Shown: positions 1 through 64,000 of the stretch, in pieces
Position numbering within the stretch: the first letter of the stretch is position 1
Layout of the letters: each line of letters begins with the position of its first letter
IMG/VR virus record: IMGVR_UViG_3300034095_001584
Source: a virus
Lineage: Duplodnaviria; Heunggongvirae; Uroviricota; Caudoviricetes
DNA length: 64,000 nucleotides
Reading direction: 5' to 3' (one strand)
The notes under the pieces: generated by a model
The model's input: only the letters and a program-made list of their open reading frames with translations
Database searches by the model: none
What the model was told of the DNA's origin: nothing
Program-made: the position numbers and the translations under genes

Positions 1-436
1 GTAGTTATTCCGCTACCTGAATAATTATCATAACAATGACCATTTAATCTTAATCCTCCAAAAAAACTATCAACAACCCAAGCTCCACCACTTTCGTCCC
101 ACACCCACAAATGTAATGCTCTACTTGCATCATAAGTTTTAGTTCCTGACCTAACATTTAATCCCGGTGTTATACCCTGTCTATTCGCTGCGTCTCCACC
201 ATAAGAGCCTTCTGGATAATCAATAGCAAATGCAGTATAATAAGTTTTATTTTTATTATATATTTTATTTGTAAATGGATAATTCACGCCTGAAATTAAA
301 TCAACAACCCCATCAGTGCTTCCGTTATATAATCCACATCCTAACTGTGTCATTTTTCTGCGACTAGTAGCAAACGGATCAAAGCTTAAAATAAGTCCTG
401 ATTTAACTATTAACGGCCCATTATTTACTGTACTCA
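1..436 (-). CDS. hypothetical protein, 3' end (C-terminus) cut by window edge
   Basis: ATG at 436..434; hand translation (MSTVNNGPLIVKSGL...WVWDESGGAW...) stays open to position 1; 4-nt gap to upstream gene stop. Confidence 0.45.
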
Positions 437-440
437 TATT

Positions 441-1763
441 TTATATTCCATAAGTTTTACGGGTTGCATTGAAATTTTGCAATACTTCTGCGGCAGTTAA
501 TAGCCTTCCATAAACCAGTACTTGACCTATTTCTCCTGTAAAATATTCCCCTCCAGCACCATAAGTTCTTCTTCCTATATTAAAATAAGAAGTACTGGTT
601 GAAACATTCAAAAATGGCGCTCCGGAAGAACTACCATTATTTGAAGTGGTTTCTAGAACTCCATTTATATAAATCTTTAAATTCAAATAATTATCATCAA
701 AAACAGCGGTGATATTAGTCCAAACTCCATTTGCATAGTAATTACTACCTTTTCTTATTACTGCCCTTTGACTTGCTGAAGCGGTATAAGATTCTGCAAT
801 TAAAGATTCATCTGCGTAACCACCTGTCCAATCTGCTGTTATTTCTATACTACCAAAATTTGTATTTCCATCATCTCCCCAACCAACCAGAACTCCATTT
901 TGATTTGTTGAAGTTTTAAACCAAATTGAAATAGATCCTAAATTAAGCCAAAACGGATCTGTCGCAGTATAAGTTTTTGCTATAATTCTATTACTAGAAG
1001 CACCATTAAAAAAATATCCAGTATTATTAAAAGATACATTTGTCAAATCTGCATTAACATTATTTCCACTTATATCTAATAAACCACCACCTGCAGCAAC
1101 AGTATTAGCAGATCTATTAGAGCCAACAACAAATGGCGTACAATATGTTTTAGATTCATACTGCATACCTGTAACATACATTGATTTATAAGGTAAAGAT
1201 GGAGTATAAGATGTTTGCACATCCAAACCAACTGCTCCAACCCAACCGCCTGTTCTGCCGCCTATATTAGCCCCAACACGATACCATCCTAGCCAACCAG
1301 ATACTTTTGTTATAAACGCATTTGATACTCTTGCTCCTGTAGACACAACCGTGCCAGTTACTAAGTTAAATATAGCTGTGCTACCGCCATCTCCTAACAT
1401 TCCAATCGCAAAATTAGTAATGCTTCCATTAACTGAATATACATAACAAGAAATACTATTCCCTCCTTCACCACTTCCACCAAAACGACTTAAATGATGA
1501 TATCCATCAGTTCCAGATTCTGTTAATAATGTCGCTCCAGTTCCTATTGGAGTTTGTAATGTAGAATTATATGATTTAGTAAATCTGGTAGGATTGCTTG
1601 TCCATTCATTTTCATAGCCAGCGTATGAAAGTCCAGAAAAATCAGTAGTATTTGAAACTATATTTGTAGTAGCTTCTCCTCTAAAGCTTTTTGAAAATTC
1701 ACGGTTATAATATAACTGTAAATCTTTTTTTACTATACCTCTATTTGCGTGTTGAATTGACAT
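441..1763 (-). CDS. fibre/spike-like structural protein with C-terminal LamG/concanavalin-like jelly-roll domain
   Basis: 440 aa; Gly/Ser/Thr/Asn-rich; C-terminal region (ISIWFKTST...LKIYINGVL...GRLLTAAEV) fits Laminin_G_3-type pattern. Confidence 0.6.
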   Translation of the reverse strand: MSIQHANRGIVKKDLQLYYNREFSKSFRGEATTNIVSNTTDFSGLSYAGYENEWTSNPTRFTKSYNSTLQTPIGTGATLLTESGTDGYHHLSRFGGSGEGGNSISCYVYSVNGSITNFAIGMLGDGGSTAIFNLVTGTVVSTGARVSNAFITKVSGWLGWYRVGANIGGRTGGWVGAVGLDVQTSYTPSLPYKSMYVTGMQYESKTYCTPFVVGSNRSANTVAAGGGLLDISGNNVNADLTNVSFNNTGYFFNGASSNRIIAKTYTATDPFWLNLGSISIWFKTSTNQNGVLVGWGDDGNTNFGSIEITADWTGGYADESLIAESYTASASQRAVIRKGSNYYANGVWTNITAVFDDNYLNLKIYINGVLETTSNNGSSSGAPFLNVSTSTSYFNIGRRTYGAGGEYFTGEIGQVLVYGRLLTAAEVLQNFNATRKTYGI

Positions 1764-1767
1764 ATTA

Positions 1768-4700
1768 TTATACTTCAGTAATTAATTCTGGTACATCACT
1801 TCTGATTGCGGTAAAATCCCAGAAGAATTCATAAGTTTTATTAGATTCAAGCAGTGATTTATCATAAGCAACAACAAAGTAATTTTCAGCCACATTAATA
1901 TCATCTATATATAGTGTTTTACCGCACTTTATTCCAGTCAATTGTACATTTACACTTTCATGTCTTGCCAATTTACAAATATAATCTGGTAATTGTACTA
2001 TACATCTACCATTAACTAGTTTATCTTTACCAGTTAATCTTATACCATGATATGGACTTTCCAAACTACCATATACCAACTTCTTGCCTGTTTTAGTAGG
2101 ATGATCAATTTTGAAACTCTTGGTTGAAGCAGCAAAACTACCATTTACTTCTAATTTATAAGCCGGTGCGGTTGTGCCAATACCAATGTTACCATTATCT
2201 TGTATTACCATGTGCCATGTACTACCGGCATTATTTCCGATGTACATTTTTGTAGCATAATAATCAAATTGGAAACCATCACCTCCTGATTCTGCTGCAA
2301 ATAACAAATCACCACCACTTATTGTTATGTTATTGTTTGTAAATCCAGTTGCTAAAATTGTACCATTAACCTCTAATTTTTGACTAGGACTACTTGTGCC
2401 TATACCAACATTACCATTAATATCTATACGCATTCTTTCACTTACAAGCGCAGTAGCTTGTTGACCAACATAAAATGCCATACCATTAGTTCTATCAGTT
2501 GCAATAGTACCTACAAAATAGTTAAGATCAGTAAATTGTAATTGTGTACCTTGTGCATTATTTCCACTATTAGCAATTCTCAATATAGATTTACCCGTAC
2601 CAGAAGTATCTGTATTCCATGTACGCACCAATTGGTCACCGGTATTACTAGATTGTATATCCAATACACCACTGGGCCCTGCTGTACCTATACCAACATT
2701 ACCAGATTTATTTATGACCATGTTCAAGTCCCAACCAGAACCATTATAATCATAAAAAGCTATTCTACCAGCGTCAGCAGAAGCATTGTCAGATCTACCA
2801 ATTATGTGCACCTGACCTGGATAACTAACGTGATCTTTACCCCACAAATAAATACTTGGTTGCGTACTATCAGTGACATGAGTGAATGCTGTTACACCAG
2901 TTGTGGTACCTTCGCCAAAAACACTATTTAGTTTAATATTACCGGCAACATGTAGTAGCTGTGAAGGACTACTTGTGCCTATACCAAGATTGCCATTTGC
3001 ATCTATAATTACAGACTGAGTTGTTCCTCTATAAAATGCTATTTTACCAGCGGCCCAAGTGTTTACTTCCATTTGTCCACTTGAAACACTCATTCCTCCA
3101 ATTGCACCACTAGCTTCATCATAAACTCTTAATTTGACATTTGAACCAGCAGAATTACTATAAGTACCACCCAAACTAATTACTTCAGTAGCTGACGTTT
3201 GTACACCTGTTGTGTTACCTAATTGAAGTCTATAAACAGCATTTGTAGTGCCAATACCAACATTGCCTTCTACAATTAAACCATTGGTTGGTGCTGCGGT
3301 TGAACCATATGTACTACCTATACTTGTATTACCAAATACACTCAATTTACTACCTGTAGCACTTAGATTTCCTATAGATACAAAGTTTGTAGTTAAATGT
3401 GTAGCATTATCATATATCACTCTAAATCTAGCTACTCCTGAAGCATTTTTTAGATCAAAATAATCACCGTTATTTGAATTTTGAACATAAACACCATTGC
3501 TATCTATACCAAAAGAACCTGATCTTCCAAGTGAAGTATTATTTACTGATACTATTGCAGTGCCAGCAGATCCAGCAATTTCTAATTTACTATTTGGTGT
3601 TGTAGTACCTATACCAATATTACCAGCACTTGTAATACGCATTCTTTCATTTGATCCATTTGTATAGAATTTGTATGAACCTCCACCACTTCCTAAATAA
3701 AAATTAAAATCCGGCCTTGTTGATGCAGAATTTCTATTAATATATTCTATATATCCGCCATTCAAACTTGATTCAGCAGGTCCAAATTCAAAATTTTCAT
3801 TTGATCCATTTGATATGACTAACTTTGTTAATGGACTACTTGTTCCTATACCAATGTTACCATTATCAAATATTGATCCAGTAGCCACCGTAGAAGATGA
3901 TGCAAACTTAACAACATAATTTGTTACACCAGATACACTAACGCTAGTACCACTTGATCCTGAAGTGCCTGAACTGCCGCTGGTTCCACTAGATCCGCTT
4001 GATCCGCTTGTTCCACTACTACCAGAACTTCCACTAGTGCCTGAACTTCCTGAGGTACCAGATGATCCGCTACTTCCACTAGTTCCAGATGATCCACTTG
4101 AACCGGATGTACCGGAACTTCCGCTTGTACCAGAACTGCCTGATGATCCACTTGTTCCACTACTACCAGAACTTCCACTAGTTCCGCTTGATCCACTTGA
4201 ACCGGATGTACCAGAGCTTCCACTTGTACCAGAACTGCCTGATGATCCACTTGTGCCTGAACTACCACTGGTTCCGCTTGTTCCACTAGAACCGCTTGTA
4301 CCAGAACTTCCACTGGTTCCTGATGTGCCTGAACTACCAGATGTACCACTAGATCCAGAACTGCCTGATGTACCAGATGATCCACTTGTTCCACTAGAAC
4401 CAGATGTTCCTGAACTACCACTTGTTCCTGAACTGCCTGAAGAGCCACTAGTACCAGATGAACCGCTTGTGCCGGAAGATCCACTTGTTCCTGAAGATCC
4501 TGATGTGCCTGAACTTCCAGAAGATCCTGAAGTACCACTTGAACCACTACTACCACTAGTGCCTGAACTGCCTGATGAACCGGAAGTACCGCTTGAACCG
4601 GATGTTCCTGAACTGCCACTTGTTCCTGAAGATCCAGATGATCCGCTTGTTCCACTTGAACCAGATGTACCACTTGAACCACTACTTCCACTGGTTCCTG

Positions 4701-5748
4701 AAGATCCGGATGACCCACTCGTTCCACTACTACCAGAACTTCCAGACGTACCACTTGAACCGCTTGTTCCAGAACTGCCTGATGTACCTGAACTTCCACT
4801 TGAACCGCTTGTTCCACTACTACCAGAACTTCCACTTGTACCAGAGGTACCTGAACTTCCACTTGTACCAGATGAACCAGAGGTACCTGAACTTCCACTG
4901 GTTCCTGAACTACCTGATGATCCGCTTGTGCCGGAAGATCCACTTGATCCGGATGTTCCAGAACTACCTGAACTTCCACTGGTTCCTGAACTACCTGATG
5001 ATCCACTAGTACCAGATGAACCGCTTGTGCCTGAACTACCACTTGTTCCTGAACTGCCTGAAGTGCCTGACGAACCGGAACTTCCAGATGTACCGCTACT
5101 TCCACTAGTACCAGAGGAACCAGATGTACCACTTGGTGTTATTGCATAACTTGCTGATAATGCTTGAACAGCGTAACTAGATGTACCTTCAAATCCAATT
5201 CCATTTGTTATATTAGATGTATATTGACTTGCACTGACATTGCCATATACTACAAATGTAGATCCACTTTGAAATGCTATACTTGAAGTAATACTGTTGC
5301 TGCTACTTATTAAAGGTATAAATCCTGCGGTTAATGATTGTTCTAAATCAGGACCTAATATTACTTGTCTTGAATATCCTGAATCACTGCTACTAACAAA
5401 GAAATAATTATTTTGACTGTCCCATAGTAGTGAGCTTAATGTATTTGAACCACTATCATACATTTCAATACCAGCATATCTTACATGTGGACTTAATGCA
5501 TTTAATGTAATAATGTTATCAGTTACAATAAAATGACTGGAAGTGATATAAATGTTACTTGCACTATAATTTGTAGCATATAAAGTATCTGTTACTAGTA
5601 AGTTACTAGCAGTAAGTCTAGTTAAATTATAAATGCCACTTGGATTTAGATAACTACTAGTTAATGCATTACTTGAAGTTAAATCGGAAACTTGAGTAGC
5701 AATTAAACTACCTTCCAAAAGTAAAGATCCTGATAATAATAATGGCAT
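1768..5748 (-). CDS. giant fibre protein with ~390-aa (SGT/SGS)n linker and seven GN(I/V/L)GIGTxxP beta-repeat motifs
   Basis: 1326-aa ORF, 4 nt after next gene; low-complexity Ser/Gly/Thr block residues ~206-598; recurrent GNIGIGTSSP/GNVGIGTTNA/GNLGIGTSSP motifs. Confidence 0.75.
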   Translation of the reverse strand: MPLLLSGSLLLEGSLIATQVSDLTSSNALTSSYLNPSGIYNLTRLTASNLLVTDTLYATNYSASNIYITSSHFIVTDNIITLNALSPHVRYAGIEMYDSGSNTLSSLLWDSQNNYFFVSSSDSGYSRQVILGPDLEQSLTAGFIPLISSSNSITSSIAFQSGSTFVVYGNVSASQYTSNITNGIGFEGTSSYAVQALSASYAITPSGTSGSSGTSGSSGTSGSSGSSGTSGSSGTSGSSGTSGSSGTSGSSGSSGTSGSSGSSGTSGSSGSSGTSGSSGSSGTSGSSGTSGSSGTSGSSGTSGTSGSSGSSGTSGSSGSSGTSGSSGTSGSSGTSGSSGSSGTSGSSGSSGTSGSSGSSGTSGSSGTSGSSGSSGTSGSSGTSGSSGTSGSSGSSGTSGSSGSSGTSGSSGSSGTSGSSGTSGSSGTSGSSGTSGSSGSSGTSGSSGTSGSSGTSGSSGTSGSSGSSGTSGSSGTSGTSGSSGTSGSSGTSGTSGSSGTSGSSGSSGTSGSSGTSGSSGSSGTSGSSGSSGTSGSSGSSGTSGSSGTSGSSGSSGTSGSSGSSGTSGSSGTSGSSGSSGTSGSSGSSGTSGSSGTSGSSGTSVSVSGVTNYVVKFASSSTVATGSIFDNGNIGIGTSSPLTKLVISNGSNENFEFGPAESSLNGGYIEYINRNSASTRPDFNFYLGSGGGSYKFYTNGSNERMRITSAGNIGIGTTTPNSKLEIAGSAGTAIVSVNNTSLGRSGSFGIDSNGVYVQNSNNGDYFDLKNASGVARFRVIYDNATHLTTNFVSIGNLSATGSKLSVFGNTSIGSTYGSTAAPTNGLIVEGNVGIGTTNAVYRLQLGNTTGVQTSATEVISLGGTYSNSAGSNVKLRVYDEASGAIGGMSVSSGQMEVNTWAAGKIAFYRGTTQSVIIDANGNLGIGTSSPSQLLHVAGNIKLNSVFGEGTTTGVTAFTHVTDSTQPSIYLWGKDHVSYPGQVHIIGRSDNASADAGRIAFYDYNGSGWDLNMVINKSGNVGIGTAGPSGVLDIQSSNTGDQLVRTWNTDTSGTGKSILRIANSGNNAQGTQLQFTDLNYFVGTIATDRTNGMAFYVGQQATALVSERMRIDINGNVGIGTSSPSQKLEVNGTILATGFTNNNITISGGDLLFAAESGGDGFQFDYYATKMYIGNNAGSTWHMVIQDNGNIGIGTTAPAYKLEVNGSFAASTKSFKIDHPTKTGKKLVYGSLESPYHGIRLTGKDKLVNGRCIVQLPDYICKLARHESVNVQLTGIKCGKTLYIDDINVAENYFVVAYDKSLLESNKTYEFFWDFTAIRSDVPELITEV
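3954..5135. repeat. tandem coding DNA repeat (9-nt unit, 24-nt higher-order unit) encoding (SGT/SGS)n
   Basis: visible periodic ccacttgaacc/gcttgtacc/agaacttcc units; all frames stay open, creating artefact ORFs on both strands. Confidence 0.9.
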
Positions 5749-5751
5749 AAG

Positions 5752-7194
5752 TTATGTTATTCTTATAAGTATAAAGTTTCCGTTTCTATATAACCCGCCA
5801 AGTGGTACTCCACCAAGAGCTGCTGCAGCATCATCAATAAATTCAAGAGAAGATGATACTTGTGTTAATATAACTATTTGATTTAATGGATTAACATAAC
5901 TAGAAGTATCAGCATTTAATGCCCAACTGCTTGTTATTGGATATGTACTACCTGTTATTAAATCATTATTAACTGATGAACTTATTACTTGTAATCCGCT
6001 TCTGGATGCAATTGCATATCCACTCGCAGAAATAGGAAAATTAATTCTAGTTACGTTAGGATTTACAAGTGAAATGTTCTGTGGAATTATTTGATTAAAA
6101 TTTATGTCATATGTTTGTATTAATATTGGTTTTATATTAAGGCTATGAGTAAATTCCCAAATTGAACTACTATAAAAAGATGAACTAACCGCATTAGTAA
6201 TATTTATACCAACTGCATTTAAACTGTAACTGGCAGTTATTGCCCAACTGCTTGTTATTGGATATGTACTTCCAGTCGTTAAATTTGCACCTCCAGTTGT
6301 TACTAATCCTGTTGTAGATGACAACAAATATCTAAATTGACCCTCAGATCCTGACGGCGGAGCTGATGTAAAGTTTAAAATTGATCCTGTAGTGGTGTAA
6401 TCAGTTGATGGTTTTTTTACTAAACCATTAATTGTTACTAAAATATCATAATCTTGTAATACACTTTGAGTTAATGCATATTGAGTAGTACTACCATCAC
6501 CTGTAAAATATTGAGCATTAAGTGAAGATGTTAATATACTAATATTAGCAGAGCTATAAAATCTTCTAACTTCTAATTCTAATGCTGCTGGTGGTATTGA
6601 GGTGAGTGTCAGTGTGGTACCAAAAACACTATAATCAGTTGATGGTTCTTGTTCAAGACCATCTAAAAATACCAATAATTGAGTGGGATCATAAGTAGAA
6701 AAACTTAGTGTATATGTGTTGGATACGCCATCTGTTACAAAATTATCTACTGATGATGAAAAATTGATGTCAATTATACTAGAAGTTGATACAAATATAT
6801 TACCCCCACCTGCAGAAGCAGCATTTAATGCATATGAAGCAGTTAATGCATATGATGAACTATTAGAATTAACTGAATAACTACTTGAATATGCAAATGC
6901 ACTACTTAATGCATATGATGCACTTATAGAATTGAATGCCCAACTACTAGTAATTGGATATGTAGATCCTGTAATTATAGATGACCCAGCATTTAATGCA
7001 TATGAAGCAGTTAATGCATATGATGAACTATCAATATAACCAATAAATTTACTTGCACTTATTGTAGATGCTGTTATTGCACCAAGGAAATTGCTACTAC
7101 TAACAACAGTAAATTTGTTGCTAGCAGTCACTTCACCCCTAAATACATAAGGTTCACATGCTATTTTTTTGCCTATGAAAGTAAAATCAGACAT
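5752..7194 (-). CDS. Ser/Thr-rich fibre-like protein with internal repeats
   Basis: 480 aa; three copies of TGSTYPITSSWA(F/I/L)N and two of SSSYALTASYALNA; packed 3 nt from neighbours. Confidence 0.6.
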   Translation of the reverse strand: MSDFTFIGKKIACEPYVFRGEVTASNKFTVVSSSNFLGAITASTISASKFIGYIDSSSYALTASYALNAGSSIITGSTYPITSSWAFNSISASYALSSAFAYSSSYSVNSNSSSYALTASYALNAASAGGGNIFVSTSSIIDINFSSSVDNFVTDGVSNTYTLSFSTYDPTQLLVFLDGLEQEPSTDYSVFGTTLTLTSIPPAALELEVRRFYSSANISILTSSLNAQYFTGDGSTTQYALTQSVLQDYDILVTINGLVKKPSTDYTTTGSILNFTSAPPSGSEGQFRYLLSSTTGLVTTGGANLTTGSTYPITSSWAITASYSLNAVGINITNAVSSSFYSSSIWEFTHSLNIKPILIQTYDINFNQIIPQNISLVNPNVTRINFPISASGYAIASRSGLQVISSSVNNDLITGSTYPITSSWALNADTSSYVNPLNQIVILTQVSSSLEFIDDAAAALGGVPLGGLYRNGNFILIRIT

Positions 7195-7196
7195 GA

Positions 7197-7511
7197 TTAT
7201 CTTGTTTCAGTTATGCTTGCAAATACATCAACATTACCAGAAAGTGTTTTTACTTTTAATATATTTCTTGACAACATATTAACTGGCTTATCAATAATTA
7301 TTGTACATTGAGCAGGTAAAGTTGAATGTCTTGACAAAAAAAAGTCTAAATCATTCACTGTAATCACCAAATCAAACTGCAAATCAAAATCTGATTTGTT
7401 TGAGAAATAAATAGATTGTACCACTGAAGTGCTATTTACAGGACAAGTATAAATTGTTACATAATTGGTACCAATGTCACTTCTGGCTGTATTTATATTT
7501 AAAGTTGCCAT
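7197..7511 (-). CDS. hypothetical protein (first gene of the fibre operon)
   Basis: 104-aa ORF, ATG start, 2-nt spacing to next gene. Confidence 0.5.
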   Translation of the reverse strand: MATLNINTARSDIGTNYVTIYTCPVNSTSVVQSIYFSNKSDFDLQFDLVITVNDLDFFLSRHSTLPAQCTIIIDKPVNMLSRNILKVKTLSGNVDVFASITETR

Positions 7512-7570
7512 AATTTTCTTTCAAATAAATATTAAAATATATTATAATTCCATTATATTTATATTTGAAT

Positions 7571-8185
7571 ATGAACAGACCACAGGAAATTATAGAAGAT
7601 CAAATGATACATTTGATTGATGAAGTTTATGCTGACAGTGGATTGGGTAGATGGTTTGGTAAAGGTGGTGTAGGCAGTTCATCCGGCGGTGGATGGGATA
7701 GATACAATAGTAGCGGTAAAAAAGTAGGTAAATGCGGTGACGCAAAAAAAGGAAGCAGTTACAGTGCTTGTTTGGGTAAAAAATATGTGGCTAGATTAAG
7801 ATCCAAAGGTGGACGTAAAGCTATTGCCAATTGGGTAAAAAGAAAAAAATCCGCTCAAAATAAAGCTGGTAGAGGTAAAAAAGGTGATGGTGGTAAAGGT
7901 AAAACTCCTGTTAAAGTAAGTTACAAAGAAGAATTGTGTGAAATTTTCACTATTAATCACAGACAACAATTAAAACAAGATTTAATAAAATTCATACAAC
8001 AAGAATTTCAAAAAGATAATTTAAAATCTCTACATGCTGGATTGAGTATCACTGATTATAAATCAGAAGATTGGTATGAAAAAATAGCAGATAACATATT
8101 AAATAGACTATTACAGTATTTTGATATCATCCGTGGACAAACTGAAAGAAATTTAGTATCTTCTATTCCCCTTTCCAAAAATTAA
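7571..8185 (+). CDS. basic Gly/Lys-rich protein (possible nucleic-acid-binding or internal virion protein)
   Basis: ORF track starts at TTG 7565; first ATG at 7571; N-terminal half rich in G/K/R/S. Confidence 0.5.
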   Translation: MNRPQEIIEDQMIHLIDEVYADSGLGRWFGKGGVGSSSGGGWDRYNSSGKKVGKCGDAKKGSSYSACLGKKYVARLRSKGGRKAIANWVKRKKSAQNKAGRGKKGDGGKGKTPVKVSYKEELCEIFTINHRQQLKQDLIKFIQQEFQKDNLKSLHAGLSITDYKSEDWYEKIADNILNRLLQYFDIIRGQTERNLVSSIPLSKN

Positions 8186-8228
8186 ATTTATAATTGTTTA
8201 ATTATAAAAAGTAATATTTATAATTAAC

Positions 8229-9185
8229 ATGAAAAAGTTTTTCACTCTAACCATATTTGCATTATTGTTGGCTGGTTGTACTACCAAAATTGTACCTGGT
8301 CAACAAGTAAGCACTGCACAAGATGCAGTTGCCAAACAAGAAAAGAAAATTGACCAAACATATGATGATTTGGTCAAGAATGACAAGAGTAAAAGAGTAC
8401 AAACATCTGTATTGGCTCAGGGTATTCAATATTCATTACAACAAGTAACCAATGCTCCAATTCAAGTAGAAACTGCCAAGAATCTTAATGAAAGAGTTAT
8501 TAGTATAGTTGGTTCACCACATTTGGATGAAATCAAAAGAATCAAAGCCACAATTGATTTATTGAATTCATCATTGGCTGAAGAAAGAAAGAAGGGTGAA
8601 GAACTTTTGGGTCAAAGAGATACTGTAATTGATAAGTTACAGAAGGAAAAAAGTGAATTAAAAGACAAATATGATGACCAACTTTGGCAAATGACTGATA
8701 AAGCCAAAGAAGTTGCAAAAGAATCTGATGCAAAACAAGCTACTATTGATAGTATGAGTGGTATGTTTGGTCTTAATGCAGTTTTCTGGGGTCTTAAAAA
8801 GTTTTTCTTTAGTTGTTTAACCGCAATTATTATATTTGTTGTAGTATTTGCTTTGTTAAGAATACTAGCAAGTGTACATCCAGCAGCTGGTGCAGCATTT
8901 AGTATATTCAATATGCTTGGTTCTGGAATTTTGAGTTTGGTTAAAGGATTAACACCAAAAGCATTTGAAATGGCTAACTTTGCATCAAAAGATAAGGTTG
9001 ATGAATATAAGTCACCACTTACTAAGATAGTTGACGTAATTCAAGAACTTAAAGAAAAACAAAAAGAATCTCCTGACAAGATATATCCATTGAATGAAGT
9101 ATTGAAAAGATTTGATAAAGAAATGGATAGCACTGAAAAAGATTTGATTGATGATATCTTAAAAGAACAAAAGTGGATAAAATAA
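8229..9185 (+). CDS. lipoprotein with coiled-coil region and C-terminal membrane segments
   Basis: N-terminus MKKFFTLTIFALLLAGCTT (lipobox LAGC); heptad-like central region; hydrophobic stretch FFFSCLTAIIIFVVVFALL. Confidence 0.6.
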   Translation: MKKFFTLTIFALLLAGCTTKIVPGQQVSTAQDAVAKQEKKIDQTYDDLVKNDKSKRVQTSVLAQGIQYSLQQVTNAPIQVETAKNLNERVISIVGSPHLDEIKRIKATIDLLNSSLAEERKKGEELLGQRDTVIDKLQKEKSELKDKYDDQLWQMTDKAKEVAKESDAKQATIDSMSGMFGLNAVFWGLKKFFFSCLTAIIIFVVVFALLRILASVHPAAGAAFSIFNMLGSGILSLVKGLTPKAFEMANFASKDKVDEYKSPLTKIVDVIQELKEKQKESPDKIYPLNEVLKRFDKEMDSTEKDLIDDILKEQKWIK

Positions 9186-9248
9186 CGGAATAAATTATAA
9201 ATAATTGAATATAATTTGTAACGTGGTATAGTTCATATATATAAACGT

Positions 9249-9551
9249 ATGAGATACTATATTATAGATAATACTATTAGAAGAGAACCATTTATTTACA
9301 ATTCAGTTAATGAAGTGGTAAAACATTTGGAAACTACTGTTCAACGCAAGTTTCGTCAAACCAGACAACAATATATGCAAAACCTAATTGATTTAGGTCA
9401 TGGTTATGATGATGCAGAAGGTAAAGTATTTACACAATCACTAAGTGAATATTTTAATATTGGCACCGTAAGAAAAGATGGTAGTCTTGTAAAAGGTAAT
9501 ATCCATGAAGTAGCACAGTACAGCAAATATCGTACTGAAATGGGTGATTAA
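9249..9551 (+). CDS. hypothetical protein
   Basis: 100-aa ORF, ATG start, 2 nt before helicase gene. Confidence 0.5.
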   Translation: MRYYIIDNTIRREPFIYNSVNEVVKHLETTVQRKFRQTRQQYMQNLIDLGHGYDDAEGKVFTQSLSEYFNIGTVRKDGSLVKGNIHEVAQYSKYRTEMGD

Positions 9552-9553
9552 AC

Positions 9554-11167
9554 ATGATTAATTTGGACGTAAAGTGGAGTGATCCATATCAACTTGAAAC
9601 AAAAGGCGGTTATCCAGTATGGACCCGTCATTGGTTAATTCCAGTAAACTATAGAAATGAATTTTTTATTTATTGGAAGGGTAACAGTTTCAAATTAAAA
9701 GACAAAGGATATGGAGTCAAAAAAGTTGACAATGACTGGTTTTTAACTGAAACCAAGTTGAAAAAAGAAGAGTTAACTAACACAAAAACTGTTGAAACCG
9801 CAAAGGTTGAAACTCCATTAAAACCAATTGAACTCAAAGACAATAGTGGATTACGTCCATGGCAAGTTACTGCTGTAGGTACATTATGTGCAGCCATCAA
9901 AAAATGGGGATGCGCAATTGATGGTAGTGACGTAGGCGTTGGTAAAACCTACAATGCATGTGGTACTGCAAGAGAATTGGATATGGATATTCTTGTAGTA
10001 TGTCCAAAAGCAGTTATGGAATCTTGGAAAAGAGTTATCAAAAACCATTTTAAGATGAATCATAGATTGGTTGGCATTATCAATTATGAAATGCTTAGAA
10101 TGGGTAAAAAAGACAGTATGATTGCGTCTTATGTCAAAAGAAGAGACACTAGACGTAATGAATTTGTATGGAAGATTCCTAAATCTACTCTTATTATTTG
10201 GGATGAAAGTCAAAAATTAAAGGGTGCAAATACAAAAAACAGTGAAACTTGTTTGGAAGCATTAAAACAAGGTTATAAGATGTTGTTTTGTAGTGCTACT
10301 AACGCAACCAATCCATTAGAATTAAAGACTGTAGGAATGGCCATTAAATTGTTTGAGAACAACAAACAATATTATACTTGGTTATATGCACATGGTGTAA
10401 CTAAAGGTAGATTTGGATTACAATTTAATGGTAACAAAGAAGTATTGAAAAAACTTCATGAAGATATATTTGTTAACAGAGGAGTAAGACTCACAAGAGA
10501 TACAATTCCAAACTTTCCAGAAAGTCAAATTGATGCTGAATGTTATGACATGGAAGAAGATGCTCAAAAGAAGATCAATAACATTTATGCGGAGATGGAA
10601 GCTGAATTGGCTAAGTTACAAAAGAAGATAAAGAAGGAAAGTAAAGAAAATACTAGTGAATTGACCGCAATTCTCAGAGCTAGACAAAAAGTAGAATTGG
10701 TCAAAGTTCCACTTTTCATTGAAATGATTGAAGAGGCAATTGAAAATGGAATGAGTGTGGTAGTATTTTGTAATTTTACTGAAACTATTGATGCTTTATC
10801 AGAAAGATTAAACACAAAATGTATTGTTAATGGTGAAGCTAAGTATGCAAAAGCCAGACAACAAAACATTGATGATTTTCAAGCGGACAAAGAACGGATA
10901 ATATTAGTAAACATTCAAGCTGGTGGTGCTGGATTAAGTTTACATGATTTGAATGGTAAACATCCACGTATGGCATTGATTAGTCCTAGTTATTCCGCAG
11001 TATTAATGCGTCAAGCTACTGGTCGAGTTTGGCGTGATAGTGCTAAAAGTAAAAGCATACAAAAGATTGTGTTTGTTGCAAAGACAGTAGAAGAAAAAGT
11101 TTGTGATAGTGTAAAACGTAAGCTTGAAAATATGGATCTATTAAATGACGGAGATTTAACAACATGA
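9554..11167 (+). CDS. SNF2/DEAD-like superfamily 2 helicase
   Basis: motif I GVGKTYNA, motif II IIWDESQKL, motif III FCSAT, C-terminal QATGRVWRD (motif VI). Confidence 0.8.
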   Translation: MINLDVKWSDPYQLETKGGYPVWTRHWLIPVNYRNEFFIYWKGNSFKLKDKGYGVKKVDNDWFLTETKLKKEELTNTKTVETAKVETPLKPIELKDNSGLRPWQVTAVGTLCAAIKKWGCAIDGSDVGVGKTYNACGTARELDMDILVVCPKAVMESWKRVIKNHFKMNHRLVGIINYEMLRMGKKDSMIASYVKRRDTRRNEFVWKIPKSTLIIWDESQKLKGANTKNSETCLEALKQGYKMLFCSATNATNPLELKTVGMAIKLFENNKQYYTWLYAHGVTKGRFGLQFNGNKEVLKKLHEDIFVNRGVRLTRDTIPNFPESQIDAECYDMEEDAQKKINNIYAEMEAELAKLQKKIKKESKENTSELTAILRARQKVELVKVPLFIEMIEEAIENGMSVVVFCNFTETIDALSERLNTKCIVNGEAKYAKARQQNIDDFQADKERIILVNIQAGGAGLSLHDLNGKHPRMALISPSYSAVLMRQATGRVWRDSAKSKSIQKIVFVAKTVEEKVCDSVKRKLENMDLLNDGDLTT

Positions 11168-11472
11168 AAAAAGTAATTGTTAAGGGACATGATTGGATTG
11201 AGACAATAAACGTAGACAATAATATATTTGAGGATTATATAATTGAAGCGTGTACTCAAGCGTTAGAGAAAAAAATAAATGAAGGTATGTTAAAAGTGAC
11301 ACCCGTTATTCAAGCGTGGGAAGTGAATAAAAATAAAAAGATTAAACCAACCGTATACAACACATACAAATTGTTAACCAATGCTGGATTTTATTCAAAA
11401 GCAGAATTACTCAGATCATTCTTTTTACATGAAACAAAGATTGATTTAGCAAAAGAACCAATTAGAGCTTAG
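11164..11472 (+). CDS. hypothetical protein
   Basis: 102-aa ORF overlapping helicase stop by 4 nt (ATGA). Confidence 0.5.
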   Translation: MKKVIVKGHDWIETINVDNNIFEDYIIEACTQALEKKINEGMLKVTPVIQAWEVNKNKKIKPTVYNTYKLLTNAGFYSKAELLRSFFLHETKIDLAKEPIRA

Positions 11473-11475
11473 TAT

Positions 11476-12240
11476 ATGAATACTCCTGATATTAATGTTA
11501 TATTATCTCAGATGGCTGAAATGCAAAAACAGTTGTCTGAATTACAAAGTCTCAAACAAGAAGTAAAAGAAATTAAACAGATCAATAGTCTTGGTGAAGA
11601 CGTTGCAAAAGAAATTGCTGAAGAAGTAAAACAGTTACATGAAAATGGTGTTAGTATTCCACATTTGGAAAAACAAGCAGAACCATTTTTGTTTCCAAAA
11701 AGAGGTAGAAGAGGTAAAAGTGCTAGACCTTTATTAGAATCTGAAATCAGAGAGGCAAGAGAAAAATCAAGAAGTGCAAAAGAAACTGCAATACGATTAG
11801 GAGTTACATATGTTACATATAAAAAATATGCAAAGATGTATGGTTGTCATGACATATGTAAAACACATCTAAGAAGAAAAGTTCAAAATGCAATTAATCC
11901 TAGCAAAGGTAAATATCCATTGCATAAGATACTTGCCGGTCAATTTCCTAACTTTCCTATTCACAGATTAAAAGATAAATTGATACGTTCTGATACAAAG
12001 AAGGCTGAATGTGAACAATGTGGATTTAATGAACGTAGAGTAACTGATGGTAAAATTCCATTGTTATTATGGTTTGAAGATGGTGATAGACACAATCACA
12101 AATTAGAAAATCTAAAGATTGTGTGTTATAACTGTATGTTTTTGTCTGGCAGAGGATATATCAGAAGAGGAACCATTCATTATAGTATGGATCCTGATGT
12201 GATGCAAGGTGCAAAGAAACCAATCAAGGCTAGATTTTAA
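11476..12240 (+). CDS. HNH-like endonuclease with N-terminal coiled coil
   Basis: C-terminal CEQCGF...DGDRHNHKLENLKIVCYNC resembles HNH/zinc-ribbon core. Confidence 0.45.
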   Translation: MNTPDINVILSQMAEMQKQLSELQSLKQEVKEIKQINSLGEDVAKEIAEEVKQLHENGVSIPHLEKQAEPFLFPKRGRRGKSARPLLESEIREAREKSRSAKETAIRLGVTYVTYKKYAKMYGCHDICKTHLRRKVQNAINPSKGKYPLHKILAGQFPNFPIHRLKDKLIRSDTKKAECEQCGFNERRVTDGKIPLLLWFEDGDRHNHKLENLKIVCYNCMFLSGRGYIRRGTIHYSMDPDVMQGAKKPIKARF

Positions 12241-12277
12241 AATAAAATTTAAAATGTTATTATGATATTTATATATC

Positions 12278-12766
12278 ATGAACAACTTAGATCATTTAAT
12301 TGCAAAACATGGTGTGATGTCATCTTTTAGCATTGCACGTAAAATTTCTAAAAATGAATTTAAGTCGTTGACGCAAAAAATTAAAAAAAATTGTAAAACA
12401 AAAAAAGAATTTGACTTGTTACTTAAAAAAGAGATAATCAAGAAAACAAATGAAAGTATTAGTTTAGGTAAAATACCCGGATTAGTAGTTCCTTATCAAG
12501 AAAAAAAGAGTGTTGGTAAAAAACCTACAAAATTCTTTTTGGATGATACTAAAAGAACTGCATTGTTAAGTATTTTTGGTGCTTCTATTGTAGAAAAAGT
12601 AATTCAAAAAAAACTTAACAAAGATGAAATGTGTTTTTTGATACTTACAATAGTTAATTTGTTAAAATTATCTGATCATGATTTTAAAATGTTTCATCAG
12701 AAAAATGAAGACTCTATAGATGATGAAGATTTTGACGATGAAGATGATGATGGTTACGATGAATAA
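12278..12766 (+). CDS. hypothetical protein with polyacidic C-terminal tail
   Basis: 162 aa ending DSIDDEDFDDEDDDGYDE. Confidence 0.5.
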   Translation: MNNLDHLIAKHGVMSSFSIARKISKNEFKSLTQKIKKNCKTKKEFDLLLKKEIIKKTNESISLGKIPGLVVPYQEKKSVGKKPTKFFLDDTKRTALLSIFGASIVEKVIQKKLNKDEMCFLILTIVNLLKLSDHDFKMFHQKNEDSIDDEDFDDEDDDGYDE

Positions 12767-12774
12767 TCACGGTT

Positions 12775-13899
12775 ATGAACCCAAAAGATGTTATTATGAA
12801 TATATACAATATAAATGATGTTGTCGGAGAAAATAAAACTGAAAAATTAGTGTTTGTAACAGGTGTTACTGGTCAAGATGGTAGTCATATGGTTGATTAT
12901 CTACTTGAAAACACTGATTACACCATAATTGGTGGTGCAAGACGTTTAAGTATTAAAAACCATGAGAATATTGCGCATTTAGACAATAATCCACGTTTTA
13001 AATTGGTTAACTTTGATTTGAGTGATGCGCATAGTATCAGTAAAATTGTTGAAAAATTAAAACCAGACTATTTTATCAATTTAGCCGCTCAAACATTTGT
13101 AGGATCATCATGGGATTTTCCAGCCCAAACATGGGAATGTAATACCACTGCGGTAATTCATATACTTGAAGCTATTAGACAACACAAACCTTCATGTAGA
13201 TTTTATAACGCTGGTAGTAGTGAAGAATATGGAAATGTTGAGTATATTCCTCAAGATGAAAAACACCCAGCTAAACCACGTAGTCCATATGGTGCAAGTA
13301 AATCAGCTGCAAGACAATTAGTTAAAGTGTACAGAGAGAGTTACAATCTATATGCAGTTCAAGGTTTGTTGTTTAACCATGAAGGTACTCGTAGAGGAGA
13401 AGAATTTGTAACTCGTAAAATTACAAAAGGGGTAGCTAGAATCAAAAAAGCTATTCTTGAAAATAAATCATTTGAACCAATTGAATTGGGTAATGTAAAA
13501 GCCAAAAGAGATTGGAGTGACGCTGAAGATTTTGTCAAAGGTATTTGGTTAATGTTAAACCAAAACACTCCAAATGAATATGTTCTTTCCAGTAATGAAA
13601 CACACACTATTGCAGAATTTGTATGGTATGCGTTTAAATCAGCCAACATTGAAGGTGCATGGCATGGACAAGCAGAATCAGCGGAATTTAGTATTAGTAC
13701 CAAAGATGCAATGAAATATGAACCTATATCATCAGTTTTGGTTAAAATTAATCCTAAATTTTATAGACCCGCAGAAGTGGATTTGTTACTAGGGGATAGT
13801 ACCAAAGCCAGAAATGAATTGGAATGGAAACCAGAAACATCATTTGAACAACTCGTTGAAAAGATGGTGACTAATGATTTAAAACAAATCGGACTATAA
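12775..13899 (+). CDS. gmd: GDP-mannose 4,6-dehydratase
   Basis: N-terminal VTGVTGQDGSHMVDYLL Rossmann motif typical of GMD; 374 aa; YGASK catalytic motif. Confidence 0.9.
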   Translation: MNPKDVIMNIYNINDVVGENKTEKLVFVTGVTGQDGSHMVDYLLENTDYTIIGGARRLSIKNHENIAHLDNNPRFKLVNFDLSDAHSISKIVEKLKPDYFINLAAQTFVGSSWDFPAQTWECNTTAVIHILEAIRQHKPSCRFYNAGSSEEYGNVEYIPQDEKHPAKPRSPYGASKSAARQLVKVYRESYNLYAVQGLLFNHEGTRRGEEFVTRKITKGVARIKKAILENKSFEPIELGNVKAKRDWSDAEDFVKGIWLMLNQNTPNEYVLSSNETHTIAEFVWYAFKSANIEGAWHGQAESAEFSISTKDAMKYEPISSVLVKINPKFYRPAEVDLLLGDSTKARNELEWKPETSFEQLVEKMVTNDLKQIGL

Positions 13900-13903
13900 A
13901 TAT

Positions 13904-14152
13904 ATGAATCAAAATATGATGAATCAACAACCAAACTTTGGTATTGAAGATACAAGCGCAATTGAATGTGAAAAATGCAACAATAATGTGTTTGACAACG
14001 CATTTATGTTTAGAAGAGTAAGTAAAATATTGGCGGGAACAGATAAAGACGCATTGGTGCCAATTCAAATTCCAGTGTGTTCAAAATGCACCTATCCAAT
14101 TCAAGAACTATTACCAAAAGAATTGAGAGAAAAAAGAATTAGTCTGGAGTAG
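13904..14152 (+). CDS. small zinc-ribbon protein
   Basis: 82 aa with CEKC...CSKC pairs. Confidence 0.5.
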   Translation: MNQNMMNQQPNFGIEDTSAIECEKCNNNVFDNAFMFRRVSKILAGTDKDALVPIQIPVCSKCTYPIQELLPKELREKRISLE

Positions 14153-14181
14153 TTAAACTAACTCACGGCTTTGCATCAAAA

Positions 14182-14219
14182 GGATTAGATTGTTGAAATA
14201 CTTTTCTAATCCTTTTTTT
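14182..14219 (+). terminator. rho-independent terminator
   Basis: ggattaga...tctaatcc 8-bp stem followed by TTTTTTT. Confidence 0.6.
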
Positions 14220-14330
14220 GTTACTCTCTTTTTGGTATTACTTCTATAAGAATTGAGCATATCTGAAGTTACATCCACTTCATTTTCTTCATTTAACAAC
14301 TTAATTTTATCAACTCTTGATTTACGCATA

Positions 14331-14369
14331 AAAAACTTCTGATGAATAAGTATTTCACCAGAAGTTTTT
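14331..14369. terminator. bidirectional stem-loop terminator at convergent junction
   Basis: A-run, cttctg...cagaag stem, T-run. Confidence 0.5.
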
Positions 14370-14381
14370 GTGTAATTATTT

Positions 14382-15026
14382 TTAACTATTAATTAAAAAA
14401 TGTTTCCAAGTATGATGTTTTGCTTCTCTGATCAAAGCAGACACTGGAGTTGGACTTGGTTCCACTGGTTCTTTCTTTAACTTCAAACCAAGTTCACTGT
14501 TCATTTTATTGCCTTTTTTACTATTAAGACTTTTGTCACAAACAACCATGTTGGTCCAAGTATCTAAACCACCTTTACTACGTGGAATTACGTGGTCAAT
14601 AGTAGATTGATCCTTTGATAACTTCTTACCAGTATACTGACAAATACCTTGATCTCTATTCCAAATACCATCTTTGCTAGGTTTTCCTTTAAATGTCTTA
14701 ATAGGCATTTTGTTGAAATTTGTAGCAATGATGACAGTTGGCACCCTAATGCTTCTAGTAGGACTATTTATGGCCAAATCCCATGGTCTAATAGGCAACA
14801 ACATCCATTCTTCCCATGAAACTGGATTCATACTCTTAGCTTCATCAAAAATGGGTTGTCCATTATCATCTAGTTCATATTCAATATCCAATGCCATTGT
14901 AGATGGTTTACCATGAGATTCAGCACCACAAAGATCCACAATAGCATCTTTGACGGTTTTAAACCCAACTGGTTGCCAGTTAGCATTCAGATTTAAACAT
15001 ATTAGTTTATTTGCAACATTATTCAT
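14382..15026 (-). CDS. HNH endonuclease
   Basis: CQYTGKKL...DHVIPRSKGGLDTWTNMVVCDKSLNSKKGNK. Confidence 0.75.
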   Translation of the reverse strand: MNNVANKLICLNLNANWQPVGFKTVKDAIVDLCGAESHGKPSTMALDIEYELDDNGQPIFDEAKSMNPVSWEEWMLLPIRPWDLAINSPTRSIRVPTVIIATNFNKMPIKTFKGKPSKDGIWNRDQGICQYTGKKLSKDQSTIDHVIPRSKGGLDTWTNMVVCDKSLNSKKGNKMNSELGLKLKKEPVEPSPTPVSALIREAKHHTWKHFLINS

Positions 15027-15052
15027 AACTCACCTTACATCATAAGTATAGT

Positions 15053-15406
15053 CTACTTTTTATAAAGGTCAAGAGAAATTTTTTCTTTTGGTTGTAGACT
15101 TTCATCCAATCTATCAATTACCATCTGTAAACTGCCAATTTCAAACCATTCATTTTTCTGATTCCTAGCAAAATGCTTCATCTGTTCATGAATATCTTTT
15201 TCTGCAGTATAACAGTCTGGATGATGTATATAATACTCTATTTTGTAGTTTCTTAACGGACTACTTGTTTGATATGTACGTAGTCTGGATTTGATATCTT
15301 CAGTAACACCTATTTTGTAATAATTAGGGAAATTAATGTTACTAATTACGTAAATATAACCCTCTTTTTGTCTTTTTTCACCCATTTGTCCAATAAATAT
15401 AGACAA
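15053..15406 (-). CDS. GIY-YIG-like (T5orf172/MUG113-type) domain protein
   Basis: GYIYVISNINFPNYYKIGVTEDIKSRLRTY. Confidence 0.55.
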   Translation of the reverse strand: MSIFIGQMGEKRQKEGYIYVISNINFPNYYKIGVTEDIKSRLRTYQTSSPLRNYKIEYYIHHPDCYTAEKDIHEQMKHFARNQKNEWFEIGSLQMVIDRLDESLQPKEKISLDLYKK

Positions 15407-15430
15407 ATTTTAATTTTCTTTTTATTTATT

Positions 15431-15458
15431 TTAGGGGTACCCCCTCCCCCTTTATTTT
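15431..15458. terminator. GC-rich palindrome (aGGGGTACCCCt) plus T-run, possible terminator
   Basis: only G+C-rich island for kilobases; 10-bp perfect palindrome followed by cccccTTTATTTT. Confidence 0.3.
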
Positions 15459-15739
15459 ACGTTAACATACTCATAATCATCATTAAACATACTATATACA
15501 TGTTGATGATGTCTACCATCAATATGTTCATTTAAATCAATCATTCTTACATCATCATCACATATACAAGTCATCTTAATTTTACCGTTTTTAATAACTG
15601 CTTGTGAATCACAATGGGTACAATGAATGTTTAAATGTTTCATATGTACTAATATATCATTATTAACGCAAAAGAAAAGGGTTGTCACGGTAATGTAACA
15701 ACCCTTAACACAAGTGTAACTAAACCTATTATAGGTCAC
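15452..15739 (-). CDS. small Cys/His-rich (zinc-finger-like) protein; true start probably an internal Met
   Basis: CTHCDS...CICDD...HHQH. Confidence 0.4.
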   Translation of the reverse strand: MTYNRFSYTCVKGCYITVTTLFFCVNNDILVHMKHLNIHCTHCDSQAVIKNGKIKMTCICDDDVRMIDLNEHIDGRHHQHVYSMFNDDYEYVNVK

Positions 15740-16508
15740 TATAGTTTTTTAACTCCATCTTACCATTTGCAATAGTAATGTATTGATCTAAATTACAATC
15801 AATACAAATATTATCTGCATCTGTAATATTCATATATCCTTCTTTATGATACTGAGCAGCTCTGCCAGTTTCCCATTGATTTGTGTGTCCTACAATTTGT
15901 CTTAAACCATCAATAGGACTAAATTCATGATCAAAATCACACCATACAATACCACCAGCTCTAAATCTACCTCCTCTACTATATCCAACTTGATAAAACC
16001 AATGTAAATCATCACTCTTTAACTTGGTTGTAGCTTCATCACTACATTGATCAAGATATTTGAAAATATCTTCATTTGTAGAACAATTGGGAGACACCAA
16101 TCGTTGATCTAAACCAGCGTGGGTCAATAGAATGCCATCTACAACACAAGCCCAGTTAAATTTCTTTTGAAAATAACCTCTGTGTTTTTCAATTACATCA
16201 TTGATTCTATCAAACTTCCATTGTTCATAACCACTACACCAAACATTAGGTGCGTCAAACAAATAATGTAGATCATGATTGCCAAACAAAGTATAATTGT
16301 TATTGTTAGGTAAGAACTTTTCTAGTAGATACTTTGCGGTATCTGCATAGTGTTGTGGTTCATCATATATGAAACTATCAAACCAATCACCAAGACAGAT
16401 ATTAATGTCACCGTCTTCTTTTTTGATGATAGTATCAAGCTTTTGATGATTGTTGTGTGGATCAGCAACAATTACAATTTTCTTTTTATCTGAACTGAAA
16501 TTTAACAT
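15729..16508 (-). CDS. calcineurin-like metallophosphoesterase (Ser/Thr phosphatase-like)
   Basis: VADPHNNH, GDWFD, GNHD motifs. Confidence 0.75.
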   Translation of the reverse strand: MLNFSSDKKKIVIVADPHNNHQKLDTIIKKEDGDINICLGDWFDSFIYDEPQHYADTAKYLLEKFLPNNNNYTLFGNHDLHYLFDAPNVWCSGYEQWKFDRINDVIEKHRGYFQKKFNWACVVDGILLTHAGLDQRLVSPNCSTNEDIFKYLDQCSDEATTKLKSDDLHWFYQVGYSRGGRFRAGGIVWCDFDHEFSPIDGLRQIVGHTNQWETGRAAQYHKEGYMNITDADNICIDCNLDQYITIANGKMELKNYSDL

Positions 16509-16531
16509 AACCTATGTTACCATTGAACAAG

Positions 16532-16777
16532 TCAAAGGTCAAGACTTTTATTTTTTATTTTTGCGAGCAACCATTTGATCATTTCTTTTTTGGTTGGAGT
16601 TTGACCGTCATTTCTAATGTTATAGAACTCCAATTCCAAGTCAAATAGTTTTTTAGTTGGTTCCAACTTTGATAACCACTTATCTGATATTGTTTCATCT
16701 GATGATAGTGTATATAACTCTTCTAATGAGAAAATTATAAATTCATATTCAACTTTTGAAACAATGACTTTTTTCAT
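16532..16777 (-). CDS. hypothetical protein
   Basis: 81-aa ORF. Confidence 0.45.
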   Translation of the reverse strand: MKKVIVSKVEYEFIIFSLEELYTLSSDETISDKWLSKLEPTKKLFDLELEFYNIRNDGQTPTKKEMIKWLLAKIKNKSLDL

Positions 16778-16900
16778 TTGATAACTAGTTGTATTTGATT
16801 GGTTATTACCTCATTTTTGAAATGACCATATCCTAAATTTTTGTCATTCATACATCCAACATTGATTAAAAGTAATATTACTGATAATTTTGTTCTTAGA

Positions 16901-17638
16901 TTACAATTCATATATATCCAATAAGGTGTTTATTGTATTTTTATTTTTATCTTCTATATATCCATTAAAAGATCGATTATTTCCATGAATAAAACATGGT
17001 TTAGTATTATCAATAAAATTTACCAATCTATCTTCTACTATACCATAGCCAGAAATGTCCATGTCGTTAAGAGATAATGCAATATTACTTTTAGTATCAA
17101 CTTCAACCTTTATACCATCTCGTATTAATCTTGTCAATAATGCCCATGCATGTTGATCATCATAAAATTGAATAGTGTCAAACGTAAAACTATAATCCAT
17201 GATTTTTCTAATCTGGGAATTTATTCCCATATAAATTCCAGCATTGATATAATCTTTTTTTGGATAAAATCGATTCATATTGCCTAAATTAGGCCAACAG
17301 TTTTTTTCATAACTAAATACGATGTCAGCATTAAATGATTTATACTTTTGGTAAACTTCATCTGGACCTGCTAATGGCAATACATCAAATGAATCCAAAT
17401 ACAAAATTACTTCATTTTCATCATAATTTTCCAGAATTTTATAAAATTGTTTCATTTTAAAATCAAAAAAAGATCCTGGTGCTGGAAGTGGTCCATAACG
17501 ATCTGATTTGTATTCGACTTCTATCAAATCGTAATCATAGTTAAAATATTTTAATTTTTCAACAAATTTATTAAATATTGCATTGTTGAATGACGGATTC
17601 TCTGATGATTTTTTGTCTATTAAAGATATTGTTTTCAT
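16901..17638 (-). CDS. putative nucleotide-sugar (GT-A-like) transferase
   Basis: LYLDSFDV DxD-like motif; weak. Confidence 0.4.
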   Translation of the reverse strand: MKTISLIDKKSSENPSFNNAIFNKFVEKLKYFNYDYDLIEVEYKSDRYGPLPAPGSFFDFKMKQFYKILENYDENEVILYLDSFDVLPLAGPDEVYQKYKSFNADIVFSYEKNCWPNLGNMNRFYPKKDYINAGIYMGINSQIRKIMDYSFTFDTIQFYDDQHAWALLTRLIRDGIKVEVDTKSNIALSLNDMDISGYGIVEDRLVNFIDNTKPCFIHGNNRSFNGYIEDKNKNTINTLLDIYEL

Positions 17639-17641
17639 TTA

Positions 17642-17980
17642 TTATTTCCACAAAATTTGTAACACTACAATTAGTCCACTCAACCCAATCAATGTAAGCG
17701 TTTTTAAACTTAATCTTTCATTGAAATATATTTGAGTCAATATTGTGAACATTATGATACCAATACTGAATGTAAATATTCTGTTAGGCCACATCTTACC
17801 TTCAAAAACTTCTGTTAGAATTTTTGCTGCATAAATTGACAAAATAGTATTTGGCACACTCAAAAATACCAAATACCACTGATATTTTTTGTAAAAGTCA
17901 CTAATAAATTGTCCATATAACTGGTGCCACCCAATTATATAGACAAATATCAATATACCTAATGCAATTAATAACTTCAC
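17642..17980 (-). CDS. small multi-pass membrane protein
   Basis: 112 aa, 3-4 hydrophobic segments. Confidence 0.5.
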   Translation of the reverse strand: MKLLIALGILIFVYIIGWHQLYGQFISDFYKKYQWYLVFLSVPNTILSIYAAKILTEVFEGKMWPNRIFTFSIGIIMFTILTQIYFNERLSLKTLTLIGLSGLIVVLQILWK

Positions 17981-18183
17981 AAATTGAAACTATAACCTGG
18001 CACAATTACTTGATCATATACCATAGTTTTTGTGGAAATAGTTGTACCGATAACATCTTTCACAAATTCTTCATAATCAATTGGATGTGATGTGACTACA
18101 CCATATTTTAAAAATACATCCAGTAATAGTTGTGTATTTACTTCAAGATCAACTGTTTGAATATTAATTGGTTGGTTCATCAT
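17977..18183 (-). CDS. hypothetical protein
   Basis: 68-aa ORF, 4-nt overlap with next gene. Confidence 0.4.
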   Translation of the reverse strand: MMNQPINIQTVDLEVNTQLLLDVFLKYGVVTSHPIDYEEFVKDVIGTTISTKTMVYDQVIVPGYSFNL

Positions 18184-18661
18184 AACGTTCCTCTAGTCTT
18201 TCCAATTGTTGTTCTAGTTGTTTTACATAAGTTTGTAAATTACCTAGTTGATTTTTGAGTTCACGTAGTTGATCATTACTTTCAGTTTTATTAGTTTTCT
18301 TTAACTCTTCTTTTGCAAGACAAGACAAATGATCTATACCAGCTAGATAGTCACAATCAACGTTATAAGTGTTTTCACCGCAAACACAACATACCCATTT
18401 ATCTTTGTATTCTTTTTCAAGAATTTGTTCAACTCTATCAAGAGTTTCAATTACTTCTGCATTTGAAGATGCATTAATAATGTCACATGTCCAATTTTCA
18501 ACACCATCATCTCTATCTACTAATGATGGATACAATTCAGCAAGATTTTTTTCAATTAACTCCATATATGGACTTACTTGTTCTTGTTGAATGTCACGGA
18601 TTTTCTTTGCGTACATCACAATGTTTTTCTTTACCAATACTTCACTATTTGATTCATTCAT
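18164..18661 (-). CDS. Cys-cluster protein with C-terminal coiled coil
   Basis: WVCCVCGEN...CDY...DHLSC; C-terminal LRELKNQLGNLQTYVKQLEQQLERLEE. Confidence 0.5.
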   Translation of the reverse strand: MNESNSEVLVKKNIVMYAKKIRDIQQEQVSPYMELIEKNLAELYPSLVDRDDGVENWTCDIINASSNAEVIETLDRVEQILEKEYKDKWVCCVCGENTYNVDCDYLAGIDHLSCLAKEELKKTNKTESNDQLRELKNQLGNLQTYVKQLEQQLERLEERYDEPTN

Positions 18662-18826
18662 ATTATTTGATTACGATTAATTGTTTAATTACTTGTCTTG
18701 TGGTGAGATAAAATAGAAATGGAATTAATACTATAAAAAAAATTGATAATATCAACAATATTCCCATTGAAAATAGAATACCAAAAACTAATCCAACAGT
18801 CAAGTTTATAACTTTATATAACGTGT

Positions 18827-19093
18827 TCATTGTTTTAAAAATCTATTGTAGATTAACTTGCCAAGATTAGCAGCAAATTTACGTGCTTTCTTTTCTGGTA
18901 AATCATATAAATGTGCATGAAATGCTTCTTCAATTAACACATTAAGTTGTCTACGTGTTTGTAGTGTAGGATCAACAATAATTGAAGGATGTTTAACGTT
19001 TGGATTATCACATAAACCAGACGCATGATATCTACCGTGAGGTTTTGCATAAATAACCTCATATTCCACTCCTTCAAAATTTTTGAATTTCAT
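18827..19093 (-). CDS. hypothetical small protein (early-gene array)
   Basis: 88-aa ORF. Confidence 0.45.
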   Translation of the reverse strand: MKFKNFEGVEYEVIYAKPHGRYHASGLCDNPNVKHPSIIVDPTLQTRRQLNVLIEEAFHAHLYDLPEKKARKFAANLGKLIYNRFLKQ

Positions 19094-19305
19094 TATTCAC
19101 CTTTCACAAAACTTTTCTTTGTTTCTTTAAGAAGAATACTAATATCATCAAGACTACGCACTCTGTCTCTGTATAAAATTTCTGTCTTTACCCGTTCTTC
19201 ATCAATAAGCTTAATCAAATCATTGATTTTTTGCATAGTGATTACAGGCTTTGTACGCTCAAATTCATTTACATTCATTTTAACAACAATGTCCCTTCTT
19301 ATCAT
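19093..19305 (-). CDS. hypothetical small protein (early-gene array)
   Basis: 70-aa ORF abutting neighbours. Confidence 0.4.
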   Translation of the reverse strand: MIRRDIVVKMNVNEFERTKPVITMQKINDLIKLIDEERVKTEILYRDRVRSLDDISILLKETKKSFVKGE

Positions 19306-19489
19306 CTGCGGTAAAACTATTCAAATAGTAATTATCTGAACGTATATCACGCAATCCATATAGTTCTCTGTACATAGTATAAACAATACCATCCAATTGT
19401 TTTACTATCATAGGAATACTTTTGGTCTTGTCTACTTCTTGCATTTCCAAACAATGTTTTTTGATAATACTATCAATTTTATCTTGCAT
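19280..19489 (-). CDS. hypothetical small protein (early-gene array)
   Basis: 69-aa ORF. Confidence 0.4.
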   Translation of the reverse strand: MQDKIDSIIKKHCLEMQEVDKTKSIPMIVKQLDGIVYTMYRELYGLRDIRSDNYYLNSFTADDKKGHCC

Positions 19490-19737
19490 TAGTTATTTTG
19501 TGTGGTTTTAATAATTTTACCGTCACAATTATAATAAGCCCTATAATAATTTGTGTGTACTACATATACACTATTTGTGGAGTTTTCAATCATACTGTAA
19601 GTAATATACCTGTTATTAATAGCATGTACTCTACTGCAAGGTGGTAGTGTCTCTAATGCTCTATTATAACTATATCTCAATAACATTCCACTGGTACATC
19701 CAGTAGACAATAATGCAATAATTAATAGTTTCTTCAT
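19489..19737 (-). CDS. small lipoprotein
   Basis: MKKLLIIALLSTGCTSG lipobox. Confidence 0.5.
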   Translation of the reverse strand: MKKLLIIALLSTGCTSGMLLRYSYNRALETLPPCSRVHAINNRYITYSMIENSTNSVYVVHTNYYRAYYNCDGKIIKTTQNN

Positions 19738-19958
19738 TCTGTTAACTCACGTTCTTCTACTGAATAATTATGACTGTCTTTGTACATATCACAATATTTC
19801 TGTGCGTTTTCTTTTTTTAAATATACCTTCTCAATAGCCAAATCATTGCCTCTATATGACATAATTAGATATACCTTAATCTTAGGTGGTTCTACTGTCA
19901 TAGCAGTCAATAGAATTGCAGCAAGACTACCCAACACAATTTTATTAAAACGATTCAT
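19734..19958 (-). CDS. small secreted/membrane-anchored protein
   Basis: N-terminal hydrophobic LGSLAAILLTAMTV; ATGA overlap with neighbour. Confidence 0.45.
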   Translation of the reverse strand: MNRFNKIVLGSLAAILLTAMTVEPPKIKVYLIMSYRGNDLAIEKVYLKKENAQKYCDMYKDSHNYSVEERELTE

Positions 19959-20163
19959 ATTTGCTTAGTTTATTTTTATATCTTTGAATTGTAATATAGT
20001 CTTCATCCATATGATCATTAGCCTTTACAATTTCACGGCTAAATCTTTCTACTTCATCACACAGATAACGAATGTCTTCACACAACTTGGGATCAAGTGT
20101 GGTGTTACAATTATTGTTAGTAAACTCTTTTAGTCTAGCAACTACTTCTTTGTTAGTCTTCAT
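19945..20163 (-). CDS. hypothetical small protein
   Basis: 72-aa ORF. Confidence 0.4.
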   Translation of the reverse strand: MKTNKEVVARLKEFTNNNCNTTLDPKLCEDIRYLCDEVERFSREIVKANDHMDEDYITIQRYKNKLSKYESF

Positions 20164-20344
20164 TGGTTCTGTAAATTACCTTTTCAACAGTAATTCCCTT
20201 TTTATGTGACTTGGGACCATACATAGCCCCGTACTGATTCTTGCTATTAATATAAGCCATTAGATCAGTTTTAATGGCTTCTGCATCTACATCATCAAAA
20301 TTTGGTGGTAGATTGACTGTTAAATAATACTTTGGTTTGTTCAT
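20153..20344 (-). CDS. hypothetical small protein
   Basis: 63-aa ORF. Confidence 0.4.
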   Translation of the reverse strand: MNKPKYYLTVNLPPNFDDVDAEAIKTDLMAYINSKNQYGAMYGPKSHKKGITVEKVIYRTNED

Positions 20345-20350
20345 AAATTT

Positions 20351-20548
20351 TTACCAGTGGTGAATAATATTTGTTATAATAAATCCACATGTAATAAAGT
20401 TTACCAGAACAATGATAAACCTCAAGAGAAAACTAGCAAGAGCATAATTTACAGGCAATACAGGCACATCTGGCTTACATTCATCTGTATGACCTACACG
20501 GTGGTCAATAGTTCTTGCTAATGTCAAAAAAAACTTATTGGTTGTCAT
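20351..20548 (-). CDS. small membrane protein
   Basis: C-terminal hydrophobic FLLRFIIVLVNFITCGFIIT. Confidence 0.4.
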   Translation of the reverse strand: MTTNKFFLTLARTIDHRVGHTDECKPDVPVLPVNYALASFLLRFIIVLVNFITCGFIITNIIHHW

Positions 20549-20754
20549 ATGACCAGAAACCGTACAATTTGTAGATCACCATCAGCATTCTTGGTTTCAA
20601 GAATTACATCAGGATGTGGACGGTCACAACTAAGATATACCTTAGCATTAGGAATATCTAGCTCCTTAACCATTTTCTTTTCCACTACATTTTTAAGCCA
20701 ATCAACAATATCTGATTTCTTTACATTAGTCATATATTTTAATTTCCCATCCAA
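20545..20754 (-). CDS. hypothetical small protein
   Basis: 69-aa ORF, ATGA overlap. Confidence 0.4.
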   Translation of the reverse strand: MDGKLKYMTNVKKSDIVDWLKNVVEKKMVKELDIPNAKVYLSCDRPHPDVILETKNADGDLQIVRFLVI

Positions 20755-20939
20755 TTAGTTACATTTTCCGGTCCATTTGATTGTTGGATACCAACATACT
20801 TTACCTTGGTCAAATCCATAGGTAACTTGATGCGTTTCCAATCCCACAATGAAGGAAGATCACTATCATCCACGCATTCCCATTCAATGTCCAGTACAAT
20901 TCTAGCTGATTTTGTTTTATTCATAACTTTCACGATCAA
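20739..20939 (-). CDS. hypothetical small protein
   Basis: 66-aa ORF. Confidence 0.4.
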   Translation of the reverse strand: MIVKVMNKTKSARIVLDIEWECVDDSDLPSLWDWKRIKLPMDLTKVKYVGIQQSNGPENVTNWMGN

Positions 20940-22014
20940 TGTTAATCACATAAGGAAAACGAGGGATTTCATCATCTGGTGTAAGATTGAAATACTTCAC
21001 CGTAGCACTCTTTCCAATATATTTCTTCTTGTTCTTTAACAATTCCTTCAAATATTCACGGTCACCCTTAATATTGCTATGGAACTCAATTCCCTTATGG
21101 TTCTTGAATACCATATGTCCAGCCATACCACTCTTGTTGCCTACACCTTCAACAATGTCAATAATCTTGTACTCACTATCTTGAAACTCTTTACGTTTGA
21201 GCAGATGTTTGCTACGTTTGTTTTCATAAGGTCCATCAGTACGAACCATCTGACCTTCATAACCTTCATCAACATACTTTTCATACAACTCGTTCAAATG
21301 TGTAATCGTGTCCACAAGGTGAGTCGGAACACGACGAACCACATTGTTATTAACAATATAAGTAGTAATGTCACTATTGCGGTCACTAAAAGTCTTCTGT
21401 ACAATCCAGTCATAAACCCAGTATTGAATATTTTTTGCACTCTCAGTCAAATCTTCAGTTGTAGGCTTGGTCTTCTTTACCAAACTACAAATAGCATTAA
21501 AGTCATTGGCAAACTTGTCAGCATACAATTCACCATCAAGAATTGCATTGGGGAACCTATCAAAGAATGGTTTCAAAGCAACCAATACATGAGGAGCTGA
21601 AACAATAGTTTTACCATTACGACTCCACATACCATCCCGTTTAACAACACAACGAATACCATCCAACTTAGGTTGACTATAAACTGGATACTTCAAATCA
21701 TCCTTATAATCATCATAGTTTTTTGCCAACATTGGTTCAGTAAAACTAATACCATCAATGTCTGTAATATTTTCAAAGTAACCACTTTCTTTCTTTTTCT
21801 TCCAAGTGGCTTTAGCTTCTTTTACGGCTTGATCTTCAGAGGAAGTAGCATTCTTCTTGCCTGAATTTTTACCCTCACAAAGGGTCCATTCAGTAATTTG
21901 AATTGCTCCGTCAATTTGACCGTAGTGAGTACGATACTTGTTAGCATCAACTTCAATGGTCCAAGTTTGGATAGCACCCGTATTTGTACGGGCAAACAAC
22001 ATAGGTAGTTTCAT
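20917..22014 (-). CDS. ATP-dependent DNA ligase
   Basis: motif I PKLDGIRC (KxDG); 365 aa, size like T7/chlorella-virus ligases. Confidence 0.85.
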   Translation of the reverse strand: MKLPMLFARTNTGAIQTWTIEVDANKYRTHYGQIDGAIQITEWTLCEGKNSGKKNATSSEDQAVKEAKATWKKKKESGYFENITDIDGISFTEPMLAKNYDDYKDDLKYPVYSQPKLDGIRCVVKRDGMWSRNGKTIVSAPHVLVALKPFFDRFPNAILDGELYADKFANDFNAICSLVKKTKPTTEDLTESAKNIQYWVYDWIVQKTFSDRNSDITTYIVNNNVVRRVPTHLVDTITHLNELYEKYVDEGYEGQMVRTDGPYENKRSKHLLKRKEFQDSEYKIIDIVEGVGNKSGMAGHMVFKNHKGIEFHSNIKGDREYLKELLKNKKKYIGKSATVKYFNLTPDDEIPRFPYVINIDRESYE

Positions 22015-22062
22015 ATCTTATAAACAGATTACCACAGATTCAGCAGAAGTCAACACCAAAGA

Positions 22063-22593
22063 TTAAAAAAACTTGGAATAATAACCCAACACAATTCCAC
22101 TTGCGGTGCCTACGTTCAGACTACGAACGGTACCCTTTCCAGAAATGGTCAGAATATGTTCACTATTGTCAAGAATATAGTCTGAAAGACCCTTTTGTTC
22201 CTCACCAAAGATAAAAATGGGCTTAATATCCTTCACGTTAACGTTATCCATGAACTGAAACAAATTAGAACATTCATAATTAACGTTATTTTCAATAGAA
22301 ATGAGGGTATAACCTTGATCCTTGATGGTCTTTACAAATTCTTCTTCAGTCTTGATGAAAGTGACATCAATGTAGTTATGAGTGCCAACAGTGCCTCGAC
22401 GGTCATAATGCTTCTTACCACCCACATAAAACACCTTTTCATAGCCAAAGAAGTTACTGTTACGGATCAACGTGGACAGATTGAAGTCTCCGGTCACATG
22501 CATCATGGCGGATGCAGCAGGAATGGTGTTATTAATGTAATATTCCTTGATTTCAGGCACGGTCTTGGTCTTGAGGTGGTCCAGAACGTTCAT
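22063..22593 (-). CDS. SpoU/TrmH-family RNA 2'-O-methyltransferase
   Basis: IFGEEQKGL and TVRSLNVGTASGIVL match SpoU motifs 2 and 3. Confidence 0.6.
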   Translation of the reverse strand: MNVLDHLKTKTVPEIKEYYINNTIPAASAMMHVTGDFNLSTLIRNSNFFGYEKVFYVGGKKHYDRRGTVGTHNYIDVTFIKTEEEFVKTIKDQGYTLISIENNVNYECSNLFQFMDNVNVKDIKPIFIFGEEQKGLSDYILDNSEHILTISGKGTVRSLNVGTASGIVLGYYSKFF

Positions 22594-22597
22594 ATCT

Positions 22598-23173
22598 TTA
22601 TATAGAATTATTTATTAGAATTCCTAACCCATGAGAATCAGGGTAGTTGTAAAACTCCAATCCGTATTTTGTAGACAGATCATAACAGACTTTTTTTACT
22701 TCGTCAAAGGAAATCGTGTCATGAAAAATCACCACCTTTGAATGGTTCACTGCCCATTCACCACATTCATATGTTTCATTGTATGTATGAACAATATCAA
22801 TGTGAATCAAATCATAGATGTTGTTATTGTTTTTAATAAAATCTTGATAGTTTGATTTTACTAGTTCAATGTTTGTATAATCTTTCAATACAAACAGAGT
22901 CATCTTTGAATGATCTCTTTTTATATATGAATGTATATCTCCTGTAAATGTATCTACACCAATTACTTTGGTAAAATAATTGGCTAGTGCAGACGTTGAA
23001 TATCCATATTCTACACCAAATTCCAATGCAATTTGTGGGTTCACATTAAAAGTTGTTATAATGTCTTTTAATATTGTAGGAATATCACCCCAAGCACTAA
23101 TTACTTTTACCAATTTTGGCGTATCTCTTACTTTTGGTACGTATTCAATCATGTTGTGCATATTCCAGGCCAC
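22598..23173 (-). CDS. class I SAM-dependent (O-)methyltransferase
   Basis: ALEFGVEYGYST (motif I) and VIGVD (motif II). Confidence 0.6.
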   Translation of the reverse strand: MAWNMHNMIEYVPKVRDTPKLVKVISAWGDIPTILKDIITTFNVNPQIALEFGVEYGYSTSALANYFTKVIGVDTFTGDIHSYIKRDHSKMTLFVLKDYTNIELVKSNYQDFIKNNNNIYDLIHIDIVHTYNETYECGEWAVNHSKVVIFHDTISFDEVKKVCYDLSTKYGLEFYNYPDSHGLGILINNSI

Positions 23174-23799
23174 TTTTGTGATAGTTTCTGTCTATATTCA
23201 ATATATCTGCCCCAACATGGACCTCTTTTTGCAAATGTATATGAATGGTGGTTTAAAAATGACTTTGAATTTTTATATACTTCATTATATCCAAGTGTTA
23301 TTGGTGTTTCCTTTGAATCAATTAATATTGTATGTACGCTTTTTTTGCGTATACGTTGAATATTTGCGCAATAATCTTCTACATACAAATGATAGTCATC
23401 AAATGTAACATTATCAAACAATAATTTGTCATCTGGACGTATTACAATAAAACAACAATCTAATGTATCAAGTGGATAAATTTGATGTGAATCTGACCAA
23501 AAGTAGTTGTTTTGTTTATCTACACCAACCATTCCAATTGCGCCAAAGTCTGGTAATGCGCAAATGGTCATTTTTAGTCTGTCTAGTAAATTTGGTGAAA
23601 ATGTAACATCTTGATGGGTAAGAATCAGATATGGTGTGTTACACTTGGAAATCAACTCATTATAATTAGCTGCTGGTTTGTTTTCATCAGATGTACTGAG
23701 TACGTCAAAGTCTCCTTCCAAGTTATCAATACTTGGTCCTAGATAAGTTTCATAAACGTACTTATTTTGTCTGATATAACCTATTGTAAATTGTTTCAC
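23149..23799 (-). CDS. GT-A-type glycosyltransferase
   Basis: YLILTHQDVTF DxD-like region. Confidence 0.5.
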   Translation of the reverse strand: MKQFTIGYIRQNKYVYETYLGPSIDNLEGDFDVLSTSDENKPAANYNELISKCNTPYLILTHQDVTFSPNLLDRLKMTICALPDFGAIGMVGVDKQNNYFWSDSHQIYPLDTLDCCFIVIRPDDKLLFDNVTFDDYHLYVEDYCANIQRIRKKSVHTILIDSKETPITLGYNEVYKNSKSFLNHHSYTFAKRGPCWGRYIEYRQKLSQKWPGICTT

Positions 23800-24092
23800 T
23801 TTTCTTTGTTTTTGAGTTTTGTTGGTGGTGTCTTCTTTACTGTTTCAGTTGATTTGTTGAATGTCTTTTTGTCAACAATACCCTTACTCTCCATCTTTTT
23901 CAACTGTTCATTCATTAGTGAATGATCTTCATATTCTTTTTCCGCAGTTTCAATTACTTTAGCAAGAAATTCAGTTAAAATTCCGCTCATATTATTACGT
24001 TCTGTGTCCTCTTTGATAGCTAACTGCTTCCACTTAGGCATTTGATTTAGAATGTTATTATATGCGGTTTTGTAGTGTAGAGAGTTCATCAT
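23796..24092 (-). CDS. hypothetical protein
   Basis: 98-aa ORF, ATGA overlap. Confidence 0.45.
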   Translation of the reverse strand: MMNSLHYKTAYNNILNQMPKWKQLAIKEDTERNNMSGILTEFLAKVIETAEKEYEDHSLMNEQLKKMESKGIVDKKTFNKSTETVKKTPPTKLKNKEK

Positions 24093-24132
24093 ACTGTATT
24101 ATAAATATCACATCAGTTTATGAATGTCAACC

Positions 24133-24780
24133 CTACAGTAAAATTTTCTTTTCATGGTTTACTATCACTTCTGGGTGAACATGAACTTTATATCCTAAAT
24201 CTTTTACCATATGACAAAAACTTACGTCTTCCATGGTAAATTCAGTCACATTTCCAAATTTTTTCCATAATGGTCTAAACCAAGGATATTTAAGTGATTC
24301 AAACACTCCTTTTTTAACCAAAATAAAACCAAATCCAGTATAATCTACTGTGAATGGATTTTTTCTACCATTAATTAATTCAGTTGTTAAAAATTCAAAT
24401 GAACCATACTTTACAAAGTGATTTTCATCCCAATTTTCAACAGTTGCATAATGTTTACCATCTTGCATTAGATATAAACCAGACGCAATATCTGTTTGCA
24501 TGTTATATAACTTAATGAAGTCATCAATCTGAAATACAATATCACTGTCTATCCATAACATATAATCATATTCTACTTTTCCTTGCCATGGTTTTTGATC
24601 TTCACCGGCAGTAGATGATCCTCCTAAACACATGTTACGTACATAGTAGATATTGCATGATTCTCTACGACATACCATTATGTGTATGTTGTTACGTATA
24701 CACCAATTATAAAAGGCAATAAAGTGGTCTAAAAATTGACCTGAGAAGTTATTGCCTGGTAAACAAACTATTAATTTCAT
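24133..24780 (-). CDS. glycosyltransferase (GT-A, DxD), tandem paralog A
   Basis: YMLWIDSDIVFQIDDFIKL; start moved to MKLIVCLPG Met, which overlaps upstream stop as ATGA. Confidence 0.6.
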   Translation of the reverse strand: MKLIVCLPGNNFSGQFLDHFIAFYNWCIRNNIHIMVCRRESCNIYYVRNMCLGGSSTAGEDQKPWQGKVEYDYMLWIDSDIVFQIDDFIKLYNMQTDIASGLYLMQDGKHYATVENWDENHFVKYGSFEFLTTELINGRKNPFTVDYTGFGFILVKKGVFESLKYPWFRPLWKKFGNVTEFTMEDVSFCHMVKDLGYKVHVHPEVIVNHEKKILL

Positions 24781-25529
24781 GACCACCAAACCTTGTTTTG
24801 ATTGTAAAAATTGCCTTGATATCCTTTCCATCCATAATGTGTTAAATTACAGGTGGTATTGACATATATCTTTCCACCAATACTTCTATATAAATTACAA
24901 AAACCATAATCTTCACTTTCATATTTTTTTGTTTCTGGATTTACTTTACACGGAAAAAAGTCATAGAAATTATCACCATATGATGAATAACCGTCAATAT
25001 CATTATCATATTTAATATTTGGGACTGATCTGATTATTTGATTAAATACACGTTTTTTAAACAACATGAATCCAGTTGCTGCGTATTTTACTTCTTCAAT
25101 TTCTTTTACTTGTTCTGAATATGAAATTTCCGTAGCAAAATCTGTACATAATGATTCATATTTATCATTAAAGAGTTCTGGACCTTTATCTGCCAACATT
25201 TTTACTTTGGATGAATTGATGTACTTTTTTGGATATAAACCTGAAACAAGATCTTTGTCAGTTTTAATTAACTTAAATACATCTTCTGGTTCAAATGATA
25301 TGTCACTGTCAATAAACAACATATAATCACACTCAGGCTGATTAAGAAAATTAGCCGCAGCTGCATTTCTTGCTCTAGCAATCAGACTTTCAAAGTATAT
25401 ACAATCCATTGCAAATGATATACCTCTACGTTGACCTTCAAATACCAACTTCATAACACTAAACATGAAGTGGGACAATACCGTGTGATTATAACATATA
25501 ACTGGCAGATAAATTTTGGTCATATTCAA
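24777..25529 (-). CDS. glycosyltransferase (GT-A, DxD), tandem paralog B
   Basis: YMLFIDSDISFEPEDVFKL; clear paralogy with 24133..24780. Confidence 0.6.
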   Translation of the reverse strand: MNMTKIYLPVICYNHTVLSHFMFSVMKLVFEGQRRGISFAMDCIYFESLIARARNAAAANFLNQPECDYMLFIDSDISFEPEDVFKLIKTDKDLVSGLYPKKYINSSKVKMLADKGPELFNDKYESLCTDFATEISYSEQVKEIEEVKYAATGFMLFKKRVFNQIIRSVPNIKYDNDIDGYSSYGDNFYDFFPCKVNPETKKYESEDYGFCNLYRSIGGKIYVNTTCNLTHYGWKGYQGNFYNQNKVWWS

Positions 25530-25912
25530 CTGTATTTTTGATAACTCTTTTCTTCAACAAATTTAGAGTTGGTAACTTCATTCAAATTCTTTTTGATTCT
25601 TGCTCTTTCATCATTGGTAAAATATACCCCTCTTGCCAATTGAATAAATTCATCATCAAACTCTTTTGACTTTTCTTTGTCTCTCAACTTATCTTCAATT
25701 ACCCACAATTTTTCATTTATTGCTTGTAATTCTTTAACCAAAGAATTTACAGTAACATTTGATTCATAACCAACTACATCAAGAAATGGTTTCAATTCAT
25801 CCAATTCATTATTGATGTTTTTTAATTTGATTGGATCAGCAATCATTTTTGATTTAATCACTAATATTGTGATTTTGTCCAATATTTCACCATTAGAAAC
25901 TTCTATTTTCAT
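25526..25912 (-). CDS. coiled-coil protein
   Basis: 128 aa, heptad-rich. Confidence 0.5.
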   Translation of the reverse strand: MKIEVSNGEILDKITILVIKSKMIADPIKLKNINNELDELKPFLDVVGYESNVTVNSLVKELQAINEKLWVIEDKLRDKEKSKEFDDEFIQLARGVYFTNDERARIKKNLNEVTNSKFVEEKSYQKYS

Positions 25913-26204
25913 AATTTTTAATCAGATATAACTTTTGTTGACGGGTCAATTGTTTGATTTGATACTCACGTTTCATTGCCTCACTTTTGGTATCAAAACA
26001 TTCAGTATACACCAATTTAACTGGCAGTCTAGTTTTTGTATATTTAGCTCCACACCCTTTATTATGATTACTAACTCGTTTTGTAACATCATTAGAATAA
26101 CCACAATAAAGGGTATTGTCTCTACATAACACTATATAACAACAATGATTTTTACCAACCACGAATATCAAGTTTTGCTCTAGGAAAAGCCGTTCCCATT
26201 CCAA
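25893..26204 (-). CDS. GIY-YIG nuclease-family protein
   Basis: FVVGKNHCCYIVLCRDNTLYCGYSNDVTKRVSNHN. Confidence 0.65.
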   Translation of the reverse strand: MEWERLFLEQNLIFVVGKNHCCYIVLCRDNTLYCGYSNDVTKRVSNHNKGCGAKYTKTRLPVKLVYTECFDTKSEAMKREYQIKQLTRQQKLYLIKNYENRSF

Positions 26205-26511
26205 TATTACCGTTATAACTAAATGTTAAGTCACTTGGATTTGATGTGACTGGTTCTGGTTTTTTGAGTGGGGAATGAATATTGATTGAAATATTTTCAC
26301 TATTATTAACTCTGATTGCAAAGTTATCACTATCAACAAATGACATTACACAACTAGCACCACTACTATGTGTAAATACCAACTTGTCACAATATACAAC
26401 TGTTTCTACAACTGGTGTTGGTTCAGATGCTTTAACTGTTGAACCAGCAACAACACCTGCAATTCCTCCAAATAGGGTGGAGAAAAACCCTTTACGATTT
26501 AGTTTTTCCAT
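26152..26511 (-). CDS. small secreted protein carrying the fibre motif NGNIGMGTAFPRAKLDI at its C-terminus
   Basis: signal-like N-terminus; shares the GNxGxGTxxPxxKL motif with the 1326-aa fibre. Confidence 0.45.
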   Translation of the reverse strand: MEKLNRKGFFSTLFGGIAGVVAGSTVKASEPTPVVETVVYCDKLVFTHSSGASCVMSFVDSDNFAIRVNNSENISINIHSPLKKPEPVTSNPSDLTFSYNGNIGMGTAFPRAKLDIRGW

Positions 26512-26552
26512 ATACTAATAACATATCAATATACAACAACTAAACCAATATT

Positions 26553-27032
26553 TTAATTTGATTGTATATCAGATTCTTTCTTTTCTATAATATCATTGGT
26601 GTAACCTTCATATTTTACTTGACCAATAACATTGATGATAAATTTGTTGGTTATAGTTCCTTCTAAATTGCTTGTAACAATATAACTTTCTTGTACACTA
26701 CCATCAAGAAAAAATACAATCTTTGTAGCACTAGTTTCTAGTATCTTCAAGTCATTTGTAACCGCATCCAACAAATAAAAGTCTTCAAATGAACTATACA
26801 TATTATAATCCGGATCAAATGTAAGTTCAAACTCTTTTTGTTGAAACGCTGATTGATACTTTAAATTAATCAAATAAGTCTTTAAATTCTCCCTTGCTTC
26901 ATAGTATCTGGTATTTCCCACCAAACTATCATAGTTAATAACAATTACACTAATAAGTGTTATCAGTATTGTCATAGCTAATAACAATTCAATTAACGTA
27001 AATGCTTTTCTTTTCATATGATTATATATCAC
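26553..27032 (-). CDS. prepilin-type N-terminal cleavage/methylation-domain protein (type IV pilin/pseudopilin-like)
   Basis: MKRKAFTLIELLLAMTILITLISVIV class-III leader and hydrophobic helix. Confidence 0.65.
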   Translation of the reverse strand: MIYNHMKRKAFTLIELLLAMTILITLISVIVINYDSLVGNTRYYEARENLKTYLINLKYQSAFQQKEFELTFDPDYNMYSSFEDFYLLDAVTNDLKILETSATKIVFFLDGSVQESYIVTSNLEGTITNKFIINVIGQVKYEGYTNDIIEKKESDIQSN

Positions 27033-27415
27033 TCACATACAATTTTCTTATCCTTATTACTGTAAAAAACCTCATCAATTCCAAACTGTTTGATCACACT
27101 AGCACATCCTTTACAAGGCTTGCTCATCATCAATTCTTTAGTCTCTTTACTCACCCTCAACACAACAATTTTATATCCACTCAAATCTTCCCTTTGAGAC
27201 TTGAAAATTACATCCACCTCAGCATGACGACCAACCATACCATCATGATAAGGATGTTTGGTGGTAATAGGAACGGTTTTGTTTTTATTCCAACCAATGT
27301 TAAGAATTTTGTTCTTCTTAACCAAAAAAGCAATGTGACTACAACGGTGTTCCACGTTGTTAGGACACATAGCCTTGGCAATCTCAACCATTCTGTTCAG
27401 TATCTTGACGTTCAC
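27029..27415 (-). CDS. CDA-fold zinc deaminase (CMP/dCMP or TadA-like)
   Basis: HAEVDVI ... PCKGCASVI. Confidence 0.6.
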   Translation of the reverse strand: MNVKILNRMVEIAKAMCPNNVEHRCSHIAFLVKKNKILNIGWNKNKTVPITTKHPYHDGMVGRHAEVDVIFKSQREDLSGYKIVVLRVSKETKELMMSKPCKGCASVIKQFGIDEVFYSNKDKKIVCE

Positions 27416-27462
27416 TATGAAGTCAAGATATCACAACTTTTTTTAAAAATCAATTACTTTTT

Positions 27463-28077
27463 TTAATTATTTGGTGGTGTGTATGACAACCATGAAATTA
27501 AAATGTGTTTATCATCTGATATTGGCATATTACCTTTATGGAAATAAGGATATCCAGCGGGATGAACTAATAGAGTACCTTTTTTAGGTTGAACCTTTAA
27601 ATTTGCATATAAGAATTCAGTTTCTCCACCCTCTTTAACGTCATTCAAATATACTAAGAATGCAAAGATTCTACGACTCATTGCAAAATTTCCTGATTCA
27701 CAATGCCATGAATTATAATGACCTTCTTTTGCTTTATATCTTTGCAATTGATATACTTCAAAATAATTATCAGCATTAAACATATAGTGTCTGTTTATTT
27801 TATCTTGGTGTGGAAATGATCCACAGTAAATTCCTATATAATTTATAAATGTTCTTTGGATTTCTGCTACACATTCAGCTTCACCATCCAATCCACATCC
27901 TATTAATTGCCAATCTTTTGAATTTTTAATATCATGATTCAATCCTAATCCTGTTAATCCATCATATAATTGATCTTTTAACATTCCTTTATAATATAAA
28001 TTTAATAATTTATCACACAACTCATTGCTAAATGCGTTGGGAAATACACCAATTGTATCTCTAAATAATAAGTCCAT
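27463..28077 (-). CDS. 2OG-Fe(II) oxygenase-family protein
   Basis: WHCESG (HxE) ... LLVHPAGYPYFHKG ... KHILISW, P4H-like arrangement. Confidence 0.5.
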   Translation of the reverse strand: MDLLFRDTIGVFPNAFSNELCDKLLNLYYKGMLKDQLYDGLTGLGLNHDIKNSKDWQLIGCGLDGEAECVAEIQRTFINYIGIYCGSFPHQDKINRHYMFNADNYFEVYQLQRYKAKEGHYNSWHCESGNFAMSRRIFAFLVYLNDVKEGGETEFLYANLKVQPKKGTLLVHPAGYPYFHKGNMPISDDKHILISWLSYTPPNN

Positions 28078-28080
28078 ATA

Positions 28081-28590
28081 TTATACTTTAAACTCTTTTC
28101 CGTCAAAAAATGCCTTACAACCCAACACTCTATCAATCAGATGTACTTCTACACCTGATTCATTAAACATGGTAAATGTAACATCATCATGCCCTTTCCA
28201 TTGTTCTCTCTGATGCATGTCACAGATATCATTAAATTGCTTGTGTATATATACTTTACTAATACCACTTTGAATTATACCCCTAGCACAATCCGCACAT
28301 GGCAAAGCATTTGTATACAATACAGATCCCTCTGTAGAAATACCATGTTTAGCAGCTGAATAAATAGCATTACGTTCACCGTGTTCAAACCACTTATATT
28401 TTTCTGGTCTTTCATTTCTATGAGACAATACATCATTTACACCAATTGGAATGCCGTTATACCCAGTTGAAATGATTCTATGATCTTTTACCAATATAGC
28501 ACCAATCTTGGTTTTTGGATCTTTGCTTTTGCTAGCAACCCAATAAACACCCTCCATAAACCAATTTATAAAACTTGTATTATCCTTCAT
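28081..28590 (-). CDS. dCMP deaminase
   Basis: HGERNAIYSA ... PCADCARGIIQSGISKV. Confidence 0.8.
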   Translation of the reverse strand: MKDNTSFINWFMEGVYWVASKSKDPKTKIGAILVKDHRIISTGYNGIPIGVNDVLSHRNERPEKYKWFEHGERNAIYSAAKHGISTEGSVLYTNALPCADCARGIIQSGISKVYIHKQFNDICDMHQREQWKGHDDVTFTMFNESGVEVHLIDRVLGCKAFFDGKEFKV

Positions 28591-28615
28591 TTATAACAAC
28601 TTTACATTATAAATA

Positions 28616-29386
28616 TTATACCGTCAATTTATATCTATCAACCAAAGTATTTATATTATTCTCTATCATCACAATATAATTACTGGAAGTATATTCATAC
28701 AACGCATAAAACTTATTATCAAGCAATGGTTTAACCAACTTATACCAAAATCCAGGTGTCTTTCTTATTAAGTCTTCTAATCCATTGTACATATTTAAAT
28801 TATGATATTTCTGAAACTCATCAAATTCTTGATACAGTTTATCTAGTTTTTGTACATACTGTTCATCTCCCATCTGACTCAACCAATCACCCAAAGCAAC
28901 ACAAGCACCTATATGATCTATCTCCAAATTTTCTACCTTTTTAAAATAATCCGTCACCATTATTAAATTACAAATTCTACTCTTTTCTTCTTCAGTCAAT
29001 ATATCATCAAAATTGTTACCCATAAAATGACACCCTCTTTCTACATGAGTATTGATATATTGTGCTCCCGTTCCATCTTCATCTTCTTTTAACTTTAAGA
29101 ACCCTATATCATGATACATTACCGCAACAACACCACAAAAGAAATCTTGTTCATTTAACTTAATTATACCTTTATTCACTATACTGGCATATACATCAAG
29201 AAATACAGATGTACTTGTCAAAAAGTGATATAAATCATGATATTTTGTTTCTAATTTATGATATCTGTCATCACCATAATTACAAATATTAATCAAGTAA
29301 TCATAAAGTACTAATAATCTTTCATCATGTTTGTTGAATAGTTGTAAGGATACATTTTTAATACTTCTTGGTGTTGCGAATTTCAT
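28616..29386 (-). CDS. HD-domain phosphohydrolase (candidate cNMP phosphodiesterase)
   Basis: VAVMYHDIGF HD motif plus upstream His. Confidence 0.45.
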   Translation of the reverse strand: MKFATPRSIKNVSLQLFNKHDERLLVLYDYLINICNYGDDRYHKLETKYHDLYHFLTSTSVFLDVYASIVNKGIIKLNEQDFFCGVVAVMYHDIGFLKLKEDEDGTGAQYINTHVERGCHFMGNNFDDILTEEEKSRICNLIMVTDYFKKVENLEIDHIGACVALGDWLSQMGDEQYVQKLDKLYQEFDEFQKYHNLNMYNGLEDLIRKTPGFWYKLVKPLLDNKFYALYEYTSSNYIVMIENNINTLVDRYKLTV

Positions 29387-29395
29387 AAGACATTG

Positions 29396-30835
29396 TTACT
29401 TAATTTTAAGAGGTTGATATACTTTTACATACACTTCTTTTCCTTTTACCTTCACTGTATCTATATAATAGTAATCAATTAGATTGTTTGTTTTATTATA
29501 TATACTTTCACTTACTAAAATTTTGGTATTATATTGTTTATTTGATGCTTCTAATCTGGAGGCTAAATTAACTGGATCTCCAGTAACAGTATAATTGATA
29601 CGGTTGGTTGAACCAATATTACCCACAATAACTTCACCAGAATTGATACCTATTCTGGTTTTGAATGTAAATTTCTTACCTTCACTTTTCCATTTTTGAT
29701 TCAACGCATCAATCTCATTAACAATTTTGATTGCAGTTTTGACTGAGACAAATTCATGGTTTTCAACTTTACTTGGTGCATTCCAAAATGCCATCACAGC
29801 ATCACCAATGAATTTATCAACAGTTGCTCCACTTTCTTCTAAACATTTTACATAGATATCAAAATATTCATTTAATGATGTAACAACTTCATGTACATCA
29901 TTATTTTCTGATATGGATGTAAATCCTTCAATGTCACTGAATAATATTGTTACATATTCTTTTTCCCCACCAATTTTTGCATCTTTACCTTGTGTAATCA
30001 GTTGTTTTACAACTTTATCTGGTACATACTTAGCAAATGATCTTAAACCCGTTTTAACTTTATCAGTTGCTTCAATCATATCATTCACCTCAGTAATATT
30101 ACTCTTGAAGTCAATGTGTTCATTTACATCCAAATCTTTTAACTTGAGAATTTCATCTCTTACTTTATATAATGGTTTTCTAATTGCATTGGTTACCCAA
30201 AATACAATGGGCAATATCACAGAAAACATACCAATGAATACAAATGTAAATTTGATTTTATAAACTCTTATATAATAATCAGCATCAACAGACTTAATAT
30301 CACTACATACAGCATAAATTAACTTACCATTCTTAAATACAGGCTTATAAGCAGATAAAAATGTACCCCATTTATCTGTATAATAATCACTTTCAAAATG
30401 TATTTCATCCTTTAGATTTTTAAACAACTCTTTTAATCCATCACCAGCATCATCATATACTTCTCCCAACTTAGCCTGTTCTGATACATCATCACCACAA
30501 TCCATTATATAAGTAATATTTGTGCCTGTTTGTCTTACTATATAAACAAACTTAATATTTTCTATTTGATTTTTAATACTTACTATTTGTTTTCTATAGT
30601 TAATAAATATTTCACTTTGTTCTTGTTCATACTTAGTAAGACTATCAATTTCATCTGGGTCAAGAATACTACTGCAAACATTTACAGATGTATGTAGACT
30701 TCTTTTTAAACTACTTTTTGCAATATCTTCAATAGCAAATATTAACAGAAAGAAATATACTACACTTACCAATGCCAAAATGAATATGGTACTGGTAGAT
30801 AATGCAAATCTTAAATTGAATTTAAGTCTTTTCAT
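29396..30835 (-). CDS. membrane-bound class III adenylate/guanylate cyclase with periplasmic sensor domain
   Basis: two TM helices flanking a ~170-aa extracytoplasmic domain, HAMP-like linker, CHD with ILFSDIEGFT, DKFIGDAVMAFW, TGDPVNLASRLE (Lys/Asp pair suggests ATP). Confidence 0.8.
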   Translation of the reverse strand: MKRLKFNLRFALSTSTIFILALVSVVYFFLLIFAIEDIAKSSLKRSLHTSVNVCSSILDPDEIDSLTKYEQEQSEIFINYRKQIVSIKNQIENIKFVYIVRQTGTNITYIMDCGDDVSEQAKLGEVYDDAGDGLKELFKNLKDEIHFESDYYTDKWGTFLSAYKPVFKNGKLIYAVCSDIKSVDADYYIRVYKIKFTFVFIGMFSVILPIVFWVTNAIRKPLYKVRDEILKLKDLDVNEHIDFKSNITEVNDMIEATDKVKTGLRSFAKYVPDKVVKQLITQGKDAKIGGEKEYVTILFSDIEGFTSISENNDVHEVVTSLNEYFDIYVKCLEESGATVDKFIGDAVMAFWNAPSKVENHEFVSVKTAIKIVNEIDALNQKWKSEGKKFTFKTRIGINSGEVIVGNIGSTNRINYTVTGDPVNLASRLEASNKQYNTKILVSESIYNKTNNLIDYYYIDTVKVKGKEVYVKVYQPLKIK

Positions 30836-31479
30836 AGTGATATCCTTAATCCAAATGAATAAGTGTATACAATACTATTGTCTGGAGAACTAAATGGTTT
30901 ATCTATTTCTCCTACGGTAAATATTCCTAAAAACTTATTTACATCGTAATCAAATCTAATCACACTACCATAATAACCATATCTATTATCATAATCAGCT
31001 GTTCCTACTACTGGTCTAAAATTAAAGTGTAGTTTTTCAGTAATATCCTTATTATAATCAAAGCTTAATACTGCTCTTGGAGTATTATTATAGGTTATCA
31101 TACTGAAATATATGGTTGGAGATACTATCCAATCATAACTTAGTGATGTATATGGTTCAAAGTAATGATCACCTACACTATAATAATAGTAATACCAACT
31201 ACCAGCGTCTAATGTTAGTTTATCTGTTAGTTTGTATTCACTACCCAATCCAAAGTCACTTTCTTTATATTGGTCCAAACCTTGGTATTGTATATAGTTA
31301 AGATGTGGCGTAAAATCACCTAGTTGATGGCTAAAAGTGTTCTCAGATACAAAAGTATTAACTGAGTATATTTGACCGTCAAATAAATAATTCTTTGTAT
31401 AATAATTTGAAGTTTCAAAGTCTAATGCAAATATCCTCCATGACATAAGCATAAAACTCATCAGCATTAATTTTTTCAT
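30832..31479 (-). CDS. signal-peptide protein, outer-membrane beta-barrel-like
   Basis: MKKLMLMSFMLMSWRIFA leader; alternating aromatic/hydrophilic strands; ATGA overlaps both neighbours. Confidence 0.4.
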   Translation of the reverse strand: MKKLMLMSFMLMSWRIFALDFETSNYYTKNYLFDGQIYSVNTFVSENTFSHQLGDFTPHLNYIQYQGLDQYKESDFGLGSEYKLTDKLTLDAGSWYYYYYSVGDHYFEPYTSLSYDWIVSPTIYFSMITYNNTPRAVLSFDYNKDITEKLHFNFRPVVGTADYDNRYGYYGSVIRFDYDVNKFLGIFTVGEIDKPFSSPDNSIVYTYSFGLRISL

Positions 31480-33251
31480 GTTTTTGTTGGTTGATTAGGC
31501 TCCGCCTTTTTAACTCTACTAGATGGAAATGCTTTGTTACCAAAATCACTGCCGTGTAAACTATACAAATGCATAATTACACCGTGTTTTACAACTACAT
31601 CTCCCAAATCATTTACTAATACATATGGTGGACGGTCATATTTTAACATTACAGCTGAACTAACCAATAAATGATTAGTTTCACCCGCATCCATTACTCT
31701 TTGAGCATAATTGATACCATCACCACTAATATTTAAATTACCGTTGATGTCCTCCATTGGAATCACTGATCCACAATGTACACCCATTCTCATTTGTAAA
31801 TCTGGTCTATCCTTTACTGCCTTAGCTATAGCAATAGCACAATTCATGGCATCTTCCAAATAGGTAAAGAATCCCAATACCATACCGTCACCAGTAGGTA
31901 ATATAATTAACTTTTCAAGAGCATTAGCTGTTTTGTATTGCATTGTAGACTTGACCAATGCACCCAAGTCTTTACAAGCCTTCTTTTGTTCATCTGTTGT
32001 TTTCTTACTGTAAGCAACAATGTCCATAAAGAATATGTAACCTTCTTGTTCCACATCCAATTGTAGTCTACTGGATTTGACTTCTATATCAACTTGTTCA
32101 ACTTTCTTGACAATTTGTTTGACTGGTTTAACAACTTCTACCTTCTTTTCTTCTTTCTTTTCTACAACTGGTATATCTTTAAGTTTCAAGAAATCTTTCC
32201 AGTTAATCTTCTTTGCTGGTGCATCTTTCTTTTTTGGTTCTTTTGCAGCTTGTTCTTGTTCATGTTTCTTTATTACAGCTTCTTCTTTTTCACGTTTTTC
32301 AATAAACATTGCAATTTGTTTCTTGACTTCATCTGTAATATAGATGGTTACATCTTTGCCGCCACCGCCTGTATCATGTTTCTTCTTTCTTTGAGCACCT
32401 TTGGATTGTAGATATGTTTGCATTTCTATATTTCCAGTCTTGAATGCAATGTCTAAAGGAGCAATTTCACCTTTAAAGTCTGCACCGTTAACATTTGCTC
32501 CCAAATGTACCAAAAACTCCACCATGTCAACGTCGTTAGCGTTAACGGCGTAGTGTAATGGCATCCAACCGTTCTTTTCATCTCTACCATTAACTTTACC
32601 GTCTTTATCAAAGAATGATTGTACACCTTCAAAATCACCAGTTTCTGCACAGAAATGAATACTAACACCACCTGCGGATTTAGCACCGTACTTATTCAAT
32701 AATTTAACTATTTCACCTCTATTGGTGTTGGATAATACATCAATAGGATTGTTTTTACCCAAGAAATCTTTCTTGTTGACATCTGCGCCCTTGATAATTA
32801 GATATTCAACCAAGTGTTTTTGACCGTAATTTACGGCATAATGTAGTGCAGTCCAACCTTTACCAGCGTCAACTTCATTGATATCACAACCTTTACTCAA
32901 CATTTCTTCAATAGAAACAATATCACCATTCTTTGCAGCTAAGTGAAAACTACTACCACTACTGTATTTTGCACCTCTTTGTTGTAATACTTCCGCAATA
33001 GGTTTGAAACCTTTTTGTTCAGCTACATCTAGTGCGGTATTTTTACTGGTCCAATCTTTGCAATTGGCATCTGCACCGTGATTTAATAGTAATCTGACAA
33101 TTTCTATTTGATTTTCTTCTACAGCAACAACCAATGGTGGATTACCAGTGTCATCATCTCTTTGATTAACATCAATCTTTTCTTTTTCTATACAGTTATA
33201 GACATTATCATATAACCCTCTACGTATATGTGTAAAAATATTAATTGCCAT
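31476..33251 (-). CDS. ankyrin-repeat protein fused to C-terminal class III nucleotidyl cyclase domain
   Basis: about 7 ANK repeats (GNPPLVVAV...LLNHGADAN...), Lys-rich linker, then FFMDIVAYSK, PTGDGMVLGF, SGDGINYAQR cyclase motifs. Confidence 0.8.
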   Translation of the reverse strand: MAINIFTHIRRGLYDNVYNCIEKEKIDVNQRDDDTGNPPLVVAVEENQIEIVRLLLNHGADANCKDWTSKNTALDVAEQKGFKPIAEVLQQRGAKYSSGSSFHLAAKNGDIVSIEEMLSKGCDINEVDAGKGWTALHYAVNYGQKHLVEYLIIKGADVNKKDFLGKNNPIDVLSNTNRGEIVKLLNKYGAKSAGGVSIHFCAETGDFEGVQSFFDKDGKVNGRDEKNGWMPLHYAVNANDVDMVEFLVHLGANVNGADFKGEIAPLDIAFKTGNIEMQTYLQSKGAQRKKKHDTGGGGKDVTIYITDEVKKQIAMFIEKREKEEAVIKKHEQEQAAKEPKKKDAPAKKINWKDFLKLKDIPVVEKKEEKKVEVVKPVKQIVKKVEQVDIEVKSSRLQLDVEQEGYIFFMDIVAYSKKTTDEQKKACKDLGALVKSTMQYKTANALEKLIILPTGDGMVLGFFTYLEDAMNCAIAIAKAVKDRPDLQMRMGVHCGSVIPMEDINGNLNISGDGINYAQRVMDAGETNHLLVSSAVMLKYDRPPYVLVNDLGDVVVKHGVIMHLYSLHGSDFGNKAFPSSRVKKAEPNQPTKT

Positions 33252-33359
33252 AATTTATTTTGCGTTATTATTATCATTGACACTATGAATTAATAACAAA
33301 TTATGGAAACAAAACCCGTCAATTAAGTTAGTATAAGTATGTTAAATAAACGTGATTAG

Positions 33360-33791
33360 TTAATCATTTTTTTTAAATCTACTTAGATCCAAGTTTGGAA
33401 GTGGTTTTTCTATATTAAGACCTGCTAATCTTTCATTTTGTACTACCAATTTGTTGCCACTTACAACTTTTCCATCTACTACGTCATAAATAAAGAATAC
33501 TGTTTTGGTAAGTCCTACACGAACAATTCTGCCTGGTTTACCATCAACATATACTACGTCATCTTCTTTATAATCTGACCCAATAAACATAAACAATGCG
33601 GCAGCTAACTTTTCAATGCTTGATTTGAACATCAATACAACTAAACCAGCCAAGAACATCCAGACATATTTGCCTGTCATATCTTGAGCAGTGTTTTCCA
33701 ATACTTGTTGAGAAATTACATGAGTTACGTTGGTGTCTATCATAAGTTTATAATAAATATTATAATAAATAGCATAACGTTCAAGAAACAA
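33360..33791 (-). CDS. small membrane protein (weak MscS-beta-domain-like region)
   Basis: TM segment KYVWMFLAGLVVLMF; VDGKPGRIVRVGLTKTVF. Confidence 0.4.
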   Translation of the reverse strand: MFLERYAIYYNIYYKLMIDTNVTHVISQQVLENTAQDMTGKYVWMFLAGLVVLMFKSSIEKLAAALFMFIGSDYKEDDVVYVDGKPGRIVRVGLTKTVFFIYDVVDGKVVSGNKLVVQNERLAGLNIEKPLPNLDLSRFKKND

Positions 33792-33813
33792 AAAAACCGT
33801 GTTTTATCACGGT
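33786..33813 (-). terminator. rho-independent terminator
   Basis: aaccgtg/cacggtt stem with T-run on minus strand. Confidence 0.5.
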
Positions 33814-33934
33814 TTTGTACTACATTTATGATGATTTTTTCTTATCTTTTTTTGGCCCCCAATTAATATTGTCATAATTGGAGTTGTATATTTTTTTATT
33901 CACTGGGCGTGGTTTATCGCCTTTTCCTGCACCA

Positions 33935-34918
33935 TTACTTTTCATATTGTATATGTTCCTTTACTTTTACAACGTCATTAAATAAAATTGTGCCGTCTAT
34001 CACTATTTTTAGATTATATTCCTTTTTATTAATATCTAATTTTATTGATTGTCTTAATTCATTTACTTTAATTTGTTTAACACTATCATCTATTATCATA
34101 TAACATTCATATTCAAAAGATTTTTTATTATCAATTATGATGTGATTGTTAAAATTTAAATCTGGTATAATTATAAAATAAAAATGATCAATTTGATTAA
34201 ATAAATCATGACTTTCATGGCTGTTCTTTAACTCGGAATTTCCATTCAAATAAACTGTTTTTTTGTAAAGATCTTCACCTGGAAATTGATGAAAATTAAT
34301 ATTATGTTTTACTAACAATTGATGAATTCTATTTTCAAATAAAAAATCTAATTTTTCATGAATAAAATAATCATCTATAGTATTATATAATGAAAATATC
34401 TTATCTGCCGTTTCGATTGACATACTAAATATATTAAGAACATGATACGAAAAATATATTACACAGTCTTTTTCATCTAATATTTTATTATGTTCATCTA
34501 ATATATCTGATTGGCCAATCAAAACGTCATAATCTATAATATGGAGTTTCTTATATTTTTTATTTTTTATTAAAGCAACTGAGTTTTGTATCAATGTCCA
34601 TATTGCATATGCATGTACTATGACATCTGGATCTAAGTATGTATAATTATACGAAATTTTATGATTATTTATACAGTCCCATTGCCAAATGCCTATATTG
34701 TATTTTGTAAATCCACCATTCTTATTCGTCAGTACATCATTGTTATGATCGTAACAATAGTAGTCTACCATTTTTTGTATATCAAATGGTAAAGGATAAT
34801 GTGATGTAATAAGAATATCCTTGTTTTTTTCTTTTAAATCAATAATACATTTTTTTAATAAATCAACCTTTTTTTCATTATTACAATATGCCATTACGAT
34901 ACACAAATCATTGTTCAT
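33935..34918 (-). CDS. hypothetical protein (possibly glycosyltransferase-like)
   Basis: 327-aa ORF. Confidence 0.45.
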   Translation of the reverse strand: MNNDLCIVMAYCNNEKKVDLLKKCIIDLKEKNKDILITSHYPLPFDIQKMVDYYCYDHNNDVLTNKNGGFTKYNIGIWQWDCINNHKISYNYTYLDPDVIVHAYAIWTLIQNSVALIKNKKYKKLHIIDYDVLIGQSDILDEHNKILDEKDCVIYFSYHVLNIFSMSIETADKIFSLYNTIDDYFIHEKLDFLFENRIHQLLVKHNINFHQFPGEDLYKKTVYLNGNSELKNSHESHDLFNQIDHFYFIIIPDLNFNNHIIIDNKKSFEYECYMIIDDSVKQIKVNELRQSIKLDINKKEYNLKIVIDGTILFNDVVKVKEHIQYEK

Positions 34919-35291
34919 AAAATGACTGATATCCTTTCTCTACTGTGTTAAAAAACTCTCCACTCTTAACCAAATCTTCAGTTAAAATAGTGTCACTCTT
35001 CATAAAGTATGAATTTTGATGTTTAATCCAAAATCCTCCAGATTCATCTTTTTCATATCCTATGAAAACAATATTAAACAATTGTTCATCAATATATGGA
35101 CTCAATTCAGGATGTCCTTCTGGAATATAAAAAATACTCTCCGTTGACCATTGATTGTTTTCACGGATACAAATACATAGTTGAATGTCTTGTGTATCAC
35201 TTACTTTGGCTTTAAACGCAAATGCGTTTGGTTTTTCAATTGTATTACTCATATTTTTCAGCACATTTGCTACAAAGTTGACCGGCACCAT
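34908..35291 (-). CDS. hypothetical protein
   Basis: 127-aa ORF. Confidence 0.45.
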   Translation of the reverse strand: MVPVNFVANVLKNMSNTIEKPNAFAFKAKVSDTQDIQLCICIRENNQWSTESIFYIPEGHPELSPYIDEQLFNIVFIGYEKDESGGFWIKHQNSYFMKSDTILTEDLVKSGEFFNTVEKGYQSFYEQ

Positions 35292-35459
35292 CTACATAGT
35301 TGTATCTATAATCTACGTGTTTGTCTTTGGTTTCATTTGTTTCAACTCCACATACAACACATTCATCCATTTCAGTTAATACTTTAAAGTCATTATTATC
35401 TAACTTTTTAATTGTTTTATTCATAGTTAATCACCTTTCTTTAGTCTATAACTATATTT

Positions 35460-36023
35460 TCAATCCCACAATTGTTGATAATACTCCGCAAACAATTTCA
35501 TTCCTTTTTTACGGCGTTTTTCTAATTCTTTAGATTTTTTCAAATACTCAGCCCAAGCTTGTTTTTGTTCTGGTGTTTTTTCACGGTTAATATTTTTAAA
35601 GTAATCATCCATATTAACACGCACATACATAACTGGAGGAATTGGATTGAACTTTTCTTCATCATGCATATATTCAAATGTCCAAATCAATTCATCCAAA
35701 ATTTCATGCCACCGTTCAGGTGTAATATCTGGTGGATGTGTATGAACATTGATCTTCTTGAAATGCTTTAGTCTAGGAAGAATAAAATTTGTAAGTGTCC
35801 AGTCCAAACTCCAACATTCACTATCACTTACACCATAACGCATGCGTTGATAGGTACTAATAATCCAACGTTTTACATCATAATACTTGTAATAGATACG
35901 CCAACCATAGGCAAGGTGGTCTAATATCCAATCACCATATTTATTGGTTCTATACCATGGTTCCAATGAAGTAGCTTCAGCTTTCTCCAAACTTTCATTG
36001 ATTTTTTTGACGTTAAGATCCAT
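35460..36023 (-). CDS. hypothetical protein
   Basis: 187-aa ORF. Confidence 0.5.
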   Translation of the reverse strand: MDLNVKKINESLEKAEATSLEPWYRTNKYGDWILDHLAYGWRIYYKYYDVKRWIISTYQRMRYGVSDSECWSLDWTLTNFILPRLKHFKKINVHTHPPDITPERWHEILDELIWTFEYMHDEEKFNPIPPVMYVRVNMDDYFKNINREKTPEQKQAWAEYLKKSKELEKRRKKGMKLFAEYYQQLWD

Positions 36024-36103
36024 ATTTTTTACTTTACTCTAGATTTTTAAATTGTCAAACAAAAAAACTAAAGATACACTTATTGAATTGATTATAGATA
36101 TTT

Positions 36104-36319
36104 ATGAATATGAACAAAATTGCATCTACAATTAAAGGAGAGTTTTATGGTATGGATGTAACAATTATTAGTAAAAAAACAATAAGGGTTATGAATTATG
36201 ATAATGTTCCAATCAAAGAGTTTAAACCATACGTTGATAAAATTGCTCAATACCTAATTGATGAAGGATTTGTAACTGAACTAATTCCTAGAGTTGAAGT
36301 AGTAGTTCCTAAAGGTTAA
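36104..36319 (+). CDS. hypothetical small protein
   Basis: 71-aa ORF. Confidence 0.4.
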   Translation: MNMNKIASTIKGEFYGMDVTIISKKTIRVMNYDNVPIKEFKPYVDKIAQYLIDEGFVTELIPRVEVVVPKG

Positions 36320-36668
36320 ATACATCAAGTTTTGGATGCGCATATCCAAACTTTTTAATTAACTGACCAGCAACCGCATTTGCTTCATCTTCAATTGGTC
36401 CACCAATATCTTTGACGTTTTGGTTTAACTTTTTATTCTGATTTTGTTGATGATGTACCAATTCATGAGCCGCACTTCTCATAATATCAATTAAAGCTCT
36501 ACCTTTCTTATAAACTGCCAATTCTCCTGTATGTGGATTGTAATAAGCAGTTGTCTTAAACTTACTACGGTCATTTGATAATACAACCTTATATGGATTA
36601 GTAATACCCAATTCACTGGCAACAAATTTAGTAAACAATAAAAATGCGTATTTTTGTTTCTTAGTCAT
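36309..36668 (-). CDS. small HExxH-motif protein (putative zinc metallopeptidase-like)
   Basis: AAHELVHHQQ. Confidence 0.4.
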   Translation of the reverse strand: MTKKQKYAFLLFTKFVASELGITNPYKVVLSNDRSKFKTTAYYNPHTGELAVYKKGRALIDIMRSAAHELVHHQQNQNKKLNQNVKDIGGPIEDEANAVAGQLIKKFGYAHPKLDVFNL

Positions 36669-36683
36669 TTACTATAAATATAA

Positions 36684-36716
36684 ACAAAAAACTCCACAGA
36701 TTATTAATTCTGTGGA
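36684..36716 (-). terminator. rho-independent terminator
   Basis: ctccacag...ctgtggag 8-bp stem, T-run on minus strand. Confidence 0.55.
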
Positions 36717-36745
36717 GTGTCATTTAAATAACTTTATTGATTAAA

Positions 36746-37063
36746 TCACTTGGCTTCAGTAGCTGGATCATTATCACTAGCAGCTTCCAAACGAGCAGCT
36801 TGTGAATTTACCAAATCAGCAGCAGCTTGTAGTGCTTCTTCAGTTGGATGTGGTGTATTCAATACTGTTACTGCATTATCAGTTGCGGCAGTCAAACGAT
36901 TCAATGCTTCTTGTAGATTAGTTAGTGCTGACATAATATTATTTAACCTTTCAATTTGTTGTTTATTACTCTCCAAAACAGCCATCAATAATTCTTTATT
37001 ATGACACTCATCACAACCAAATTTATCAACAACTGCTTTAAAAAACTGTTTTATCATACTCAT
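36746..37063 (-). CDS. Ala-rich coiled-coil protein
   Basis: 105-aa ORF. Confidence 0.5.
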   Translation of the reverse strand: MSMIKQFFKAVVDKFGCDECHNKELLMAVLESNKQQIERLNNIMSALTNLQEALNRLTAATDNAVTVLNTPHPTEEALQAAADLVNSQAARLEAASDNDPATEAK

Positions 37064-37074
37064 ATAAGTATCAT

Positions 37075-37314
37075 TTAGCCATTCAAAACTTTATTACATC
37101 CCTGTGACAAAGCTAGAATTTCATCCAAACTCTCCTTGACTCTAATTGGATGCGTTGAATTATTTTTGGTAAAAATTAAACAGTGAACTACAGACTGTTC
37201 TACATTAATTACCATATCCAAGTTAATTAACTGTGGATAATATTTTCTATTGTTCTGATTCTCCAGATCATCATGTCCAGGATCCAATACTGATAGTTTT
37301 ACAAAGTGTGCCAT
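37075..37314 (-). CDS. hypothetical small protein
   Basis: 79-aa ORF. Confidence 0.45.
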   Translation of the reverse strand: MAHFVKLSVLDPGHDDLENQNNRKYYPQLINLDMVINVEQSVVHCLIFTKNNSTHPIRVKESLDEILALSQGCNKVLNG

Positions 37315-37399
37315 ATAGTTTTTTATTTAGTGTTGATAAAATACTCTCACGATTTCAAATTTTGTCAATATTTATATTCAAATAACAATTTTATAAATT

Positions 37400-38032
37400 A
37401 TGAGCGCAACAATTACATGGAGAGTTGGGGTAATGGAATGTTATCCTACATACGACCAAAACATCGACGTAGTATTTACTGTACACTGGGACTGTTTAGG
37501 AGAGGAAACCGTAAGCGGAAGTACCTACAACGGTAGAGTTTATGGTTCAACTGGCGTAACCTTCCACTCTGGATCAGACTTTACACCATATGAAGATTTA
37601 ACACAACCACAAGTGCTTGGTTGGGTATGGGACGCAATGGGCTCCGGTTCAAAAGAAAATTATGAAGCCGCCGTTCAAGGCCAAATCAATAATCTAATAA
37701 ATCCTCCTGTTGTAACTCCTCCTCTACCTTGGAGCGCACCAACAATTGTTAATCAACCACAAAGTCTAACAGTTGATACAGGATCTACAGCAACCTTCAC
37801 TGTATCCGCAAGCGGTAAACCTACCCCAACATATCAATGGAGATTTAATGGTAATGAGTTAACAAGTGAAACTACCAATACTCTTGTAATCAATGACGTA
37901 CAAGATGTAAACACTGGATCATATGACGTTGTTGTTACTAATGACATCAGTTCAGTAACAAGTAATACCGCAACTCTAAGTGTTTATTACTATCCACCAC
38001 AACCAGAACCAACTGGTTCAATTGGTAACTAA
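37400..38032 (+). CDS. Ig-like (I-set/Hoc-like) domain protein, probable virion decoration or adhesin
   Basis: PTIVNQPQSLTVDTGSTATFTVSASGKPTPTYQWRFNGNEL...GSYDVVVTND...ATLSVY. Confidence 0.7.
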   Translation: MSATITWRVGVMECYPTYDQNIDVVFTVHWDCLGEETVSGSTYNGRVYGSTGVTFHSGSDFTPYEDLTQPQVLGWVWDAMGSGSKENYEAAVQGQINNLINPPVVTPPLPWSAPTIVNQPQSLTVDTGSTATFTVSASGKPTPTYQWRFNGNELTSETTNTLVINDVQDVNTGSYDVVVTNDISSVTSNTATLSVYYYPPQPEPTGSIGN

Positions 38033-38053
38033 TTTATAACCAAAAACAATAAA

Positions 38054-38081
38054 CCCCGTCAAATTAATGACGGGGTTTTTA
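38054..38081. terminator. bidirectional rho-independent terminator at convergent junction
   Basis: ccccgtc-aaattaat-gacgggg followed by TTTTTT, A-run before. Confidence 0.7.
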
Positions 38082-38086
38082 TTATC

Positions 38087-38518
38087 TTAATTATTATTTT
38101 CAACCACTCCATATCCAGAACCATATGGAGATGATTTACCAGATTCTGGATTGGATGTTTCTTTATTTAGTTGTATTGTTTTTGCTTTTGATGCCTCTTT
38201 ACGTTGTATAGCATAGTCTAAAGCAGTTTTTAACCTACTTTTAACATCTGGATCTTTTGCATTTTGATAAGCAGATCTAACTCTCTGATGTATAAGATTT
38301 ATAATTTGAGATTGTCTTTTGTGACTTTTTGATTTAAAAGCACTACTAGATAGTGTATCTTTAATGTCTTGTGATGTTCTAAATTTTACCCGAACCGTAT
38401 CCTTTGGATTTTCATCAGTATACAATCTTCTATCAGATCCTTTTGGCTTTTTACCAGTTCCAACTTTTGGATCTGATTCAGCTAAAATTTCATTTAAAAT
38501 GTCAATTAAACTAATCAT
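38087..38518 (-). CDS. basic protein with propeptide-like N-terminus MISLIDILNEILAE
   Basis: 143 aa, Lys/Arg-rich. Confidence 0.55.
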   Translation of the reverse strand: MISLIDILNEILAESDPKVGTGKKPKGSDRRLYTDENPKDTVRVKFRTSQDIKDTLSSSAFKSKSHKRQSQIINLIHQRVRSAYQNAKDPDVKSRLKTALDYAIQRKEASKAKTIQLNKETSNPESGKSSPYGSGYGVVENNN

Positions 38519-38805
38519 TTTGCTAACTCATCCAGTTTAGATTGCATCTTCATACCACGCTTAACTTCAGGAGTACCACCACTATCTCTATTAAAATAAC
38601 GCTTATAATTACTTAATGCTACATCCAATTTAGCTTTATCAATAGTCCCTTCAGATAACATTTTTTTTACCATTTCCAAATTATTAACCACTAATACATT
38701 GGTGTCATCAATAACTTCATCCATCAATTTTAAAAGAGATGGATCAACCACTTCTTTAACTTTTGCATTGTTTAAATCCTCAACAATTTTCTTTAACTTA
38801 ATCAT
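38515..38805 (-). CDS. hypothetical protein (N-terminus MIKLKKIVEDL)
   Basis: 96-aa ORF, ATGA overlap. Confidence 0.5.
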   Translation of the reverse strand: MIKLKKIVEDLNNAKVKEVVDPSLLKLMDEVIDDTNVLVVNNLEMVKKMLSEGTIDKAKLDVALSNYKRYFNRDSGGTPEVKRGMKMQSKLDELAK

Positions 38806-38850
38806 GATTATAAATAGTATACAAATTTATATATACTCTTTTTTTTAAAA

Positions 38851-38926
38851 TGGTGGACCGTGCTGGACTTGAACCAGCAACCGAAGAATTATGAGTTCTC
38901 TGCACAAACCATTATGCTAACGGTCC
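38851..38926 (-). tRNA. tRNA-Met/Ile2 (anticodon CAT), 76 nt, CCA encoded
   Basis: hand fold: GGACCGT/ACGGTCC acceptor, D stem GCAT/GTGC, anticodon loop CTCATAA, T arm GCTGG-TTCAAGT-CCAGC. Confidence 0.75.
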
Positions 38927-38949
38927 ATTAAAATTACTATTACTAAAAC

Positions 38950-39025
38950 TGGAGCGATATCTCGGACTTGCACCGGCCTTGTGGACTGGAAGGTCTACCG
39001 TGCTCCTCATAGACACTAATATCGC
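38950..39025 (-). tRNA. irregular tRNA-like gene, anticodon unresolved
   Basis: perfect 7-bp acceptor GCGATAT/ATATCGC plus CCA; D arm GTG-N10-CAC like its neighbour; weak T stem; no clean anticodon stem. Confidence 0.3.
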
Positions 39026-39033
39026 ATTAAAAA

Positions 39034-39106
39034 TGGAGCGGGTCCGAACTTTGCATTTCGCCTTTTAGTCTGGTAGACTAACGTGCTCTCTTTACACCTG
39101 ACCCGC
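39034..39106 (-). tRNA. tRNA-like gene, 73 nt, anticodon read as ACC (Gly?) - uncertain
   Basis: acceptor GCGGGTC/GACCCGC, T70, CCA; anticodon stem TTAGT/ACTAA with loop CTACCAG; 4-bp T stem with 8-nt loop ATGCAAAG. Confidence 0.4.
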
Positions 39107-39443
39107 ATATTAAATCAAAATAGGAAGGACTAATGATTACCTCCAAGTTTCAGAATCACGACTGGTTATTCATCCACAGTCCACACGGGTAATTACTCCT
39201 TGTGTTAATGACTGATGGGATTTTGTTTTCCCCACAACGGGCTACGATTTATCATATATTTTAGCTACGGTCCCGTTACGCTCAAATTTGGGGTTGAACG
39301 ACCTCAAATTCTCCATAGACTTACCCCCCATGATTCCTACTCCAACCAATATACAACGTTTTTCAACGCCATATATTGTGCGTTACAACTAAACTAATCG
39401 TTGTTCCGCCACTATCTTAAATTGTTAAAGAACTATCAAAAAA

Positions 39444-39721
39444 TGGTAGGCGTGAGTGGATTCGAACCACCGCTTTACAGATTTTCGTACCACTATAATT
39501 TTCATTACACATTTCTGTTTTGTGGTCTGGACTTTCTCTTCATCATAACATTTCTGTTTTAGATGTTTGCCGTTAAGTCTCTACACCTTCTCATTTCTGA
39601 GCTTGGCTCGGGATTGGCAGTTAAGCTTTCCCCGAATTTGACAAATTCTACTTTAGAGATTTCTCTCTAAGCACTCAATTTACGCTAAAGTCTGTTGACT
39701 CTTCCGCTGGTCTACACGCCC
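39444..39721 (-). tRNA. split tRNA gene (anticodon UAA, class I) interrupted by ~202-nt intron after U34
   Basis: 5' exon 39721..39688 holds acceptor GGGCGTG, D arm with GG, anticodon 5' stem ACAGA and CUU; 3' exon 39485..39444 holds AAAA, TCTGT, AAAGC, GGTGG-TTCGAAT-CCACT, CACGCCT, A, CCA. Confidence 0.6.
39486..39687 (-). ncRNA. putative group I intron in tRNA anticodon loop
   Basis: exon ends in U, intron ends in G; intron GAGU can pair with exon ACUU giving a U.G P1 helix; no ORF inside. Confidence 0.4.
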
Positions 39722-39806
39722 ATTTAAATTACTTACAAAGAACTATTACTTACTACTCTTTCATCTTATCACATCATCCTCTGATGTCAACTGGTTTTTC
39801 AAAAAA

Positions 39807-39890
39807 TGGTGGCTATGGAGGGACTTGCACCCCCACGGTTTTACCCACGGCTTTTTGAGAACCGCATGTCTTCTATTCCATCACATAGCC
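39807..39890 (-). tRNA. tRNA-Leu (anticodon CAA), class II with long variable arm, CCA encoded
   Basis: acceptor GGCTATG/CATAGCC, anticodon stem CGGTT/AGCCG with loop CTCAAAA, 14-nt variable arm, T arm GGGGG-TGCAAGT-CCCTC. Confidence 0.65.
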
Positions 39891-39898
39891 ATTAAATT

Positions 39899-39975
39899 TG
39901 GTAGTCCAGGTGGGGATTGCACCCACGACCTCACCCTTATAAGGAGTGTGCTCTGACAAACTGAGCTACTGGACC
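39899..39975 (-). tRNA. tRNA-Ile (anticodon UAU), 77 nt, CCA encoded
   Basis: acceptor GGTCCAG/CTGGACT (G1.U72), D arm GCTC-AGTTTGTCA-GAGC, anticodon loop CTTATAA, T arm GTGGG-TGCAATC-CCCAC. Confidence 0.65.
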
Positions 39976-40075
39976 ACTAAAGTTTTTTAAAGAACTAAAT
40001 TGTTGAATTCTTAGTTACAGAGTTTATTCTGTATGCAATAGTCACTACGTGCAAGTGATTCAACTTTGACTATCT

Positions 40076-40147
40076 AGCGGGGGAGGGAATCGAACCCCCT
40101 ACCTTCCGGTTATGAGCCGGACGATCTATTCCGTTGATCTACCCCGC
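40076..40147 (-). tRNA. tRNA (anticodon CAT), no encoded CCA
   Basis: acceptor GCGGGGT, D arm GATC-AACGGAATA-GATC, anticodon stem TCCGG/CCGGA with loop CTCATAA, T arm GGGGG-TTCGATT-CCCTC; one acceptor/T junction irregularity. Confidence 0.6.
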
Positions 40148-40439
40148 AAATTGTTTTGTTAAAGAACTAACTAAAATCGGTGTGGTTTATTTAAAGTCCA
40201 AACCACAAAATTACTAATGTTCACTTCAACATTAACGAGTTTCTTCTACCTTTGAAACTTCATTTTGAATGAGATTTTTAATCTAAGGTAACCAATCTCA
40301 ATTAACCTAAAATCATCTTATCACACATTGATGTTTTGTCAACATCTAAAATTGTCGCCGGTCTTTTAATTGGCGCTTTAATCCTCTGGTGGGGAACCAA
40401 CTCAAGTGTCCTATTAATCGGATATTCTCCGGGCGTAAA

Positions 40440-40515
40440 TGGTAGCTATGACAGGAATCAAACCTGTATATTCCATCTTATGAGGATGGCGCATCAATCA
40501 TTCTGCCACATAGCC
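40440..40515 (-). tRNA. tRNA (anticodon CAT), 76 nt, CCA encoded
   Basis: acceptor GGCTATG/CATAGCT (G1.U72), anticodon stem CCATC/GATGG with loop CTCATAA, T arm ACAGG-TTTGATT-CCTGT. Confidence 0.7.
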
Positions 40516-40522
40516 ACTGAAA

Positions 40523-40573
40523 TGGTCGCTCGCCTAAGAATCTCACTTAGTTACCAATGGTTATGAGCCATCG
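40523..40573 (-). pseudogene. truncated tRNA, 3' half only (CAT anticodon arm, T arm, acceptor 3' strand and CCA; no 5' half)
   Basis: GATGG-CTCATAA-CCATT, CTAAG-TGAGATT-CTTAG, GCGAGCG-A-CCA present; no complementary 5' acceptor or D arm within 60 nt. Confidence 0.4.
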
Positions 40574-40799
40574 TCAAATAATAACCTGCCGCCAGCTGTT
40601 TAAATTTAAAGAACAAATTAAAAATTGTGTTGGATGTGTTTATTGAATACTTTATCCACCCAACAAACAAAGTATACCATGACTCATCCCCGCAACCAAG
40701 AAGTTTTTTCAGAGACTTCCAACTCTAGGGGTGTTTTGGTTATTTACCCTCCACCAATCAGTTTTGTCTTCTGGACAACTGATCAACCAGAAATATATA

Positions 40800-41522
40800 T
40801 TACTCTATATTTAGTTTAGAGTCAACAAAATCTTTCAATTTTCTTACTCCTTTGCCTGAACAAACTCTTGAACAATATTGAAATTTAGCTGGCTTTCCAC
40901 AACATAAACATTTATTGTTTTTAACATTATGTGGATTTCCTTCATAAAGTTCAATGAAATTTTTCCCATATTTGGACTCTACATATTTAATTATAGGTTT
41001 AATTTCGTTTTTGTCAACCACTAAAATTTTTTCTGTAAAGTATTTTTGTTTATTTTCAAATTCTTTTTCTTTGTACCCTTTTATTTCAACATAAGTTTCT
41101 GACTCAATCAAATAAAAATCTGGATAATATTTAGAAACTTTTCCTTTTGTGTTTATATAATCAAATGATTTAGTATTGCGATTAAATCTTATATTAAGAT
41201 CAATTGAATAAATTACCCATGCTAATTCATAACTGCTATTACAGAATATACCTTTATACCATCCAGACTTTGATCTACCCGATCCCAGTCTAGCTCCACC
41301 GGATTTTCCTTTGAAAAATCCTTTATCTCTAGCTAACTCTTTACATTGCAAAGAACAGAATTTTCTTTTGTCAGACGGCCTAAGATACATTTTTTTATTA
41401 CATTCTACACAATGCAGAATTTTCTTTTCTTTTTTAGAAAGAATAAATTTATCTGGGTTTAATCTGACCAACTCTTTTAGTTTGTTTTTTATTTTTAATT
41501 TAGTTTCTTCAGAGTGTTTCAT
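40800..41522 (-). CDS. free-standing homing-endonuclease-like protein (NUMOD3-type motif, terminal zinc ribbons, possible PD-(D/E)xK core)
   Basis: HSEETKLKIKNKL resembles NUMOD3; CVEC...CSLQC and CLCCG...CSRVC; DFYLIESETYVEIKG; sits inside tRNA cluster. Confidence 0.45.
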   Translation of the reverse strand: MKHSEETKLKIKNKLKELVRLNPDKFILSKKEKKILHCVECNKKMYLRPSDKRKFCSLQCKELARDKGFFKGKSGGARLGSGRSKSGWYKGIFCNSSYELAWVIYSIDLNIRFNRNTKSFDYINTKGKVSKYYPDFYLIESETYVEIKGYKEKEFENKQKYFTEKILVVDKNEIKPIIKYVESKYGKNFIELYEGNPHNVKNNKCLCCGKPAKFQYCSRVCSGKGVRKLKDFVDSKLNIE

Positions 41523-42023
41523 ATCAATAAATAGTATGAACCCCTCTCAAACTATTGATTATTTTTGTCTTAAAAATGGTATCCCATAGCGGTGCTGCCC
41601 CGCTTTCTCCGGAGTGAAAGTCCAGTGATCTAGCTGATAATCTAATGGGACAATAAATTGGTAGGGCCTGACGGTAACGATCCGTCTTCCAGGGATTAAA
41701 AGTCCCTTGCTTCACCATTAAAGCTTAGACCCCATTAAAATTTGTTAAAGAACTTACTACAAAGTCATCTTACTACACATTCTTCTTTTGTCAACTATTT
41801 CTTTGTTCTTTGTTGGTGACTCCCTTTGATTAAAGGTCAAGGCAGTTCCGCCATACGTAGATGTTCTAGAGGAGTGCTTCTCCCACCATGCTGAAAGAAC
41901 AAAGAATCGTTTACTTACTACTTCTTTATCTTACCACTAAGTTTTCAAAGATCAACTTCTTTTTTCAAGAAGTTTTGAGGTAAATTATAAATATAATGAA
42001 ATATTCAAATTTTACCAGAAATT

Positions 42024-42099
42024 TGGTGTCCCCACCAGAAATCGAATCTGGATCATTCGCTTAGAAGGCGAATGCTCTAACCATTTGAGCTATAGGGAC
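42024..42099 (-). tRNA. tRNA-Arg (anticodon UCU), 76 nt, CCA encoded
   Basis: acceptor GTCCCTA/TGGGGAC, D arm GCTC-AAATGGTTA-GAGC, anticodon stem TTCGC/GCGAA with loop CTTCTAA, T arm CCAGA-TTCGATT-TCTGG. Confidence 0.8.
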
Positions 42100-42109
42100 A
42101 TTCAATTAT

Positions 42110-42439
42110 TTAGTTTTCAAGTTCTTTCTGAATTTGTTTTCCAAGTTCAGTAAGACCAAACAATGGTTCATTATCATCATTGTAACCTACAATTTCCATA
42201 ATACCATCTGCAACCATCTTGTCAACTGTTTGTTTGACTTCATTCAGAGCAAGTTCATTGTAAATTTCCTCTGCTTCTTGTTCAGAACATTCAAATTCTG
42301 ACATAAGAAACTGAATTGACAAGACTTTTTCTGACTCAACAATATTTTTTTGATTTTCTTTAACGTCAAGGTTAACGCAGTGTTCTAGTAGATCATCTAC
42401 GCTACCCTTGAATGTTCCTGGCAAGTTGGATTTATCCAT
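42110..42439 (-). CDS. hypothetical acidic protein
   Basis: 109-aa ORF. Confidence 0.5.
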   Translation of the reverse strand: MDKSNLPGTFKGSVDDLLEHCVNLDVKENQKNIVESEKVLSIQFLMSEFECSEQEAEEIYNELALNEVKQTVDKMVADGIMEIVGYNDDNEPLFGLTELGKQIQKELEN

Positions 42440-42450
42440 GTATGTATTGT

Positions 42451-42753
42451 TTACTTTAGATTTGTTACAAATGGAACGCCCTTGTAATAACGTACAGAGC
42501 GGTCAGCAATTTGATTCAGTGCCTTAGAAACACGGTGTGGAGTCTTTACCTTTGTACCCCATCCCTTTTCAGCACGGCCAGTTGCAATAACAATAGCCTT
42601 TTGCTTATTGAAGCGGTCACCGGCCTTGGTATTGGTGTAACTCCATCCAAACCGGACAGATCCGTCAATTACGGTTGCAACAACCATGCCACGGGGTTGG
42701 TCATCACGGTCACGTACAAACTGCATCAACATGGGCTTATCAATAGTGTTCAT
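42451..42753 (-). CDS. hypothetical protein
   Basis: 100-aa ORF. Confidence 0.5.
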   Translation of the reverse strand: MNTIDKPMLMQFVRDRDDQPRGMVVATVIDGSVRFGWSYTNTKAGDRFNKQKAIVIATGRAEKGWGTKVKTPHRVSKALNQIADRSVRYYKGVPFVTNLK

Positions 42754-42816
42754 TTTTATTTTTTATTTTGTGTTAATTCAGACTACATATTTAGAATACC
42801 ACGGATTTTCTCAAAG

Positions 42817-43032
42817 TCAACGGTTTTTTCCTGCCAAGGGAACAAACGCATTTTTTGGGACTTCCAGTAGGATATCACCGTCAGAGAGCACCAAGTTGAC
42901 GGTCATGTCATTGAGGGATTCAATCTTTTCAATATCAAAAATGTCATTCTTGGACAGATATTTTGGCCAGACTTCTTGCAAACGAGTCTTGTCAATATCA
43001 ATATCAATGTTTTTTAGAATTTTGATTTTCAT
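42817..43032 (-). CDS. hypothetical small protein
   Basis: 71-aa ORF. Confidence 0.45.
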   Translation of the reverse strand: MKIKILKNIDIDIDKTRLQEVWPKYLSKNDIFDIEKIESLNDMTVNLVLSDGDILLEVPKNAFVPLAGKNR

Positions 43033-43072
43033 ATGTTCTTTATTGTATCTGGTTTATGTTTGTTGTCAAAAT

Positions 43073-43110
43073 AAAAAAATCTGAATAAGTTTCCCTATTC
43101 AGACTTTTCT
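43073..43110 (-). terminator. stem-loop terminator (A-run, tctgaata...tattcaga, T-rich tail)
   Basis: 8-bp stem with flanking A/T runs downstream of 43130..43492. Confidence 0.5.
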
Positions 43111-43129
43111 AACTTTATTTTATTTAAAA

Positions 43130-43492
43130 TTAATCTAGTGTGAGTAGGTACTTGAGTTTTTGTAATTCACCCAACATTTCATCTCTTATGTTTAATAAGT
43201 TTGTATCTTCTGGTTTGAGTTGTTTAGGCAATTCAGTTACTAAGAATGTTATAAACTCTTCAATGAATTTTTCTGGATCTTTATCTGAAATGTTACTGGA
43301 TTCAACTTTGAATCCACCTTTTGCCATAATTCTAGCATTCTTACCCATGAATTCTTCAATGAATTGATCAATGTATCCAGTGAATGCATCATAAGCACCA
43401 CCAAAAGCTTGATGTTGAGCATAACTTTCAGTTTGCCAATGATAAACCTTCAATTGGTTATGTAGAGTTAAAAATTTTGTAATTAAGTCCAT
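43130..43492 (-). CDS. hypothetical protein
   Basis: 120-aa ORF. Confidence 0.5.
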   Translation of the reverse strand: MDLITKFLTLHNQLKVYHWQTESYAQHQAFGGAYDAFTGYIDQFIEEFMGKNARIMAKGGFKVESSNISDKDPEKFIEEFITFLVTELPKQLKPEDTNLLNIRDEMLGELQKLKYLLTLD

Positions 43493-43507
43493 ATGATATA
43501 AGTATAG

Positions 43508-43981
43508 TTATCTGTGATAAAGTAACTCTTTTTGTTTTAGTTCTTGTATTTTGTTATTATAAAATTCTATTGTTGTTATGTTTTGGATAGATTTATATAA
43601 TTGTATTTGTTCTAATTGATCTAATATCATGAGCCTACGTTCATTTCTCATTTGTGACAATATTTTATATAAATCATCATCTTCTACATTTATATCTGAT
43701 TCTAATTTTGACAGTTTGTATCTTAGATCCGTCTCAACTTTATTCAATGGATCTATTTGATCAATTTGTTGTTCTAATTTACTGATTTTGTGTTTATATG
43801 TTATTTGCGTAGGCAAAAATCCAAGAGTTACTAAAAATAGTACAACACCAACTAGTGTATAAATTTCTTTTTTAGTAAATTTTCTCAATGAAGATGGTTT
43901 AGGTGTCTCAACAACTTGTTCAGTTGTAGGACTAATAGGAGGAGGAGTAAATTCCTTATTACCAACCATGATTTTTCCCAT
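43508..43981 (-). CDS. N-terminal TM helix plus coiled-coil protein (spanin/holin-associated-like topology)
   Basis: IYTLVGVVLFLVTLGFL then long heptad region. Confidence 0.45.
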   Translation of the reverse strand: MGKIMVGNKEFTPPPISPTTEQVVETPKPSSLRKFTKKEIYTLVGVVLFLVTLGFLPTQITYKHKISKLEQQIDQIDPLNKVETDLRYKLSKLESDINVEDDDLYKILSQMRNERRLMILDQLEQIQLYKSIQNITTIEFYNNKIQELKQKELLYHR

Positions 43982-43999
43982 AACAGATTTACTTATAAC

Positions 44000-44233
44000 T
44001 TAGTATTTAACAGACCATCTTTTTGGCGCATTAGGATCTACTGGAGTTGGTTTGTTGGCTTGATGTTGTTGTGCCAATTTATTGACTAAATCATCTACTC
44101 TTGCTTGTTGTGCTGCTTTTTTAGCTTCAACTGCGGCTTGTTGAGCGTCATATTGAGCTTGAGTCATACCAGGGTTGTTTGTGTGTAAACCTCCTACTGG
44201 TCTTAATGTTGTAATTCCACCTGCTACCATCAT
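44000..44233 (-). CDS. hypothetical small protein (Gln/Ala-rich)
   Basis: 77-aa ORF. Confidence 0.45.
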   Translation of the reverse strand: MMVAGGITTLRPVGGLHTNNPGMTQAQYDAQQAAVEAKKAAQQARVDDLVNKLAQQHQANKPTPVDPNAPKRWSVKY

Positions 44234-44292
44234 AATATTCCTTTTGTTAGATTGTTACCTATAAATATTAATTTTATAGTTAATTAGTTATT

Positions 44293-44520
44293 TTATTTGA
44301 GATAACTATCTATGACCAAGGATTCTTGTACCGCATCCAAATAACCCTCATTGATCATATAAGTTAATATTTTATCTCTACACGCATCTCCAGCAGCGTC
44401 TAAATAACAACCTGCGGGATGTTCTAGTATCAATACTGCGCCTTCAGAACATATTCTAACGTCATGGTTATATACACAAACATGTTTACTAGTATCTTCA
44501 ATCATGATTATATATATCAA
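44293..44520 (-). CDS. hypothetical small protein
   Basis: 75-aa ORF, ATGA overlap with next. Confidence 0.45.
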   Translation of the reverse strand: MIYIIMIEDTSKHVCVYNHDVRICSEGAVLILEHPAGCYLDAAGDACRDKILTYMINEGYLDAVQESLVIDSYLK

Positions 44521-44783
44521 ATACTATAATCTAAAAACTCTTCTTGATTATCAAAATGCGCTTTTATATTTTCAGGTTTGCGCCTAAACCTTCCTACTTT
44601 TGGATGATCACTTGAATATACTGTTAATCTTTGACAGCTAAGCGCATAACCACACAAATCTTTAGATAATCCTTTGCGCTCATGCGTTACAACCACATAA
44701 CTTTCATCAGGCACATCCAATTCAAAATCCACTATAATTCTATAATGTTTCTTAATGCTTTTTGCTTGAAGCGCTTCATCCAT
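44517..44783 (-). CDS. hypothetical small protein
   Basis: 88-aa ORF. Confidence 0.45.
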   Translation of the reverse strand: MDEALQAKSIKKHYRIIVDFELDVPDESYVVVTHERKGLSKDLCGYALSCQRLTVYSSDHPKVGRFRRKPENIKAHFDNQEEFLDYSI

Positions 44784-44903
44784 ATTATATTTAATGTGCT
44801 TGCTATTATAATAATTTCAGGAGATTTGTCAATATTATATTTTGATATAAAAAATCCTGTATATAAATACATCATATACAGGTTGCTTAATTTATTTTAA
44901 TTG

Positions 44904-45425
44904 TTACAGATTAATATATAATTTCTTGCCATCCTGACCACTATACTTGAATCTGGTAACAGGCACAGATAGGCTTAATCCTTCTTTGATATGAGGAAAC
45001 TTGCCTTTTTGTACATAAGCCACCGTCATGTGTGGTTTATAATCTGGATATTTATCCTCATTCTTATAACAATCACATCTACGTCTTATTTCAGATAGTA
45101 TCTCATTCTTTTCCACATCAAACTTGACCACATCATACTTTTCATTTTGAAATTGGGTTAAACCAGTAAGTTTAACAACAAATGGTTTGATACCTTGTAG
45201 GATAGTGGCTAAATTAGCCCTTGTTAAGTCAGGAGAATAACCATACTTAGCTGTAATGTGTGGTTCATCATCATAACCATAGGTACTGTCATTTGGATCT
45301 GTATAAAGAATTTGTGGTGGTATTACTGTTTTACCAAATTTAATGATGTGTGGTCCTCTGGTTGGTTCAACTATAGCCATTAAACAACCAAATTCATTGT
45401 GTCTATTTTCTGTAATCAAGTTCAT
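44904..45425 (-). CDS. 2H phosphoesterase (LigT/2',3'-cyclic phosphodiesterase-like)
   Basis: two HxTx motifs (PHITAKYG and PHMTVAYV) ~75 aa apart in a 173-aa protein. Confidence 0.6.
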   Translation of the reverse strand: MNLITENRHNEFGCLMAIVEPTRGPHIIKFGKTVIPPQILYTDPNDSTYGYDDEPHITAKYGYSPDLTRANLATILQGIKPFVVKLTGLTQFQNEKYDVVKFDVEKNEILSEIRRRCDCYKNEDKYPDYKPHMTVAYVQKGKFPHIKEGLSLSVPVTRFKYSGQDGKKLYINL

Positions 45426-46474
45426 ATCTTTTTTAAATATTTGCTGTAATCAGGTATATTTTCATTACTCCATCTACTTAGAGTGAGTCTGTGTGTAATG
45501 TTTTTATCATTATTTTTTCTATTACGGCTGATTAATTTACCGTCAACATAAAAATCAAACATTATGGTTTCATATTTACCAGCTTTAATATTATACGCAC
45601 TTCTACCACCTCTAATATTACTTGCCAAGCTAATAATCTTTAATTTAGCACCTTTTTTAAGATTACCAAGAAAATCATAGGAATTTTCTGTATACTTACT
45701 TGGTTCAGCTTTAACGCCGTCAAATATGTTATTGCCAATGTAATTCAATAAAGAAGATATTTCTTCTGGAGTATAATCAGGTTTAACTTCCTCACCTTTA
45801 GCCAATGATTTACTATTAAGATATAAAGTCAACTGTGCTCTTAACTTATCACTTTCAGTAACAACTACATCATCACCAATAACAAATGGTGTAGACTTTT
45901 CACTTTCACTTACTACTTCAGTTACAATAGCACCATCACTCAATACTTCTATATCTCTCAAAGCGGATTTACCAAATGCAGCAATATTTGGTTTTTCACC
46001 CATCCAATATTCATAAGCTTCACGGGGTAAATATTCCATTAATCTTTTTGGATTTTGTAGTAAATCTTTTTCAATTTCCGCTCTTTCTGGTTGATCATAT
46101 CTACTAATATACTCATAGTATTCATTATCAAATCTTTCCATAATAGCATCTATCAATGTACTATCAGCTACAAAGATTCTACCCGTTGGTTTTATTCTGT
46201 ACAAATATCCTTTATCAATAAATCTACTACGGGGAATTAAACTACTATATACGCAATTTAATCTACTAGGAGCATCTGGAGCAGTTTCTTTTCTTTCTTC
46301 TTCCAATGCTAATTCACCCATCTTATAAGTTAAATAATGTTTATTGGCAGTATCTCTAGGTATTTCTACTGCATCACCAACATTCATTTTACGCAAACTA
46401 CGATGATACAATGGAGTGTTTGTGCTTATTTCACTAAGCAATTGTTCTAAAAGAAGATGGGTTAGTTTAATCAT
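45422..46474 (-). CDS. hypothetical protein with propeptide-like N-terminus MIKLTHLLLEQLLSE
   Basis: 350-aa ORF, ATGA overlap. Confidence 0.55.
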   Translation of the reverse strand: MIKLTHLLLEQLLSEISTNTPLYHRSLRKMNVGDAVEIPRDTANKHYLTYKMGELALEEERKETAPDAPSRLNCVYSSLIPRSRFIDKGYLYRIKPTGRIFVADSTLIDAIMERFDNEYYEYISRYDQPERAEIEKDLLQNPKRLMEYLPREAYEYWMGEKPNIAAFGKSALRDIEVLSDGAIVTEVVSESEKSTPFVIGDDVVVTESDKLRAQLTLYLNSKSLAKGEEVKPDYTPEEISSLLNYIGNNIFDGVKAEPSKYTENSYDFLGNLKKGAKLKIISLASNIRGGRSAYNIKAGKYETIMFDFYVDGKLISRNRKNNDKNITHRLTLSRWSNENIPDYSKYLKKI

Positions 46475-46478
46475 AAAA

Positions 46479-47327
46479 TTACATTACAAATATATCACCA
46501 GTGTTTGATCTCAATACATCTTCAACATAATATGGTATTGTATTTGCAATCATATTCAAATGTTCTTGTGCGTCAGCTAAGTTTTGTGTACTTGCAATAG
46601 TTTTGCTACCATATGGTCCATAACCAACCAAAATGTTTTTGGTCAATGGATTAAATTTAATCTCACCGTCTTTCAAATATTGTACAAACAATTCATAGTA
46701 AAATTCATATGGTCTAAGATGTATTCTACCTTCTCTAGCACTACGCATTGTACCTATATGATTGAATAATCTACCCTTAGCTAAATCATAAGCTCTGGAT
46801 CTTTTATAATCATTATCATTAAAACTATATCTGGTGTTTACTTTTTGTTTACCATACAAAGCAAGTAATTCATCAAATTGTTTATCCAACCAGTTTGTAT
46901 ATTCTTGAAACTGTGGTGTTCTATTCATTGCGTGACCAACTCTATGAACAATTGTCCACGCAGTCATAGGAATTTTATCCGCAGCGGTATTACCTACAAA
47001 GAATACAGTGATATTATCACTATTTATAGTTCTATCACCCAATTCTTCATGTGTCAATCCTAAACCATCTGGTTGTGGTTTGAAGATAAATTCATATGGT
47101 ACTCTACCTTTTTCCGCAAATTTTCTCAATCCAGGCTTGTTAACAAAGTAAAAGTCAAAGTCAACAATTGTATTTTTCAACATATCCTTGACTTTTTGTA
47201 CTGTTACTGGATGGCTAACAGAAGCTCTGTCTCTTGGATCTTTATATGATGCACCCTTTTCAAAGTCACCTATGGTTGTATATGTACCTATAGGCGCTTC
47301 ATTTAGTAAGTCAATAAGTTTAATCAT
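46479..47327 (-). CDS. hypothetical protein with propeptide-like N-terminus MIKLIDLLNEAP
   Basis: 282-aa ORF. Confidence 0.55.
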   Translation of the reverse strand: MIKLIDLLNEAPIGTYTTIGDFEKGASYKDPRDRASVSHPVTVQKVKDMLKNTIVDFDFYFVNKPGLRKFAEKGRVPYEFIFKPQPDGLGLTHEELGDRTINSDNITVFFVGNTAADKIPMTAWTIVHRVGHAMNRTPQFQEYTNWLDKQFDELLALYGKQKVNTRYSFNDNDYKRSRAYDLAKGRLFNHIGTMRSAREGRIHLRPYEFYYELFVQYLKDGEIKFNPLTKNILVGYGPYGSKTIASTQNLADAQEHLNMIANTIPYYVEDVLRSNTGDIFVM

Positions 47328-47331
47328 ATAA

Positions 47332-48348
47332 TTAGACTTCTACAATTCTCTTTGCAATGTCAGCAATAGCTTTTTGTTGTTTAGGGAATATTTCAGTTGG
47401 AAAGATTTTATCTACCCAAGTTCTAAATATTTCTTTGTTTCTGAATTTTTCTGGTAATACATTCAAGTCATCAAAGTGATATTCACTGTTATGTTTAATC
47501 ATACCAATATTTTCACCGTCACCTTGTACTTTGAATCCTTGCAACATTGCATTAGCAATAAATTCAACACAAGCTGGTTGATATTTTTCAACTGGTTCTC
47601 TATTTTGTTTACCCTTGATTTGTTGAATAGTCTTTCTGTTATCATCTGCTTCAATAGTCACATGAGATCTATCTCTGTTATCCCATAGTGAATAAATGTC
47701 TTTGTTTTCATAACCTTCACCACCTACACAATGTCCCATTACATCACCTTCAACATCTTTTGCTTTTGGTGTAAGTAGTTTTACCCACTTTAATCCAGAA
47801 ATTTCCTTGATAATCTTATAATCAGTACCTTTGGTAAGTGTTTTCTTTAAAGTATCTTCCTTCTTGGTATCATTTGATGTTGATGCCAATTCTCTGTCCC
47901 ATTCTTGTACCTTTTGTTTGATGACTCTATATGGTTCTTTGTAGATTTTTCTCAAGTCATTTGCGTCAAGTGTAGCAAAATAGTCTACTGTGTGACTGAT
48001 TTCATCAACTACATCTTCTGGCAAGTCACCACTAAAGTCCATGATGTCAGGCTTATTCATCCATTCTGGTTCACCTTCACTATATTTATGTGGTGTGATA
48101 GATGATTGCAAGTCAACTTCATCTTCTTTGATGGCTTTTACATATTGTTTTAAGAACCAATCTCTTACTTTATTGGTTTCACTACCAGCAAATTGTGGAA
48201 TGTCTTTGTTGTCCAATACTTTGTTTATGGCAGTTAGTAATTCTGAAAAATTTGTTAGATTGGCTTCTGTCAATAGTTGTTTCATATGTTTATAAATATT
48301 AGTTTGAATTTTATTATTATACTGAAATGACAATTTCTTCTGCTTCAC
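47332..48348 (-). CDS. hypothetical protein
   Basis: 338-aa ORF. Confidence 0.5.
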   Translation of the reverse strand: MKQKKLSFQYNNKIQTNIYKHMKQLLTEANLTNFSELLTAINKVLDNKDIPQFAGSETNKVRDWFLKQYVKAIKEDEVDLQSSITPHKYSEGEPEWMNKPDIMDFSGDLPEDVVDEISHTVDYFATLDANDLRKIYKEPYRVIKQKVQEWDRELASTSNDTKKEDTLKKTLTKGTDYKIIKEISGLKWVKLLTPKAKDVEGDVMGHCVGGEGYENKDIYSLWDNRDRSHVTIEADDNRKTIQQIKGKQNREPVEKYQPACVEFIANAMLQGFKVQGDGENIGMIKHNSEYHFDDLNVLPEKFRNKEIFRTWVDKIFPTEIFPKQQKAIADIAKRIVEV

Positions 48349-48997
48349 ACACTCTTGCTACATCTCTTCTTGTAAGTTCTCTGTCTTTCATAAAATTATT
48401 AATAAGCACTCTTTTTGCATATTTTGGAAATCCTTCCAATGATAGTATTGGATTATGATAACATTGAAAATCTCCAAGTACAACTTCAGGAGCACCAATA
48501 AAATTTTCTAATTGGTTGAATCCTATTTTTAGTTCCCTACATTGTTTTGGCATTCCAACCAAAGATTTTAGTGTATTAAATTCAAGATGATATGTACCAT
48601 GGATATTTTGATTACAATATTCCATTGTTTGCAATGGTGTACCCATAATTTTTAAAGTTATTAGATGATGTGCAAGACCCTTTAGACTTTTTAAATTGTT
48701 ATTACCAATTATCTCTAATTTATTAATGTGTGACGGACATCCTTCCAAATCACTAAATTTACTAGCATGGATAGATAATGTTGATACTGCGGTTTGTTTT
48801 ATACCTTTTAAACTAACCAATGGATTTGAACCAAATTGTATATTTCCCGTAACAAGTTCTGGAAAATTTTCTAATGTAGTGAGACGATTATCATTCAAAA
48901 ATAAATTGCCTTCAATTGTTAAATCTTTAAATATTTCAGGCAACTTCTTTAAATGAAGACCTGCTAATGTTACATCTCCTTTTATATATTTTCCCAT
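48317..48997 (-). CDS. LRR-type repeat protein, paralog 1 of 4
   Basis: ~21-23-aa repeats of NxL(T/K)SLxGxP type. Confidence 0.6.
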   Translation of the reverse strand: MGKYIKGDVTLAGLHLKKLPEIFKDLTIEGNLFLNDNRLTTLENFPELVTGNIQFGSNPLVSLKGIKQTAVSTLSIHASKFSDLEGCPSHINKLEIIGNNNLKSLKGLAHHLITLKIMGTPLQTMEYCNQNIHGTYHLEFNTLKSLVGMPKQCRELKIGFNQLENFIGAPEVVLGDFQCYHNPILSLEGFPKYAKRVLINNFMKDRELTRRDVARVCEAEEIVISV

Positions 48998-49008
48998 ATT
49001 ATTAATTG

Positions 49009-49743
49009 TTAAATTTGTATATTTCTTGGGTCAGAAAGTCGTACTGCACCAGATATTCTGCATCTTTTGCGGAGTTCTCTTTCAAAGTAACTACGTTGCA
49101 TCATTAATTGATTGTTAAATATAGGTGAAAGTGTCATGATACAATCACCGTCAATTACTGTAGGAAATCCGTCTAAATCCTCTAAGTTATTGTATTTACA
49201 CCGAAAATTGCCAGTAATATGTGTAGGACATCCAATCAATGTTTTTAACCTATTATTATTAATATTTAAATGATGACACTTTGTTGGCATACCAAGCAAT
49301 GAAGTAATTTTATTATCTCCTAAATTTATAAGAACTCCTTGTTCTGTACTAGGGAAATTATCTAAAGATGATAATGAACACTCTTGTATAATCAAATGAC
49401 CATTTGTATTAATTTTCTTTAAATTGCCTTTTAAACTATTAAATTCATCCACATATTTTATAGTCAATGATGTTACTATTTCTGGACATCCTTCTAAGTT
49501 TTTAATCTTTGTGTTACTAACATCAAGATAAGCTGCTTTTTTTTGTTTAATTCCAACTAAACTTGCAATTGGATTATTACTTAAATAAATTGTATTACAA
49601 CTAACAGGAAAATTATTTAGATTTTTTATACTATTACCATCAATATTAAACCGTCCATCTTCAATTACCACATCATTTAATATTGACGGTATTTCTCTCA
49701 AATAAAGATTGTTTAAATTTACATCTCCAGTTATTTTTTTCAT
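49009..49743 (-). CDS. LRR-type repeat protein, paralog 2 of 4
   Basis: same repeat family; shared N-terminal GDVNLxxLxLREIP. Confidence 0.6.
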   Translation of the reverse strand: MKKITGDVNLNNLYLREIPSILNDVVIEDGRFNIDGNSIKNLNNFPVSCNTIYLSNNPIASLVGIKQKKAAYLDVSNTKIKNLEGCPEIVTSLTIKYVDEFNSLKGNLKKINTNGHLIIQECSLSSLDNFPSTEQGVLINLGDNKITSLLGMPTKCHHLNINNNRLKTLIGCPTHITGNFRCKYNNLEDLDGFPTVIDGDCIMTLSPIFNNQLMMQRSYFERELRKRCRISGAVRLSDPRNIQI

Positions 49744-49747
49744 AATG

Positions 49748-50473
49748 TTATATTGTAGCTATACCACCAATAATGTTGCTGATGGATCTAATTTCCTTAA
49801 ATATGTTTCCGTCAGTAAGACCAGGAAATATTCTACGCATATCAATCATACCGATATACAATTTACCTTCAATTACATGCGGTAATCCTTCAATTGATCT
49901 TAAACTTCGTAAACTTGTTGCATAAAAATTTCTTCCAACAAATTTAGGACCACCCACAAAGTTTTCAATTGGATTAGCATCACATTCATAATTTGCATTC
50001 ACTCTATATGGACTACCTGCCAATGATGTTAATTTATTTGAGGTTACATCAAATGAACTAAATTCAATTGACTCAAATCCATATCCAATCAAACTTGTAA
50101 TTTTATTATCAGTTACCTTTAATGATCTATTAGATTTTAGTGTTGGAAGACCTTGTAATGATGTCAATTGATTAGATGATACATCTACACCTCCTCCAAT
50201 AATTTTTGCAATACCATCCAATGATGTTATTTTATTAAAATTACAATAATAACTTCCTTGAACTTCTTGTGGACCATCTCTTAATGATGTTAAGTTGTTA
50301 TGACTACAATCAAAATTGCCTTTTACAAATGACGGACAATTTTTTAATGAGGCAAGTTTATTATTAGATATATCATATGAACCATGACACGCATACATTG
50401 CAATATTATCTGGTATTTCTCTTAGAAACATATCATCCAACTCTACATTGTCATAAAAATGTTTGCGTCTCAT
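49748..50473 (-). CDS. LRR-type repeat protein, paralog 3 of 4
   Basis: SHNNLTSLRDGPQEVQGSYYC / NFNKITSLDGIAK... periodic repeats. Confidence 0.65.
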   Translation of the reverse strand: MRRKHFYDNVELDDMFLREIPDNIAMYACHGSYDISNNKLASLKNCPSFVKGNFDCSHNNLTSLRDGPQEVQGSYYCNFNKITSLDGIAKIIGGGVDVSSNQLTSLQGLPTLKSNRSLKVTDNKITSLIGYGFESIEFSSFDVTSNKLTSLAGSPYRVNANYECDANPIENFVGGPKFVGRNFYATSLRSLRSIEGLPHVIEGKLYIGMIDMRRIFPGLTDGNIFKEIRSISNIIGGIATI

Positions 50474-51237
50474 ACTCTACGAAATCCTCCAAAATCATCT
50501 GGTTCATAATCATCCATTTCTATTTCTGGATTTTCTTCTTCAATGTCATCTGCAGTTTTGTATATACCCCCTCCAATGTCACATATACTGTGTATTTTAT
50601 TTATTAATTCCTGAGATTTTTTCTTTGTTTCTGGAGTGTTTCTAGTTGGAAATAATATACTACCAAGTGGTGTATTGCCTAGAAAAATGTTGCCACCAAC
50701 TTCTTTTGGAAATCCTTCCAAGGAATTTATTTCTGTATCATACAACAACAAATCATCATATATTACAGTTGGACCACCAATCATATTGGTAATTGGTAAC
50801 CACAATGCTTCAAAACTGCCATGAATAATTTTAGGACACCCCTGCAATGTTTTAAGACCTGGATTATTGTATATAACTAACTCTGACAATTCTTGAGGTA
50901 AACCAACCAATGAAGTCAATTTGTTACCACTAACATCTACACGACCACCTAAAAAATTGCCAGATTTAACTATCTTTGGAAATCCTTCTAAACTTGTTAG
51001 ATTACAATTATGTACATCAATAGCACCTACTTCTTCTGGTCCACCAACCAATGAACGCAAACTTCTATTATTAGCCACATTTAAATGGCGTATAATTTTT
51101 TTAGGACAATTTTTAAGACTGCGCAAATTGTTACTATATAAACTTAATGATCCTTCAATTGAAACATCCTTTAGAATTTCCGGTATTTCTCTTAAATTTA
51201 AACCTTCTAAGTTTACATCTCCTTTAATGACTTTCAT
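50470..51237 (-). CDS. LRR-type repeat protein, paralog 4 of 4, with acidic C-terminal tail
   Basis: MKVIKGDVNLEGLNLREIP...; repeats LTSLEGFPK, LTSLVGLPQ. Confidence 0.65.
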   Translation of the reverse strand: MKVIKGDVNLEGLNLREIPEILKDVSIEGSLSLYSNNLRSLKNCPKKIIRHLNVANNRSLRSLVGGPEEVGAIDVHNCNLTSLEGFPKIVKSGNFLGGRVDVSGNKLTSLVGLPQELSELVIYNNPGLKTLQGCPKIIHGSFEALWLPITNMIGGPTVIYDDLLLYDTEINSLEGFPKEVGGNIFLGNTPLGSILFPTRNTPETKKKSQELINKIHSICDIGGGIYKTADDIEEENPEIEMDDYEPDDFGGFRRV

Positions 51238-51249
51238 GTAGTATAAATA

Positions 51250-51549
51250 TTATACTATTTGTCTTTCCATCAATGAATTATACCACTTCCTACCGTCTGT
51301 ACTTAATCTACCGTCCCATTTCAAATAATACATTCGTTGAAGTTCTTTAACCATTGCGGTTGCATGACCTCTTCTACGGTGTTCATAATGTATATTAATG
51401 AATTCAATATAAACCGTTTCAAACTCTAACAACGGTTTATAATACTTACAATATCCCAACGGTGTTCCATAATCATCTATAATATTACAACTAAATACAT
51501 CTCTTTGATCCTCAGACTCATAACCTAAGTATTGATGATTAAATTTCAT
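51250..51549 (-). CDS. GNAT-family N-acetyltransferase
   Basis: HRRRGHATAMVKEL (R/QxxGxA acetyl-CoA motif); 99 aa. Confidence 0.6.
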   Translation of the reverse strand: MKFNHQYLGYESEDQRDVFSCNIIDDYGTPLGYCKYYKPLLEFETVYIEFINIHYEHRRRGHATAMVKELQRMYYLKWDGRLSTDGRKWYNSLMERQIV

Positions 51550-51557
51550 TCAGTATT

Positions 51558-52889
51558 TTAATCTACATCCTGCGTACTTTCTTCAGCTTGTTGTACCAAA
51601 TCCTTCATATGGGACTGAGCTTTCATTCCTCCTAACAGTATCTCCTTGATTGTTTCAATTGGCAACTTATAAAATAGTTTTTTAATTATAGGTAAGTATT
51701 CAAGTTTATCTGTTGGCACCAATTTTCTCAATTTCATTTCCAATGCTGGACCTGCCATGATTTGTTTGATTTCATCATCCATGGTTTCAGTGTCCAATTC
51801 TTCTTGAGAAGCAACGTCCATACTGATATAATCACCAATTCCTTTAACCAATTCATGTACTAGATAAGGAAAGGTCATTGCTCTGGCTTTGATTGTATAT
51901 TTGTCACCAGTTGGAACTACTTGTTCACTACCTACCGCAGCCATATTTACAATGTCACTGGTAATTGGAAAGTCTGGTGTCAAATAATATCCAATTTGTG
52001 TAATTGCGGATAATACACCATATTTTTTTGATAGATTTGGACTAAGTGCATCTAGTTTATCAGAAACTATGTTAAACAAGAATAGTTTGTTTACCGCATC
52101 ACCTTGTGTCATGTAGTTTGCCAAGGTTCTTCTTAACTTACCGTCAGTATCACCACTCAACATAGTGTTTAGTTGCATATTAAGATTTTCTGCAACTGTT
52201 AGACCATTATCCATTTCTTCATCCATTTTGTCAGCGGTAACTGCACCAGTCAAATCTGCATTACCCAACTTAGCATCAATGATAATATCTCCTTCTTCTA
52301 CCAATTTTTTAATAAACTTGTTTTCTTCCAAGTCTAATACTACATCTACTGCAATTTTTTCCAATTGTTTCTTTAAATTAGATTCTGCTTTTTTAATGTC
52401 AGTCAAAGCTTTAAATGCCAACATAATCATTGTTGGATAGTTAGGAAACTTAGATTGAATTTCATTTACATTAACACCCAGATAATATGCAACTCTTTTT
52501 ATATTTTGTTGATAACTTTCACTGGTAATAATTTCTAAGTATCTATCTGCATCTGGACCTAAATCTGGTAATATTTGTTCAACATAGTCCTTTTCATTTT
52601 CAATCTTGGCTCTTTTGCTTGGATCAATGAAATCAGGCATTTCACCAGTATCAATTGCTTCTGATACTCCTTTTCTTTGATTCAAAAATGCTTGTACATC
52701 ATGACTCAAAGCCTTTGGTCTTGGTGCAATACCAGGTCTAGTTGGTCTTAATGGATTAGGTCTTGTAGTTGGTTTAGTAGGTGCAGGAGGAGCAGTTGGT
52801 TTAGTTGGTGGTTCAATTGTAGGAGCTGGTGCTTCTGCCAATACTTCTTTGATTAGTTTTACCAAACTACTTTTTAAATTTTTAGCCAT
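51558..52889 (-). CDS. protein with propeptide-like N-terminus (LVKLIKEVLAEAP) and Pro-rich linker
   Basis: PTKPTAPPAPTKPTTRPNPLRPTRPGIAPRP; 443 aa. Confidence 0.55.
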   Translation of the reverse strand: MAKNLKSSLVKLIKEVLAEAPAPTIEPPTKPTAPPAPTKPTTRPNPLRPTRPGIAPRPKALSHDVQAFLNQRKGVSEAIDTGEMPDFIDPSKRAKIENEKDYVEQILPDLGPDADRYLEIITSESYQQNIKRVAYYLGVNVNEIQSKFPNYPTMIMLAFKALTDIKKAESNLKKQLEKIAVDVVLDLEENKFIKKLVEEGDIIIDAKLGNADLTGAVTADKMDEEMDNGLTVAENLNMQLNTMLSGDTDGKLRRTLANYMTQGDAVNKLFLFNIVSDKLDALSPNLSKKYGVLSAITQIGYYLTPDFPITSDIVNMAAVGSEQVVPTGDKYTIKARAMTFPYLVHELVKGIGDYISMDVASQEELDTETMDDEIKQIMAGPALEMKLRKLVPTDKLEYLPIIKKLFYKLPIETIKEILLGGMKAQSHMKDLVQQAEESTQDVD

Positions 52890-52922
52890 ATCTGTATAAA
52901 TATTTGATCCACACAGAAAAAT

Positions 52923-53339
52923 TTAAAATATATCAGTATCATCTACACTCACCACAAGTAATTGTAATCCTAATGAACGTGATTCACCTTGTACTTGATG
53001 TTCATTTTCACACAAACAATTCAATACTGACACTGTTTTTAGTCTTTCCAGTACAATATTAATAGGAACATGCGGTAATATATCAAATTTAAGCGTATTA
53101 TTAATTATAAGATTGTTGTTTATAGGACTTAATATACGTAAATTGACTTTATTAACGTTGTTGATACTCATACCAAACCATTTGTGTGTCCATATCCACT
53201 TTTTAAATGGTTCACCGTATTCAATATCATGCAGACCAAAACCAAAGTCTGCATATTTACTGTTACCTTCAAAGTCTTTGCTTACGTATTGTAATCTCAT
53301 ATTATTTACTAATGTAATACTTTTCCAGAATAACACCAT
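52923..53339 (-). CDS. hypothetical protein
   Basis: 138-aa ORF overlapping next gene start by 38 nt; true start may be internal. Confidence 0.4.
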   Translation of the reverse strand: MVLFWKSITLVNNMRLQYVSKDFEGNSKYADFGFGLHDIEYGEPFKKWIWTHKWFGMSINNVNKVNLRILSPINNNLIINNTLKFDILPHVPINIVLERLKTVSVLNCLCENEHQVQGESRSLGLQLLVVSVDDTDIF

Positions 53340-54948
53340 CTAATTGTGTACTATCTAAATTCTGCAAAGCAGCTTGATAGTGCGTCAATATAGACTTACC
53401 TCTTACATTAAAAGAAGTGTTAACCAATATTGGATATCCACTTAATTTTTCAAATTCTCTCAAAATCTCATATAAATATGGATTTTGTTCTGATTTTAAT
53501 GTTTGCAATCTGGAGCTACCATCCACATGAGTAATTGCAGGTAACATCTTTCTATATTCCTCTCTAACTTTAGGACTGTAAGACATATAACTGTAATTAA
53601 CATTGTTAGATGTTTCAAAATACTTATGCGCATCTTCTTCACAACAAACAGGAGCAAATGGTCTAAACCATTCTCTGAATTTTACTTTCTTGTTTATATC
53701 ATCTTTAATGTTAAAGAGGCCAGGATGAGCAAGTATTGATCTATTTCCTAATGCTCTTGGTCCTACCTCACTATTACCTTGACACAATCCAATAATTTTA
53801 CCGTTGAATAGTTCTTTTGCAATTAAACTTGGATCTGCATGTTGCCATGGTCTATAAGTTAGAATGTGTGGTAGTGTTTCTTTATCAAGAATTTGACATC
53901 CACTATACATTGGTTCTTTTATCAATTTCTTTTTAAGATGTAAACACATAATACCGTATGATATTCCACTATCATTTGGACTACATGGCACATAAAAATT
54001 TGTATTTGGATACATCTTTGAAAGTTTATCATTCAAAAGTACATTTAAAGCACCACCCCCGGTCAAACAAACATTTTTATATATAATCGAATTGAAATGT
54101 TTTTTAAACTTCTCAAGAAATAAATTTTCAAATGCAAATTGAATGTTAAATGCTAAGTCATACGCACTTTTTCCATTAAAACTGTTGGTTGACTTACCAT
54201 CGTCAATAATATTGAAAAAAGTAGTATAATCAGGAAAGCTCTTTGTTGTCAAAAACTTATAACACTTATCATACAGTTCTTTGTTATATGATCCATATGC
54301 ACTTAATCCCATTAATTTACCTGCACCAGTCAAAATATTTAATGTTCTATCAGAAGATTTACTAATTTCTTTTATATAAATAGATGCCAAACTATAATTG
54401 GTGGTAAAATCTAAAAAGTCATGATCATTAAGTCTCTTTAAACCATCATTTTTATTAGCTTCATATAAACTATACATTCCATCATTACCACCACCATCAT
54501 AACTTACAACAAATGCGGAATCATATTCACTATCATAAAATGCAGAAGCCGCATGACAATCATGATGGTTATATCTATATACATTAACAATACCAAATTC
54601 TTTTTGTACTCTTGTATAGTAATCTAAACAAATTTCATTTGAACCTGGAGATGGTATAGTAAACAATCCAGTTTTAAATACATCATCAAATCCAAAGTCT
54701 TCAGCAATTTTCTTTACATATTTAAAAAAATAATCTTTTTCTGATTCAGATAACCTACCATATATAAAATATCTTTGACCCCACACTCTTTCTAATTCTA
54801 GAGATAATAGTTTGTTATCGGATGGTCTATAAAAACAAATATTACTATCATGACCATCAATATGAAATGAAATATACTGATCTGTATTGTTACTCATAAA
54901 ATTCAAATTTAAACTCATTATCAAATTGATATTGTATCCATGATTCAA
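53302..54948 (-). CDS. NodU/CmcH-family carbamoyltransferase
   Basis: N-terminal ISFHIDGHDSNICFY...LSLELERV pattern and 548-aa length fit the family. Confidence 0.7.
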   Translation of the reverse strand: MNHGYNINLIMSLNLNFMSNNTDQYISFHIDGHDSNICFYRPSDNKLLSLELERVWGQRYFIYGRLSESEKDYFFKYVKKIAEDFGFDDVFKTGLFTIPSPGSNEICLDYYTRVQKEFGIVNVYRYNHHDCHAASAFYDSEYDSAFVVSYDGGGNDGMYSLYEANKNDGLKRLNDHDFLDFTTNYSLASIYIKEISKSSDRTLNILTGAGKLMGLSAYGSYNKELYDKCYKFLTTKSFPDYTTFFNIIDDGKSTNSFNGKSAYDLAFNIQFAFENLFLEKFKKHFNSIIYKNVCLTGGGALNVLLNDKLSKMYPNTNFYVPCSPNDSGISYGIMCLHLKKKLIKEPMYSGCQILDKETLPHILTYRPWQHADPSLIAKELFNGKIIGLCQGNSEVGPRALGNRSILAHPGLFNIKDDINKKVKFREWFRPFAPVCCEEDAHKYFETSNNVNYSYMSYSPKVREEYRKMLPAITHVDGSSRLQTLKSEQNPYLYEILREFEKLSGYPILVNTSFNVRGKSILTHYQAALQNLDSTQLDGVILEKYYISK

Positions 54949-55234
54949 ATCCGTAATTTGCAGTTATATACATTGTACCTGTTAAAATATCATTCTTTAA
55001 ATAATAATTAACCTTTAAACAAGGTATATTTTCTTTTACTAAAAAATATATACGTGCAGGCCCTTCATGACTACTATATTTTATTGATATAATCTTTGAA
55101 CTATCATCATGACACTTAGCAATCTCATTGTCAACCTTCTTGTGATATGTCCACGTTAACTTTTTAAACTTATTATTATTGATAACTCTATTCATTACAC
55201 AAGAGTTATTGACAATATCACTTGAAACATTCAT
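54890..55234 (-). CDS. hypothetical protein
   Basis: 114-aa ORF. Confidence 0.4.
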   Translation of the reverse strand: MNVSSDIVNNSCVMNRVINNNKFKKLTWTYHKKVDNEIAKCHDDSSKIISIKYSSHEGPARIYFLVKENIPCLKVNYYLKNDILTGTMYITANYGFESWIQYQFDNEFKFEFYE

Positions 55235-55270
55235 ATTATATATAATATATAAAATACTATACTTAACCTT

Positions 55271-55993
55271 TTATTTTAATCCGTCATATGTGTTAATAAC
55301 AGTACGTTTTGTAAGTAGATCCTGATCAAGAATATCAATAGCTTTCTTTTTAGACTTATAAAAAGCATGCGTCAATGTCTTAAGATCCACATCTTCAACA
55401 TCATATCCCATTTTAACATACTTCACCAACCTCTTTAACGTTACACTAGGATAATAGATACTACCCTCATTAAACTTCAATTTGTTACTGTTGATTTCAT
55501 TTAAAACGTTTTCTCCACAAACAACATTAGTACCATCATAAGCAATACGACACACATTAATATCAAATGACTTAAATAGTTCTTCAATATTATCAAAATA
55601 CTTGAATGTTACACACTGAATCTTCCAGTCAACATCCATATACTTAATTGTAAGTGTACAATGCCATTCACTGTATATGGTAGATTCAATCGTATAATTG
55701 GAAAAAAGACTGCTTAAACTCATTGTTGAGACAAATATTTCAAATTGTTCTTTGTTTTTAAAGAACACATCTACATCAGCATTTGTTAATGGTAACTTAC
55801 GATAGGTTCTATGCAAACAACCACCTGCAATCCATGGACCATTTTCAGTACATTTAGGCAATAACTCAATCAAATATTCCAACGGAGAAATATTTGTCAA
55901 ATGACTTAAGAATTTAGTTAAAGGGATTTTTTCTAGTTTCATCGTAGGTACTTGTTGAAGTTCTACAAATTTAACATCAAGATTGATACTCAT
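55271..55993 (-). CDS. minimal nucleotidyltransferase-fold protein (Pol-beta superfamily-like)
   Basis: WIAGGCLHRTYRKLPLTNADVDVFF fits [GS]-x9-13-DxD signature. Confidence 0.4.
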   Translation of the reverse strand: MSINLDVKFVELQQVPTMKLEKIPLTKFLSHLTNISPLEYLIELLPKCTENGPWIAGGCLHRTYRKLPLTNADVDVFFKNKEQFEIFVSTMSLSSLFSNYTIESTIYSEWHCTLTIKYMDVDWKIQCVTFKYFDNIEELFKSFDINVCRIAYDGTNVVCGENVLNEINSNKLKFNEGSIYYPSVTLKRLVKYVKMGYDVEDVDLKTLTHAFYKSKKKAIDILDQDLLTKRTVINTYDGLK

Positions 55994-56213
55994 AAATTTT
56001 CTTTAATACGTTGGGATAACAATTGTCTGGGTAGTCTTTACTATTCTTTCCACTACTATAACTCAAACATACGGTTTCGTCAATCATCGGTTCAAACTTT
56101 CGCTTGGTTTTGTAAAACATATTTACACTATTATGACTGCAAGTTTGATAAAAATCACAACCTACACTCATACACATACCAATGTCATTTGTCTTGATAC
56201 TATACTTTTTCAT
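55977..56213 (-). CDS. hypothetical small Cys-containing protein
   Basis: 78-aa ORF. Confidence 0.35.
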   Translation of the reverse strand: MKKYSIKTNDIGMCMSVGCDFYQTCSHNSVNMFYKTKRKFEPMIDETVCLSYSSGKNSKDYPDNCYPNVLKKIYEYQS

Positions 56214-56251
56214 AAAAATAAGGGAGGTACTGTTACATACCTCCCTTTTAA

Positions 56252-57271
56252 TTAATCATTACTTCCAAGAAGATACGTATTGCTAATAGCCTTGAAACTA
56301 AACTCTCTTTCAAGACCACGTACAACCACACCTTCCCTATCAACTTCCATGTTCAATACACTCTTACCTTCAGCATACTTCAACATATAGTCAACAATAT
56401 TACTTTCATTTGGAATCACAAATCCATACTTCTCAAGCAATGGTACCATTTGCAATTGCAAACCAAACAATACCCACTCAAGTTCATCAAAGAACATACG
56501 GCGACCCTTATCAATGTCATAACCAGTAAAGAAAAACAACTTGTGGTCGCTCAATCCATACAAATTACCATTGATACCAGCACCAATAAGTTCTCCCTGC
56601 AAAGCAATGTTCTTGCCGTGTTTAGTCATCTTTTCCTTCAATTGAAGAACATTAGCCATACGCCATAGACTATTGTCACTAGTCTCACTCAATTCCCAAT
56701 TACGACCACAAACACCAAATACACCATTGTTGAAGTAACAAGTGAAACTAGTACCATCCAACTTTTCAGTCACATAAGCACGTTCACCAATTGGACTAAA
56801 TCCAACTTCACTCTCAAAGTTCTGAATACGAATTTCATCAGTCTTTGGGATAAAACTAGGAAATGTTCCTTTGATCTTACCAGCCAATTGAGCAGGAATA
56901 GGAGGTTCATACTTGACAATATCAAGAGCTTCAGTCAAATCATCACCTTCCCTTGGATTACTAATACCCTCTGGAATTGGAGTCAATAGACCTTGACTAA
57001 TTTGTCCACGCAACCTAATGGTCTTGAGACGAAATCCCTCACTAGAACCCATACGCTTGTAACTACTCTTGCGCAGAAATTCAAATTGAGGACGAATAGG
57101 CAAAAAGCTGTCAATCTCATAATAAACAGCCAAATCCCCCACCTTGTATTCATTAACCTTTACTACAACCTTCCAACCCTTAACGGTAGCCACTACAATA
57201 GCATCAGCACCCGGAATAGGTTGAATGTCAACAATCTTAACAACACTAGCCAATTTACGTTCAGTAGTCAT
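56252..57271 (-). CDS. ATP-dependent RNA ligase (Rnl5/DraRnl-like: N-terminal OB fold plus nucleotidyltransferase)
   Basis: N-terminus KLASVVKIVDIQPIPGADAIVVATVKGWKVVVK...; motif I EKLDGTS. Confidence 0.65.
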   Translation of the reverse strand: MTTERKLASVVKIVDIQPIPGADAIVVATVKGWKVVVKVNEYKVGDLAVYYEIDSFLPIRPQFEFLRKSSYKRMGSSEGFRLKTIRLRGQISQGLLTPIPEGISNPREGDDLTEALDIVKYEPPIPAQLAGKIKGTFPSFIPKTDEIRIQNFESEVGFSPIGERAYVTEKLDGTSFTCYFNNGVFGVCGRNWELSETSDNSLWRMANVLQLKEKMTKHGKNIALQGELIGAGINGNLYGLSDHKLFFFTGYDIDKGRRMFFDELEWVLFGLQLQMVPLLEKYGFVIPNESNIVDYMLKYAEGKSVLNMEVDREGVVVRGLEREFSFKAISNTYLLGSND

Positions 57272-57324
57272 TTACATCCTTTCAATTACTCCTTAACTCT
57301 ACCATGCGATTTAAACAAAGTCAA

Positions 57325-57353
57325 CAAAAAACCCGCCAGATTTCTCTGACGGG
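57325..57353 (-). terminator. rho-independent terminator
   Basis: cccgccag...ctgacggg stem (one G.U), T-run on minus strand. Confidence 0.5.
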
Positions 57354-57374
57354 TTTCTCCACTTTTCCTACCAC

Positions 57375-58280
57375 TTATCGGTTGGTGTTTCCAATGTTAA
57401 CGAACGGTACAACACCACCTCCATTATATACCGGCAACTTACCATCCCACCTCTGAAGCGCTTCATATTGAACCAGTGCCGGAGTTAGAGACTGAGCCAA
57501 CACCAAGTTAGCCTTGGACTGTGCCTCTGCCTTAAGGGCAATACTCTTTGCCTCACCTTCCGCCTTGGCAATGTTACTTTCCTTCTCACCACGAGCCTTT
57601 TCAATCACTTGATCCGCCTCAGCCTTACTTTGACGAACCTTGGTTTCAGCCTCAATAGCCTTTTGACTAGCTTCTAGGACTGCGTTAATACGAGTTTGAA
57701 CACTTTGATCAACACGAAGACCACCATGGAAACTGATCAATTCAAACTTAAATCCCTTGGGTCCAAGTTGTACATTAAGATTACTCTTAACATTGTCAAG
57801 AAGGTACTGTTTCCGTTCACCAAAGATATCACTAGCCTTCATGGTACTAGCAACACGGTTGAATGCGTTATTCACTTCATTCCTCATAAATCCGTGAGTA
57901 ATAACATCAGGTGACTGACGGAATTCAACAAAGATTTGAGGAACCTTCTCTGCCACAAATGTATAAGCAAGAGCAATGTCAGCATTAACAACAGCACCTT
58001 CAATACTATTAAAGGTCACACTGTCATCACCAGGACTTTCCTTACTACCACGTTCACGGTCCCACACAGCATTCTGCATGAAGGTAGGGAACTTATAGAT
58101 ATCCTCAGTGAGTGGATTGTAGAACACACCACCAGTAACCAACGGAAAATCATTGACTCCCTTTTGGTTACCCCACTGATTTACCTTGATACCAACATAA
58201 CCAGGCTCAACCCTATCACAACCAGTAAAGGTTGAAATGGCGACGATACCAGCGATTACACTAACGAGCTTCTTATTCAT
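57375..58280 (-). CDS. SPFH/band-7 (prohibitin/HflK-like) lipoprotein
   Basis: lipobox AISTFTGCD; SPFH core; Ala/Glu/Lys-rich coiled-coil tail. Confidence 0.75.
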   Translation of the reverse strand: MNKKLVSVIAGIVAISTFTGCDRVEPGYVGIKVNQWGNQKGVNDFPLVTGGVFYNPLTEDIYKFPTFMQNAVWDRERGSKESPGDDSVTFNSIEGAVVNADIALAYTFVAEKVPQIFVEFRQSPDVITHGFMRNEVNNAFNRVASTMKASDIFGERKQYLLDNVKSNLNVQLGPKGFKFELISFHGGLRVDQSVQTRINAVLEASQKAIEAETKVRQSKAEADQVIEKARGEKESNIAKAEGEAKSIALKAEAQSKANLVLAQSLTPALVQYEALQRWDGKLPVYNGGGVVPFVNIGNTNR

Positions 58281-58509
58281 TTTCTTTGTTTTCAGTTTTG
58301 TTGATGTTTTTTACCAACTTGGTCACATCACTTTTTAAGATTACCATCGTACCAACGAAAAGTCCAGCGAAAAGTGCGGACCCGATAAGATTTGCAACAT
58401 CGCTCTTTTGATTAATCAATGTGACGGATGCGTTAAAAATGTACGCACCCACCGCCATCAACACAAAATACTTTGCACTATACTTTACAATATTTTTATT
58501 ACTAAACAT
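58273..58509 (-). CDS. small two-TM membrane protein (candidate partner of the SPFH protein)
   Basis: 78 aa, two hydrophobic helices; 8-nt overlap with SPFH gene. Confidence 0.5.
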   Translation of the reverse strand: MFSNKNIVKYSAKYFVLMAVGAYIFNASVTLINQKSDVANLIGSALFAGLFVGTMVILKSDVTKLVKNINKTENKENE

Positions 58510-58512
58510 ATA

Positions 58513-58902
58513 TTAATTTTCCTTGATATAAAGTTCTGGAACCTCAGAGGTCAATGGAATAACCACATCTTCCAAAGGTTCATCTGATTCAGACGCACCA
58601 TAATTGCCGTCTCTTGTGTTTGGAATAGGCAGATACTCAGTAGTCCAATGTTCACGACATTCCTTGGCAGTCTTCTTCAATGGAGGAAGTTCATCACCAT
58701 CCATGTCATACACAATGATATACTGAAAACTATTATTATATGTACAATCATTGTATTCACTATGAACTACAATAACCATTGTGGTTGCTTCAGGAGGATA
58801 ATACTTCTTGGCAAACGCAATGTGTTCTTTATACTTTTGTGTATTAGGAACATAACCAAGTTTGGCTAGATCCTGTAATGTTGCTCTACGATATGTACTC
58901 AT
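58513..58902 (-). CDS. hypothetical protein
   Basis: 129-aa ORF. Confidence 0.45.
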   Translation of the reverse strand: MSTYRRATLQDLAKLGYVPNTQKYKEHIAFAKKYYPPEATTMVIVVHSEYNDCTYNNSFQYIIVYDMDGDELPPLKKTAKECREHWTTEYLPIPNTRDGNYGASESDEPLEDVVIPLTSEVPELYIKEN

Positions 58903-58905
58903 ATA

Positions 58906-59292
58906 TTAATAGTTTAGAACGTCCTCACGGGTAATAGATAGATGTTCATATTCATCACCATATAGGTCTTCATGGATACAATGAACATCACCAAAAAGTT
59001 CAATTAGTGATTCAAGCACAGGATTTGGTTTATATTCCTTCGTTGCATTATCCCACTCCCGTTCAACTTCTTCACCTTCTACTACAATCTTGAGATCTTC
59101 ATATCCAATATAGAATGAGGTTGCGCCACCATCATTAAATTCGTGGTTATTAATATACATCTCAACGCTGTCCAATGTAGGATTATCCACAAAGATCTTC
59201 TTTAGACCAGTCTTAAACTCATTCTGGAGTTCTGACTTAACTGTGTTGAGTTGATTCTTTAGCTCTTCAATTTTCTTAAGTGATTCCTTCAT
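58906..59292 (-). CDS. hypothetical protein with N-terminal coiled coil
   Basis: 128-aa ORF. Confidence 0.45.
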   Translation of the reverse strand: MKESLKKIEELKNQLNTVKSELQNEFKTGLKKIFVDNPTLDSVEMYINNHEFNDGGATSFYIGYEDLKIVVEGEEVEREWDNATKEYKPNPVLESLIELFGDVHCIHEDLYGDEYEHLSITREDVLNY

Positions 59293-59305
59293 ATGTTTTG
59301 TTTTA

Positions 59306-59782
59306 TTAGTCTCCGATTACGTTCTTGATACTACCACTGAAAGTTTTAGAAGTCAAACCATTTTTAGCACGGGATTTACGACCTTCATCAATCTTCACAA
59401 AGCTGGGAGGATGTGAAATGCCATTCTGCATCCAACTCTTGAACTCCATTTCAGCCAGATAGTCTTGGGCTGAAGGAATAAACTTATTAGCAAAGTCTTC
59501 CAAACAATGTTGTTCACCAATATCCCGCACACTTACACTACGTCCATCACTATTAATAATAGTAGGAAAACGATGATCACTGGTTTCTGGACCACTATTG
59601 GCAAACTTTACCCGTTCCAGAATATTACTAAGAAACCAACTATTGTGTGTTAAAGCACGATGTCGGTTATCCGCAATTGCGCCTTTACTACAATCCATGA
59701 ACGAGTGTATAGGTTCATAATCTTCTGGCTTACCGCCGAATTTACGGACGGAACTTTGAGCGTGAATGTATGGTTTTGACAT
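59306..59782 (-). CDS. hypothetical protein
   Basis: 158-aa ORF. Confidence 0.45.
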   Translation of the reverse strand: MSKPYIHAQSSVRKFGGKPEDYEPIHSFMDCSKGAIADNRHRALTHNSWFLSNILERVKFANSGPETSDHRFPTIINSDGRSVSVRDIGEQHCLEDFANKFIPSAQDYLAEMEFKSWMQNGISHPPSFVKIDEGRKSRAKNGLTSKTFSGSIKNVIGD

Positions 59783-59820
59783 AACAAATTCAATCTACCA
59801 CGGGTTTTATAACAAGTCAA

Positions 59821-59852
59821 CAAAAAATCCCCTCTTTTTACGGAGGGGATTT
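59821..59852 (-). terminator. rho-independent terminator
   Basis: atcccctc...gaggggat stem, T-run on minus strand. Confidence 0.6.
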
Positions 59853-59858
59853 GTATAC

Positions 59859-60533
59859 TTAATGATGTTTATCATGCTTGACATGATTTTTATTCATCAT
59901 AATCTTCTGAATTTCTGGAAAAGACAATGGTTTGCCATGACCATCCCAACCAACATCCAGAATTTTATTGTCTGGATATTCTACTTGAGTGGTTGGATTG
60001 GTGTAGTGGCTATGTCCACTCAACTGCCAAGCACCCTTTTGCATTTGGTTAAAGATTTGATGTGGGTAATGATGAATAACAATCATATGACCGTTTACAA
60101 TCAATTCCTTATAATAACCCAGATAAGTTAGTTTACCAATTGCATATGGATACACTTCAATGCCATCATTAGGACTGTTACCAGTGAATCTAACCATATT
60201 CAAATGGCCAGCAACAGCATCTTCATAATGCTTACGAATACAGCTGTTATGATTACCCCAAATATAAGCAATATTTTGACAGTTGATTCTATCTAGAATT
60301 TGCACAAACTCTGGAGGAGTAATATTTAGACAAAAATCACCCAAATGAATTAGTGTATCTTGTGGACGCACCACTTCATTGATCTTTGCAATCAAAGCAT
60401 CATCGTGTTCATAACGATCTTTATAACCTCTAGCTTCAAATATGAAGCTTTGATTATGCCGGAAATGAGTATCACTGGTAAAGAATACCTTGTGATCATC
60501 ATTATGAATTAGTTTTAGCGGTCTTTCAAACAT
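59859..60533 (-). CDS. calcineurin-like metallophosphoesterase (candidate RNA 3'-phosphatase, Pnkp-type)
   Basis: SDTHF, GDF, GNHN, GHSH motifs; 8-nt overlap with kinase gene. Confidence 0.7.
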   Translation of the reverse strand: MFERPLKLIHNDDHKVFFTSDTHFRHNQSFIFEARGYKDRYEHDDALIAKINEVVRPQDTLIHLGDFCLNITPPEFVQILDRINCQNIAYIWGNHNSCIRKHYEDAVAGHLNMVRFTGNSPNDGIEVYPYAIGKLTYLGYYKELIVNGHMIVIHHYPHQIFNQMQKGAWQLSGHSHYTNPTTQVEYPDNKILDVGWDGHGKPLSFPEIQKIMMNKNHVKHDKHH

Positions 60534-60981
60534 AAATTACCTCATCAATACCTTCACTATGTGAAGGTTCTTCAAACTTAGCAAGCATTTTGTCAATAAC
60601 CCAATCAGGTACAACTCTACCACCTTCTTGGCCTCTCTTTTTATTTCTATCAATTAGACCTTGACGATCCATCTTGAAGACAAGAGCAACTACTTTTGCG
60701 CCATATTTCTTTGCGGTGGTAATGTAATCAGCTCTTTCCTTACGGTTTACACTGGTTGCATCAACCAATACATTTTTACCATCTTTTAGAAATTCGTCAA
60801 CCTTTCTTTTGATGTGACCAAAAACAAGTGGGGTAACGGTTTGATCATCTTCACCTTTACCAAATACAGCACGTAGTTCATCACTACTTAGGTATTCAAT
60901 ATCTTTATCTTTAATAAAGTTCTTTGCGTAAGTGGATTTACCGCTTCCAGGCAATCCAACAGCGATATAAATTGTACTCAT
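60526..60981 (-). CDS. P-loop polynucleotide 5'-kinase (T4 Pnk kinase-domain-like)
   Basis: GLPGSGKSTYA Walker A; NKKRGQEGGRVVPDWVIDKM parallels T4 Pnk NSKRG..VP. Confidence 0.7.
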   Translation of the reverse strand: MSTIYIAVGLPGSGKSTYAKNFIKDKDIEYLSSDELRAVFGKGEDDQTVTPLVFGHIKRKVDEFLKDGKNVLVDATSVNRKERADYITTAKKYGAKVVALVFKMDRQGLIDRNKKRGQEGGRVVPDWVIDKMLAKFEEPSHSEGIDEVIYV

Positions 60982-61042
60982 GTTGTTACTGTAACATAAC
61001 TTTTTCTAAGGTCAACCATTTTTGTTTTTATATGTATGTGAT

Positions 61043-61672
61043 ATGTTGACTGAAATGGATCTAAATCGTCTTAAACGTAAATACAATTTAAATTTAAAAG
61101 GTATAATAAACGTAGGCAGTTATTTAGCTAGTGAATATGATTTATATAAAAAGTTAAATGTAAACAATATAATTTTTATAGAAGCCAATCCAAATATAAT
61201 TGATAAATTAAAAATGCGTGTAGGACTTGAATGTATTATATTGAACCATTTAGTTTATGATAAAGATGATGTAGAATTGGATTTTAAGATATCCAATCAT
61301 TTACAATCTTCTTCCTTGTTGGATTTTAAACAACACAAAATCTATTATCCTGAATTATCTAATGTAATTGATACTATTAGATTAAAAACAAAAAAGCTTG
61401 ATACGTTAATAGAAGAAAACCATATTGATATGAATAAATTCAATATGTTAATGATGGATGTTCAAGGAACAGAAAAATTAGTATTGGATGGATTTGTAAA
61501 ATATATAAAACACATAGAATACATTTATACTGAAATTAATTTTGAGGAAATGTATAAAGACTGTGTATTGTTTGATACACTTAATGAATGTTTAAAGACT
61601 CACGGATTTAAACTTATTGAATATTTTGATACTAACAAAGGATGGGGAGATGCTTTATATGGAAAAGTATAA
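61043..61672 (+). CDS. FkbM-family methyltransferase (putative)
   Basis: IINVGSYLASEY and C-terminal LMMDVQGTEKLVLDG; track ORF starts at TTG 61022, first ATG 61043. Confidence 0.45.
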   Translation: MLTEMDLNRLKRKYNLNLKGIINVGSYLASEYDLYKKLNVNNIIFIEANPNIIDKLKMRVGLECIILNHLVYDKDDVELDFKISNHLQSSSLLDFKQHKIYYPELSNVIDTIRLKTKKLDTLIEENHIDMNKFNMLMMDVQGTEKLVLDGFVKYIKHIEYIYTEINFEEMYKDCVLFDTLNECLKTHGFKLIEYFDTNKGWGDALYGKV

Positions 61673-62408
61673 AAATAAAATATGTATAGTGATAAGTAGT
61701 TGTGACAAATATCTAAGATTGGCAGATGTACAATTACATTTTTTCAAGAAATACTGGCCAAATTGTCCCCTTGATATTTTTTATATTACAGAGACAAAAC
61801 CAATTCCTAATATTGATTCTAATTTAAAAATTATAAATTTTATTACTCATATTGATCCTGTAGGACCATCAGACTGGGGTAAAAATTTAAAGATGTTATT
61901 TGATTCAACCAAATATGATTATATTTTATACACCCAAGACGATTATATATTTACTGATTTTGTTGATGAAGGTAAATTGTCACAATTGTTTAAATATGTA
62001 ATTGAAAATGATATTAATTATTTAAGATTTTATGGAAGTCCTGGTATGTGCACACACAAACTTATAACAATATCTGACGATGTAAAGATAAGAGAGATAC
62101 CAAAAGATTGTTTATTCAGAGCCAGTTTAATGATTGCAATATGGAATAAAAACACATTCAATAATTTAATTCATACAAATTATGGTATTACTCCATGGAA
62201 ATTTGAATTGAATAATATTGACCGTGAATATGATAAATTTTATTGTGTAGATCTAAAAAGAGAAGATGACAGTGATGTAATAAAATTTACAGGAATTTAT
62301 GGATCAGGAGATAATTTACAAATTTATCCACATGTAAAACAAATGATTAAAAATGAAAATATAAAAACATCTACGGGAGAAAACTTTGATGTTGACTTAA
62401 AATTGTAA
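61650..62408 (+). CDS. hypothetical protein (possible glycan-modifying enzyme)
   Basis: track ORF starts at TTG 61617; ATG candidates at 61650 and 61659. Confidence 0.4.
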   Translation: MLYMEKYKNKICIVISSCDKYLRLADVQLHFFKKYWPNCPLDIFYITETKPIPNIDSNLKIINFITHIDPVGPSDWGKNLKMLFDSTKYDYILYTQDDYIFTDFVDEGKLSQLFKYVIENDINYLRFYGSPGMCTHKLITISDDVKIREIPKDCLFRASLMIAIWNKNTFNNLIHTNYGITPWKFELNNIDREYDKFYCVDLKREDDSDVIKFTGIYGSGDNLQIYPHVKQMIKNENIKTSTGENFDVDLKL

Positions 62409-62496
62409 AGTTAGTGTAAAAGATGTTTATTTAGGGTATGTGATATGGTATGTATAGAATGTAATCTATGGTGGTTACTAAACAAAAGGAAAATAT

Positions 62497-62817
62497 ATGT
62501 ATAAGTATCTATTAGTGTTAGCCGCAGCATTTACCTTAAATGCTCAAGAAGGTCCAAAAGGTCCACCTCCAGGTGAAGGCCGTACACCCCGTCCAAAGTT
62601 GACTGAGGAACAAAAGAAGCAACGTAGTGAATTGATTGCTAAATATGACGCAAACAAAGACGGTAAGTTGGACAAGGAAGAACGTACCAAGGTCAGTGAT
62701 GATGATCGTAAACTATTGAGAAGTTTTGGGCCACCAGCAGGCGGTCCAAGAGGTCCAAAACATGACGGTCCACCAAAAGATGGTGAAAGACTAGGTAAAC
62801 CAAAGAAGAAAGACTAA
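62497..62817 (+). CDS. secreted EF-hand calcium-binding, Pro/Gly-rich protein
   Basis: signal-like N-terminus; DANKDGKLDKEE canonical 12-residue EF loop. Confidence 0.55.
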   Translation: MYKYLLVLAAAFTLNAQEGPKGPPPGEGRTPRPKLTEEQKKQRSELIAKYDANKDGKLDKEERTKVSDDDRKLLRSFGPPAGGPRGPKHDGPPKDGERLGKPKKKD

Positions 62818-62828
62818 TAAACAAATAA

Positions 62829-62853
62829 CCCCACTTTTAACGGTGGGGTTTTT
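62829..62853. terminator. bidirectional rho-independent terminator at convergent junction
   Basis: ccccac-ttttaacg-gtgggg followed by TTTTT, A-rich before. Confidence 0.7.
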
Positions 62854-62859
62854 CATTAT

Positions 62860-63357
62860 TTATGATGTTGGTAAACTATTTTTAAAGGCATCATATTGAT
62901 TATGATTTCCTACAAATATCCATACAATTTTGAATCCATTTGGTATGTCAGTTTTAATTCCAACTGATCTGTAATTTGCGTTTATAGCAATACTCCAATA
63001 ATTACCTTTTCTATGTTTTAAAGGTTTGAAATGTAATGATGGTTCTTTTGAATCTTTTAAAAATAACTTATATCTTTCTATAGCAGTTCTTTTTATTGGT
63101 TCTGGTAAATTGTTATACAATTCCCACCAATCACCTGTAGGAACACTTACTATAGTAAGAGATGGTGGTGTTGTAGGCGTAACAGATTGTGGATTTTTAG
63201 CTTCTGATATACCCAATAACTTTTCAAATGCTCCAGAATTATCTTCTGTAGTATCAAATACACTCCAGTCTACTTTTTCTTCCCAGTTGTAATCATTTAA
63301 TGATTCAAGAAGCAGTTTCTTATGTTTTTCAAATGTTGTTGTGAATATATCATTCAT
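62860..63357 (-). CDS. hypothetical protein
   Basis: 165-aa ORF. Confidence 0.5.
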   Translation of the reverse strand: MNDIFTTTFEKHKKLLLESLNDYNWEEKVDWSVFDTTEDNSGAFEKLLGISEAKNPQSVTPTTPPSLTIVSVPTGDWWELYNNLPEPIKRTAIERYKLFLKDSKEPSLHFKPLKHRKGNYWSIAINANYRSVGIKTDIPNGFKIVWIFVGNHNQYDAFKNSLPTS

Positions 63358-63358
63358 A

Positions 63359-63745
63359 TTATTTTTTAATCTTGAAAGTAAAATCTATTACTAAATCTTG
63401 ATTTATTGACCACATTGTTAATTGTTCATGTATATCTTGTAGATTTTCTCTTACTGTTTTTGACATTAACTCATCAATTATATCAATAATGGTGAATGTG
63501 GTTTCAATTTGTTTGTCTTTATTTGGTAATATAGACATTTTTAATTTTTCTTCAAACTGTACATCATTACCAAAATTAGCCGTTAAAACTCTATGTAATT
63601 CTAGTACATATTTTTTTAAATGATCTACATCACTACCAGTTACAGTTGAAACTATGGTTAAATCTTGTGTTGGTCTAAAACCAGGTGCAAAATCTATTTC
63701 ACATAAACATTCTTTTATCAATTGTTTCAATTGTGCTTGAGTCAT
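63359..63745 (-). CDS. hypothetical protein
   Basis: 128-aa ORF, 1-nt spacing. Confidence 0.5.
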   Translation of the reverse strand: MTQAQLKQLIKECLCEIDFAPGFRPTQDLTIVSTVTGSDVDHLKKYVLELHRVLTANFGNDVQFEEKLKMSILPNKDKQIETTFTIIDIIDELMSKTVRENLQDIHEQLTMWSINQDLVIDFTFKIKK

Positions 63746-63770
63746 ATCAATATAAATATTGACTTAAAAT

Positions 63771-63800
63771 AAAAAAACCCCACTAAATTAATAGTGGGGG
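63771..63800 (-). terminator. rho-independent terminator
   Basis: ccccac...gtgggg stem, A-run on plus = T-run on minus. Confidence 0.55.
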
Positions 63801-63807
63801 TATCGTT

Positions 63808-63987
63808 TTAGTTCTTCAATACTTGAAATAGTAACTTCTTATATTCTTCCTTGCCTAACGACTTACCATCAAGCAACTTGAACAAAAATGAAGCTCTATT
63901 AGTATTACCATAAGCTGAAATTACTTGTTCAGCCTGTAACTTACGAGTAGGTAGAGTCTTGAGTCTGTTATTCACAAAATCATTCAT
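63808..63987 (-). CDS. hypothetical small protein; possibly 5'-partial extending beyond window end
   Basis: track start 63996 is GTG; first ATG 63987; frame still open at 64000. Confidence 0.35.
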   Translation of the reverse strand: MNDFVNNRLKTLPTRKLQAEQVISAYGNTNRASFLFKLLDGKSLGKEEYKKLLFQVLKN

Positions 63988-64000
63988 ACCACTCACAATC

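Follow-up and report, generated by a model that had tools for sequence, protein, structure and literature searches.

What is a tRNA gene doing in two pieces? On the minus strand of the window (the whole stretch of viral DNA analysed here, 64,000 nucleotides long), the two halves of a tRNA lie 202 nt apart within a phage tRNA cluster. An initial annotation took them for a single gene with a putative group I intron of some 202 nt inserted between anticodon positions 34 and 35. We arrive at much the same answer. At a probability of roughly 88%, this is a phage tRNA(UAA) gene, very probably a type I tRNA-Leu, split between U34 and A35 by a 202-nt, ORF-less, IC3-like group I intron of the tRNA-Leu(UAA) lineage. 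The questions that follow are where exactly the gene is cut, what the intervening RNA looks like, which amino acid so short-armed a tRNA would carry and how the intron came to be there.

Layout of the gene and its junction

The sequence itself reads as the initial annotation described, and the locus comprises the following parts.

39763 to 39790, minus strand: promoter-like site some 40 nt ahead of the tRNA, TTGACA-16 nt-TAAGAT preceded by TG (a consensus match only)
39688 to 39721, minus strand: tRNA exon 1, reading GGGCGTGTAGACCAGCGGAAGAGTCAACAGACTT
39486 to 39687, minus strand: group I intron, 202 nt, first base T and last base G
39444 to 39485, minus strand: tRNA exon 2, reading AAAATCTGTAAAGCGGTGGTTCGAATCCACTCACGCCTACCA, with CCA encoded

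Exon 1 supplies the 5′ strand of the acceptor stem (GGGCGUG), U8 and A9, the D arm, the 5′ strand of the anticodon stem (ACAGA) and then C32, U33 and U34, the last being the U of the P1 U.G pair. Its terminal GACTT is invariant in 26 relatives. Exon 2 takes over with A35, A36, A37 and A38 and runs through the 3′ strand of the anticodon stem (UCUGU), a 5-nt variable loop (AAAGC) and the T arm to the 3′ acceptor strand (CACGCCU), A73 and the encoded CCA. ARAGORN in its default mode does not find the split gene. Given the joined exons, it returns a 76-nt tRNA(taa) with a cloverleaf and a 5-nt variable loop. The promoter-like motif recurs ahead of other tRNA units, at 41794 and 40342.

The exact boundaries are established by alleles that lack the intron. 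In 15 viral or metagenome contigs with homologous flanks, an uninterrupted gene is identical to exon 1 plus exon 2 at 76/76 positions, and the 202 intron nucleotides are exactly the bases that these alleles do not have. One of them (L377) matches the window over the first 60 nt downstream at 60/60 positions, with 97% identity over 505 nt. The intron-minus alleles place the junction at CUU/AAAA and so make the anticodon UAA, bearing out the initial annotation on both the site and the anticodon. Nor are the two halves chance fragments. Chance is excluded by the 15 identical uninterrupted genes taken together with covariation in the cloverleaf (32 family members) and in the intron fold (26 relatives).

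Fold of the intron and its predicted splicing

The group I assignment is confirmed by Rfam. Intron_gpI (RF00028) matches at 39697-39505 on the minus strand with 74.8 bits against a gathering score of 50 (E=3.8e-17), and the match spans model positions 1-253 of 253, untruncated. The Rfam model is a general one; the label IC3-like comes from architecture and from sequence similarity to introns of tRNA-Leu(UAA) genes, and should be read as a likeness. The insertion site is that of the tRNA-Leu(UAA) intron lineage, 34/35 in a tRNA with anticodon UAA.

The fold, from P1 to P10, has 59 pairs. Across 26 diverse relatives pairing holds in 95.4% of cells, while slid controls reach 30-43%, and compensatory changes occur at 34 pairs; the observed values were reached by 0 of 500 shuffles. 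P2, P3, P5, P6a, P8 and P9 all have compensatory changes among these relatives, and a minimum free energy (MFE) fold recovers P2, P4, P5, P6a, P8 and P9. The elements, in the order in which they are transcribed, are these.

39673 to 39676, minus strand: internal guide sequence GAGU, intron nt 12-15, forming P1 with exon A31-C32-U33-U34
39653 to 39670, minus strand: P2 hairpin, 7 bp with a GAAA tetraloop, compensatory changes at all 7 pairs, present in the MFE fold
39640 to 39645, minus strand: P3 5′ strand, partner 39571-39566, 100% of cells paired, compensatory changes at 4 of 5 pairs
39585 to 39635, minus strand: P4-P5-P6/P6a domain, P4 99% paired, P5 and P6a covarying, two P6 pairs invariant
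39566 to 39581, minus strand: P7 5′ strand (39581-39576; G, a bulged A, GACU), J7/3 and the P3 3′ strand (39571-39566)
39541 to 39565, minus strand: P8 hairpin, internal loop UCUAAA/UAUGA and a GAAA loop, both helical segments covarying
39490 to 39525, minus strand: P9 three-way element, closing helix CCAC/GUGG and two small GAAA hairpins, with covariation and present in the MFE fold

P1 was predicted by the initial annotation as ACUU paired with GAGU through a U.G pair, and the relatives agree: the U.G, U-A and C-G pairs are there in 26/26, and the A-U pair in 19/26. With 4 bp P1 is short, and its A31 is needed by the anticodon stem too. Just 5′ of the guide, UU at 39678-39677 can form P10 with A35 and A36 of exon 2, as U-A pairs in 24/26 relatives. 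The 3′ partner of P7, AGUCC, lies at 39533-39529. The five P7 pairs do not vary among the 26 relatives, an invariance that is uninformative on covariation; since the Rfam model carries no P7 annotation, the assignment of P7 rests here on invariant complementary strands. The guanosine-binding pair we take to be G109-C158 (intron numbering), by analogy to other group I introns. The internal loop of P8 resembles an 11-nt tetraloop receptor and may act as one. After P9 comes UAC and then the terminal G (omega-G) at 39486; the claim that the intron ends in G is upheld by a G before the 3′ splice site in 26/26 relatives. In sister alleles L018 and L125, P9 carries a 56-nt insertion.

A P3-P9 core with its P3/P7 pseudoknot, for which the initial annotation asked as a check, is thus in place alongside the covariance match, the P1 U.G pair and the omega-G. 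Its statement that no ORF lies inside the intron also stands. The only one there is a 53-aa antisense ORF on the plus strand (39401-39562), which runs out across exon 2.

From this fold we would expect the intron to be self-splicing. The tRNA would be transcribed from its own promoter-like site within the tRNA cluster, and the intron would adopt its P3-P9 core fold. The guide GAGU would pair with exon ACUU to form P1 with its U34.G pair, and free guanosine would attack after U34. The freed 3′-OH of U34 would then attack after the terminal G (39486), the exons being kept together by P10 and the anticodon stem. CUU would be joined to AAAA, giving the spliced junction CAACAGACUU-AAAAUCUGU, and RNase P trimming would leave a 76-nt tRNA with its encoded CCA. 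The mature tRNA would decode UUA (and UUG), the leucine codons on which the phage draws most.

A short-armed tRNA(UAA) and its amino acid

Type II tRNA-Leu has a long variable arm of >10 nt. Here the variable loop is 5 nt, so the gene is not to be filed as type II. What it has instead are the features of type I tRNA-Leu: a cloverleaf, the 5-nt loop, a leucine anticodon, U8-A14 and G18G19. The initial annotation thought the short loop odd. The loop is indeed 5 nt long, but it is no oddity, since a large phage family shares it. At least 120 viral contigs have uninterrupted short-armed tRNA(UAA) genes, and so do cultured phages, P-SSM7 for example, in which they are annotated tRNA-Leu. The family cloverleaf is 97.9% paired, with covariation across 32 members that extends to the 15-48 pair. 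U8, A14, G18 and G19 are invariant (32/32), as is A73; the variable loop fits NNAGN, and G1.U72 is found in 21 of the 32.

Leucine is what the surroundings suggest. Sister phages with an identical neighbouring protein and homologous flanks carry an ordinary 88-nt long-armed tRNA-Leu(UAA) in the same slot, and the acceptor end of our tRNA (G1.U72, G2-C71, G3-C70, C4-G69 and A73) is common to the long-armed Leu tRNAs of sister phages. UUA is the phage's commonest leucine codon (39% of them) and falls at conserved leucine columns of carbamoyltransferase. Reassignment of UUA is ruled out by this codon-position evidence; in this phage UUA means leucine. There is also a precedent for charging: leucylation is on record for the type I tRNA-Leu of Streptomyces, whose variable loop is ACAGC (PMC6614811). 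From synteny, codon use and family features, then, the short-armed tRNA very probably has leucine identity.

Two other amino acid assignments have to be weighed. ARAGORN in intron mode does detect the split gene but calls it tRNA-Phe(gaa) with the intron at 33/34, and does likewise for the identical alleles L066, L018, L125 and L126 (the P9 insertion of L018 and L125 aside). With the junction one base earlier, exon 1 would end at U33, exon 2 would start with G and the product would be an ordinary short-armed tRNA-Phe, for which a 5-nt variable loop and A73 are normal. Yet that reading takes the U.G pair from P1 and gives the intron a terminal C, where all 26 relatives have G. The 15 intron-minus alleles read ACTTAAAATC, not ACTGAAAATC, and the CTTAAAA loop recurs in at least 112 distinct uninterrupted family members. 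The intron-minus alleles, the terminal G and the U.G pair between them rule out the GAA reading, whose chances we put at practically nil. (ARAGORN's junction positions can be off by 1-3 nt; we re-derived them on the requirement that the 5′ exon end in U and the intron in G.) A different doubt accepts the UAA anticodon and supposes that the tRNA carries some other amino acid, or serves as a decoy, primer or regulator. Bacterial LeuRS normally meets a long-armed tRNA-Leu, and G1.U72, in 21/32 members, is an unusual feature to conserve. On the evidence of the Streptomyces study, type I tRNA-Leu is not a substrate for every bacterial LeuRS, the implication being that an enzyme lacking a suitable leucine-specific domain does not charge it (PMC6614811). 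Against this, UUA keeps its standard meaning at conserved leucine columns, and severe damage would follow if some other residue went in at about 3% of codons. The gene takes the place that the canonical tRNA-Leu(UAA) has in sister phages; the same short scaffold is also found with a CAA anticodon, A73 never varies, and the D loop, GGNAGA, is Leu-like. We regard a non-leucine role as quite improbable.

Mobility, reach and comparison with known systems

Where else does this intron occur? An Rfam gathering scan of the 735-kb phage LR756501 and of Agrobacterium phage Atu_ph07 (L001 and L002) reported no Intron_gpI, despite clear homologues in both, so Rfam was dropped as a census tool. The census used an 18-nt core (P7) probe with ARAGORN in intron mode. 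At least 86 tRNA genes of IMG/VR viral contigs are interrupted by introns with this core (86 of the 125 core matches listed from viral contigs lie in tRNA genes), and such introns occupy several anticodon-loop positions in many phage tRNA types. ARAGORN calls of SeC/UCA, Pyl/CUA, 'Stop'/UUA, His and Pro, for which splice-site rules gave no resolution, are left out of these claims about intron hosts. At the same CUU/AAAA site, homologous introns sit in the long-armed tRNA-Leu(UAA) genes of LR756501 (79% identity) and of the jumbo phage Atu_ph07 (73% identity). The 18-nt probe also finds split tRNA-Leu(UAA) genes in cyanobacteria, Alphaproteobacteria and Acidobacteria. The nearest bacterial introns among the matches listed, in alphaproteobacterial MAGs, are about 0.66-0.69 identical; at that level they gave no identification of the phage's host. 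Against 50,697 phage records, megablast had no hit for either the locus or a 20-kb stretch, which makes this a genome without a close cultured relative. Related introns were recovered only by blastn in distant mode.

Close relatives establish a presence/absence polymorphism at an identical site, and intron and exon histories are discordant. Short-armed and long-armed tRNAs can share nearly the same intron (93-96% identity) when their exons agree at only 46-61% of positions, a sign of mobility. On the most convincing view, this is a mobile selfish element that some sister phages have and others lack, and that moves between unrelated tRNA(UAA) scaffolds. The tRNA slot as a whole is a mosaic of alternative cassettes among sister phages.

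The initial annotation's claim that the intron adjoins a homing endonuclease is not supported. In the window no such gene lies within or immediately beside it. The nearest candidate, a 240-aa ORF at 40800-41522, is 1.08 kb away with four tRNA genes between; it has a weak PHROG endonuclease match and no Pfam or PDB match. Non-adjacent, weakly matched and with homologues in just five of the other loci compared, it is unsupported as the intron's homing endonuclease. In sister phages, free-standing GIY-YIG (SegE-like) and HNH genes do stand directly upstream of the tRNA slot.

Might the intron instead be a decayed remnant that no longer splices, in a tRNA that is a dispensable pseudogene? Its splicing is a prediction from sequence, it is fairly divergent (77-79% identical to its nearest relatives in other tRNAs), and sister phages make do with another tRNA-Leu(UAA) cassette or an intron-less allele, so that this copy is not indispensable to the lineage. 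Decay sits badly, however, with an intact P7, J8/7, G-binding pair, terminal G and U.G pair, all matching family-invariant positions. The intron-plus allele recurs in independent assemblies, unchanged in L066 and L126 and with the P9 insertion only in L018 and L125; the exons remain 76/76 identical to uninterrupted alleles, and the tRNA serves the phage's most used leucine codon. We find a dead intron highly improbable. At the opposite pole, the intron could benefit the phage by abolishing the DNA target of a free-standing homing endonuclease that works in these tRNA clusters, by delaying or gating the supply of the UUA-reading tRNA, or by leaving the anticodon loop unformed until splicing and so less open to host anticodon nucleases. 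The endonuclease genes upstream of the slot in sister phages, the shuffling of cassettes there and the spread of same-core introns over anticodon-loop positions and tRNA types would all suit such a role. But among close relatives some alleles have the intron and others do not, their exons being identical, the pattern of a neutral or selfish element, and the window's sole endonuclease candidate is distant and only weakly similar. A benefit seems unlikely to us, and it is in any case compatible with a mobile group I intron in a phage tRNA-Leu.

How unusual is all this? The intron's type and site are classic; its occurrence in a phage and in a short-armed tRNA-Leu is poorly documented. A literature search whose scope took in the minority of subscription journals found no paper on group I introns in bacteriophage tRNA genes or on short-armed phage tRNA-Leu. 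The find may be called unusual, as it was initially, relative to that literature, but not relative to the sequence record with its 86 or more genes split by same-core introns. The find matters for annotation. The gene escapes default tRNA finders and is given the wrong name, tRNA-Phe, by intron-aware ARAGORN; its split tRNA-Leu homologues in Atu_ph07 and LR756501 carry no annotation, and in Atu_ph07 a 'hypothetical protein' CDS overlaps the gene. With split genes missed, misnamed or unannotated, phage tRNA repertoires are undercounted. The window, the intron-minus alleles and the sister-phage cassettes together make a natural system for studying the spread of ORF-less introns, and the intron, compact at 202 nt, is a candidate for work on ribozymes. 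If host LeuRS charges the short-armed family, the rules of leucine identity reach beyond the textbook long-arm picture.

A larger idea we put forward as speculation, against which the odds still lie. Phage tRNA clusters could be a large and overlooked reservoir and vehicle of tRNA group I introns, with one lineage hopping among scaffolds (short- and long-armed Leu, Arg, Lys, Met, Thr, Ala and Ser) at several anticodon-loop positions, maybe aided by free-standing endonucleases; this could possibly explain why tRNA introns are so patchily distributed over bacterial phyla. On the same tentative footing, short-armed tRNA-Leu would be a widespread natural exception, borne by phages, to the long-arm rule for bacterial-type tRNA-Leu, implying acceptance by many host LeuRS enzymes.

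Among known systems the closest is the tRNA-Leu(UAA) intron of cyanobacteria, plastids and other bacteria, the IC3 intron of Anabaena/Nostoc PCC 7120 being the type. It shares the site (U34/A35, CUU/AAAA), a P1 of CUU with a GAG guide, a compact ORF-less form of about 200-250 nt and the same conserved core; 34/35 is a documented intron site of bacterial tRNA-Leu (PMC13011429). Our intron differs in being phage-borne and in having a host tRNA with a 5-nt variable loop, whereas the bacterial UAA hosts are long-armed in 61/61 sampled. The introns of Azoarcus tRNA-Ile(CAU) and Agrobacterium tRNA-Arg(CCU) are small IC3 ribozymes of about 200 nt in the tRNA anticodon loop, with a GAAA loop on P2, a receptor-like P8, a short P5 and GAAA loops in P9. 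The phage intron resembles them in size, in the architecture of P2, P5, P8 and P9 and in its anticodon-loop location. Theirs, however, lie after position 36, in other tRNAs and on bacterial chromosomes; ours lies at 34/35.

The classical phage introns (T4 td, nrdB and nrdD, the SPO1 and Bastille DNA polymerase introns and those of Twort) are self-splicing and, like ours, group I introns of tailed phages, with presence/absence polymorphism among relatives and a genomic association with homing endonucleases. They differ in occupying protein-coding genes, in belonging mostly to other subgroups and in that many encode their own endonuclease. A 2014 review found all phage introns then known to be in protein-coding genes, despite the many phage tRNA genes (PMC3984707). 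The introns of Lak megaphages do lie inside phage tRNA genes, as here, and the parts of that report available to us place them in tRNAs Phe, Gly, Thr and Tyr, term them 'enigmatic' with no group I assignment and describe them as new to phages, though perhaps frequent where phage genomes are large (Devoto et al., bioRxiv 10.1101/356790).

For the tRNA itself, the parallels are Streptomyces coelicolor tRNA-Leu(CAA) and animal mitochondrial tRNA-Leu(UUR), also leucine tRNAs with a 5-nt variable loop, though cellular or organellar and intron-free. In Streptomyces the loop is A44-C45-A46-G47-C48, which conforms to the NNAGN of the phage family, and that tRNA is leucylated by its own LeuRS with U8-A14 as an identity element (PMC6614811). 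The two part company at the acceptor end: A73 is dispensable in Streptomyces, whereas every member of the phage family has A73 and most have G1.U72.

The split gene and the fold of its intron

The gene lies on the minus strand in three parts:

39721-39688, minus strand: tRNA exon 1, GGGCGTGTAGACCAGCGGAAGAGTCAACAGACTT
39687-39486, minus strand: intron, 202 nt
39485-39444, minus strand: tRNA exon 2, AAAATCTGTAAAGCGGTGGTTCGAATCCACTCACGCCTACCA

The initial annotation had read it as a UAA tRNA gene split between anticodon positions 34 and 35 by a putative group I intron. The gene is real, its exons have the sequences proposed there, and Rfam recognizes the intron independently of that reading. Default ARAGORN output, with seven tRNA genes called in the window, misses it. 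From the joined exons ARAGORN calls a tRNA(taa) 76 nt long, whose acceptor stem has 7 bp and includes G1.U72; A73 is followed by an encoded CCA, and the variable loop has 5 nt. ARAGORN in intron mode, applied to the genomic sequence, finds the split gene and misplaces its junction, setting the intron one base earlier and calling GAA/Phe. Were that call right, the intron would end in C and the mature loop would read CUGAAAA. Neither is observed; the 202 nt between the exons begin with T and end with G.

What fixes the junction is a set of genes that lack the intron. A 30-nt probe across the junction expected after splicing hit 4 viral contigs and 17 from metagenomes, and in 15 of these there is an uninterrupted gene, identical to the joined exons at 76/76 positions, with flanks homologous to the window's. 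In one of them (L377) the next 60 nt downstream are identical (60/60), identity over 505 nt is 97% and the upstream promoter region is similar. Judged by sequence, these 15 are intron-minus alleles in sister phages, so the insert runs exactly from 39687 to 39486 and the mature loop reads CUUAAAA, with UAA as anticodon, as the annotation had supposed.

The annotation had also looked to an Rfam match and a foldable group I core, and both were found. A scan of the whole window places Intron_gpI at 39697-39505 on the minus strand, across the full model, scoring 74.8 bits where the gathering score is 50 (E=3.8e-17); it is the sole non-tRNA Rfam match. A P1-P10 structure, hand-drawn on the basis of the Rfam alignment and the known architecture of tRNA introns, was tested on an alignment of the window's intron with 25 relatives of less than 90% mutual identity. 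Standard pairs fill 95.4% of cells, versus 30-43% with partners slid 1-3 columns; 34 of 59 pairs change on both sides, and none of 500 shuffles reached the observed pairing values. Covariation is seen in helices P2, P3, P5, P6a, P8, P9 and P9b; all 26 sequences agree at the five P7 pairs, at both P6 pairs and, in P1, at U.G, U-A and C-G, and 24 of them keep both P10 pairs. A thermodynamic fold of the intron without its exons recovers P2, P4, P5, P6a, P8 and P9 (z = -2.15). The window's intron passes every computational group I test. GAAA loops close P2, P6a, P8 and both P9 hairpins, and the P8 internal loop may be receptor-like. The only ORF touching the intron is antisense (53 aa, plus strand, 39401-39562) and extends out across exon 2.

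Relatives of the intron and of its short-armed host

By distant-mode blastn against phage records, two large phages have homologous introns: LR756501, an uncultured phage of 735 kb (79% identity to the window's intron), and the Agrobacterium jumbo phage Atu_ph07 (73%). Both introns interrupt long-armed tRNA-Leu(UAA) genes, the usual type II form, at the same CUU/AAAA site; both genes are unannotated, and an Rfam scan at gathering threshold missed both introns:

LR756501.1, ~190250-190530: split tRNA-Leu(UAA), 205-nt group I intron
Atu_ph07, MF403008.1, ~112890-113250: split tRNA-Leu(UAA), 278-nt group I intron

A 'hypothetical protein' CDS of Atu_ph07 (AUZ94936.1), which overlaps the intron 3' end and exon 2, is probably spurious. 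Related introns also interrupt capsid genes in a pelagiphage and a deep-sea podovirus contig. Pelagibacter phage HTVC120P has one at 1464-1654, with a core related to the tRNA introns, and uvDeep KM23-C739 has two, at 1448-1628 and 2157-2337 (78 and 77 bits); each record annotates two separate 'capsid protein' CDSs for what is in fact an intron-interrupted gene.

The wider population came into view with an 18-nt P7-core probe, which matched at least 120 IMG/VR contigs. Among the matches listed, 86 of 125 core sites fall within split tRNA genes, 57 of the 86 being called UAA; about 15 UAA-type split genes, GAA miscalls counted in, have a window-like mature length of 73-78 nt. Other hosts, with junctions re-derived by group I rules, are tabulated below.

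Non-UAA tRNA genes of viral contigs with the same intron core, and junction position
Arg(UCU): 33/34 and 34/35
Lys(UUU): 34/35
Lys(CUU): 35/36
Met(CAU): 33/34 and 36/37
Ala(UGC): 34/35
Thr(UGU): 34/35
Ser(UGA): 34/35

Non-leucine hosts occur among loci L010-L124 (e.g. L051, L063, L050, L027, L049, L115, L046, L071 and L093). A few ARAGORN calls, with ambiguous junctions, suggest the stop-codon-reading anticodons UCA, CUA and UUA. A bacterial census with a degenerate core, over one-genome-per-species contigs, matched at least 120 loci. Among those listed there are 100 split tRNAs and every UAA-type host is long-armed (61/61), so among the listed matches the short-armed tRNA with this intron is found only in viral sequence.

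The annotation's oddest feature, the 5-nt variable loop, turns out not to be peculiar to this gene; it defines a short-armed (type I) family. At least 120 viral contigs matched a pattern for short-armed tRNA(UAA) genes without an intron, and ARAGORN called all 120 listed matches tRNA(taa) of 73-78 nt (112 distinct sequences). Cultured phages have it too, annotated as tRNA-Leu in most such records: Prochlorococcus P-SSM7 (73 nt, 'codon recognized: UUA') and P-RSM6, Synechococcus S-CREM1, Rhizobium P106B, Bacillus P59, Rhodococcus Trina and Lactobacillus LP65. We aligned 32 distinct genes from viral contigs, the window's spliced product included. The cloverleaf is 97.9% paired, versus 32-48% in slid controls, with compensatory changes in 16 of 22 pairs, and covariation extends to the tertiary 15-48 pair (A-U in 23, G-C in 7). 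U8, A9, C12, C13, A14, G18, G19, A46, G47 and A73 are invariant, and G1.U72 is the commonest first acceptor pair (21/32). C13 faces A22 in an invariant mismatch. G1.U72, this mismatch and A46 G47 may be identity or folding elements of the phage family.

Six lines of evidence lead us to infer that the window's tRNA(UAA) is a leucine tRNA. Five sister phages (L125-L129), with an identical copy of the 240-aa protein encoded nearby and homologous flanks (95% and 87% identity), include ordinary tRNA-Leu(UAA) genes at the position, after tRNA-Leu(CAA), that the split gene occupies in the window. In L066, L128 and L104 the short scaffold also bears a CAA anticodon; L128 combines a short-armed CAA tRNA with a long-armed UAA tRNA, and the window has the opposite combination, long CAA and short UAA. 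At the acceptor end, G1.U72/G2-C71/G3-C70/C4-G69/A73 is common to the window's tRNA and the sisters' long-armed leucine tRNAs. Short- and long-armed UAA tRNAs of other contigs have the stem GGGAGCG/CGCUCCU in common. UUA makes up 39% and UUG 33% of leucine codons in the window's 22 long ORFs (32% G+C). In its carbamoyltransferase, UUA codons align with leucine in 37% and with LIVMF in 73% of cases across five phage homologues, CUU behaving much alike, and near-invariant leucine columns hold UUA seven times and UUG seven times, so the code is standard. There is, lastly, a bacterial precedent: the type I tRNA-Leu(CAA) of Streptomyces coelicolor, with variable loop ACAGC, is leucylated by its own LeuRS (PMC6614811). 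The same study implies that LeuRS enzymes normally charging only type II need the Streptomyces leucine-specific domain for type I (PMC6614811), and this is the main caveat for leucylation by the host of the window's phage.

Mobility and the tRNA cluster

That the intron is mobile is suggested by three observations. Alleles with and without it coexist and have identical exons. Pairs of short- and long-armed hosts have introns of 93-96% identity in spite of exon identities of just 46-61% (L113 and L075, intron 0.96, exons 0.46; L117 and L033, 0.96 and 0.61). L015 and L109 have identical introns in exons 88% identical. The slot after tRNA-Leu(CAA), at locus coordinates ~4400-6100 in the sister phages, is a mosaic of five alternative cassettes:

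L126: the window's allele, short-armed UAA with the 202-nt intron
L125: the window's exons except one D-loop base, 258-nt intron
L127 and L128: uninterrupted ordinary 88-nt tRNA-Leu(UAA)
L129: long-armed tRNA-Leu(UAA), a different 355-nt intron at 33/34

Short and long versions of both CAA and UAA tRNAs swap between sisters. A second intron lineage, GGGTCCATAC...GTGTAAATTCGGTGAACGGG... (L125 5330-5697, L129 5587-6029), cuts tRNA-Met(CAU) and tRNA-Leu(UAA) after U33 (33/34). Directly upstream of the slot, three of the five cassettes have a free-standing GIY-YIG (SegE-like), HNH/HNH_3 or unknown ORF, which suggests endonuclease-driven cassette exchange, or perhaps 'collaborative' homing of the kind reportedly described for the cyanophage psbA intron.

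The features around the split gene are these:

38851-42099, minus strand: tRNA cluster (ARAGORN and Rfam) with the split gene inside; Arg(UCU), Lys(UUU), three CAU tRNAs, Ile(UAU), Leu(CAA) and an aberrant tRNA-like sequence
40800-41522, minus strand: 240-aa ORF within the cluster, nearest candidate endonuclease
39763-39790, minus strand: promoter-like TTGACA-16-TAAGAT, ~40 nt upstream of the split gene
40315-40342 and 41767-41794, minus strand: the same motif upstream of successive tRNA units

The homing endonuclease that the annotation had placed next to the intron is not supported: the nearest candidate is 1.08 kb upstream, beyond four tRNA genes, with a weak PHROG 'endonuclease' match and no match in Pfam or PDB. 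Its two ends bear CxxC...C motifs and its centre a PD-(D/E)XK-like stretch (YPDF...VEIKG), and it has weak homologues in five other viral contigs matching the intron-core probe. Public assemblies contain the identical protein in 342 indexed blocks, which marks this phage lineage as common.

The cluster's tRNA set fits A/U-rich codon use, and the repeated motifs suggest several independent transcription starts. The tRNA-like sequence (41580-41651, minus strand) scores 39.4 bits in Rfam and has no ARAGORN call; by eye it has anticodon loop CUUUCAC (UUC, Glu-like) and a non-canonical T loop, GGCAGCA instead of TTCGA. Three kilobases from the cluster, a 173-aa ORF (44904-45425, minus strand) has a 2H phosphoesterase/2'-5' RNA ligase-like domain (PF13563, E=2.9e-10) and a weak Acb1-like match; a role in RNA repair or in cleaving cyclic nucleotides is possible. 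At the DNA level we found no resemblance between the window and cultured phages; its carbamoyltransferase is ~40% identical to marine phage and cyanophage homologues.

Comparison with known introns

A 2014 review noted that the phage introns then known were all in protein-coding genes, despite many phage tRNA genes (PMC3984707). The Lak megaphage study, in the part available to us, reports 'enigmatic' tRNA introns as a phage first and does not assign them to group I (10.1101/356790), and a 2026 survey of 333 bacterial tRNA group I introns had phages outside its scope (PMC13011429). In a full-text literature search, incomplete in coverage, no account of bacteriophage tRNA genes with group I introns came up. 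Mechanistically, the intron is ordinary for its class; what makes it interesting is that it sits in a phage, that its host is a short-armed tRNA-Leu, that its presence/absence polymorphism is clear, and that the hidden population of split phage tRNA genes is large. In site and core the window's intron agrees with the classic intron that cyanobacteria, plastids and other bacteria have in tRNA-Leu(UAA) (PMC13011429); new here are the carrier, a phage, and the host, a type I tRNA-Leu.

Follow-up and report, generated by a model that had tools for sequence, protein, structure and literature searches.

Metal-independent host ribonucleases generate RNA breaks that end in a 5'-OH and a 2',3'-cyclic phosphate or 3'-phosphate. 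The question raised by the locus described here is whether three genes of an uncultured large phage, coding for a kinase, a metallophosphoesterase and a ligase, and all located on the minus strand of the 64,000-nucleotide stretch that was analysed (the window), could act together on such ends. The first-pass annotation of this DNA, whose coordinates for the three reading frames were confirmed, had proposed a healing-and-sealing role; this is the best reading, supported by conserved gene linkage, and the three predicted activities probably constitute a phage-encoded RNA repair kit. The catalytic residue sets are intact in all three proteins, whose activities, like the identity of the broken RNA, are inferred.

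Three predicted enzymes and their relatives

The kinase gene (60526..60981, minus strand) encodes a 151-aa polynucleotide 5'-kinase-like P-loop protein, recognized through profile and PDB matches, that carries the motifs GLPGSGKST and RNKKRGQEGGRVVP. It matches Pfam family PF13671 (AAA_33, 1.4e-27) and TIGR04075, which describes the N-terminus of bacterial Pnkp (1.6e-21), while its PDB matches are led by the kinase domain of Clostridium thermocellum Pnkp (CthPnkp, 4gp7, 1.4e-15), followed by Pnkp1 (8.3e-11) and T4 Pnk (1.7e-9). The families that score best are the bacterial Pnkp N-terminus, PSTK and PNK, E being only about 1e-3 for gluconokinase and adenylate kinase, and the protein thus does not fall within an unrelated P-loop family. 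Residues K15/S16/T17, S33-D34, R37 and T76 align to K21/S22/T23, S37-D38, R41 and T80 of CthPnk, whose roles have been described (PMC3902929), and R112, R116 and R122 align to its R116, R120 and R123. The protein therefore keeps the general-base Asp, the lid arginines and the SD..R acceptor motif specific to Pnk, among them polynucleotide-acceptor residues that are missing from NMP kinases. By sequence this is a Pnk-clade P-loop kinase, in agreement with the T4 Pnk-type assignment originally made.

The adjoining gene (59859..60533, minus strand) encodes a 224-aa binuclear metallophosphoesterase, a candidate 3'-end healing enzyme in which all five family motifs (5/5) are present, including the GNH histidine reported to determine 2',3'-cyclic phosphodiesterase activity (PMC3675462). 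The earlier description of a calcineurin-type, Pnkp-style phosphatase holds as regards the metallophosphoesterase family but not the clade, since the protein falls in the uncharacterised aq_1665 clade and not in that of lambda-phosphatase and Pnkp. Aquifex aeolicus aq_1665 (PDB 1xm7) has no assigned function, and the match therefore gives the phage protein a clade, not a substrate. Structural relatives include Rv0805, GpdQ, MPPED2 and Lmo2642, and the other structural neighbours, among which are cyclic-nucleotide and lipid phosphodiesterases and nucleases, count against a repair function. The family is large, comprising 6372 representative clusters.

The third gene (56252..57271, minus strand) encodes a 339-aa ATP-dependent RNA ligase with N-terminal OB and nucleotidyltransferase domains. 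It matches Naegleria gruberi NgrRnl (PDB 5cot) over residues 5-335 (E 1.8e-69; 44.6% identity over 325 positions), as well as PF21189 (2.5e-40) and PF09414 (2e-23), and passes the equivalog cut-off of TIGR02306 with 194.7 bits against 151.15. Like those of the kinase and of the 2H phosphoesterase described below, these matches greatly exceed what chance would give. The predicted nucleotidylated lysine, K170, lies within EKLDGTS, and in the alignment all 14 of the 14 NgrRnl active-site residues, whose roles are known (PMC7261155), are kept (R5, D54, K120, T144, D145, R148, K170, D172, G173, R190, E227, F248, E313 and K327). Motifs I, III, IIIa, IV and V are all present, and the sequence is that of a full-length Rnl5 family member, as the Rnl5/DraRnl-type label had anticipated. 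NgrRnl and Deinococcus radiodurans DraRnl share its two-domain architecture; the characterised Rnl5 members, however, are cellular and unlinked to end-healing genes, the operon partner of DraRnl being a DEDDh-like protein, whereas linkage to kinase and phosphoesterase genes sets the phage ligase apart.

These assignments bear on the suggestion that the cassette is a bacterial Pnkp gene split into three. The order of kinase, metallophosphoesterase and ligase matches the domain order of Pnkp, the Pnkp kinase domain is both the top profile and the top structure match of the phage kinase, as well as its closest solved relative, and the Clostridium thermocellum Pnkp-Hen1 system likewise employs a binuclear metallophosphoesterase for 3'-end healing. 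Pnkp is, however, a single polypeptide with a lambda-phosphatase-like module and an Rnl4 ligase, while the phage genes specify an aq_1665-like phosphoesterase, outside the Pnkp clade, and an Rnl5 ligase; moreover, a Hen1 partner was not found near the trio. The splitting of a Pnkp gene, which the title of the first-pass annotation implies, is thus very improbable.

Organization of the locus

The phosphoesterase and kinase genes overlap by exactly 8 nt (60526-60533), as noted at the outset, and the distance from the phosphoesterase stop to the ligase start is 2.6 kb. All elements of this interval lie on the minus strand. Immediately past the phosphoesterase stop codon is a terminator-like hairpin (59825..59852, 10-bp stem and T run), followed by a promoter-like site (59792..59820, TTGACTT...GTGGTAGATT) 5' of a DUF6915 gene (59306-59782; PF21866, 2.8e-33). 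This gene opens a variable, five-gene insert (57375..59782), absent in part or whole from related contigs, that continues with two unknown ORFs of 128 aa (58906-59292) and 129 aa (58513-58902), a 78-aa membrane protein (58273-58509) and an SPFH lipoprotein (57375-58280; PF01145, 1.6e-17), matching the earlier description of an SPFH lipoprotein pair and three unknowns. A second hairpin (57326..57359, 15-bp stem and T run) lies 3' of the SPFH gene, a promoter-like site (57296..57324, TTGACTT...ATGGTAGAGT) lies 5' of the ligase gene, and a third hairpin (56220..56247, 11-bp stem and T run) immediately follows the ligase stop codon; the TTGACTT-type motif is repeated at 59356-59328 and at 57324-57296. 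The region is thereby divided into three transcription units (kinase-phosphoesterase, insert and ligase) by terminator-like hairpins followed by promoter-like sites, and consequently the genes do not form one operon here, which counts against a joint function.

The five genes of the insert are missing to varying extents from close relatives and represent an indel, a variability that the first-pass annotation had not noted. The gap between phosphoesterase and ligase shrinks to 90-250 nt in related contigs L007, L012, L019 and L026, while L014 and L016 keep only the 78-aa membrane protein and SPFH genes of the insert. The kinase, phosphoesterase and ligase genes are contiguous in at least four contig groups; in L007, they occupy 4887-5336, 5332-6003 and 6097-7110. 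The insert probably lies outside the repair function. In a 66%-identical relative (a 303-kb contig), the ligase and the kinase-phosphoesterase pair are separated by about 50 kb and lie on opposite strands, an arrangement that also argues against the kit.

Conservation of gene linkage

Another possibility is that the three genes merely adjoin in an accessory region of variable content and have no function in common, with the phosphoesterase acting on a nucleotide or cyclic-nucleotide signal or a small phosphoester, the kinase on a small molecule, and the ligase independently. The separate transcription units, the indel-rich surroundings, the displaced ligase of the 66% relative, the size and structural relatives of the phosphoesterase family, and its rare pairing with a kinase in cellular genomes (5/43) all fit this possibility. 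More distant genomes were considered through 44 clusters in which the phosphoesterase is 26-46% identical, with a neighbourhood window of 6 kb. An AAA_33 kinase was present within that distance in 23/44 phage clusters, directly adjoining in 11/44, and a ligase of Rnl5 architecture in 13/44; neighbouring kinase and ligase genes were always co-oriented with the phosphoesterase. Even at a generous chance rate of 12%, the kinase-phosphoesterase pairing gives a binomial p of about 1e-10. The kinase seldom adjoins in cellular genomes (5/43 phosphoesterase loci; Fisher p = 7e-5 versus phages), and among the phages it was not found nearby in 21/44 clusters, while neither healing gene lay within 6 kb in 27/47 Rnl5 clusters; both absences are held against the kit.

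The pair also adjoins a second RNA ligase family. An Rnl1-type ligase (PF09511) neighbours kinase and phosphoesterase in E. coli phage PHB05, Aeromonas phage 2L372X, Pseudomonas phage EM and Vibrio phage VPG01, and in Pasteurellaceae (L227, L244) a 492-496 aa AAA_33 kinase-Rnl1 fusion is encoded directly upstream of an aq_1665-clade phosphoesterase. In a Ruminococcus MAG contig (L248), kinase, phosphoesterase and Rnl5 ligase follow one another, separated by just 12 and 1 nt. Association with two ligase families, the fusion, the conserved 8-nt overlap, the retention of a co-oriented pair at such low identity and the polynucleotide-acceptor residues of the kinase make mere coincidence of unrelated genes quite unlikely.

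The initial view that the three-gene arrangement is distinctive was not borne out, as the pair or trio recurs in many phages, cultured ones included. Comparative surveys have already described such kits, and the present one is consequently of a recognised type. Iyer, Anantharaman, Krishnan, Burroughs and Aravind (2021, PMC7824862, citing Burroughs and Aravind 2016) reported sets in which phage RNA ligases act with polynucleotide kinases and phosphoesterases, as here; those of large phages also contain tRNA arrays, 2H enzymes and a Pol-beta nucleotidyltransferase associated with the ligase. In a minority of jumbo phages, the usual HAD phosphatase of those sets is replaced by a calcineurin-like phosphoesterase, and the phage ligases named are Rnl1, Rnl2 and RtcB, while the present locus combines Rnl5 with an aq_1665-clade phosphoesterase.

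Proposed repair pathway and associated genes

In the proposed RNA repair kit, the kinase and phosphoesterase would form a translationally coupled healing pair acting on 5'-OH and 2',3'-cyclic-phosphate or 3'-phosphate RNA ends. The kinase would transfer the gamma-phosphate of an NTP to the 5'-OH, with Asp34 as putative general base, Arg37 holding the acceptor, and Lys15/Ser16 and Mg2+ acting on the donor; the metallophosphoesterase would strip the cyclic or 3' phosphate, its presumed substrate, to leave a 3'-OH; and the ligase, adenylylated on Lys170, would pass AMP onto the 5'-phosphate and seal the break. T4 Pnkp and Rnl1 follow the same logic in tRNA repair (5'-kinase, 3'-end phosphatase, ATP-dependent ligase) and the kinases are homologous, but in T4 a HAD (DxDxT) phosphatase is fused to the kinase and Rnl1 is a specialist of the tRNA anticodon loop, as opposed to a separate metallophosphoesterase candidate and a ligase of the nick-sealing Rnl5 family. 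Characterised Rnl5 enzymes favour nicked duplexes, and their feebleness on single-strand RNA (PMC4408790) is a point against the kit. The target would therefore more likely be a base-paired break than an open anticodon loop, with which this preference fits awkwardly; the countering of tRNA anticodon nucleases is thus a tentative and somewhat doubtful suggestion.

A rival idea is that the kit mends nicks in phage DNA or at RNA-DNA junctions: DNA ends bearing 5'-OH and 3'-phosphate groups would be cleaned up by the kinase and phosphoesterase, in the manner of PNKP enzymes, and Rnl5 would seal nicks whose 3'-OH belongs to a short ribonucleotide patch. Rnl5 needs RNA solely at the 3'-OH side of the nick, both the template and the 5'-phosphate strand being allowed to be DNA, and the sole physiological phenotype of any Rnl5 enzyme, counted against RNA repair, is in DNA-damage recovery (PMC4408790, PMC5397189), where DraRnl loss leads to ionising-radiation sensitivity and slower genome reassembly in Deinococcus (PMC5397189). 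Moreover, CthPnk crystals contained DNA oligonucleotide acceptors (PMC3902929), and an ATP-dependent DNA ligase is encoded 0.5-0.7 kb away from the PHB05 and 2L372X clusters. Such a route would, however, be needless for phages with a separate DNA ligase, and the healing pair elsewhere partners, or is fused through its kinase to, Rnl1-type ligases, a family described as suited to RNA stem-loop breaks (PMC4408790). DNA repair is therefore an unlikely function, and RNA repair is preferred.

Two further genes accompany the ligase. A 78-aa Cys-rich ORF (55977..56213, minus strand), which yielded no family match in the profile search, follows it in relatives at 76-100% identity, and overlaps by 17 nt the start of a conserved gene, second downstream of the ligase and overlooked in the first-pass annotation, for a 240-aa Pol-beta-fold nucleotidyltransferase (55271..55993, minus strand). 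The latter holds the invariant residues G57G58, D73xD75 and D144 and follows the ligase in most relatives, while in L102 it sits between phosphoesterase and kinase. It may be a fourth component that mends RNA 3' ends; alternatively, it may have no connection with the kit and serve anti-defence as a member of the Gad2 family, whose profile (PF26128) it matches in precomputed Pfam annotation; anti-Gabija Gad2 is about 400 aa in length, with a mechanism not known in the preprint (Yirmiya et al., bioRxiv 10.1101/2023.05.01.538930). RlaP is likewise a Pol-beta enzyme encoded beside an RNA ligase, but its profile (PF10127) was not found in profile searches. As compared to both, the predicted fold is nearest to class II CCA-adding enzymes: each of the best 25 Foldseek matches of the AF2 model (pLDDT 71) is either a class II CCA/A-adding enzyme or poly(A) polymerase I.

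The cassette had been placed beside the tRNA cluster, which in fact lies 14 kb from the ligase (38851..42099, minus strand) and comprises seven genes detected by ARAGORN (three CAU, Leu-CAA, Ile-UAU, Lys-UUU and Arg-UCU). The 173-aa 2H phosphoesterase listed with the toolkit (44904..45425, minus strand), at most a tentative member of the kit, is 11 kb away and was recovered with PF13563 (2.9e-10), with TIGR02258 (4.2e-6) under its cut-off, and with both HxT motifs, HIT and HMT.

The locus and its source

The genes of interest lie on the minus strand of the window and, read 5' to 3', begin with that of a 151-aa P-loop kinase (60981-60526), which is overlapped by 8 nt by the start of the gene encoding a 224-aa phosphoesterase (60533-59859). 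Five small genes (57375-59782, minus strand), encoding a DUF6915 protein, two unknowns (128 and 129 aa), a small membrane protein (78 aa) and an SPFH/Band-7 lipoprotein (301 aa), separate this pair from a 339-aa Rnl5 ligase (57271-56252). There follow, on the same strand, a 78-aa Cys-rich ORF (55977-56213) and, overlapped at its start by 17 nt, a 240-aa Pol-beta nucleotidyltransferase (55993-55271); the Cys-rich ORF, for which no family match was found, travels with the ligase and the nucleotidyltransferase in relatives. The kinase, phosphoesterase and ligase genes are thereby confirmed where the first-pass annotation had located them, and a search of the window for paralogues of these three and of the nucleotidyltransferase found none, each being present in a single copy.

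The window has a G+C content of 32.3% and is near-identical to IMG/VR contigs, with related contigs reaching 296-304 kb. No close GenBank relative was found, blastn returning only four records that each cover at most 3% of the query; the window thus comes from a large phage that has not been cultured.

Families and catalytic residues of the three enzymes

The kinase carries the P-loop GxxGxGK[ST] (G9-LPGSGKST-17), and its best solved relatives are the C. thermocellum Pnkp kinase domain (1.4e-15) and PSTK (1.5e-11), followed by Capnocytophaga Pnkp1 (8.3e-11) and T4 Pnk (1.7e-9). Among NCBIfam profiles the N-terminus of bacter_Pnkp ranks best (1.6e-21), ahead of PSTK (1.3e-15) and PNK-3'Pase (1.1e-10). 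In an alignment with the C. thermocellum domain (CthPnk), K15 and S16 correspond to P-loop residues K21 and S22, S33-D34 to S37-D38, with D34 matching the general base D38, R37 and T76 to the acceptor-binding R41 and T80, and the lid residues R112, R116 and R122 to R116, R120 and R123; these CthPnk residues have been shown to be essential, and their roles are taken from PMC3902929. The T4 Pnk counterparts of the acceptor-site Asp and Arg are D35 and R38. The first-pass annotation had named a match to an unrelated P-loop family, such as the adenylate or gluconate kinases, as the outcome that would overturn its Pnk assignment, but these reach only 1.1e-3 and 2.3e-3, respectively; the closer Pnk-type matches and the retention of the CthPnk residues therefore speak for the Pnk type. 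The protein has the features of the polynucleotide 5'-kinase clade represented by T4 Pnk and CthPnk, and its predicted activity is to phosphorylate 5'-OH ends of RNA or DNA.

As a single sequence the phosphoesterase has no Pfam match; its only PDB match is aq_1665 (1xm7, 9e-6), it falls in the PHROGs family phrog_547 (phosphoesterase, 5e-35), and PF00149 is matched by 32 of 73 relatives. The protein has the metallophosphoesterase fold, and all five motifs of the binuclear enzymes (DxH, GD, GNH, H and GHxH) are present, the residues D21/H23, G65/D66, G93/N94/H95, H155 and G173/H174/H176 being invariant or at least 90% conserved among the 73 relatives. Following the GD motif the sequence reads GDFCLN, and the arginine of GDxxDR, the motif of the lambda-phosphatase/Pnkp clade, is absent, so that the initial description of a Pnkp-type calcineurin phosphatase is right as to the calcineurin type and wrong as to Pnkp. 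Neither the single sequence nor the family profile matches the CthPnkp phosphatase or lambda phosphatase at E<=1, and structural comparison reveals a likeness at the superfamily level only. The protein retains the GNH histidine, for which a determining role in 2',3'-cyclic phosphodiesterase activity has been reported (PMC3675462).

The phosphoesterase is a member of the aq_1665 clade, a clade without a known substrate, and at least 861 GenBank phage records carry its family. An exhaustive search yielded 6372 representative clusters of relatives; among the 150 that score best, every protein stands alone, none exceeds 299 aa and most lengths lie around 210-230 aa, so that none of these 150 is a kinase fusion. 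A defence-system reading was rejected: the only PADLOC match was a weak, partial one of the phosphoesterase to the candidate system PDC-S10 (8e-6, residues 56-108), probably due to no more than the metallophosphoesterase motif region that the two share.

The ligase combines a PHA02142 N-terminal OB domain (PF21189, residues 7-99) with an RNA_ligase nucleotidyltransferase domain (PF09414, residues 166-328 of 339) and lacks a C-terminal appendage, as is characteristic of Rnl5. It aligns end to end with Naegleria gruberi NgrRnl (5-335 in both proteins; E 1.8e-69, 44.6% identity over 325 aligned positions), and scores 194.7 bits, above the cut-off of 151.15, with TIGR02306 (RNA_lig_DRB0094, the DraRnl equivalog). 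Motifs I, III, IIIa, IV and V are kept (nucleophile K170, D172, E227, F248, E313 and K327), as are the ATP contacts of the N-terminal domain (R5, D54, K120 and R148) and, with T144, D145, G173 and R190, the entire set of residues with which NgrRnl contacts ATP or its two metals in the Michaelis complex, from which these roles are taken (PMC7261155). By every feature that can be tested in the sequence, the protein is an Rnl5 ligase, with a predicted Mn2+-dependent activity on 3'-OH(RNA)/5'-PO4 nicks in duplexes, and the family assignments initially proposed for all three enzymes are borne out by the sequence criteria applied.

A distinct phage subfamily of the same architecture (PHA02142 OB plus RNA_ligase) has the motif I K(L/I)HGT instead of KLDGT; its members (about 372-393 aa; loci L084, L085, L093, L102, L109, L110, L124 and L135) often adjoin the same kinase and phosphoesterase. 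At locus L129 (L129:366-3188 and L129:4741-6221), which also encodes a T4-type Pnk-HAD fusion, an Rnl5-like ligase is apparently split by an intein (PF14890 match).

Gene organization and linkage to RNA ligases

Terminator-like hairpins are located directly 3' of the phosphoesterase, SPFH and ligase stop codons, and just after each of the first two comes a promoter-like site, the sequence TTGACTT...(G/A)TGGTAGAnT being common to both. The kinase-phosphoesterase pair, the insert and the ligase are therefore co-oriented neighbours in separate transcription units and not one operon. The module formed by a hairpin with a T-run followed by TTGACTT-N14-(G/A)TGGTAG recurs between genes at 59792-59852, 57296-57359, 59328-59356 and 56220-56247 (minus strand), and the pattern in relaxed form occurs 6 times in the window, where 1.67 occurrences would be expected; these modules resemble one common class of phage promoter whose -10 is extended.

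In close relatives the overlap between the kinase and phosphoesterase genes is retained and the five insert genes are variably missing. In four contig groups (L007, L012, L019 and L026) the ligase follows the phosphoesterase by 90-250 nt, and in other close relatives only the membrane protein and the SPFH protein are left of the insert. The insert is thus an indel within a block in which kinase, phosphoesterase and ligase were ancestrally contiguous. The membrane protein and the SPFH protein always travel together among these close relatives. The exception to this organization is IMGVR_UViG_3300037042_006844 (loci L055/L063 and L219), a 303-kb contig of about 66% identity in which the Rnl5 gene lies on the opposite strand, some 50 kb from the kinase and phosphoesterase, indicating that linkage to the ligase is not obligatory.

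Distant phosphoesterase loci were collected with a 13-sequence alignment for viral contigs and a 6-sequence alignment for genomes, and neighbours were considered within 6 kb. The distant phage phosphoesterases are 26-46% identical, and an AAA_33 kinase is present in 23 of their 44 clusters (directly adjacent in 11, either upstream or downstream), a ligase of Rnl5 architecture in 13, and both in 12, all on the same strand; the identities of the linked genes were confirmed by Pfam on samples. In cellular loci a kinase is found in only 5 of 43 (Fisher p = 7e-5 versus the phage set). When the Rnl5 ligases are taken as the starting point, 20 of 47 clusters have a kinase or phosphoesterase gene no more than 6 kb away, and the remaining 27 lack both in that range.

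The ligase that joins the pair is not always Rnl5. E. coli phage PHB05 and Aeromonas phage 2L372X have the order phosphoesterase, RNA ligase, 'ATPase', and Pseudomonas phage EM and Vibrio phage VPG01 also have these three genes, within a stretch of 3 kb; the 'ATPase' of each of the four phages belongs to the same AAA_33 kinase family, and the ligase is of the Rnl1 type (PF09511). In the Pasteurellaceae Actinobacillus indolicus and LFhippo2 (L244:4462-6660 and L227:4478-6666), a 492-496-aa fusion of an AAA_33 kinase and Rnl1 stands directly upstream of an aq_1665-type phosphoesterase, and a Ruminococcus MAG contig carries a kinase(+HD)-phosphoesterase-Rnl5 array with gaps of 12 and 1 nt. Kinase and phosphoesterase are thus a conserved pair, repeatedly joined to an RNA ligase from one of two families, which is the pattern expected of end-healing enzymes that serve a sealing enzyme. 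This linkage upholds the probable repair role proposed at first; the arrangement, which had been called distinctive, is not, the same pair or trio being found in many phages.

A predicted heal-and-seal pathway and its neighbourhood

Phage RNA repair as an answer to host ribotoxins is an established idea, whose biochemistry has, to our knowledge, been elucidated only in T4 (Pnkp and Rnl1) and, among bacteria, for Pnkp-Hen1 and RtcB. Heal-and-seal for RNA is the best-supported reading of the trio: its families, catalytic residues and linkage are established, and its predicted activities would together mend RNA breaks with 5'-OH and 2',3'-cyclic or 3'-phosphate ends. T4 Pnkp with Rnl1 and bacterial Pnkp-Hen1 follow the same logic, but the present kit belongs to neither system. 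It has no HAD domain; the 151-aa kinase is without a second domain, whereas a HAD (DxDxT) 3'-phosphatase is fused to the kinase of T4, and the one true Pnk-HAD fusion encountered is in L129, an unrelated locus, where it lies directly upstream of an aq_1665-type phosphoesterase. Bacterial Pnkp is a single polypeptide, whereas the kit is made of three genes, and TIGR04075 gives the kinase 76 bits against a cut-off of 750, over profile positions 12-134 only. In addition, bacterial Pnkp employs a lambda-phosphatase-type phosphatase (GDxxDR) and Rnl4, in contrast to the phosphoesterase of another clade and the Rnl5 found here. The Pnkp ancestry advanced by the first-pass annotation is wrong. Hen1 was not found in the genes flanking the kinase upstream (61022-63745), where the only methyltransferase is of the FkbM type and on the opposite strand.

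Characterised Rnl5 enzymes seal nicks in duplexes whose 3'-OH strand is RNA and act only feebly on single strands; the substrates they meet physiologically have been called unknown, and their sole phenotype is in recovery from DNA damage (PMC4408790, PMC5397189). These properties weaken the proposal of a specific anticodon-loop target and leave the repair of DNA or RNA-DNA nicks by the kit as a less probable rival. For the heal-and-seal reading, the surroundings provide a general theme only: a 2H phosphoesterase (44904-45425, -), with HIT and HMT motifs and a PF13563 score of 40.8 bits against a cut-off of 27, has the two HxT/S motifs and the profile match of its superfamily, and seven tRNA genes (38851-42099, minus strand) comprise three CAU (Met/Ile2/fMet-type), Leu-CAA, Ile-UAU, Lys-UUU and Arg-UCU. 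Both are 11-14 kb off, the tRNA cluster being 14 kb from the ligase and not beside the cassette as had been claimed. The tRNAs read A/U-rich codons, suiting a genome of 32% G+C, and the set includes isoacceptors targeted by known anticodon nucleases, e.g. Lys-UUU and Arg.

In the nucleotidyltransferase (55271-55993) the Pol-beta catalytic residues, GG, DxD and D, are invariant. It follows the ligase in most relatives; in a distant phage (L102) it lies between phosphoesterase and kinase. The top 25 PDB matches in Foldseek are all class II CCA-/A-adding enzymes or poly(A) polymerase I, at TM of about 0.5, with an AF2 model of moderate confidence (pLDDT 71) built from a shallow alignment; enzymes of this family are about twice as long as the protein, and PF01743 reaches at best E 0.054, in one homologue. 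The enzyme may act in RNA 3'-end repair, by analogy with RlaP (PMC12776372), or it may be an unrelated anti-defence gene. Membership of the RlaP family itself (PF10127) was rejected, no Pfam match being obtained in the local library even at E<=5. Its precomputed Pfam family is PF26128 (Gad2), after the anti-Gabija nucleotidyltransferase of Bacillus phages, for which no mechanism was yet known at the time of its description (bioRxiv 10.1101/2023.05.01.538930).

Kits of this kind are already known from comparative surveys, since Iyer et al. (2021) list polynucleotide kinases and phosphoesterases as companions of phage RNA ligases, the calcineurin-like type being an occasional phosphatase, together with ligase-associated nucleotidyltransferases, 2H enzymes and tRNA arrays (PMC7824862). 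The present locus adds to them, and the conceptual picture is unchanged because such surveys already predict these kits. In the literature within our reach, we did not find it stated that aq_1665-clade phosphoesterases pair with small AAA_33 kinases across many phage lineages, nor that Rnl5 is one of two regular partners. The locus and its relatives point to a widespread, putative alternative healing pair, a small AAA_33 kinase and an aq_1665-type metallophosphoesterase, which would work with Rnl1 or Rnl5; if confirmed, this would provide a function for a phosphoesterase family whose annotations in hundreds of phage genomes are no more than generic, and a biological role for Rnl5 ligases. A broader joint reading, which we hold tentatively and rate somewhat below an even chance, is that Rnl5 would be the sealing step in the repair of ribonuclease-inflicted RNA breaks, its first physiological context, that the aq_1665 clade would be a second metallophosphoesterase lineage of RNA 3'-end healing, independent of bacterial Pnkp, and that the Gad2-family mini nucleotidyltransferase might act on RNA 3' ends. 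If true, the latter role would hint at how Gad2-type proteins work.

Further genes in the vicinity include a NodU/CmcH-type carbamoyltransferase (PF16861 at 9e-61, and PF02543) just downstream of the repair genes (53302-54948, minus strand), a 165-aa protein with a weak match to a ParE-like toxin domain (7e-4; 62860-63357, minus strand), and a Pro/Gly/Lys-rich protein of 106 aa that looks secreted and matches EF-hand domains weakly (62497-62817, plus strand).
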